A DNA stretch of 30,996 nt. It comes from Fonticula alba ATCC 38817 (lineage: Eukaryota > Protista > Nucleariida). The first letter of the stretch is position 1. Every line of letters begins with the position of its first letter. A program made the translations under genes and the position numbers. The notes under the pieces are model-generated. The model made no database searches, was not told where the DNA came from, and worked only from the letters and a program-made list of their open reading frames with translations. Positions 1-30,996 of the stretch are shown piece by piece. The DNA is taken from NCBI GenBank assembly GCA_000388065.2, contig KB932201.1; one strand, written 5' to 3'.

Positions 1-54
1 CCCGCCGATCTGGCTAGAGGACTACGGCGCACGCGTGCGCCCCAGAGTGCTCAC

Positions 55-109
55 CGGACACTCCATGATATCGCTTCCAAGTGGACGAATGCTCCTCGCG
101 CCGGAGACA
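55..109 (-). other. Possible internal exon of an unidentified minus-strand gene running off the left edge
   Basis: On the minus strand a C-rich tract ending in CCCCAG (acceptor, 112-110) is followed 55 nt later by GTGAGC (donor, 54-49). None of the three frames gives a recognisable protein. Confidence 0.2.
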
Positions 110-2519
110 CTGGGGACGGGAGGGGGGGGGGGCGGGGTTGGACCGGTAAGACACGGGAGTGCGAGGCCAACTAGGTCGGCGGCTGCCAAGGATTGCGGCC
201 GTGCCGAGGCCGTTGATCTGGCCCCCAGCGACCCTGCATCCTTTTCTCGCTCTCCTTTGTCCGCGCGTCGACGCACTTGGTGGCCTGTGCGGGCGTCTGT
301 TGCTCCATGCGTGGCCGTGTACGCCCTGGGGCACCCTGGGGCTTGCCACGGTGCGCTCGGACACTAGCCGGTCCATTGTCCAACCCCGCCCCTTGCCCAG
401 GCCCCAGCACGGGGAAAACGCCCGTGGCACACTTGTGCCCGTGACGGTTGGCCCCCGGCGGGGCGGATTTCCGATCAGGCCGATGTTGGCGCGCCAGAGC
501 GCCGGAGCCAGGCCGCCGGCATGCCCACGCCCCGTGCCATCAGAACATGCGAGTGTGACGAATCTCCATATCCTATCAGATCTTCCCCGTGCCGCTATCT
601 CCGCGCCCCTTCTGCCGGAAGCCATATCGAAAGAAGGTGCCGCAGTGCTTGTTCACCGCGGCGCCAATGCCCGCGCGCGCGCACACGCGCGCGTGCGCCC
701 CCATCCATCTCCCTCCGCCGAGGCGGCTTGGCCGCCGTCGGCCGAGTTGGCCGGAGGCAAGCGGCAAGCCATGGCCGTGGGAGCGGCTGCCCGGGCGAGG
801 GGGAGGGCAAGGGGGGTGGGGACGGCGAAGAACGGGGGCGGGGGCCGGGGCGCAGGGGGGTAGGGGCGGCCCCGCAGCCGGAGCAACACCCCCGCCCGGG
901 CGCCGATGACGACAACAGCCCCAGCCGTTCCCTGGGGTAGCGCAACGTCCCGGGGCGATGCGGAGCGCACTGTCCCGTGCGCTGACGGGGACGGCGGACT
1001 GTATCGGCCATATCGCCGTGTGGCCCCAGGCTCCCTCCGGACCCGAGGTGCAAGCGCGCCGAGTGGATTATGGGGGTGGGGCCGGAGGGGAGGGGGGGNN
1101 NNNNNNNNNNNNNNNNNNNNNNNNNNNNNNNNNNNNNNNNNNNNNNNNNNNNNNNNNNNNNNNNNNNNNNNNNNNNNNNNNNNNNNNNNNNNNNNNNNNN
1201 NNNNNNNNNNNNNNNNNNNNNNNNNNNNNNNNNNNNNNNNNNNNNNNNNNNNNNNNNNNNNNNNNNNNNNNNNNNNNNNNNNNNNNNNNNNNNNNNNNNN
1301 NNNNNNNNNNNNNNNNNNNNNNNNNNNNNNNNNNNNNNNNNNNNNNNNNNNNNNNNNNNNNNNNNNNNNNNNNNNNNNNNNNNNNNNNNNNNNNNNNNNN
1401 NNNNCCCTCCGCCCGCCCCCACCCGCTCATCCTTTGGCCTGCTGCTCCTTCTGCCTGGCCCCCAGCCGGGCCCGTGCGGCAATCTACCCCGCATTTTCAC
1501 GGAACACACTTTTGTGTAAGGTATATGTTGTGCACTGAGAAGAGAGACCCCCACATCGTCCGGCCCATTTTCCTCTTAATCATCGGCGGAGCGTCCCACG
1601 CATCCTCTCTCTCTCACCCTCTCTCTCCCTCCCCCCTCTGCCCACCTTTTTCTTCCACCGCCACCGGACAAGCTCCGCCCCTCCCGGCGAGCTTCACACA
1701 TCTGCTGCATACACCTCTCCCCTGCCCGCTGTTGTGGACTCCCACACTTAAACGCACCCTCGCACGCAAATTACGCCCTGTGCGCGTAGCTCTTCCCGCG
1801 TCCCCCCGCTCCCCCGCGCGCCCCCTGCTGTGTCGGTACGTGCACCAGCCACCGATCCGGCCCCTCCCGGCCTCCCCTCTCCCTGTCCGTTCTGCGCCTG
1901 CCCTCGCGCCTTCCCTCCCCTCCTCCCCTTCTCCGCACCCTGGCCGCACGCTGTCCGCGACTCCTCTGAGTCATAGGCCACTGTACACACTCCCAGCAGC
2001 CGTTGGTTGCGGCCCATTGGGCCCCCCTCGCCTCTTTCACTCTCCCTCGCCTGCTTGCCTCCTCCTCTCCCCTGCCCTCCGCCCCGCCTCGACCTGCTCG
2101 CCTAGCCCGGCAGCATGGCATCCTCCGCCGCCGCACCGAGGCCCCCGCGCCCCTCCACCCCCCTGGCGCTCATTTTCCCCCATTAATATGCCCCAAGCTG
2201 AATGGTTAATTTTGTCATGCTCCGAAAATCATTAACCCCGCCTGCTTGCCGTTTGCGATCGCTTTTTCCCGGTGGTCATTTGATTGTTGTGGGCTTTGTG
2301 TCATTTCGTCCCCCCTCCCCTCCCCCCCTGCCACAGAGAGAGGTGAGCGGATTCCTTAATTGCTGTTGCCTGAAGTGCGTTCCACCTACCACCCCGGCCC
2401 CCCTCCTCCTCCCTCGATCGTTGCCTCTTTTCTTCATCAAGCCGGAGCCGGTGCACATGCATAAGCATTTCTCCATGCGCATGCATGTTTTCATACACCC
2501 CCTTACAAGCACATGCACA

Positions 2520-2522
<3 letters not shown>

Positions 2523-2612
<90 letters not shown>
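2523..2612. repeat. (GT)45 microsatellite
   Basis: Uninterrupted GT dinucleotide run about 630 bp upstream of the large + strand gene. Confidence 0.97.
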
Positions 2613-2614
<2 letters not shown>

Positions 2615-3240
2615 CGCTCCCGTGTCGCGCGTCACATGCACCCCTCCGGGTCAAGCCGCCAAGAGGGCCTCTTCACAGGGGGCAGGACATTTTCCTGTGT
2701 GGTGTGCCTCGCGCCAAAGGGGCGAGGGCAAGCGTCCGTGTGTTGTGGGGAAACAAAAAAAGACACCCAACCCCGGCCCCTAAGCCACCCGCAATCCTCG
2801 CCCCATGCCCGTTCATGGCTGTGTCATGGTGTGCCCAGCTTCTAACATTCCCCTCTCCGCGCATTTGCCTGCCTGCCTGCCTGCTCGGTGCCCAAAAAAA
2901 AACAAAACAAAACAAACACCTACTCCCCCCCCCCCACGGCCCTCCCCGGCCGTGGCGCTCCTCCCGTCACATCTCCACCCACAGCCCGCCTCTCATTCCG
3001 GCGGCCTGGACCGGTGTTTCTGCCCCCCCCTGCCCCCAGACCGCCGGCATTTGGCCTGTCCCCATTCTCCCCCCCCCTCCCCGTGGCCTTCTCACTCCGA
3101 CGCGGAACTCTCGAGTCCGTGCGTGAATCGCCACTTGTGGTCGGGCCCGGGCCGATCCCCACCACCACCCCCCTTCCTGCCACACAATGGGACGTCTCCC
3201 CCCTAGGACGCTCCCAGGCAGTCTGCCCGGGGCCGGCACC

Positions 3241-6200
3241 ATGATGAGTGCCGACCCTCGGGCGGACGCCCACGAGGGGAGCCACCTGGCGGTAGCAGAG
3301 GCTCCGGCACCCCGGTCGATGGACCGGCGCCGGCGCCGGACGCCCGCCCCCGGTGCCTCTTCCCCCGTCTCGGTGCTGTCCAGCCTCCCCCTGAAGCTGG
3401 CCATCCTCGCCCTTGTGACGCTGCTGAGCGTTATTTTCGTGACCCCCAGCGGCAGCGGCCTTGTGGCCGCCGCCCGCCATGGTGCCGGTGCCACCCATGC
3501 CACCAGTGACATCCAGTTCGACATTGCCCCATCGGCCAAGCAGCAGCCCGCCATCCTGCCGGAGGAGGAGGACGGGCCGGCGGCCGGCCTGCCGTCCATC
3601 GACCTGTCCGCCCCGAGCATCGCCGGGGTTCGGTTCGCCCGGCCGACCTTCTCCGCCCAGGAGGATGCCGGCCATATCATGATCACCTTCCTGCGCCAGG
3701 CTGTCGATGCCCAGCCTCTTGACAGCCAAGTCGTGTATCTGTCCATTGCCGAGGATACCGCCGTCGAGAGCTTCGACTATGAGTCGCCCTCGGATCTGGT
3801 GCGTTCGTGTGGTGCCGAGCGCATGCCCCGGCCTCTGGGGCTCTTTCCGCCCCCCCCCCCCCCAGCAGGCCCCTCTTGTGCGAGGGTGCTGCCGGGACAT
3901 GCTTGCTTCCTGCGCGCCTCGCCCTTTTGCCGCCCTTGGGCGGGGCTTTTTTGTCCCTGTCCGCCTCTTCGGCCCGGTCCCGCCCCTCGCGCGCGCGCCC
4001 CCTCCTGGTGGCCCTGCCTCGTGCACCAAATGCCCAAGGAGGCGGGCCGCCACGGGACGAGACACCGGCGACAGCACCGAGCGCGCGCGCGCGGAGGCCC
4101 CTCCGGACCACCCCCCCCCGTACAACACCCCCGTGACTGACCAGCCACATTCCCCCCCCCCTCCCCCACACACACATAGGCCGTTCGCTTTGGCAAGGGC
4201 GAAGTGGTGGCCATGAAGCGCATTCGCCTCTTCGACAACTATTGGCCCGATGGCACGCGCCGGGCCATCCTCCGTCTGTCCTCCAGCGAGGCGGGCCATG
4301 CCCTCGGGGATGCCGACGTGTCGGCCATCCTGGAGATCACGGACGACGAGCCGGCCGAGGCGGTGGCCCCGGCCTCAGGGATGGCCGGTGACGCGGCCGG
4401 TGGCCGGCGCCACGGGCCGCGCGACCTGGAGGCCGAGGCCGAGGAGGCCTCGCCGTACATCCGGTTCTTCGGCCGGGCCGTGGCCACGCCGACCCTGGTG
4501 ACCACCGAGGAGCCGACCACCACCAGCACCACGACCACCGAAACGGCCACCTCCACGCCGACCCCGACGCCGACCGTCACCCCGACCGAGGCCCCGTGCG
4601 AGCGCGGCTGCGATGGCGAGTGCGACTCCGGTGCCGTGGTCGACCGGTGTGGTGTCTGCCGCAAGATCGATCCCAACCAGCCGTCGGACGGCCCGTCACC
4701 GGTGGAGGATTGCGCCGGGATTTGCTACGGCCAGGCCTTCATCAATGAGTGTGGCATTTGCGTGGCCGGGTCCACCCAGAAGGACCCCTCGGCCGGGAAG
4801 GACCAGTGCGGCGTGTGCGGCGGCGATGACACCAGCTGCGTCGGCTGCGATGGGGTGCCCAACTCCGGAGTGGAGAATGACGCCTGCGGCGTGTGCGGCG
4901 GCGACAACTCCACCTGCATCATCCTGCTGGAGATCGACCCCGACGTCGGGCCCAATGCCCCGGAGCAGCCGGTGCAGCTGATCGGCGGTGGGTTCACCGA
5001 GCCCGGCACCGACAAGCCGCGGGAGCTGTACTGCCGCGTGCAGGACAACAAGCAGGCCCGCATCCCGGTGCGGGTCATCAGCAACACTCGCGGTGAGTGC
5101 ATCCTGGACTCCTTCACCTCCACCGGGCCCAAGGACTTCGAGCTCATTTGGGTGGAGAACCCCGGCGACCCGGGGGTGGCCGTGCCCAACAAGCTGGTGT
5201 ACACGGTGCTCGAGCAACTGCCCTCGATCGTCCTGGACCAAGTGGTCAAGGTGTACATCGACCGCACCGACCAGCGGATTCTCGTCAACGGCACGAACTT
5301 CTTCGACCCGGACACCCTGCCCGGGGGGAATGGCGGCCATCTGATCTCCTGCCGGTATTCCTACGACGGGGAGGCCGGCATGGAGCGCGTGTCCTATGCC
5401 CGGTACATCAGCTCCAAGCAGATTGAATGCCCGGTGCCGGTGTCCAGCGTGTCGCAGGATGCCTGGCTCACGATCGGCTTCTCCGGCCGCCCTGGCGGGC
5501 CCTGGTCCACGGTCAAGGTGTGGGTCAAGTACTACCAGGTGGCCCCGGTGGCCGAGCTGGCCCGGTTGGATTCCACCGGGTCCCTGCTGCTGGTGTACTT
5601 CAATGTGCCGGTCACCACCCCGATGAATGGCCCAGGGCTGGACTCCGGGCCCGGGGCCGGGACCTTCAAGTGCCAGACCTTCTTCCCGGCCCGGACTGCC
5701 GAGCTCTTTGGCTCCGGGGCCAAGTGCACGGTGCGCTCCGGCTCGCGCGTGGTCGAGGTGGCCCTCGGCCAGAACCCGGCCATTCGCACCGGGGTCACCA
5801 TGATCCTCTTCGAGCGGGAGACCATCTACGAATTGGCCCGCCAGTATTGCGACCCGTTGGACAATGATCTGTTGGTGGACACGGACACCCCGCCGCCGGT
5901 GCCGGTGGCCGTGATCACCGCCCCGGAAGAGGCGTCCACCTGCGGCGCGGTGCACATCCACGGCCGGGCGTCCTACGGCAACACCGGTGGCCAGGCCCTG
6001 CGCTTCCATTGGACCTTCAGCCCGCCGCTGCCGGCCGGCTCCTACACCACCAACAACGGGGCTTCGCTCGACTCGCTGACCGTCACCGACATTCACATCA
6101 AGAAGGATGTCTTCGCCAATGGGGCGGTCTTGCGCATCACCCTCAAGGTGTCCAACTATGTGGCCGAGTCCCTGGTGGCCGAGCACACCATCCGCTTTGT

Positions 6201-9200
6201 CAACAGCCCGGTGCCCAGCATCACCGTGCGCGGCATCAACCCCCGGCGGGTGAACATCGACGAGGAGACCGTCATCGCCATGGATGCCACCCCCTCCGAG
6301 TGCGATGCCACCGACACGGCCCTCTCCTTCGAGTGGACCCTCACCCCGGAGGACTTCCAGAATGGCCATTCCCTGTCGGAGCTGGTCCTCACCGGGCCGA
6401 CATTGGTCATCCCGCCGAACTTCCTCCAGCCATACACCCAGTACACGGCCACCCTGCGGGCCACCTCCGACAAGTCCAAGGCCACCAGCAGCCACGGGGT
6501 CATCCTCAACACCCTCCCCCCGTCGCTGAATGTCCGTCTGCTGGGCGGCGACCGCCGGACCATCGGGTCGTACTCCGATCTGCACCTGTACTACACCATC
6601 GCCGATTATGCCCGGCTGGAGGGCCGCGAAGTGACCATCGAGCTGCGCTGCACCAACGAGCTGAATGGCGCCCTCTGCCCGGTGACCGATGGCTTTGGTG
6701 GCTTCACCACGCTGTCCTTTGCCCCGCAATCGGTCACCCTGGACCCGGCGCTGGAGTCCAACCGCTTTGTGCGGGTGGTGCCGGCCGGGCAGCTGGTTGT
6801 CTCGGAGAAGCTGCGCTATCGCTTTGAGCTGCGCGTCACCGACAACCTGACCGGCGAGCTGAAGACCGATGTGGCGGTGATCGTGCCGCGCGCCGGTGTG
6901 CAGCCCTTCGTCCTGCTGGACACCGAGCGCAAGATCGGCGCCCGCCATGACTGGCCGCTGGCCATCACCGTGGCTTCCAGCCGGTCGACCGCCTATGCCC
7001 AGCTCAATTACACCTGGTCCTGCGTGCATGAGACCACCGACCAGGAGCTGGCCCAGCTCCTGCGCGACATCGATCGCCACAGCGAGCTGCACCTGGAGTG
7101 GGTGGACATCAATGACCCGGCCATCCACTCGGGCCCGATCAATGGCGATACCCTGATCCTGGAGCCCTTCACCCTGCGGCCCAATGCTCGGTATGCCTTC
7201 CGCCTGGATGTGGTCGAGCCGCAAACCAACAAGCGTGCCCATTCGATTGTCATTGTCCGGACGTCGCCGGCCCCGGTGGGCGGGTCCATCAGCGTCACGC
7301 CGGCCGTCGGGGCCCGGGCCGCTTTCGACCTGGTGCAGGTGGCCATGACCGGCTGGACCACCACCACGGACCAGCTGCCCTTGTCCTACCGCGTGGAGCT
7401 CCGGTACCCGGATGGCCGGACCCTGCAGGTGCCGACCGATGGCCCGGGCTCGGCGCTGGCCTTCCTGGCCGATCCCGGCAACCGGTCGCGCTCGGTCACC
7501 GTGCGCGGCGTGGTCACCCAGCGCAATGGCGTGTCGTCGGTGGTGCAAACCGACGTCGTGGTGGACAGCTGCGTGGTCCGGACCAACAGCGAGCTCGAGG
7601 AGCTGCGCGACATCTACCGGACGCGCTCGGCGCAGATGGTCCAGCGTGGCCAATGGGAACGCCTGATGGCCTGGACCTCGGTGGTCAGCAGCTGCCTGGA
7701 TGCCACGGAGAAGTTGGCTCGGTCCCAGGCGGCGGCCATTGCCAGTGCCAGTGCCGCGCGCCGGGTGGTTGAGCAGGCGGCGACGCCGGCCACCGGCGGC
7801 GGCCCGGAGGCGGCCACCACCCACATCCCGGATGAGGTGCTGGCTCGGCGTGGGCGCCGGTCGGAGGTCGGGGAGGCCCTTGCCGCGGCCGACACCGCGG
7901 CCCGGCTGGCCACCGCCGAATCGGCCGCCGGCATCGACACCACCGGCATGAACTCCGCCGAGGTGGAGGCCCTGGACTCGGCCCTGGTGCTGGCCAACTC
8001 GGCCAAGCTCCTGCTGGCGGATGTGGTGGTCACCTATGACGACAGTTTGAACTTCGCCCCGAGCTCCTTCGAGCGTGCCCAGGCGGCCATGTGCCAGATT
8101 GACACGGTGTCCCGGACTTCGCGCGGCCTGTCCCAGGACATGGTCGGGCGTCTGGTCACCCGGATGACCGAGCAAACGCGCCTGGTGGAGTCGTACTACC
8201 AGGCGCCGGTGCGCCGGGCCACGTCGGCCGCCGGCGGATCGGGCGCGGCCACCACCCCCCCGGGCGGCAGCAACAACGCCGCCCCCGGGCCCGCCACCCT
8301 GGCCCGGGTCCACCCGAATGTCATGGTTTCCGATGACTTCATGAACTGCCTGGCCCGCTCGGGCGGCCGGCTGCTGACGGTCACCAACTCCACCTCCACC
8401 TCGGAGAGCCTGCTGCAAACGACGTCGGCCATTCGCCGGGCCCAGCACATGTATGCCCGGCGCCTGGCGTGCAACCAGGAGCCGGCCACCTTCCCCTCGA
8501 TCTCGGCCGATGAGGATGACCTCGGGGCCGAGGCCGTGCAGATGACCGTGGTTCGCAGCCCCCTGAAGGGCAGCGACTCGCTGATGCCGAGCTTCACCTT
8601 CCCCCAGGGCTTCGGCGTGGAGGGGGTCAATTGCTTCTGCGGCTTCCAGGCCACCCTGGATCGGGATGCCTATGCCAGCGTGCCGCTGCCGATCGGCGCC
8701 ATGGCGGCCGGATCGCGCGAAACCTTCGGCGCCCGCGTGCGCCGTCACCTGCTGCTGCAGTCGCGCTCCCTTTCCTCGGCAATGGCCCCCGGCGATGGCG
8801 CCCATGATGACCACCGGGGGGCCCGGACGGCGTCGGTGGCTGCCGATGCGGCCGGCCTCATGGCCGGGCTGGTGGATCTCGGAGCGCACTCGCTGCGCTC
8901 GGCCACCCACCAGGCCCTGGGCTACTTCGAGGAGGCGGCGCACCAGGTTCGCCGGCTGCGGTCCCTGCGCTCGGCCACGCCCGACACCGAGGGGGCCGTC
9001 GCCGCGGCCGACACGGCGGCGTCCACCACCGCCGCGTCGTCGACGATGGCCAGCTCGGCCGCGGCCGTGGGCGGTGGCGGCGGCTCCGACGCCGGGTCCT
9101 ATCACCTGGCCACGGCCATCCACTCGGCCGAGCTGTATGACTGCTCGACCCCGTCGGCCATCGGCGAGCCGGACACCTTCGGCCAGACGCCGATCACCTC

Positions 9201-10071
9201 CTTCGGCGGGCAGGTGGTGCAGGTGGGCTTCGAGTTCGACCCGGCCGACCCGGTGGACATCGGGTCCGTCGTGTGCGCCTACCTCAACCACACCACCTAC
9301 AAGTGGGACTCCAGCCAGGTGTTTGTGCTGGAGGCCACCCCGGTGTCGGTCACCTGCGGGGCCCAGCACTTCACCGAGTTCGCGGTCCTCCAGCGGGCCA
9401 CCGCGTCCGAGGTCTTCACCCCGGACCTCGGGGACCTGTTCCCGGCCTGGGCCATTGCCCTGATTGTGGTCAGCGCCCTGGTGGTGCTGTCGGCCCTGGT
9501 CATCGGCATGTATGTGGTCCACCGCCGGCGCCAGCTGGCTGCCGTGCCGCCGACTCCCTCCGAGCCGGGCAGCCGCGTGGTCGACTACAGCACCATGGCC
9601 GATGGCCAGGGACAGGGTCTGGGCGCGCCGCCGGCCTTCAAGCCGGATGGCAGTGCCTACCCGCCGGGCTCGACCGCCGGGCCATCGACCGCCGGCACGC
9701 CGCTCTCGCCCGACCACATGGTCCGCCGGCCGCCGGCATACGTCCTGCCGCCGTCGTACGCGGACTTCGTGGCCGTCGGCTACCAGGGCCCGGGATCCGG
9801 AGGCTCGTCCTTCGGGCCGAGCCCCACCTCGGCGGCCGCCGGTGTCGGCGCGCCCGGGGTCAACGGCACCCCGCTCTACCCGAACCTGAATGCTCGCTAT
9901 CAGGGAGGCGCCGAGTACAGCTCCAACAGCTTCGAGGACTTTGTCTCGGACGAGGACGCCTACGACGACGAGAACTACGAGGATTACGAAGACGAGCGCG
10001 ACTACCACGACGACGACGACATCTACGACGACGACGACGACTTCGAGTCGGACGGCGGGATGTCCGAGTGA
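3241..10071 (+). CDS. Large adhesion-receptor-like membrane protein, about 2149 aa (polycystin-1/adhesion-GPCR-like ectodomain, single C-terminal TM); exons 3241-3798 and 4180-10071
   Basis: The phase-0 intron 3799-4179 (GTGCGT...CATAG) joins DYESPSDL|AVRFGKGE and rebuilds a Calx-beta-like domain (VRFARPTFSAQEDAG...AILEITDDE). Other elements: hydrophobic signal/anchor LAILALVTLLSVIFV (3397-3441); Thr/Pro stalk (~4495-4590); Cys repeats DxCGVCGGDxxxC (~4597-4917); IPT/TIG-like repeats (~4920-5540); PKD/REJ-like beta region (~5900-7560); GPS motif C..W...TCGAQHF/TEFAVL (9274-9390); TM 9448-9519 followed by HRRR; PPAY/PPSY; D/E/Y-rich C-terminus. Strong G/C third-position bias. An alternative start is ATG 3319 (MDRRRRR). 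Confidence 0.9.
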
Positions 10072-10077
10072 GCGTGC

Positions 10078-10780
10078 GCGCGCGCGTGCGTGATAATCGA
10101 GTCACGACGAAGACGACGACGAAGACGACGACCAAGACGAATGAGCATGTATGTGTGTGTGTGTGTGTGTGTGTTTATAAGTGTGTGTATGTGTGTGCGT
10201 GTGCGTGTGCGTCTGCTCGTGAGGGTGTGTGCGAGGGGCACCAGGAGACACAGCGTGTGTGTGTGTGTGTGTGAGTCTAAAGAAGAGGGACACGGAGAGA
10301 GGCGCAGGCGAGTGCTCTTGCGTGTGTGCACTTGCTTTGCGCGCCTCTCGCGCGCTCTTCGGCCTCGCTCCTCCGTCTTCCCGCCCGGGATCGCGTCATG
10401 CTTCCATTCTCTTGGCCACCCCCGCGCCTCTCCCTGCCCTGGGAGGCGGTGTGGGGGGGTGAGGCCAGGGAGCGAGGCGTGGCGACAGAGAAGCGCGCAC
10501 GTGAAGGCAAGTCTGTGCCTCCGCATGGGCCCCCGCATGTGTCGTCTCTCCTTCGCGCGAGCGCTTGTGGAGGTGAAAGCACGAGTGTGCGAGGCATGTG
10601 TGTGTATGTGTGTGTGTGTGCGTGTGTGCGAGCGTGTGTGTGCGCGTGTGCTCGTGATGAGGAAAGTGGTTGCGTGTCTTACTCGCCTCTCTCTCTCTCT
10701 CTCGTTCGCTCGCTCGCTCGCTCGCGCGTGTGCGCGCGTACGCGCACTCACGCACACACGCACGCCTAAACACACACAGG
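10078..10780. repeat. Cluster of simple repeats (GAC/GAA, GT, CT, CGCT) in the probable 3' UTR/intergenic region
   Basis: GACGAC(GAA) runs at ~10105-10140, several (GT)n runs at 10152-10275 and 10597-10645, and (CT)n/(CGCT)n at ~10688-10725. Confidence 0.85.
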
Positions 10781-12173
10781 TGTGACTAAGAGCGACGGAT
10801 GAGCCGCCAAGAGAGAGCGGTCCGGCAAAAAAAGGAGGGCCGATGCGTGTCGTCCTCACGTCGTCGTTCACCACACGGCGCGAGGAAAGAGAGGGACCGT
10901 GAGAGGATGATTCACCTGGAAAAAGAGAACGTCCTTGGCCACATTGGCGTGTCCTCCCCCCTTCCCCCTCCCCCCTCCCCCCGACGGCGCCCCGCCGTGT
11001 GTGCAAGGGCGTGCGGAAGCATCCAGCTCTGTCACGCTGTGTGTGGGCGCCAAAGGGGCGCGATGGAGGAGGGACGACCGGGGCAGCACACAGGGACGAG
11101 AGCAAGCACGCGGCGCAGCGCGAAGCAGAGCAACGGCGCGCGGCAGAGAGAGGCGTTGGCGGCGTTGTGTGCGAGCGCAAGCATGTGTCATCAGCACATT
11201 GTACCATAGTCTGCTCGCATCGCCCCGCGCCATCACGCAGGGTGTTCGCACCTTCTTCCGCACCCCGTCGTCTCTCCCCCCTGTGTTTGTCCCTCCCCGG
11301 GCCTGCCTGTCCCTGTCACCGCGTCCCCCGCTCTCCTGCCCATGCTCCCGGGTGCTTCCTCCGCTCCTGGCTGCGATGCCGCCCGCTCCCGCACCTCCCT
11401 TCTTCACACGACGTGTCCCCTTCTACGCCATATCCAGTCGCACACATCCATGCACGTTTGCTTCGCNNNNNNNNNNCCCGGGGGCGGGGGGCGCGGCGCG
11501 GAGGCCCGCGACCGCCAGCATGTGGCCCGCCCGGGTGGCGCGGCCCGAGGGGGCGGCCGCCGCGACGCGGCATTGGTCCCCCCAACCCGGGGGGGGGGGG
11601 GGCCGCCGAGGGCGACGCATTAGACCGCGCCCCTGGTCCGGGGAAAACGCGGGGCGCGCGATCGGTGGACCGGGCTGCCGGGCCCCGGGCGGGCGCATTC
11701 TTCCGCGCAAACACCCCCCCCCCCCCCGCGGCCGCGAAACATATGAGCTGATTGGGCAGCGCCGCGGGCGGGCACGAACGCATCCGCCGGCCCCCGTTGT
11801 GTCGGACGACCGGGTCGCCCTTGGGCGCGTTGCTCCGGCGGGCGGGCGCGGCTCGTCGACGTGCGCGTGTGCATGTGTGTGTGTGTCGGTGCGTGGGGGC
11901 GCCGGTCTATTTGCATGTCGGTCTTCTGGGTGGTCGGGGGGGGGGGACGTGGCCACGCGTGCGCGCGGCTACACATTCGGGGCGCGCCCCTCGCCTCGGT
12001 CGACGCGGCTGGGGGACGAAATGTTGCCCAGCCCCTCGCGAAGGCCGCGAGGGGGGGATATCCCCGGAAAGGGGCTGCCCCTTCCAGGTGGGGCGCTCGC
12101 CGGGCTTCTGCGCGCCCACAGACACACCCAGTCACACGCGGCCCGAGGCGAGCCATGTGAATGGGCAGGGGGG

Positions 12174-13023
12174 NNNNNNNNNNNNNNNNNNNNNNNNNNN
12201 NNNNNNNNNNNNNNNNNNNNNNNNNNNNNNNNNNNNNNNNNNNNNNNNNNNNNNNNNNNNNNNNNNNNNNNNNNNNNNNNNNNNNNNNNNNNNNNNNNNN
12301 NNNNNNNNNNNNNNNNNNNNNNNNNNNNNNNNNNNNNNNNNNNNNNNNNNNNNNNNNNNNNNNNNNNNNNNNNNNNNNNNNNNNNNNNNNNNNNNNNNNN
12401 NNNNNNNNNNNNNNNNNNNNNNNNNNNNNNNNNNNNNNNNNNNNNNNNNNNNNNNNNNNNNNNNNNNNNNNNNNNNNNNNNNNNNNNNNNNNNNNNNNNN
12501 NNNNNNNNNNNNNNNNNNNNNNNNNNNNNNNNNNNNNNNNNNNNNNNNNNNNNNNNNNNNNNNNNNNNNNNNNNNNNNNNNNNNNNNNNNNNNNNNNNNN
12601 NNNNNNNNNNNNNNNNNNNNNNNNNNNNNNNNNNNNNNNNNNNNNNNNNNNNNNNNNNNNNNNNNNNNNNNNNNNNNNNNNNNNNNNNNNNNNNNNNNNN
12701 NNNNNNNNNNNNNNNNNNNNNNNNNNNNNNNNNNNNNNNNNNNNNNNNNNNNNNNNNNNNNNNNNNNNNNNNNNNNNNNNNNNNNNNNNNNNNNNNNNNN
12801 NNNNNNNNNNNNNNNNNNNNNNNNNNNNNNNNNNNNNNNNNNNNNNNNNNNNNNNNNNNNNNNNNNNNNNNNNNNNNNNNNNNNNNNNNNNNNNNNNNNN
12901 NNNNNNNNNNNNNNNNNNNNNNNNNNNNNNNNNNNNNNNNNNNNNNNNNNNNNNNNNNNNNNNNNNNNNNNNNNNNNNNNNNNNNNNNNNNNNNNNNNNN
13001 NNNNNNNNNNNNNNNNNNNNNNN
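12174..13023. other. Assembly gap (850 N). Other gaps: 1099-1404, 11467-11476, 15390-15773, 18192-18201, 18774-18783, 20451-20460, 27104-27113, 29874-30073
   Basis: Runs of N read directly. Confidence 0.99.
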
Positions 13024-13867
13024 GGGGAGGAATGGCGCGGCCGGAGGGGGCAACCGCACGCGGCGGTTTGCATTCGCCCGCCGCCCGGACGGGGAGCACC
13101 GGCGCTTCTTTGCCGGCCACGCCCCGGGTGCGCCGGCTCGAATGCGAAACCCGGCCAATGGGCGTGCGCCACCGGCGTGGCCCGCCCCCCCCCCCCCCCG
13201 GAAGACGCGGGCAGGGGGGGGGGGCCGGTGATGTTCACGCCACGGGCAGACACACACACACGCACACACAGACACACGGAGACGCCGGCAACACGGGCCC
13301 CGCGCGATCCGACGCGGCCCCGGCGCCGGGGAAGGGCGCATGCGTCCGAGGGCCCCGGTCACACCGGTTTTCCGGCATGGCGGTCTTAAGTCATCCCGGG
13401 GTGGGGGGCTCCCCGCCGGGGGGAGCGGCTTGCGTACCCGGGCGCGACGTCCGCCAGCCGCGGAGGCCACTGTCCCCGGGGGAACATCAACAAAAACCGG
13501 GGTGGTCCCCGCCTCGCCCGACCGTGTGGGCCCAGGGGAATTAATGCCCTCTCTCCGGGCGGGCAGCCACCATCCGCGCTCCATGATGCCAGCGTCGCCT
13601 GGGGAGATAAGGGGGCTGGCGCGGAAGGTGACGCCGACGCCGGGCGGGTTTACACATTCTCCACACGCGCCCGTGGTGGCCCTTACAAGCGGGCCACGCC
13701 CCGCCCGTCCGCCTGCCCGGCAGCCGATCCCCTGAGGGGGGAGCCGCGGGAAGGCGAAACACGGCGCCCGCCGCCCGCCCCCCCCCCTTCGCCCTCTGGT
13801 CGTGCGTTGCCCCCCGGTTCTTGGACCGCCGGCCGGAGGGGCGGCCACTCTGCTCTCCCGCCCCCGA

Positions 13868-14023
13868 GAGACCCCGCCAACCGAGAGGGGGACGCACGCG
13901 CGCGCGCCCCTCCCCGGCAATCGGTCGGGTCGTGCCTGCTCCAGGCCCCGCCTGCCCTGCCGATTGCCGGCGCCGGCGCCGGCGCGCGCGCGCGTGCGTC
14001 CCCCTCTCGGTTGGCGGGGTCTC
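13868..14023. repeat. Long inverted repeat / foldback: 40-bp perfect arms plus an 11-bp inner stem
   Basis: 13868-13907 is the exact reverse complement of 13984-14023. 13914-13924 (CCGGCAATCGG) pairs with 13960-13970 (CCGATTGCCGG). The loop is 35 nt (13925-13959). Confidence 0.9.
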
Positions 14024-17000
14024 CCGGAGGGGGGACGACCTCCCGCCAAGCCGTTTTTTTCTCCGCGCCCGGCCGTGACGCACTCACACGCGCGTGCGCG
14101 CACGCCCGCGCGCCCGCATGGGGAGCGCGTCGCCAACGTCCCCCCCTCCCTCGCGCGCGGGGTCGCCTGGCGAAATCGGGCGCGCCCAGCCCGGCCCAAA
14201 AGGGACCGCCGGTGCGCCCACATGCACGCGCCACACCCCCCGGCCGGGGCTGCACCCTGGGGGGCCGTCGGCGCGAACAAGCGACCGCCGGGATCCGCCG
14301 CACAGCCCCAAGAACGACATTCCCGCCGGCCCTTCCACGCGTTTGCCGCGGCCTCCTCCGGGGCGGGGGGCCGAGTGGGCGGGCGCCCGGCCGGCCGCGC
14401 CGCGGCCCGCACGGGGGACGCCCGCGCGTTGGCAGCTTCGCCCGGCCGGTTGGGCGCGCGAGGGGGAAAAAGTGGCCACGGTGAGACGTCCTGCCGACAC
14501 GCCTGGATGCCGAGCCCCCCCCAGGGAGAGAGAGAGAGAGAGAGAGAGGCACACACACACGCTCGTACGACGCCCGTCTGGGACGCGCCCGGGGCGCCCG
14601 AACCGGCGCCCGAGGCCACGGCAGGGCCCGAGATCCGGCGGCCCACGCCAGGGGGGGGGGGGGGCTCCCGCGCGCCGCCGGCACAGCCCCGCCCATGACT
14701 GGCGCCGATCCCGGAGGTCGACCCACCGGCAAGCCGGCGAACATCGCCATCATCCCCCCCCCCCCCCCCGGCTCCCCTCGGGGCGAAGACATCCCCGGTC
14801 GAGGCCTGCCCGGTCCCCCGTGTCCAAGGGCAGGCAATCCAGAACATTTGTCGGCCTGCCCGGCGAAGAGGAGCCCCGAGGGGCGGCCGCCCGAAAGGGC
14901 TGCCACCCTCGGCAAAAGGCAGCGCGGGGCGACCGCGACCAGCCGGGCACAGGGCCGAGAGAAACATCTGCCGAACGGCCTCCTCCCCCCCCCCCGGGGG
15001 GGGGGGGGCCGGGGGACGGGCGTTTCGCGCCGACTTTGCGTCCGCCCCCCCTGCCCTTCGCCCCCGCCCCCCCCCCCCCCCTCCCCGCCGCCCCTGGCCG
15101 GCGGCATCCTGCCCGATGGCCTCCGCGCGGTAGTTGTGCAGGCATACCGCGCGAGAGGTTGCCTCGCAGCTGGCCGCGCGGGCCGCCCCCACCTGGACCC
15201 GTGTCGTGCGCCCTCCCCACCACCAGCTGGGGGGGGGGGGGGGGCCGTCCAAAACGTGTCGCCCCTGCCTGTTGACCGGCCGGCGGGCCGCTCGCCGGCG
15301 CCCTTTTCCGTGGCCCACCAAGCCCCAGGGCGCCGGGGGGCGGTGGCGGCGGCGGCGGCGGCGACGACGGGCCTCGGCCGGGCGTGCGCNNNNNNNNNNN
15401 NNNNNNNNNNNNNNNNNNNNNNNNNNNNNNNNNNNNNNNNNNNNNNNNNNNNNNNNNNNNNNNNNNNNNNNNNNNNNNNNNNNNNNNNNNNNNNNNNNNN
15501 NNNNNNNNNNNNNNNNNNNNNNNNNNNNNNNNNNNNNNNNNNNNNNNNNNNNNNNNNNNNNNNNNNNNNNNNNNNNNNNNNNNNNNNNNNNNNNNNNNNN
15601 NNNNNNNNNNNNNNNNNNNNNNNNNNNNNNNNNNNNNNNNNNNNNNNNNNNNNNNNNNNNNNNNNNNNNNNNNNNNNNNNNNNNNNNNNNNNNNNNNNNN
15701 NNNNNNNNNNNNNNNNNNNNNNNNNNNNNNNNNNNNNNNNNNNNNNNNNNNNNNNNNNNNNNNNNNNNNNNNNCCCCCCCCCCCCCGGGGAGAGAGAAGA
15801 GGGCGGCCCCACATGTCGCCGGCGGCGTCTTGCCCTGCCGGATGCAACATCGGCACGCCCGGCCCATACCTGCGCACCCCCTGGCTGCCCCTGGGCAACA
15901 TGCGCCGCGGGCCCCCGGGACCTCGCGTTGCCAGCGCCCTGATGCCGGCCCGCGCCGGCCAACGTGCCGCCCGGATAGGGTGCGCCCTGAGCGGCGACCG
16001 GGCCCGCACGGCCAGCCGCCCTGGCCCGGCATGCCTCCGAAGTCAGGGCACCCCGGCCGATCTTCCCGTTCGCCCTGTTGTTCGGGGGACGCCCGAGCAG
16101 GGCCCCATGCGCACGAGTGTTTTCGGACAGGGGGCGGGCGAGCGGACGGGTGAGCGGCCGGGGGGAGGGGGGGGCCGGAGACAACGGCGCGTCCCGAGCC
16201 CGGGCCGGCGCCGCCCCTCCCGCGGACGGCTCCAAGAAGCCAAACAACAGCGCCGATCCCGCCAGACCCGCCATACACACACATACATGCGCACGAGTGC
16301 ACGGGCACACACGATCGTCCCCGAGGCGGCCGCGATACGCGGCCCGGATTCCGGGCCCGGTCCACCGGAGATCCCAAAGAGGGACGGCCCTTTGCTCCCC
16401 GAGGGCTGGGGCCCCGCCGCCGCCGCCGCCCGCCCGCCCGCCCGCCCACACACACACACACATACACAAACGAGATCGCCGCCCCCGGAGGCCGATCGGC
16501 GGCGGCGGCGGCCAGCACGCCGTCCGACACAGGCGAAAACACCACGCCCCCCCGGGGGCCCCCCCCCCCCCCCCCCCCCCCCGCCCCCTGCCACACTGCC
16601 GCCCCTGGCCCTTTCTCACTCGGGCGGAAGGCGGCGAAAACTTTCTCTCTCTATTTCACTTCTTCCTTGCCTCTCTCTCTCTCTCTTTCGTGCGGCTGCG
16701 CGCATGGACACGAGCGCCGGAGAGGGCAGGGAAGGGAGGCGCGCGCACAGTCCCCTCTCGTCGATGTGTGCCCGTGCGCGCGTGTGGATCGACAACAGAG
16801 GCAGGAAGAGGAGCAGGAGGAAGAAGAAGGGGGGGGGATGGGAATACAAGGGGCCTATGAACCGAGAAGGCGCTGCTCCGCGCCGTCCTCGAGAGTCCGG
16901 GGGAAGAGACGGAGGGGGAACAGAGGGCATGGGAGAAGGGGAGAGAGCGAGCAAGCCAGGGAACAGGGAGGGAGGGAGGGCCGCAGGCCGGCCCCTGCAC

Positions 17001-17465
17001 ATGTGTGGGGCGGGGGACGAGGAGCAGAGGGAAGCCCCGGCACAGCAGGCGCACACCGCCAACGGGGCTCACACTCAGACCCGCGCGCGGCGCCCCTGGC
17101 CAGTGTGCGCCCTCCTTCCCCCCGTCCCATGAAACAGGGGAGGCGGCCGGCAGGGGGGTGCGCGCGCACCCGAGCCCCACGCACACGGGACAGGGGGAGG
17201 GCATAATAGCGGGAAAAAGAAAGAAACCGAAAGGAGGCTAGTAGAAGGGCGAGACACGGGAGGGATGGTCGCACGGACACACACACACACACACACACAC
17301 ATGCAAACACCCCTCGGGCGTGGCGCTGCTGCGACCTTGGTCGGCTGAGTTTTGCCCGGTGTTCCCCCTCCGCACCGGGGTCCCCTCTCTTTCTCTCTCT
17401 CTCTCTTTCTCTCGGGCTCGCTCTCTCGCTGCTCATGCGGCGGACAGCATCTCCCTCACTCGCCC

Positions 17466-19839
17466 TTACGCCGTGGTGTAGCCATCACCCCGGGGGAGGG
17501 CGCTGAACTGGTGGTACACCTCCGTCAGGTAGGTGATCATGGAGAACTCGTCCCCACCGGCGGCCAGGTCATCGGCGTCGATGAGCGGGCGAATGCCATG
17601 GGTCCGGGCCGCGTCGAAGGCCAGCTGGATGCGCTCGACATTCGAGGCACAGGCCTTCACCTTGCTCCAGGGCAGCAGATCCGGCCGGTACCGGTGCACC
17701 ACCGCACACAGGGCCATGCCATCGGTCCAGGAGTTGGAGAAGTCCTCGATGCCCCCGGCCAGGGGGTACCCATCGGCCGCCTGGCGCGACCAGGCCATCA
17801 GGGCCTGGCGGCCGGACAGCTTGGTCCCGGGAGCCGGCCCGGAGGAAGTCCCGGCCGACGACACGCCCAGGATCGACATGGCCTGGTCCAGGGACGACGA
17901 CCCGCTGGCCGAGGCGGCGGCGGCGGCGGTGGGCTTGGCCGCGCCGAGGGCCGGCGACGCCTCAGCCGCGCCGGAGGCCGCGCGCGCGGCGGCCAGCTCC
18001 TCCAGACGCTTGTTCGCCTGGCGAGTGTGCGTCGTGCACATGAGGCGGTCCGGGGCGCCGGCGGTCTCGGCCGGCACCCGACCGAAGGTCGAGGCCATCA
18101 GCGGCCGGCTGCAGGTGGCACACTTGAAACAGCCATTCTGTCGGACGGGCCCCGCACGCGGGAGAAGAGAGAGAGAGAGAGGGGGGGGGGGNNNNNNNNN
18201 NCCCCCCCGGCCCTCCCGCGATCCCCGGAAGGGCAAGATAGTCCAGGTCCCGCAGGGCGATTATCGTGGCCCCGCGCCATCGGTAAAGGGCCGCACGCCG
18301 GACCGGCGCGCACGGCCGCGGCTGATTACGCGCCGCCCGGGCCCTCAGCTGAGCTCGCATCCGCCAGGCGACCCGGGGAGAAATCCAGCCACCCGAGCCC
18401 GGGGCCGGGCGGGCGAGGGGGGCGAGACAAAGTCGGCCCCGGCATGTTGGGGCTTTTGCGCGGGGCCCCCGGGCGCCCGAGACCCGCCCGCCCGCCCTGG
18501 GACGGAGCCACAAAAGTGGACAGGCGCGCCGGGTCCAGAGCCGCGCGCGCGACTTTCTCGTCCCCTCCGCCGGTCGGCCCCTGGGGGAGAGGAGCCATGA
18601 CGCGCCGGCGTGCCGGCCCCGCCGCACGCACATCGCACATCGCAACGCCCCAGGAGAGCACCCCCGGCCGGGGGCATCTGCCGGCCAGGCGCGCCTCCTT
18701 TGCGGCCGGCCGGCCGCCGACGCCCGAAGCCCGGGTCTTTGGGGCGAGGCGGCCGCCCCGCCCCCCCCCCCCCNNNNNNNNNNGGGGGGGGGGGCACAGG
18801 GCCAGGCGCCAAGAAGGAGGAGAAGAAATGCAGGGCAAGGGCGTGAGTCCAAGAGCAGGGGAAAAGAGAAGGAGAGCAACAGAGAAACAGGAAGACGGAG
18901 GCAGAGGCGGCCCCCTGGCGACACGCACGCGATGCACAATGATCTCCTCATTAACTTGCAGGCGATCCGAGATGAAAACCTTCTTCTGGCACACGAAGCA
19001 GGGCACGGTGCCAGTGAGCGGCTTCCCGGGGCTGGCCACCGGGGCGGCCGCCAGCGGCGTCGGAGTCCCGAGGGAAGTGACCAGCGGGCTGCTCGGGGTC
19101 GAGGACCCGCCGGTGGTGGTGGTGGTGGTGGTGTCGGTGCTGCTCCAGCGAGAGCTGGCCCGCGCGGTGCTGCCCCCGGACGACGACGAGCCGAGGGAAC
19201 TGGTGCTCGGCGACCGGGACGCACCCGGCGAGGAGGAGGCGCTGCTGCTGGTGCTGCTGGTGCCGCTGCGCAGGCGCGACGGGTCCAGCGAGTCCGAGAA
19301 GGCGCCACCCGCGGACATGCCCGGGCTGCTCGGGGCCACGAAAGAGCGCCCGGTGATGGCGCTGCCACCGGTGAACCCGCTCCGGGCCAAGATGTACCCG
19401 GAGGACCCGGTGGAGGCCTGCTGCTGCTGGCGACGCTTGCGGCGCTCCTCGCGCTCGCGCTCGATCTCCTGCCGCAGGCGGGCCTCCTCGTCCTCGGGCA
19501 TGGACCCTGGGGCCGGGCTCGCCGGGGCTGGCGACTCGAGCGTGCGCTCAGTATCAACCATTGGGGATGCGGGCTCGGGCTCAGGCTCGGGCTCGACCTC
19601 GGGCTCGGGCTCAACCTCGGGCTCAGGCTCGGGCTCAACCTCGGGCTCAGGCTCGGGCTCAGACTCGACCTCGACCTCGACCTCGGGCTCGACCTCGGGC
19701 TCAGGCTCGGGCTCAGGCTCAGGCTCAACCTCAGGCTCGGGCTCGGGCTCGGGCTCAACCTCAGGCTCAGTCACCTCGGGAACAGAGGCGACGACGGGGG
19801 ACGCAGGATCGGAGGCCAGGGGCGAGGCAGGGACGGAGG
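17466..19839 (-). CDS. LIM and calponin-homology domain cytoskeletal adaptor (MICAL-like/smoothelin-type CH) with an N-terminal EP repeat; exons 19839-18929 and 18137-17466, 5' end unresolved
   Basis: The phase-0 intron 18928-18138 (GTGCGT...ACAG) joins [24 protein letters not shown]|NGCFKCATC...LMCTTH into a complete LIM domain. The C-terminal CH domain is ALMAWSRQ...[26 protein letters not shown]...IQLAFDAA...[11 protein letters not shown]...[12 protein letters not shown], with stop TAA at 17468-17466. There is a candidate acceptor at 19842-19840 (TAG). The first in-frame ATG in this exon is 19561. A possible upstream mini-exon is 19964-19949 (weak donor GTCTCA). Confidence 0.85.
19571..19777 (-). 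repeat. Coding hexamer tandem repeat (GAGCCC/GAGCCT/GAGGTC/GAGGTT) encoding (EP)n with interspersed EV
   Basis: Read directly. The translation is [16 protein letters not shown]..., and variation falls mostly at third codon positions, consistent with coding use. Confidence 0.9.
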
Positions 19840-20237
19840 CTATTGGCCAGGAAGGGCGAGACGGGGCGCGGAAGATCGCGGACACAGAGGGCGGGGGGAA
19901 AAGAGCGAAGAGGACGCGAGGGGGAAGAAAAAAAAAGCAAGGTGAGACTATGGCGGGAAGACATCGAACGGCACAAGGCCAGGCCCAAATAAATAGGCAA
20001 ACAATTAAAGAAAAGAGAGAGAGGGGGGGAGAGGTCGGAAGAAGGGGCCGGGAGAATTAACACCCAGAGGCCCAGGCTGCTCGCGACCCCCAGCTCCCTG
20101 CCTCACGGAAGGAGGGGAGGGGGGCAGCGAGGACAGGGGACCAAGGCACAGGGCGAATATCCGCCACTCTGGCCCTCGCGACAAATGACACACAGCACAG
20201 AGAGGAGGAAGGGGCCCCGGAGGAGGGAGGACAGAGG

Positions 20238-20238
<1 letters not shown>

Positions 20239-20271
<33 letters not shown>
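20239..20271. repeat. Poly-G tract (about 33 nt)
   Basis: Homopolymer run. Most N-gaps in this window abut G or C runs. Confidence 0.9.
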
Positions 20272-20273
<2 letters not shown>

Positions 20274-20355
20274 CAACCAAGGCGGGCTCGCTAGACAGGT
20301 ATCGACAACATGGGGCGGCATGCCTCGGCCGCCACCGATCGGGGGACGGTTGGCA

Positions 20356-20450
20356 GTCCAAAGGCACGGGCATGCGAGCACCCTCCCAGGGGGGGGGGCC
20401 GACATGCCCCTCCCCGAGGGAGCGCGCGAACGCAAGACACACAGACAGCC
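20356..20450 (+). repeat. 95-bp dispersed duplicate, copy 1 (identical to 30074-30168)
   Basis: GTCCAAAGGCACGGGCATGCGAGC...CAAGACACACAGACAGCC matches base for base, including the G10 run. This copy ends at a 10-N gap. Confidence 0.9.
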
Positions 20451-20942
20451 NNNNNNNNNNGTACACGCGCTCGCGGCCCGTCCCTCTCCCCCCCCCCCCC
20501 CCCCCTCGTCTCTTCTGCTCCTCTTCTCCCTCTCCCATGTTAGAAACTTCAGGCGCTATTTTCCGCAAAGCCCCCTCCCCTCCCCAATATGATACAATAT
20601 ACTCTAGAAAATATATGGATCGGTGAGTGTCTGCACACGTCCGCCGGGGCGCGTCTGTTCGCGCCACCAGGCAGACAGGAGGGGCATGTGTTTGTGTTTG
20701 TGCGAGAGAGAGAGAGGGAGGGAGAGTGAGCCTGTGCATATACGCTCGAGTGTATGCATACACATCCGCGTCACCGATGGATATCCATGTCGGCATCTGT
20801 ATGCATCAAGGGGGGGGGGGATGGTTGAGGGGATTCCGATCGCACCCGGCGGGGAGAGAGAGGGAGAGAGAGAGAGAAGGGGGGGGGGGGGCGGCCCTGG
20901 TGCCAGGCTGGCCAACAGCAGCCCACACTCATGCTCGGCCCT

Positions 20943-22824
20943 CTACATGGAGCAGCGATGTGCCTGCTCACGAGCAAAGTCAATGTCGAAGGGAACCAAA
21001 ACACTGATGCTCGGGCCTCCAATCGTGTCCCCGGGCCGGGGGGATTTCTTGCCGAGGAGCTCGGCCAAGCGGATATCCGCCTCGGAGGCCGGAGCCTGGG
21101 GCATGGTCTCGACAAAGTGCCACCAGAAAGCCGGCGTGTAGATGGCATCGCCCGGAGCCACACGGGCCACAAAGCGCTGGACCTCCTCCAGGCGCCGGTA
21201 CTCGGCCCGAGCTGGCGGGTCAGCTGCCAGCCAGCGATCCAACGGGGCCTGCCTGTGGGGATTGATGCGAGGGGGGGGGGGGGGGGGGGGGGAGGGGGGG
21301 GGGGGGAATGTGGACATGCAGGGAGGAAGGTGGACGGGGGGTGAGACAGGCGAAGGCAGATGCCGAGAGAAAAAAAGAGAAGAGGACGGGGCGACAATCG
21401 GCCGGAGAGGTGCCCAACACAGTATTTCCACGCACGAGGAGTGTCGATTCGGGTCCAGCGGGCTGGCAGGGTAGAGGTTCTGATAGTCATCCGGATTGAA
21501 GACACTCCAGTGCTTGTCGCCGACGATCTGGAGAGGCGAAGTGAGCGGGCGTGTCAGTGGCGGGCTTCCGGCAATCCGGGACCAGGGGCCAGTCCCCCCC
21601 CCCGCCCCCCGCTTACACACGAGAGCGGGAAGGTGGGAATGGAGGGAGGCGGGAGGGAGGAGGCCGTCAGCCAGGGGAGGGACACGTACCTGAATGAGGA
21701 ACCCATGGCAGAGGTCAAAATGCAACGGAGTGATGTTGCCCCCGCAGCTGATCCAGATGCCGCAGTTCTCCATCTTGATGGCTTTGGCCAGCGGGAGCAG
21801 CCAGGAAGGCAGGACGGAAAAGTGACCGTCAGCATGTGCCAGCCAAGTGGGGCATGGCCAGGGACAAGAGGAGAGGGGATTGGTGGAAGGGGGAGAGAGG
21901 GGACGGGAAAAAAAAAGGCAGAGCAACAGCGCACGCGTATCAATCACTTCCTGCGGCAGGTCCAGGTCCCGGGCGAAAGCCTCCTCCAGCGGCAGGCGAG
22001 CGTAAATCCGGGGGAGGGCCTCGCGCACCCGGGCGGCTTCCGGGGTTTCGCCCGGCGTGCCGAAGATCCGATCCACCACCTTGCCATAGGGCCAGGTTTC
22101 CTGGACGCAGAGGGCCTTCTTGAAGAAGAGCCGGTTGTCCTTGGATACCAGGACTTCCACCGGCGTGTCCTCCGGCAGAAGAGCTCGAAGGTAAACCGGG
22201 TCGCGCCACTGGCCACGAGGAGGAGTCACGGTTGGCCGGGGCAGAGCGGCACACGGGCACACCGGAGGGAGGTCCCCAAGTCAGCGAAAGGCGCGAAAGA
22301 AGAAGAGGCAGGATGAGTGGCCGAAAGCAAGAGCAGCCAGCTGGCGAGCTGGCGAATTGGCGCCCCGACGGGCATGGGAGTCGATGGGCCGGCGCACCCT
22401 TTCGACGGCCACTGAGGCATCTACGAGTCCCGACCAGATGAAGGGCCTCCGATGGCGGTATGCCTGCTCGAAGAGTGCTCGGTCCAGGGCCGGGCCATCG
22501 GCCGGGCTCCGGGGGTGGCGAATGGTTGCCATGCCCTTCAACGCGAGGCACTGGGGATTGGGGACCGAAAAGCCGTGGTCTGCGAGGGCCAGGGTCAGCA
22601 AAAGGCCGGGCAGGGGACCAGGAGGCGGAAGTGCCGCATGAAGAGACACCCGCAGGGAGAGCGGCCCATGTTGACGCACCGATGACCGGCAGGCCGGGGA
22701 CCTCGATGCCGGGCGGGGCAGGCAGCCGGTCGGCATCGTCCACCAGGGGGGCCTTGTCCGTGGCCTTCGAGGAACCGGCGCCGACGGAGGAGAAAATAAA
22801 GTCGAGAATGTCTTCAGACTCCAT
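20943..22824 (-). CDS. JmjC / cupin_8 family 2-oxoglutarate-Fe(II) oxygenase (FIH/JMJD5/JMJD7-like), 364 aa; exons 22824-22680, 22579-22398, 22208-21935, 21781-21690, 21527-21436, 21252-20943
   Basis: Five GT-AG introns with consistent phases (1,0,1,0,2) give 1095 nt in total. Motifs: RPFIWSGLV..AVERW..YL (JmjC N-terminal part), IWISCGGNITPLHFD (HxD), QIVGDKHW (2OG Lys), PGDAIYTPAFWWHFVE (distal His). Confidence 0.9.
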
Positions 22825-24014
22825 GTGTTGCCAGGCGATCACAAATGGATGGAGGGGGAGAGGGGCTGGGGGAGACGGCGAGGCGCCGCAGAAAGCCGAG
22901 AAGAGGGAGGGAGGAGGGGAGGGAGCGAGGACATTGCTGGCCATCTCTCCGCGGGCCGGGAGCCGTTTTGGGCATGGTACATGAAAAATACAACCTCCTC
23001 GAGGGGGGGCCCCGGGGGACACGCCCACTGAGTGAACACACGCCCTGTCTGGTAAAAAAATGCCTCAAGGCAGAGAGATGGAGAGAGAGACGGAGAGACG
23101 GAGAGAGCGAGAGAGAGAGAGGGAGAGAAAGAGCGCAATGACACGCGGGTGTGTGACGCCCGGTCCGCGGCAACGATCGGGGCGGAAAATACGCAGGCAG
23201 CGGGCGCGGGGCGCAAGCGAGGAAGGGGGAAGGAGCGGGGGGGGAGGAGAGAGAGATCGCCCTGATCGAACGCCATGATGACAAAGAGAGCCTTTGCGAT
23301 GGGAGATCACGTCCCGGAGGCATGAGTCATTGGGCCCGTGATCATCCATTAGCAGTTATTAACTGAGGCGGAAATGGTCCAGTGCGTGGGGGTCTAAGAC
23401 GGAGCAAATGCAGAGATAGCTGGTGGTGGAAAAACGGCAATCGAGATCTCTAGGCGGGGGTGTATTTTTCATCGGCATCGATCGCACACAAACGAATGCT
23501 CGCCCTTTCCTCAAGTGTGTGTGCGCGTGTGTGCGTGCGTGTGTGCGGGGTTCTCTCTCTCTGCTGGGGGATAATAACCCATTGGAAGAGGCTGTGTGGG
23601 GAGGCCCCCTCTTGCTGTTGGCTGGGACACGGGTGAAAAGGTCGTGGTGTGCGAAGGGGGGGCCGGAGATCTAGGGGGGGGGAGGAAGGGGGGTTGCATG
23701 GGTGGTGGCGGCGACGGGGCGCACGCTCAGTCCCAGGAGGAGGGAGATCGTCTCTCTCTCTCTCTCTCTCTCGGGGGGGACAGAGGCAGGCACATGCTCG
23801 AAAGGTGAAAGGGGAGGGGGGGGGGCGGGAGGGGAACAAGGACGGATATGCATCACCCGGAGGGGACGGCAGGCGGGTCTGGAGTGGATGCCCAGGCACA
23901 CGACGATGGGGGGGGGGGGGGGGGGGGAGGTGGCAGGAGCAGTCCACCCCCAGGCGCACACGGGGAAGAAGAAGAAGAAAGAAGGGGCCGGGTGGAGGGG
24001 GGCTTTTTTTGCTG

Positions 24015-27000
24015 CTACTGACGCGACTTCGAGGCACCCCCGGCCATGGTGGTAGACAGGGAGGCGGGCAGCCGGTGAGAGGGGGGCTCGGCGCCAGGGC
24101 CAGAAGAGGCAGTGGCGGCCGGGCCGGGCCCGGGGCCGGAGGCTGTCAGTGGCTCGGGCGTGGCAAGCGATCGCCGATTGAAGCGGATCCCGCCGGCCGA
24201 GGGGATGGGGCCGCTGGTGCTGAGGGCAGGGGGCAGGGCCACGGGTACACCGGCTGTTTGGGCGGACACCGGCCGAGTGGTCGGCCGGGCAGTCGCGGAG
24301 GCCGGTGGCATGGGCGGTGGCGGAGGCTGGTCTCGGTCACCCGTGGCTGGGGGAAGGGGCGGCGAGCCTGGATGCTGGGGGGGGTTGGTGGCCTGGGGGC
24401 CGGTGCTGCCGGGAGGGGGGTGAGGCCGGCGCTCGCCCGGGAAGTAGAGTGGCCGAATCCGGGCAAGAATGTCCTCGCGCATGCGTGCCGGGGTGGCGGC
24501 CGCCCCCACGTTGAAGCTGATGCTGGGCGACACGCAGGGGAGGATCTGCTCAATGGCCAAGTAGTGGGTCTCTGCACGGTGCCAGGGAGATGCGTTGTCA
24601 GAAGGGGGCCAAAGGCGGGTCGGAGGACGGGGCGGAGGAGGCGATAAAAAAGCGCGCGTGCGCGCGAGAAAGGGAGGGGCAGAGAGAGAGGGAGGCAGAG
24701 GGAGGCAGAGGGAGGCAGAGGGAGGCAGAGAGAGAGGGAGGCGGAGAGAGAGGGAGGCGGAGAGAGGCAGAGAGAGAGAGAGAGAGAGGCAGAGAGAGAC
24801 AAGGAGGATGCGCCAACGTACCGGAGCCCGTGATGTTGTCAAAGGCAGCCATGTCGAAGCGGGGAACCAGGGAAGTGACAATTTGGATGCACGCAAGTAG
24901 AACATAGACAGGGTGGAACTTCAACACAATCGGGGTGGTATAGCTGCGTATGCCAGGGATGGGGGGGGAGGAGGGACCGTGAGAAGGGTGCAGGACAGAG
25001 AGAGGCAGGGAGAGGGACGGGGAAAGGGGGCCGCGGCTCCCTCTGCTTCTCGGCGTCCGGGAGAACAGCGCGGGAAGGACCAAGCAGGCAGGTGCACGTC
25101 AGGCGGCTGGGGCTTGGGCGCACGTCTTCATCAGCAGGCGCTGGGTCGAGCGGTAGACGTAGTCGTAAACCCGCATGTCGTTGCCGGGAGAAATGGCCTG
25201 CAGGTGGTCCTTCAAGTGAGAAAGGAGGAACGAAAGGTCATGGTACGGGGTGTAGACGTCAAAGTTGAAGGCCAGCACATCGGACAGGAGGATGGTCTCG
25301 CAGCGGACGATTCCCTTGAAGATGTCCTGCAGCATGGCGCGGATCTTGCGCACGGCCGGCGGATCGGCGGGGGTGCTGGTGCCGGCGCCGGCGCCGGTGC
25401 CGCTGGCGCCACTGCCGCTGCCGCTGCCGCTGCCACTGGCCGAATGGCCATTGATGGTCGCTCCCATGCCCCCGGCCCCCCCCGGGGGGGACCTCGTTCC
25501 GCCAGTGAGGTCGGCCGTGCTGGAGGAGGCGGACACCGGGCGCGAGGGACGCTGGAGCCGACTGGCCGGGGGGGAGGGGCCCGGGCCGCCGGGCCGAGGG
25601 GCGCGACCAGCCGGGTCCCCGCCCGCCGGGCCAGCTGAGGAGGATGCCCGGCTGGAGGGTGGGGGGGGATCGATTTTCAAGATTTCACGGCAATAACAAT
25701 CGATGATGTGATTGGACCGACGGCTGGGCTCGTCGGCCGCCTTGGCCGCGACAAAGAGACACGCCAGGGCGATGTGCTCCGGGGCTGACTCCTTCAGGGA
25801 GAAGGAGGCCAAAAACCGGTGGAAGAATGTGAGGGCGGTTGTGACGGTTTGAATGTTGCTGTGTGTGTGTGTGTACGGGGGGGATCCGAAGGGGGATGGT
25901 CAGGTGGGGCATGGGGATCGTCATGTGTGGGCGAGGGGGGAGGAGGGGCGGGAGGGGAAAGAAGAGACACGCACTAGCCGAGCTTGTCGGCGACCGTGTA
26001 GATATGCTGACAGGAGGAGTCCCGAAGCACGTCGATCCGCTCCTTGGGAAGGGACGCGAGCGAGGGGCATTGGGCCAGCTGCTCCTCGGTGAAGGTCCAA
26101 AAGGGCGTCCGGGTGTGGTAGGGATATTTGCGAAGGGGGAGCTGCTCGCTGTCGTGGGCGTACACAAGCAGCTCCATCACGGCCTTTTGGAAGAGGCCGA
26201 ATGGCCCGGCGGGCATATCATCCGGCCGAGGCTGGGACCCAGGGCCGGGGCTGGGCGAGCGACTGGGCGAACGGGAGCGCGACCCGGAAAAGGACCAGGC
26301 TGACAGGACACTCCGGGCTCGGTGAGGGGCCTCCTGGTGTGGGGAGGTACTACGACTACGACTGCGGCCGAGGCGGCCGAGGCGACTCCGACTGCGACTG
26401 CGACTGCGACTGCGACCGCGACTGCGACTCCGACTCCGACTGTGAGTGCGGCTACGACCGCGGCTGAAGCTACGACTGCGACTCCGACTGCGGCTGCGAC
26501 TCCGACTGCGGCTGCGGCTGCGACTGGCAGGGCGGATCCAAGGGAGGTCGCGGCCGGGCGAGATGGTGGGGGAGCGAGAGCGTGATCGTGACCGCGAAAA
26601 GGACCGCGATCGCGACCGGGAAGGGGACCGCGATCGCGACCGGGAAGGGGAACGGGACCGCGAGCGCGAGACGTCACGGCCACCGGCCCCCCCGCCAGAG
26701 GCCCAGCTGAGGGAGAAAAGCCCGCCTCCGGAGGCCGCCGATGGCCGGGCCGGACTCGGGGAGCGGGGATACTGGCGGCCGGGACGCCGGCCAGCGGCAT
26801 TCCGAACCGGCGACCGGGCATACCGCGACCGAGAGCGCGACCGGGAGCGCGACCGGGACCAGGACCGAGATCGGGACCGGGACCGAGATCGGGACCGGGG
26901 AGTTCGCGAATGTGGACGCGAGTGCTCCGGCGACCGCGACATCGACCGGTCATAGCGGCTAAGGCGCCGGCTGCTCTCCCCGTAGCGAGACAGCGACTCG

Positions 27001-27041
27001 GACCGAGGCGAGGCAGAGCCCCGATGGCGGACGTATGACAT
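24015..27041 (-). CDS. Transcription-type cyclin (cyclin T/K-like) with N-terminal RS domain and Pro-rich tail, about 826 aa; exons 27041-25975, 25858-25124, 24943-24822, 24571-24015
   Basis: Three introns with phases 2,2,1 give 2481 nt. FWTFTEEQLAQCPS resembles the cyclin T/K N-terminal W.F..eqL...PS motif. Cyclin box 1 is KLGYNIQTVTTALTFFHRF...IALACLFVAAK. Later elements are E..LL..L.F.F.V..PY and box 2 YTTPIVLKFHPVYVLLACI. A CAG acceptor directly before G-ATG (27045-27043) means an upstream exon is possible. Confidence 0.87.
24691..24730. repeat. (GGAGGCAGAG)4 decamer tandem repeat within an AG-rich tract, in cyclin intron 3
   Basis: Four exact copies, with degenerate copies extending to about 24800. 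Confidence 0.85.
26348..26900 (-). repeat. Coding hexamer repeats encoding RS dipeptide blocks
   Basis: CGCAGT/CGGAGT/CGGTCC/CGGTCG-type units at ~26348-26527, ~26574-26670 and ~26820-26900 translate to (SR)n in the cyclin frame. Confidence 0.9.
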
Positions 27042-27552
27042 CCTGCACCGGGAGGCGACTCAGGGGGATGCACGGCTAGCAGGAAGCAGCAGCACGGGGG
27101 GGGNNNNNNNNNNGGGGGGGGGGGGGGGGGCAGCCTGTGGACAGGGCAAGGCCCAGGCAGATGCTTGCCCTTCCGACTGGCGCAGTGGCACATACAGGGG
27201 AAGGGAGAGGGGAGAGGGGAAGGGAGTGCACATGCGCAGCCGGGCGGGGGCAAATGACGGCGACGACAGCAGGAGCACCGGTGGCGATGACGCTTCATGC
27301 ACCATGACCCTCCTCAGGGGGGAAGAGTCCCCCCAAGAGAGAGAGAGAGGGAGAGAAGGAGAGAGAGGGAGAGCAAGATGCACATACGCATACGCCGAAA
27401 GAGCGCAAGGAGCAAGAGAGCGACACGAGGAGAGGAAGAGGCGGAGAGAAGGGCAGAAGAAACGGCGTCGAGAGGGGAAGGGGAAAGGAGAGTGGAGGAC
27501 CCTCGGAGGAAAGCCCGAGAGAGAGAGAGGGGGGAGGGGGGGGGGGGGATGA

Positions 27553-29457
27553 TCAGCACGCACTCAGGGCCTGGAGGGCGGCGCGAGTGGACTCGCGGCG
27601 AGCGCGACGGGCGGCCATGCGGGCCTCGTAGTCGGACATGTCTTCGGTGGCGGAGGGGGCACTCGGGGAGCTAGGCGGCGACTCGGCAGGGGGCGGAGTG
27701 GCGGCGGCGACGGCGGCGGCGGCGGGGGGGGCGACGGTGATGGCGGGCTCGACGTCGGTGATGTCGAAGCTGATGGCACAGGCGTTGACGAAGCTGGGCT
27801 GCTCGGTGGTGGGGGCGGCAGCGGGCTCGGCGGCGATCGGGGTCTCTTCCGGCAGGCAGGAAGAAGAAGCAGGGGCGGTGTTCACACGAAGGGGCGCGGC
27901 AGAGGGGGAGGATGAAACTGCGGTCTCGGAGGCACAGAGGGCCGGACTGTCGAAAACCGGCGACGTCGGCATGGCAGAGGAGGGAGGCGACAGGGCGTCA
28001 GTGACCGGGGCAATGGCAGCAGGACCCGAAGAGACGGTGACAGGGACGATGGCTGGCTGGGCGGCGGAAGGGCCGGCGGCCGGGCGCGCCCCCTCCGGCT
28101 GGTAGCCAGGCGAGGCAATCAGCGGAGGGGTCGCGGTCAGGGCCAGCAAGTCGGACGACGGGCCAGGGGCGCCGCCGCCGACCGGCGCGGCCGTCACCGG
28201 CGGTTGGACACACTGGATGCTAATGGCGCTGCTGGCCGACAGGCAGGGCTGGCTGGTCGAGCTGCCCCCGCCGGGGGCCGCGGCCCCCGGGCCGGAGCTC
28301 AGCGACAACTGCGAAGAGGATGCAGTCGACGCCCGGCGCCCGGCCAAATGCAAGTTCTCCGTGGAGGTGGCGCGGCTGCCGCCGGCCGCCGCCTGCGGAT
28401 CCAGCAGGAACTGGCTGTAATCGCCCTTGGTGCGAGGCGGGGCGATGCTGGCCCGGCGGTCGCCGCCATTGCCCCCGGTCGGGCCGGAGAAGGAACCCCC
28501 CCGACCGGAGGAGGCCCGCGGCGTGGGCGTCGAAATCGAGGAGTACGTCGATCCGCCGGTCACGCCGGGGACCGCGGCACTGGCCACCGCGGCGAAGGCC
28601 GCCGCCGCGGCCGACGCCAAAGCCTGGCTCGGCCGGCGCTTCATCGAGGCCGAGTCCTTGGATGGCCCGGCGCTGCCGGCGGCCTGGCCGCTGTTGGCCG
28701 GCACCGCGTCCGGCAAATTCGTGAAGGAGCTGTGCACCGAACGCGCATGGTGATCATGCGACATGCGCCGGAGCGAGGCCCCCCGGCGCAGGGCCCCCGG
28801 CGGCGGGGTCCCAATGTCACCCAGGTCGAAGTTCGCGTCGAGCCCCCCACCGCCGGCGGCATCCAAATGCGAGGACGACTGCCGCCGCATGGAGAGCGAC
28901 GACGAGCCGGAGATGCTGATCGTGCTCTTGCGACGCATCGACAGCTTCCGGCCGACAAGGTGCGACACGGAGTGCCGGCGCCCGGCCGACCGCGCGTCGG
29001 CGTCCGCCGTCGGCGAGGGCGGCCCCGTCACGGCGGTCGTGCGCGGGACCGTGCGCCCCGCGCCATGGGCACCCCCGCCACCGGGCCGCTCGGCACTCAG
29101 CGACAGCGAGGATGCCGAAGACCCGGGCCCGGGCGCATCGCCACTCGACCCGGTGGCCCCCAGCCCCGGCGAGAGGGGCATGGTCGCCACCGAGCCCGAG
29201 GGCGAGAGCGCCCCCTCGGCCGACGACGGGCCCGGACTACCGCCAAAGGAGGGGCCGGGGCTGCCGATGGCCTTGGCGCCGCCGCCATCTGACCCCGGGG
29301 CCAAGTCGGCCGCCGGGGGGCCGCTGCCGGCGTGGTCACTGCCACGCCGCGACCCGGTGTCTCCGGGACCGGCATCGGCACCCTCGGCCGACTGCTGCTC
29401 CGGGCGCCGACGCGTCATCCGGCGCACGAGGTTCGACATGCGGCTTCCAAGGCCCAT
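27553..29457 (-). CDS. Hypothetical intrinsically disordered Ser/Gly/Ala/Pro-rich protein, about 634 aa, with many RRxS motifs and a C-terminal charged helix; the 3' end may be spliced
   Basis: A 1905-nt open frame from ATG 29457 (MGLGSRMSNLVRRMTRRR) with G/C-rich third positions, preceded on the coding strand by pyrimidine-rich non-coding-like sequence. It ends DMSDYEARMAARRARRESTRAALQAL. No globular domain was recognised. Confidence 0.72.
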   Translation of the reverse strand: MGLGSRMSNLVRRMTRRRPEQQSAEGADAGPGDTGSRRGSDHAGSGPPAADLAPGSDGGGAKAIGSPGPSFGGSPGPSSAEGALSPSGSVATMPLSPGLGATGSSGDAPGPGSSASSLSLSAERPGGGGAHGAGRTVPRTTAVTGPPSPTADADARSAGRRHSVSHLVGRKLSMRRKSTISISGSSSLSMRRQSSSHLDAAGGGGLDANFDLGDIGTPPPGALRRGASLRRMSHDHHARSVHSSFTNLPDAVPANSGQAAGSAGPSKDSASMKRRPSQALASAAAAAFAAVASAAVPGVTGGSTYSSISTPTPRASSGRGGSFSGPTGGNGGDRRASIAPPRTKGDYSQFLLDPQAAAGGSRATSTENLHLAGRRASTASSSQLSLSSGPGAAAPGGGSSTSQPCLSASSAISIQCVQPPVTAAPVGGGAPGPSSDLLALTATPPLIASPGYQPEGARPAAGPSAAQPAIVPVTVSSGPAAIAPVTDALSPPSSAMPTSPVFDSPALCASETAVSSSPSAAPLRVNTAPASSSCLPEETPIAAEPAAAPTTEQPSFVNACAISFDITDVEPAITVAPPAAAAVAAATPPPAESPPSSPSAPSATEDMSDYEARMAARRARRESTRAALQALSAC

Positions 29458-29806
29458 GGCTGCGGTGCTGCTACTGCTGGATGGCAAGGAGAAAGAAGAG
29501 GGGGGACTCCGAAAGGGAAGGCCGGAGACGGATGGCCGAGGGGACGGAAGGGAAGCCGCCTCGAGAAAGAGAGAGGAAGGGCAAGAGAGGGAGGGGAACG
29601 GAACAACTGGCAAGGAAGGCAGGGAAGTGGGAGAGGAGCGGATGGAAAGAAGGACAGAGAAGGGGGGATGCACTTTGCAAAGATTGGCCCGGGGCTGCGA
29701 AAATGCCGCCACGGTGCCATAAGAACATGCGGCACTGACCGCCGCCCGGGGAGAGGAGGGCCTACATTGCTGGATGTTCCTGGCCGACATGCATCGGGCT
29801 GGCGAT

Positions 29807-29851
<45 letters not shown>

Positions 29852-30073
29852 GCCCCCCCCCCCCCCCCCCCCCNNNNNNNNNNNNNNNNNNNNNNNNNNN
29901 NNNNNNNNNNNNNNNNNNNNNNNNNNNNNNNNNNNNNNNNNNNNNNNNNNNNNNNNNNNNNNNNNNNNNNNNNNNNNNNNNNNNNNNNNNNNNNNNNNNN
30001 NNNNNNNNNNNNNNNNNNNNNNNNNNNNNNNNNNNNNNNNNNNNNNNNNNNNNNNNNNNNNNNNNNNNNNNNN

Positions 30074-30168
30074 GTCCAAAGGCACGGGCATGCGAGCACC
30101 CTCCCAGGGGGGGGGGCCGACATGCCCCTCCCCGAGGGAGCGCGCGAACGCAAGACACACAGACAGCC
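30074..30168 (+). repeat. 95-bp dispersed duplicate, copy 2 (identical to 20356-20450)
   Basis: Exact match, starting immediately after the 200-N gap. Confidence 0.9.
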
Positions 30169-30996
30169 GCGCACGCCCAGGGAGCCAACTGTCTCTCCCA
30201 GACACTCAGATTGGTCTGCCCGGTTGTCACCGGCCGCGCCGATCGAAGGGGAAGCGGAATGCGCACCCGGGCCCAGCCCCCACCCCCGGACGTGGCACCA
30301 TCAAAGACGCCAGGCGTCCGCCGCTCGCCTCCCGGCAACCCCCCTGAGCCTCCCCCCGGCCCTGGCCCTGGCTCCCTCCTCCAAAGGAGGGGAGGGAGAG
30401 AGAAACAAAAAATAACCACATATACAGACACCGGCGCGGCACAAGGAGAGGGGCAGAAGAAGGGAGGAGGAGGAATGACACGCACACTCGGACTCATCGT
30501 CTGCTCACAGGGAAGGGGGGACATAGCGAGGGGGCACGCCGAAACACAGGCACCATAGGACACATGCAGACAGACACACACACACAAACGCAGAGACACA
30601 CGCCGCGCATGCACGCACGCGAGAGGGGCAAATGAGCAGGGGGGCAGATCGCCAAAGAGGGGATGGGGAACACACGCGTCAGCCACCAGGGAAGAGAGGT
30701 CAAAACATGTGCAGAGTGCGCGCAGAGGCACGCGCGTGTGCACATTCGCGCGCTGCATCATAGGATGAGTGTGTTCATTCTTGCTCGTTCGCTCTCTCTC
30801 TCTCTCGCTCGCTCTCTCTCTCTCTCTCGCTGGATCCCCGCTCTTCCTGGTGCCTCTAGTGAGATGGCGTTCCGGCGCGGCGCGCAGAGCGCCCCCCGGC
30901 CCTCCCCCTGCCCAGGAGAGTCAAAGACCCGCCGAGGGCAGGGGAGGCAAAGGCGCGAACTCATGCGCGCCGGGCCACCAAGGAGACGGGGAGGGG

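What the first reader, a model, noticed from the sequence alone, without database searches (positions are those of the whole stretch)
3241..10071. Single-pass adhesion receptor combining Calx-beta, ADAMTS-like Cys repeats, IPT, REJ/PKD and a GPS site
Seen: domain-like motifs in this order, ending in one TM helix and a ~180-aa tail. Established: Calx-beta plus GPS occurs in ADGRV1, and REJ plus GPS occurs in polycystin-1, but those proteins continue into 7 or 11 TM segments. Inference: this is a non-animal, self-cleaving, calcium-sensing adhesion or mechanoreceptor with no GPCR or channel module, possibly a new receptor family relevant to aggregation or substrate sensing.
Basis: partly seen in the sequence, partly recalled or inferred. 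Interest (0 to 1): 0.75.

Follow-up and report, generated by a model that had tools for sequence, protein, structure and literature searches.

The report
Single-pass REJ-GAIN surface protein of Fonticula
This slime-mould-like relative of fungi has one gene for a very large cell-surface protein that joins the outer, probably self-cutting part of the kidney-disease protein polycystin-1 to a single membrane anchor, which suggests this outer part may predate its link to channels or G-protein receptors.

Summary
The gene is real and matches the public model H696_00598 / XP_009492752.1 of Fonticula alba: 2149 aa, exons 3241-3798 and 4180-10071.

Confirmed:
- REJ domain (Pfam E 7e-28).
- A borderline GPS hit with an HF/T site. 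It is solid in family context: orthologue 34 bits, family profile against solved adhesion-GPCR GAIN regions E 1.5e-13.
- A modest AlphaFold model whose best Foldseek matches are GAIN domains.
- An IPT-like array (plexin/MET top hits).
- ADAMTS-like CGVCGG cysteine repeats (borderline).
- One TM helix and a 183-aa tail.

Not confirmed: Calx-beta (no HMM or PDB hit), so calcium sensing has no support.

Six-frame searches found no PKD channel, PLAT or class-B 7TM module, and no paralogue; controls were blank for PLAT and 7TM. There are no TM-like exons in the 7 kb downstream.

The architecture is not unique. Three unnamed close relatives share the core and a conserved PPxY-plus-acidic tail. A second unnamed group carries MYND-finger tails. 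Dictyostelid proteins have TIG-PKD-REJ-GPS and one TM. Sea-urchin SpREJ1/2 have one or two TM.

Verdict: an undescribed non-animal variant of the REJ-GAIN (PKD1-type) kind, already auto-annotated. Cleavage and signalling are inferred only.

The parts
3241..3798 (+). Exon 1 (residues 1-186): arginine-rich N-terminus, hydrophobic signal peptide or signal anchor (residues 49-69, nt 3385-3447), and the first half of the Calx-beta-like stretch (nt 3613-3798)
   Evidence: Translation; hydropathy peak 2.51 at residue 49; identical to P0001; no Calx-beta HMM hit
3799..4179 (+). Intron, 381 nt, GTGCGT...TAG, with in-frame stop codons and C-rich tracts
   Evidence: Sequence and three-frame translation; removing it gives exactly the public 2149-aa protein
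4180..4356 (+). Second half of the Calx-beta-like stretch (residues 187-245); domain identity unproven
   Evidence: Resemblance by eye only; no Pfam hit at E<=10, no six-frame hit, no Calx-beta hit in the PDB
4498..4596 (+). Thr/Pro-rich mucin-like linker (residues 293-325)
   Evidence: Read directly from the translation; the equivalent linker is present in P0004
4597..4917 (+). Cysteine-rich region with four CGVC/CGIC-type repeats (16 Cys, residues 326-432), ADAMTS cysteine-rich-like
   Evidence: ADAMTS_CR_3 20.4-22.7 bits against cut-off 21; ADAMTS5 and ADAMTS13 PDB hits; conserved in P0004 and P0006; AlphaFold confidence is low here
4918..5787 (+). Three predicted beta-sandwich domains (residues 433-530, 537-637, 644-722), an IPT/TIG-like array
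   Evidence: AlphaFold pLDDT 50-85; Foldseek top hits are plexin A1/A4/A2 and MET IPT arrays, E 1.7e-8 to 1e-6; colinear with the Pfam TIG domain of P0006
5959..7677 (+). REJ region with weak PKD-like repeats (residues about 780-1352)
   Evidence: Pfam REJ 97.8 bits, E 7e-28; six-frame hits at window 5995-6519 and 6934-7677; 30-32% identity to P0002 and P0003 over this span
7831..9396 (+). GAIN-like domain (residues about 1404-1925): a helical part, then a beta part broken by long low-complexity inserts, ending in the GPS motif (residues 1884-1923, nt 9271-9390) with the putative cleavage site His1916-Phe1917/Thr1918 (nt 9367-9375)
   Evidence: Pfam GPS 17.3-24.3 bits; C1885, W1895, C1912 and H1916 invariant across 11 proteins; Foldseek top hits are GAIN domains, E 6e-5; VIA gives BAI3 Z 9.7 and CD97 Z 8.5; family profile against adhesion-GPCR GAIN regions E 1.5e-13
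9448..9519 (+). Single transmembrane helix (residues 1943-1966)
   Evidence: Hydropathy peak 2.89; apart from the N-terminal signal segment, the only other window above 1.5 is a marginal 1.57 peak at residues 1453-1472, well below any usual TM cut-off
9520..10071 (+). Cytoplasmic tail (183 aa) plus stop codon: PPAY and PPSY motifs (residues 2037-2046, nt 9730-9759) and an Asp/Glu/Tyr-rich C-terminus
   Evidence: the paired (P/L)PxY motifs and the acidic end align in P0002 and P0003; WW domains are present in the genome

Best explanation
The gene encodes a roughly 2150-aa type I (or signal-anchored) surface glycoprotein of Fonticula alba.

Architecture. The outer part carries binding-type modules: an unproven Calx-like stretch, a mucin-like linker, ADAMTS-like cysteine repeats and an IPT array. 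These sit on the REJ-GAIN juxtamembrane module that is typical of polycystin-1-family proteins. A single TM helix follows, then a tail with two PPxY motifs and an acidic end.

Most likely working (inferred). The GAIN domain cuts itself between Phe1917 and Thr1918 in the ER, as in polycystin-1 and adhesion GPCRs. This would leave a large N-terminal fragment held non-covalently on a stub of about 230 aa made of the last beta strand, the TM helix and the tail. Binding or pulling on the outer fragment would change or remove it. The stub would then be read through its tail, most plausibly by WW-domain proteins such as Nedd4/Rsp5-type ubiquitin ligases, which would control its endocytosis or turnover. 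There is no 7TM or 11TM body, so no tethered-agonist pocket is involved.

What is shown and what is inferred. Shown here: the gene model, the domain order, the single TM, the family relatives and the conserved tail motifs. Inferred: cleavage, topology, the adhesion or force-sensing role, and WW-domain binding.
For: - Gene model identical to the public protein.
- REJ at E 7e-28.
- GPS motif with invariant Cys, Trp, Cys and His, and H-(L/F)-(T/S) in every family member that keeps the motif.
- GPS above the Pfam cut-off in orthologue P0003 (34 bits) and in the short fragment P0039 (34 bits), and 40-51 bits in the dictyostelid proteins.
- Family profile against solved adhesion-GPCR GAIN regions, E 1.5e-13.
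- In the AlphaFold model, helices are followed by a beta part, and the HF/T site lies in the turn before the last strand. Foldseek's top four matches are GAIN domains.
- Only one TM after the signal segment.
- No TM-like coding sequence in the 7 kb downstream.
- The orthologues end in the same way, with an acidic tail.
- Six-frame searches of the genome found no PKD_channel, PLAT or 7tm_2 hit.
- The paired (P/L)PxY motifs are conserved in three proteins, and WW domains are present in the genome.
Against: - The GAIN model is weak overall: mean pLDDT 51, with the ordered parts at 70-85. TM-scores are low (0.22-0.33), and helical-repeat proteins score as high as GAIN domains in the VIA second look.
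- The protein's own GPS score is below the Pfam cut-off when the whole protein is scored.
- Only 2 of the 4 canonical GPS cysteines and one tryptophan are kept in the Fonticula-type subgroup. Many GAIN domains with an intact motif are known not to cleave (my own knowledge).
- Long low-complexity inserts interrupt the beta part.
- There are no expression or protein data.
- PPxY motifs are short and can arise by chance in proline-rich tails.
- The absence searches are six-frame first-look scans whose controls also found nothing for PLAT and 7tm_2.
Confidence: 0.6

Rival explanations
1. It is a structural adhesion or matrix-anchoring glycoprotein. The GAIN-like domain would be an uncleaved stalk, and the protein would simply tether cells to substrate, bacteria or the secreted stalk matrix, with no signalling role for cleavage.
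For: Half of the GPS cysteines are lost. Long disordered inserts sit in the beta part. The ectodomain has a mucin-like linker and IPT and Cys-rich modules typical of adhesion proteins. Uncleaved GAIN domains exist in solved structures (BAI2 in the uncleaved state, listed).
Against: The H-(L/F)-(T/S) triad is kept across very distant relatives. That conservation is hard to explain if the site were unused. The tail motifs are also conserved.
Confidence: 0.25
2. It is a calcium-sensing receptor acting through an N-terminal Calx-beta domain.
For: By eye, residues 125-245 follow a Calx-beta-like spacing: a DY pair, then a GE pair, then alternating hydrophobic residues.
Against: No Calx-beta hit at E<=10 in Pfam on the spliced protein or on either exon piece. 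No six-frame hit in the genome. No Calx-beta hit in the PDB. Where calcium-binding Calx-beta domains carry an acidic cluster (my own knowledge), this stretch reads Asp-Asn-Tyr-Trp-Pro-Asp-Gly. The close relatives found are all cut short before this region, so its conservation could not be checked.
Confidence: 0.08
3. It is the regulatory partner of a separate TRPP-type channel, as polycystin-1 is for polycystin-2 and as proposed for sperm REJ proteins.
For: The REJ-GAIN module is the hallmark of PKD1-family proteins that pair with PKD2-type channels (PMC1934368).
Against: The six-frame HMM search found no PKD_channel and no PLAT hit in the 31-Mb assembly. The protein has no 11-TM body with which to assemble.
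Confidence: 0.05
4. The gene model is cut short. A multi-pass PKD1-like or GPCR body would be encoded in exons lost in the assembly gaps downstream.
For: The draft assembly has runs of N at 11467, 12174-13023 and 15390-15773.
Against: The frame ends in a stop codon after an acidic tail that aligns with the ends of P0002 and P0003. No hydrophobic coding segments occur between 10072 and 17300 apart from translated GT repeats. Relatives from three other groups also have a single TM.
Confidence: 0.04

Closest known systems
[quoted passage not shown]
   Same: A large glycosylated surface protein with a REJ domain that lacks the 11-TM body and has only one or two TM segments (PMC1934368). The outer part consists of binding modules placed before the REJ domain.
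   Different: SpREJ1 carries an EGF domain and C-type lectin domains, not Cys repeats or IPT domains. It is an animal sperm protein. No direct sequence comparison was made here. The Fonticula tail motifs (PPxY, acidic end) are not described for it.
Polycystin-1 (PKD1) and PKD1-like proteins
   Same: A REJ domain directly followed by GAIN/GPS with an H-L/T-type site next to the first TM. Cleavage of polycystin-1 is reported to require the REJ domain (cited in PMC4890752).
   Different: This protein has no PLAT domain, no 11-TM body and no channel-like region. Six-frame searches for PLAT and PKD_channel in the genome were also blank.
Adhesion GPCRs (latrophilin, BAI, CELSR, CD97)
   Same: A GAIN-like fold and GPS motif. 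The strand after the putative cleavage site reads T-x-F-A-V-L, like the tethered-agonist consensus TxFAVLM quoted in PMC12716839.
   Different: There is no 7TM domain in the protein, and the six-frame 7tm_2 search of the genome was blank, though its control was too. The strand therefore cannot act as an agonist for its own receptor body. A REJ domain lies upstream instead of HormR.
Dictyostelid 'GAIN-B / IPT-TIG domain-containing' proteins (D. purpureum XP_003286850, Cavenderia fasciculata XP_004359431)
   Same: TIG, PKD-like, REJ and GPS domains, then one TM and a tail of about 200 aa. Arac et al. 2012 reported a GAIN domain in D. discoideum (PMC3321182), but that protein was not linked to these two here.
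   Different: They carry GT4 and GT2 glycosyltransferase domains at the N-terminus, have the full four-cysteine GPS, and lack both the Cys repeats and the PPxY tail. Identity to the Fonticula protein is low (E about 1e-5).
Unnamed relatives P0002, P0003, P0004 and the P0006 group (public assemblies, organisms unknown)
   Same: P0002 and P0003 share REJ, GPS, one TM and the (P/L)PxY-plus-acidic tail. P0004 shares the Cys repeats, IPT region and REJ, and is colinear at 28% identity. P0006 shares Cys repeats, TIG, a REJ-like region and an HL/T GPS motif with one TM.
   Different: The P0006 group has a tail of about 500 aa with a MYND zinc finger instead of PPxY. None of these proteins is named or studied.

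Membership tests
PKD1 / polycystin-1 family | REJ domain | tested here: met
   Pfam PF02010 97.8 bits against cut-off 25; also found in the six-frame search
PKD1 / polycystin-1 family | GPS/GAIN directly before the first TM | tested here: met
   GPS at residues 1884-1923, about 20 residues before the TM. Borderline on its own (17.3-24.3 bits) but supported by the family profile and the fold
PKD1 / polycystin-1 family | PLAT/LH2 domain after the first TM | tested here: not met
   No PLAT hit in the protein or in the genome (though its control genomes were also blank). The tail is only 183 aa and of low complexity
PKD1 / polycystin-1 family | 11-TM body with a channel-like region | tested here: not met
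   One TM by hydropathy; no PKD_channel hit; no TM-like exons downstream
Adhesion GPCR | Class-B-type 7TM domain after the GAIN domain | tested here: not met
   One TM; no 7tm_2 hit in the protein or genome (control blank)
GAIN domain (autoproteolytic) | Helical subdomain followed by a beta subdomain that ends in the GPS strands | tested here: met
   The AlphaFold model has seven helices, then strands, with the site in the last turn. Foldseek's top hits are CELSR1, CIRL1, BAI2 and BAI3 GAIN domains. Model confidence is modest (mean pLDDT 51)
GAIN domain (autoproteolytic) | His-Leu-Ser/Thr-type cleavage triad | tested here: met
   His1916-Phe1917-Thr1918. H-(L/F/M)-(T/S) is kept in all 11 aligned proteins
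GAIN domain (autoproteolytic) | Four conserved cysteines and two tryptophans of the GPS motif | tested here: inconclusive
   Only C1885, C1912 and W1895 are present in P0001, P0002, P0003 and P0039. The dictyostelid members keep all four cysteines
GAIN domain (autoproteolytic) | Actual self-cleavage | not testable with these tools
   Needs protein expression and a blot
Calx-beta domain proteins | Match to the Calx-beta profile or fold | tested here: not met
   No Pfam hit at E<=10, no six-frame hit, no Calx-beta hit in the PDB. The fold of the intron-split domain was not predicted
IPT/TIG domain proteins | IPT-type beta sandwich | tested here: met
   No Pfam TIG hit in P0001 itself. The model's top matches are plexin and MET IPT arrays, and the colinear segment of P0006 has Pfam TIG at E 3e-12

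The most novel reading that the evidence does not exclude
REJ-GAIN single-pass proteins would be an old, widespread amorphean receptor type. They are seen in Fonticula and its unnamed relatives, in dictyostelids and in a third unnamed eukaryote group. In this type, GAIN self-cleavage and shedding of the outer fragment would signal through a simple one-helix stub with a docking tail, in a Notch- or mucin-like manner. The self-cutting force-sensing module would then predate its fusion to 7TM (adhesion GPCRs) and to 11TM/PLAT (polycystin-1).
Probability: 0.25. Interest if true: 0.7.

Novelty: new variant of a known kind. Interest (0 to 1): 0.45.

Why it matters
GAIN domains are studied almost only as the front ends of adhesion GPCRs and polycystin-1, where the cut exposes a peptide that switches on the multi-pass body.

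This protein offers a different case. It is a holomycotan protein with the REJ-GAIN module, the conserved cut site and even a TxFAVL-like strand, but only one membrane helix. Six-frame searches of its genome found no polycystin channel, PLAT or class-B 7TM.

Together with the dictyostelid and unnamed relatives, this points to the REJ-GAIN pair being older than either fusion. It also gives a simple system for asking what GAIN cleavage does without a receptor body.

Fonticula and dictyostelids both aggregate, so a role in cell-cell or cell-matrix contact is worth testing. Nothing here shows such a role.

Tried and rejected
- **Calx-beta.** I scanned the spliced public protein and both exon pieces with Pfam at E<=10, ran a six-frame genome search and ran PDB sequence searches. 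None gave a Calx-beta hit.
- **Exon joining.** The joined Calx-like domain has no reference of a permitted size, so it was not folded.
- **Word search.** The search with residues 560-1800 found only the protein itself. The exhaustive representatives search was needed to find relatives.
- **Organisms of the relatives.** The organisms and full gene models behind P0002-P0004 and the P0006 group therefore could not be found. Cluster look-ups gave no names.
- **Paralogues.** None was found in the genome.
- **Literature.** No paper names this gene or its accession numbers. No paper links Fonticula to polycystins in a relevant way.
- **Neighbouring ORFs.** Pfam scans gave only a Cupin_8 hit at 20943-22259.
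- **First genome search.** It failed for a technical reason and was repeated.
Full report
**Source and gene model**

The window is GC-rich draft eukaryotic DNA with several runs of N. Earlier notes of this scan name the genome as Fonticula alba. The word search confirmed this: the product is 100% identical to hypothetical protein H696_00598 (P0001, 2149 aa; KCV73051.1 / XP_009492752.1). UniProt A0A058ZGG6 calls it a 'PKD/REJ-like domain-containing protein'.

Reading the DNA gives this model:
- Exon 1: 3241-3798.
- Intron: 3799-4179, 381 nt, GTGCGT...TAG, with in-frame stops.
- Exon 2: 4180-10071.

The sum, 186 + 1963 = 2149 aa, equals the public protein. Where a whole-protein query was needed I used the public protein by its id, and otherwise I searched exon by exon. 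The joined Calx-like stretch has no reference of a permitted size, so it was not folded.

**Domains confirmed**

- **REJ.** Solid: Pfam 97.8 bits, E 7e-28, in two stretches. The six-frame genome search also found it.
- **Cysteine repeats.** Residues 326-432 hold 16 Cys in four CGVC/CGIC-type units. They match the second half of the ADAMTS_CR_3 model at the cut-off (20.4-22.7 bits against 21) and match ADAMTS5 and ADAMTS13 chains weakly. The repeats are conserved in P0004 and P0006. AlphaFold could not model them with confidence.
- **IPT.** No Pfam TIG hit in this protein. The model of residues 313-779 shows three beta sandwiches at 433-530, 537-637 and 644-722, with pLDDT 50-85. Its best Foldseek matches are the IPT arrays of plexin A1/A4/A2 and MET, at E 1.7e-8 to 1e-6. 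The colinear segment of P0006 has Pfam TIG at E 3e-12, and P0008 and the dictyostelid proteins also carry TIG.
- **PKD.** Weak only: K319L-like at 12.5-16.4 bits. The family profile does reach KIAA0319L PKD domains at E 4e-8.
- **Membrane segments.** Hydropathy gives two clear segments. One is an N-terminal signal or anchor at residues 49-69, after an Arg-rich stretch. The other is a single TM at 1943-1966. A third window, at residues 1453-1472, only just passes the 1.5 reporting threshold (peak 1.57) and is not TM-like. The tail is 183 aa.

**Calx-beta is not confirmed**

By eye, residues 125-245 have a Calx-beta-like spacing. Every sequence test failed:
- Pfam gives nothing at E<=10 on the spliced protein or on either exon piece.
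- The six-frame genome search is blank.
- The PDB sequence searches give no Calx-beta hit.

Where calcium-binding Calx-beta domains carry an acidic cluster (my own knowledge), this stretch does not. The calcium-sensing reading therefore has no support.

**GPS and GAIN**

The GPS hit at residues 1884-1923 is borderline on its own. It scores 17.3 bits in the whole protein, 20.7 bits on a 260-aa piece and 24.3 bits in the six-frame search, against a cut-off of 22.5. Context makes it convincing:

- The orthologue P0003 scores 34 bits, as does the short fragment P0039. The dictyostelid relatives score 40-51 bits.
- In an 11-protein alignment, C1885, W1895, C1912 and H1916 are invariant, and the site reads H-(L/F/M)-(T/S) throughout. 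In this protein it is His1916-Phe1917/Thr1918.
- A profile of that alignment hits the GAIN/GPS regions of solved adhesion GPCRs: ADGRL3 at E 1.5e-13, then ADGRF1, G6, G1, B2, latrophilin-1, CELSR1 and BAI3. That profile is partly driven by the more canonical members.
- The AlphaFold model of residues 1350-1975 is modest (mean pLDDT 51, ordered parts 70-85). It shows seven helices and then a beta part, with the HF/T site in the turn before the last strand.
- Foldseek's four best matches are GAIN domains: CELSR1 at E 6e-5, then CIRL1, BAI2 and BAI3.
- In the VIA second look, BAI3 reaches Z 9.7 over 235 residues and CD97 reaches Z 8.5 over 144 residues at 4.2 A. Helical-repeat proteins score as high on the helical part alone.

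I therefore take the GAIN fold as supported but not proven. Two departures stand out. The Fonticula-type subgroup keeps only two of the four canonical cysteines. Long low-complexity inserts break the beta part.

**Nothing multi-pass**

- The frame stops at 10069-10071, after an acidic tail.
- The next 7 kb hold no hydrophobic coding segments apart from translated GT repeats.
- Six-frame HMM searches of the 31-Mb assembly found no PKD_channel, PLAT or 7tm_2 hit. The controls for the last two were blank, so those absences are soft.
- REJ and GPS occur only in this gene, and there is no paralogue.

**Relatives**

The exhaustive search of 1.84 billion representatives gave only 42 hits at E<=0.001.

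- **P0002 and P0003** (about 30% identity, N-terminally cut) share REJ, GPS, one TM and a tail. In that tail a paired (P/L)PxY motif and an acidic end align with the Fonticula tail.
- **P0004** shares the linker, Cys repeats, IPT region and REJ, colinear at 28% identity.
- **P0006** has Cys repeats, TIG, a REJ-like region (aligned by BLAST and phmmer, though Pfam REJ did not hit P0006 itself), an HL/T GPS motif and one TM. Its tail of about 500 aa carries a MYND finger. At least ten related clusters exist.
- **Dictyostelid proteins** (D. purpureum, Cavenderia fasciculata) have glycosyltransferase domains, then TIG, PKD, REJ, GPS and one TM.
- **Other hits** (P0012, P0015, P0016, P0031) continue into several TM segments, like PKD1 proteins.

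**Comparison with what is known**

- Arac et al. 2012 noted a GAIN domain in Dictyostelium discoideum and called the domain ancient (PMC3321182).
- The 2025 eLife survey places the GAIN-7TM fusion in stem holozoans. It also notes non-GPCR proteins with HRM domains in Fonticula (PMC12716839).
- No paper held in the library names this gene.

The protein fails two defining features of the PKD1 family (PLAT and the 11-TM body) and the defining 7TM of adhesion GPCRs. It is best filed as a single-pass REJ-GAIN protein, closest in plan to SpREJ1.

**Mechanism**

Shown: the architecture, the single TM, the conserved cut-site triad and the conserved tail motifs.

Inferred:
- Self-cleavage at Phe1917/Thr1918.
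- A non-covalently held outer fragment.
- Read-out of the stub through its PPxY motifs by WW-domain proteins, which the genome encodes.
- A role in adhesion or force sensing.

The strand after the cut site resembles the adhesion-GPCR tethered-agonist consensus. With no 7TM pocket to receive it, this most likely reflects the fold's core rather than agonism.

**Verdict**

This is a real, single-copy gene that is already auto-annotated. It encodes an undescribed non-animal variant of a known kind. It is of moderate evolutionary interest, and its function is untested.

Noticed in passing
P0023 and P0028 (D. purpureum XP_003286850; Cavenderia fasciculata XP_004359431): In the dictyostelid REJ-GPS single-pass proteins, GT4 and GT2 glycosyltransferase domains are fused in front of the TIG-PKD-REJ-GAIN ectodomain. 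This is an odd topology for sugar-nucleotide enzymes, and may be a gene-model fusion.
   Followed up: no
P0006, P0048-P0057 (unnamed public assemblies): A group of at least ten protein clusters has Cys repeats, TIG, REJ, an HL/T GPS motif and one TM, with a cytoplasmic tail of about 500 aa that carries a MYND zinc finger. The source organisms are unknown.
   Followed up: partly
window 10100-10700 and 11800-13300: Long GT/CA microsatellites and C-rich tracts fill the region downstream of the gene. Translated, they produce false 'hydrophobic' ORFs. Runs of N lie at 1099-1404, 12174-13023, 15390-15773 and 29874-30073, plus several 10-N gaps.
   Followed up: partly
window 20943-22259 (-): An ORF has a Cupin_8 (JmjC-like) Pfam hit, E 9e-16. 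The other long ORFs tested (17352-20057 +, 27553-30171 -, 13683-15389 -) had no Pfam hit and may be artefacts of high GC content.
   Followed up: no
model md79ba305dd2d against PDB chains 8glv_AE and 9fqr_Hn: Two axonemal doublet-microtubule proteins align across both the helical and the beta part of the GAIN-like model (Z about 9, 230-242 residues). That is as long as the GAIN matches. I did not establish what these chains are.
   Followed up: no
window 3187-3240: An in-frame ATG lies 54 nt upstream of the annotated start, and a further in-frame Met sits at residue 27. The true start, and so the length of the stretch before the signal segment, is uncertain.
   Followed up: no

Follow-up and report, generated by a model that had tools for sequence, protein, structure and literature searches.

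An RS-rich N-terminal region in frame with a transcription-type cyclin of Fonticula alba

Cyclin K is the partner of CDK12 and CDK13, with Ctk2 in yeast, and cyclin T is the partner of CDK9 in P-TEFb, with Bur2 in yeast and Pch1 in S. pombe. In animals, the RS domains of CDK12/13 and of cyclin L connect transcription kinases with splicing. Human cyclin K is composed of two N-terminal cyclin boxes followed by a C-terminal Pro-rich region, and human CDK12 and CDK13, which are located in nuclear speckles, carry 20 and 17 RS motifs, respectively (PMC3348076). Cyclin L is presented as an RS-bearing cyclin tied to splicing in the passages of PMC3348076 and PMC13324802 that cite Dickinson et al. 2002. 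In the Fonticula alba gene that we analyse here, an RS-rich region is found on the N-terminal side of a cyclin box.

Our preferred reading, to which we give a probability of about 0.5, is that this is a real four-exon gene for a T/K-group cyclin of about 826 residues, leaning to cyclin K, which would carry an N-terminal RS domain, have a CDK12/13-like partner and be targeted to splicing. An N-terminal RS domain on a T/K-type cyclin would be a new architectural variant, which is probably real; it rearranges known parts in an uncommon way, but to a modest extent.

Gene model

The window is the whole stretch of contig KB932201.1 that was analysed (30,996 nucleotides). Read from the DNA and translated, the gene occupies 27041..24015 on the minus strand in four exons, about 826 codons in all (Table 1), and the interval proposed in the earlier note, 24015-27041, coincides with it exactly. 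All three introns are of the GT..AG type with CAG acceptors, and both the frame and the helix pattern carry on across the junction of intron 1 (KLG-Y-NIQT). The frame of exon 1 is free of stops from the ATG at 27041 through the RS region into the cyclin N-terminal motif. The nearest in-frame stop upstream of this ATG is a TGA at 27062, 21 nt away, and no further ATG was found between 27041 and a run of 10 Ns (27101-27110). This gap sits 60 nt upstream of the ATG, outside the open frame, with the in-frame stop in between. A fusion with the upstream gene was rejected: the upstream frame ends at 27553, and the in-frame stop at 27062 follows.

Table 1. Features of the F. alba gene, in positions of the window
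Feature	Position	Strand	Remarks
Exon 1	27041..25975	-	ATG 27041; 355 codons + 2 nt; RS domain, short linker, cyclin N-terminal part
RS domain	27005..26259	-	residues 13-261, about 260 residues
SR blocks with TCN Ser codons (first three)	26897-26862, 26858-26823, 26597-26574	-	
SR blocks with AGY Ser codons (last three)	26525-26472, 26441-26418, 26414-26385	-	
Met276	ATG at 26216	-	in-frame internal ATG, possible start of a short cyclin without RS domain
Met289	ATG at 26177	-	in-frame internal ATG, possible start of a short cyclin without RS domain
Cyclin N-terminal motif PFWTFTEEQLAQCPS	26105..26061	-	W315; predicted first box helix follows to exon end
Exon 1 donor GT	25974-25973	-	
Intron 1	25974..25859	-	GTGCGT...CAG, phase 2
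Exon 2	25858..25124	-	cyclin box 1 (helices 2-5) and start of second fold
Low-complexity insert	25671..25363	-	about 105 residues Pro/Ser/Gly/Ala with (GS)n run, in box 1, between helices 3 and 4
Intron 2	25123..24944	-	GTGCGC...CAG, phase 2
Exon 3	24943..24822	-	40 codons; putative first helices of second cyclin fold
Intron 3	24821..24572	-	GTACGT...CAG, phase 1; CT-rich repeat
Exon 4	24571..24015	-	about 45 residues maybe finishing second fold, then Pro-rich tail of about 140 residues
Stop codon, exon 4	24017-24015	-	

The cyclin fold and its nearest relatives

The cyclin box in this gene is real. Pfam Cyclin_N (PF00134) matches exon 2 with an E of 1.9e-5; at 24.8 bits the match exceeds the cut-off of 23, which places it in the family, and Cyclin_N accounts for 22 of the 30 nearest named clusters in the Atlas. 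With the profile of T/K-like relatives, exon 2a scored 47.5 bits and exon 2b 12.7 bits, and neither value was reached by any of 300 shuffles. The Pfam and PDB searches were run exon by exon with the exons unjoined, and in these only residues 1-57 encoded by exon 2 gave a match; the tail of exon 1, exon 2b, exon 3 and exon 4, each taken singly, found no match in Pfam or the PDB. Modelled on its own with AlphaFold (mean pLDDT 64.6), exon 2 shows the helices as expected, with a pLDDT of about 90 at exon residues 1-40 and 170-195. The insert of box 1 is predicted to be unstructured (pLDDT <55) and is missing from all aligned relatives. Foldseek comparison of this model with the PDB returned non-significant rows only, all of them cyclins or TFIIB, and gave no family resolution.

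Directly before the box, a putative W..F..E.L..PS motif can be read in exon 1, followed by a predicted first helix, and the W, announced at about residue 315, is residue 315 exactly. The motif scored 5.9 bits with the N-terminal profile of the T/K-like relatives, a value that 0 of 500 shuffles reached, and was non-significant in the other searches. That T and K cyclins start close to this W holds for the relatives that we fetched, where the equivalent motif falls within the first roughly 25 residues. The earlier note had also described two cyclin folds followed by a Pro-rich tail. The first fold and the tail stand, but the putative second fold, which would run from the end of exon 2 through exon 3 into exon 4, is collinear at the expected place of the profile without reaching significance: exon 3 aligns there (LCLQF..IA.ACVY) with an E of 0.1, and exon 4 has no family match in Pfam or with the relatives' profile.

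As to which cyclin this is, direct comparison of exon 2 with the PDB cyclins gave 21.4 bits for L2, 19.5 for T1, 18.9 for C and 18.6 for K. Exon 2 had no match in a word-indexed search for homologues, and an exhaustive search of a representative library produced six weak hits only (best E 2.8e-5), none of them from F. alba. Searches for named T, K, L and C references brought up nothing beyond one small family from protists and one from diatoms labelled 'cyclin T'. Four of the best six nearest relatives from a library of 1.8 billion proteins were tested, and all four match cyclin K best, 10-24 bits over T. The Pfam families CycT2-like_C and Cyclin_C_2 found no match in six frames of the genome, a negative that carries no information, since the controls were equally silent. 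Judged by sequence, the protein would belong to the T/K group; the direct scores do not separate T from K, and the relatives lean to K.

The same protein could nevertheless be the equivalent of cyclin T, pairing in a P-TEFb-like complex with a CDK9-like kinase and not with the CDK12/13-like one. Such a CDK9-like kinase is encoded in the genome (RVVTLGYRPPELLLG..DYGP.IDLW), the PDB scores of T1 and K (19.5 versus 18.6 bits) do not part the two, and the diatom family to which one of the nearest relatives belongs goes under the name 'cyclin T' in its sources, despite having cyclin K as its best PDB match. Moreover, a second T/K cyclin gene was not found in the F. alba genome, which leaves one such gene found for two kinases. 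The uniform preference of the four tested library proteins for cyclin K argues against this pairing, as does the Pro-rich C-terminal tail, which is the layout described for cyclin K (PMC3348076). We consider the cyclin T equivalence unlikely, while giving it more weight than any of the alternatives that follow.

The RS domain and the translation start

The translation of exon 1 contains 109 RS/SR dipeptides within residues 13-261; Ser and Arg make up 32% and 28% of residues 1-275 (60% together), and there are six unbroken (SR)4-9 blocks of 8-18 residues each. Residues 1-48 and 74-124 form non-repeat stretches. The long stretch dominated by consecutive RS/SR dipeptides that characterizes RS-domain proteins is present. 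The RNA recognition motif of the classical SR splicing factors is absent, Pfam having given only Cyclin_N over all exons. The RS blocks do share exon and frame with the cyclin N-terminal motif, as had been claimed, the frame being stop-free to W315. Furthermore, the TCN-CGN and AGY-CGN repeat units give Ser-Arg in common only in the frame of the cyclin.

At the nucleotide level, the GC content by codon position is 0.60/0.84/0.71 in the RS part, without a clear coding signature, and 0.64/0.41/0.85, with a clear one, in the cyclin part; in the non-repeat N-terminal segments this measure fails to tell coding from non-coding. AGT exceeds AGC in the repeats, a pattern expected from slippage and not from codon selection, and hexamer microsatellites are common in the F. 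alba genome. A loose (WSN-CGN)x6 pattern, run on the genome for RS tracts, was dominated by ACACGC/TGGCGG microsatellites and gave counts equal to the control, so that they say nothing on the number of RS tracts. For the conservation of the RS part, the library searches yielded no close homologue to compare. A CWC22-like splicing-factor gene of F. alba also has an N-terminal RS domain, so that RS domains in this organism sit on splicing proteins, as elsewhere.

The second alternative is that the RS stretch lies outside the main protein: transcription or translation would begin downstream, at Met276 or Met289, or the RS part would be confined to a minor isoform, in either case as a microsatellite-rich leader that is open by chance. 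The two methionines precede W315 by 39 and 26 residues, as is usual for the start of T and K cyclins, and would yield a canonical short cyclin. The open frame alone is weak evidence, because at 70% GC open frames are cheap and this stretch has a second one. The weak codon-position signal of the RS part, its AGT excess and the abundance of hexamer repeats in the genome also favor a downstream start. Such a start is difficult to reconcile with the convergence of both codon types on Ser-Arg in the cyclin frame only, and with a frame whose first ATG closely follows a stop, no upstream ATG being present as far as the N run. Besides, about 160 kb of other sampled loci contained a single comparable long mixed-codon RS tract, and this one is on a splicing factor. 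The ATGs at 27041, 26216 and 26177 all have a purine at -3.

Transcript data bear indirectly on the same question. Of the sequence words of 24015-27400, a run should contain 0.71-0.73 if it samples a spliced mRNA that includes the RS part, 0.47 if transcripts begin near Met276, and 1.0 if it is DNA. In four runs, whose RNA nature is our guess, the share is 0.65-0.74, which, if the guess is right, fits the spliced mRNA with the RS region and exceeds what a start after it would give. We find a downstream start rather improbable and infer that translation most likely starts at the ATG at 27041, so that a disordered RS domain, about 260 residues long, would form the N-terminus of the protein.

As to the origin of this domain, the earlier note had proposed either a movement of the RS module from kinase to cyclin or an independent gain. 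Nothing shows such a movement, and it is simpler to assume that the region was gained independently, through the expansion of repeats. The tract most likely arose in this lineage through the expansion of hexamer repeats and was then retained at the protein level.

Other cyclins, partner kinases and comparison with known systems

F. alba has a cyclin L orthologue on another contig (35.7 bits to L2 and 34.4 to L1 versus 25.9 to T1 in the PDB), with no RS tract within 9 kb of it, and a separate cyclin H orthologue. The existence of these two genes points indirectly to the T/K group of transcription-type cyclins for the RS-bearing protein, and not to cyclin L, in agreement with the earlier note. 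A cyclin L is recognized by orthology together with a C-terminal RS domain; here the RS domain is N-terminal, the C-terminus is Pro-rich and the orthologue lies elsewhere. A cyclin beginning with W..F..E.L..PS is of the T/K/L kind and not of the cyclin C kind.

These observations leave very little room for the proposal that the gene is either the missing cyclin C or a divergent cyclin L paralogue, with the RS domain as a relocated form of that of cyclin L. This proposal can point to cyclin L2 as the top PDB match of exon 2 (21.4 bits), to the 18.9 bits of cyclin C, and to the fact that no cyclin C gene was found in the genome, though a CDK8-like kinase is present. However, the genome has a clear orthologue of cyclin L at another locus, the PDB scores differ by no more than noise, the closest proteins of the library resemble cyclin K, and the N-terminal motif is not that of cyclin C. 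Finally, we give practically no credence to an assembly artefact at the 10-N gap 60 nt upstream of the ATG, which is outside the open frame and cut off from it by a stop, and we reject a plus-strand Arg-Asp/Arg-Glu repeat gene (26446..26955), open for 169 codons over the repeats, which has no ATG start, flanking domain or partner exons and whose large open neighbors belong to the minus strand.

Returning to the T/K-group reading, the question of the partner leads to the kinases. A PITAIRE-type pattern found no match in the genome; a looser version and a WYR[AP]PE pattern recovered some CDKs, and the search with kinase exons was the most productive. The genome encodes a CDK12/13-like kinase (99 bits to CDK13/12 versus 77 to CDK9). 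No RS tract was found within 9-10 kb around the CDK11/10-, CDK9- and CDK12/13-like genes, the last of which has a 2390-nt N run nearby. The visible N-terminal part of the CDK12/13-like kinase is Pro/Gly/Ala-rich and RS-free up to this run, which lies just upstream, at about 679.1-681.5 kb of genome contig 4. The idea that the kinase orthologue is without an RS domain thus holds for the 10 kb around the gene, but the gap hides the front of the gene.

The CDK12/13-like kinase, with its RS-free visible flanks, is the most likely partner. In the mechanism that we propose, the cyclin box would activate this kinase on the RNA polymerase II tail. The RS part may be phosphorylated, by analogy with the RS domains of CDK12/13, cyclin L and splicing factors, and it could bring the cyclin, together with its kinase, to where splicing takes place. 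The protein might in this way couple CTD phosphorylation to splicing. A more far-reaching version, in which the RS module of the elongation/Ser2 CTD kinase sits on the cyclin and not on the kinase and is the sole RS domain of the transcription/splicing CDK-cyclin set, is in our view conceivable but doubtful.

If this version is true, the use of RS domains to bring a CTD kinase to the splicing machinery would not be an animal invention, and would have been re-invented or shuffled between subunits. Either subunit could then bear the RS tag, the two being interchangeable. A T/K-type cyclin with its own RS domain in a unicellular relative of fungi would make the link between transcription and splicing older, or more easily re-evolved, than thought. 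The protein reveals no new kind of system, and its value is moderate because low-complexity gains of this sort are common. It could nonetheless serve as a simple natural test case for the role of RS domains in bringing a kinase complex to splicing sites.

Compared with the known systems, the F. alba protein resembles cyclin K in its transcription-type box, its K-matching relatives, the CDK12/13-like kinase of the genome and its Pro-rich tail. It differs from cyclin K, in which the W motif comes only a few tens of residues after the start and no RS domain is known, by about 260 RS residues before the motif, by the insert of about 105 residues that splits box 1, and by a very divergent sequence (best library E 2.8e-5). 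With cyclin T it shares the same box type, direct scores equal to those of cyclin K and the presence of a CDK9-like kinase, whereas its nearest relatives score better with cyclin K. To our knowledge, no cyclin T has an RS domain, and a literature search for one found none. Cyclin L is similar in having an RS domain on a cyclin, but there the domain is C-terminal and in F. alba it is N-terminal, and the genome encodes a cyclin L separately. The likeness to CDK12/13 is that one subunit of a CTD-kinase complex is RS-rich at its N-terminus; in those complexes the RS region is carried by the kinase, whereas in F. alba it is carried by the cyclin.

A single reading frame links the RS domain to the cyclin box

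The RS domain and the cyclin box of the F. alba gene are joined in a single frame. As the earlier note had described, with correct coordinates and content, the SR blocks share exon and frame with the cyclin motif PFWTFTEEQLAQCPS, whose tryptophan is residue 315, and translated exon 4 shows an evident Pro-rich tail. The putative start ATG of exon 1 lies downstream of an in-frame TGA (27062), and no further ATG occurs on the minus strand upstream of it as far as the 10-N gap (27101-27110). The introns are canonical, the third carrying a CT-rich repeat (24743-24806), and translation keeps the frame over every exon junction. The exon 1 frame holds 109 RS/SR dipeptides between residues 13 and 261, including six pure (SR)n blocks of 8 to 18 residues each, and over residues 1-275 the share of Ser is 32% and that of Arg 28%. 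The upstream neighbour of the gene, a frame rich in Ser, Ala, Pro and Gly and devoid of any obvious domain, stops 510 nt before the cyclin ATG.

Features of the cyclin gene and of related F. alba loci (coordinates are those of the window unless a contig or locus of the genome is named)
Feature	Location	Strand	Description
Exon 1	27041..25975	minus	355-codon open frame
Exon 2	25858..25124	minus	from reading of strand and translation
Exon 3	24943..24822	minus	from reading of strand and translation
Exon 4	24571..24015	minus	from reading of strand and translation
Low-complexity insert	25363-25671	minus	~105 residues, within exon 2
Upstream neighbour	27553-30174	minus	873-codon open frame broken by N run
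Cyclin L	contig 4, ~2,782,510-2,785,683 (L008/L041)	minus	TAQVLLQRYYY box; best PDB match cyclin L2/L1
Cyclin H	contig 3		best PDB match cyclin H
CDK1			PSTAIRE motif
Further cell-cycle CDKs (PSTAIRE/CDK5-like)			motif reading
CDK7-like			motif reading
CDK8-like	contig 190, unplaced, 1133 bases (L021)		motifs SQSACREI, VVVTIWYRAPELLLG
CDK11/10-like			motif reading
CDK9-like	contig 7, ~909,000-912,200 (L034/L044)	plus	RVVTLGYRPPELLLG..DYGP.IDLW
CDK12/13-like	contig 4 (L022)		best PDB match CDK13/CDK12, 99 bits vs CDK9 77 bits
N run upstream of CDK12/13-like	contig 4, ~679,144-681,533 (L022:2145-4534)		2390 nt
CWC22-like	contig 8, ~1,606,066-1,607,148 (L043:2067-3149)	minus	exons continue to ~L043:924

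Because the G+C content of the window is so high (~70%), an open frame across the RS repeats is weak evidence of coding, and two more frames, one on each strand, run open across the repeats of exon 1. Codon-position composition does not settle the coding status of the RS part: its GC values (0.60/0.84/0.71) stand beside those of the cyclin part of exon 1 (0.64/0.41/0.85), which are typical of coding DNA, and those of the flanking non-coding DNA (~0.63-0.65 at all three positions). The repeats themselves are more informative. SR blocks 1-3 are made of TCN-CGN units and blocks 4-6 of AGY-CGN units; these DNA repeats are unrelated, both read Ser-Arg solely in the frame shared with the cyclin, and their other frames would yield differing peptides. 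That two unrelated repeats converge on one dipeptide in this frame alone argues for selection on the Ser-Arg product. The excess of AGT over AGC in the SR repeats (21 vs 12) shows that slippage, too, lengthens the tracts. In a whole-genome pattern search, hexamer microsatellites were frequent, among them (ACACGC)n, (TGGCGG)n and (AGCCGC)n, and many F. alba genes can therefore be expected to contain low-complexity coding tracts derived from repeats; the search pattern gave ~700 matches, a number equal to that of the reversed-pattern control.

Expression was assessed from the share of sampled 31-letter words of 24015-27400 present in four sequencing runs of 2012 that are guessed, though not recorded, to be RNA. 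The shares were 0.74, 0.74, 0.73 and 0.65. The value expected for a spliced mRNA starting at ATG 27041 is 0.71 with the coding exons only and 0.73 with the leader up to the N run, as against 0.47 for a transcript from just upstream of Met276, an internal in-frame ATG that follows the RS part (26216), 0.92 for unspliced RNA and 1.00 for genomic DNA. The shares thus fit, indirectly, a spliced transcript including the RS part, being totals that say nothing on which words are present or on RS-cyclin continuity.

The cyclin folds and their family

The exons were queried singly against Pfam, PDB, profiles and folds. The first cyclin box is clearly present: exon 2 scores 24.8 bits against Pfam Cyclin_N (curated cut-off 23, E 1.9e-5), 18-21 bits against the PDB cyclins L2, T1, C and K and 12 bits against cyclin H, and in an Atlas feature search Cyclin_N clusters make up 22 of the nearest 30 that carry names. 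The T/K-like proteins retrieved for comparison were made into a profile, which matches the two parts of exon 2 collinearly, with 47.5 bits for exon 2a (columns 68-122) and 12.7 bits for exon 2b (columns 134-179), neither score being reached by any of 300 shuffles. Between the two parts, a Pro/Ser/Gly/Ala-rich insert with a (GS)n run splits the box between helices 3 and 4; none of the 24 aligned relatives has it. AlphaFold, given exon 2 alone, predicts confident helices on either side and disorder within the insert, and a fold search with this model returned cyclins and TFIIB alone, all below significance. The W motif in the tail of exon 1 aligns with the W..F..E.L of the relatives at a low score (5.9 bits, a value that none of 500 shuffles reaches), and other searches with it were not significant. 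Of the two cyclin folds claimed earlier, the first therefore stands and the second is plausible: exon 3 aligns at the position of its first helices with an E-value of 0.1, and exon 4, searched alone, gave no family match.

An exhaustive search of 1.84 billion representative proteins returned no close relative, with six matches in all (best E 2.8e-5). Each of the four tested fits PDB cyclin K best, the next family trailing by 10-24 bits. One of the four belongs to a diatom family named 'cyclin T' by its sources, which illustrates how poorly T and K are separated outside animals and fungi. The possibility that the gene is the cyclin L orthologue, raised as a route to refutation, is rejected, since the hallmarks of cyclin L are found in a separate gene, on contig 4, whose best matches are L2/L1. 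Cyclin H likewise has its own locus. No cyclin C or second T/K cyclin was found by six-frame, exon-by-exon genome searches, which are insensitive and do not imply absence. We place the gene in the T/K group, leaning toward cyclin K because of its K-like library neighbours and of its layout, cyclin boxes followed by a Pro-rich region, which is given for human cyclin K in a review (PMC3348076).

RS domains and kinases elsewhere in the genome

A search with kinase exons, together with the reading of motifs, gave the CDKs listed in the table. In the CDK9-like kinase, the TLWYRPPELLLG motif carries Gly where Trp is usual, and a long acidic, Pro-rich insert separates it from DLG/DFG. The CDK12/13-like kinase has a long, Gln-rich C-terminal tail.

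RS-dense windows were scanned in all six frames around the cyclin and CDK loci, and none lies within 9-10 kb of the cyclin L, CDK11/10-like, CDK9-like or CDK12/13-like genes. The earlier note had asked whether the CDK12/13 orthologue lacks an RS domain. Its visible sequence is RS-free, the ~250 residues before the kinase domain being Pro/Gly/Ala-rich, but the N run directly upstream masks what precedes, so that this kinase may still carry one. Cyclin L of animals and plants has a C-terminal RS domain; in the F. alba cyclin L gene the last visible frame ends without RS, and no RS-dense window occurs in the 9 kb around.

Across ~160 kb of other sampled loci, one comparable long mixed-codon RS tract was found, at the N-terminus of a gene that, on reading, resembles the splicing factor CWC22, its later exons looking like the MIF4G part. 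Some 2 kb separate this gene from the CDK7-like gene upstream of it, and its first exon encodes a long RS domain, a second N-terminal one in this genome. RS domains of F. alba thus appear to sit on splicing-related proteins, as they do in animals.

Possible function and origin of the RS-cyclin arrangement

By analogy with the RS domains of CDK12/13, cyclin L and SR proteins (PMC3348076), the RS part would be a disordered, phosphorylated docking region that brings the cyclin and its kinase to splicing factors or speckles, while the cyclin box would turn on the kinase toward the polymerase tail. The genome encodes kinases of the types that such a cyclin would activate, and the CDK12/13-like or CDK9-like kinase is a candidate partner. 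The earlier proposal that the RS module moved from kinase to cyclin found no indication in its favor; local gain through repeat expansion is the simpler explanation.

In the full-text literature searched, whose coverage is incomplete, no cyclin with an N-terminal RS domain is described, which leaves the arrangement unreported there, though not proven new. As low-complexity gains of this kind are frequent, its significance is moderate. The gene appears to combine familiar parts in a novel arrangement, and its lineage has no sequenced close relative. In the T/K-like relatives fetched, the W motif lies within ~25 residues of the start, although the length filter of the search would drop long forms, whereas here a long RS region precedes it; behind the cyclin part, the Pro-rich tail is like that of human cyclin K.
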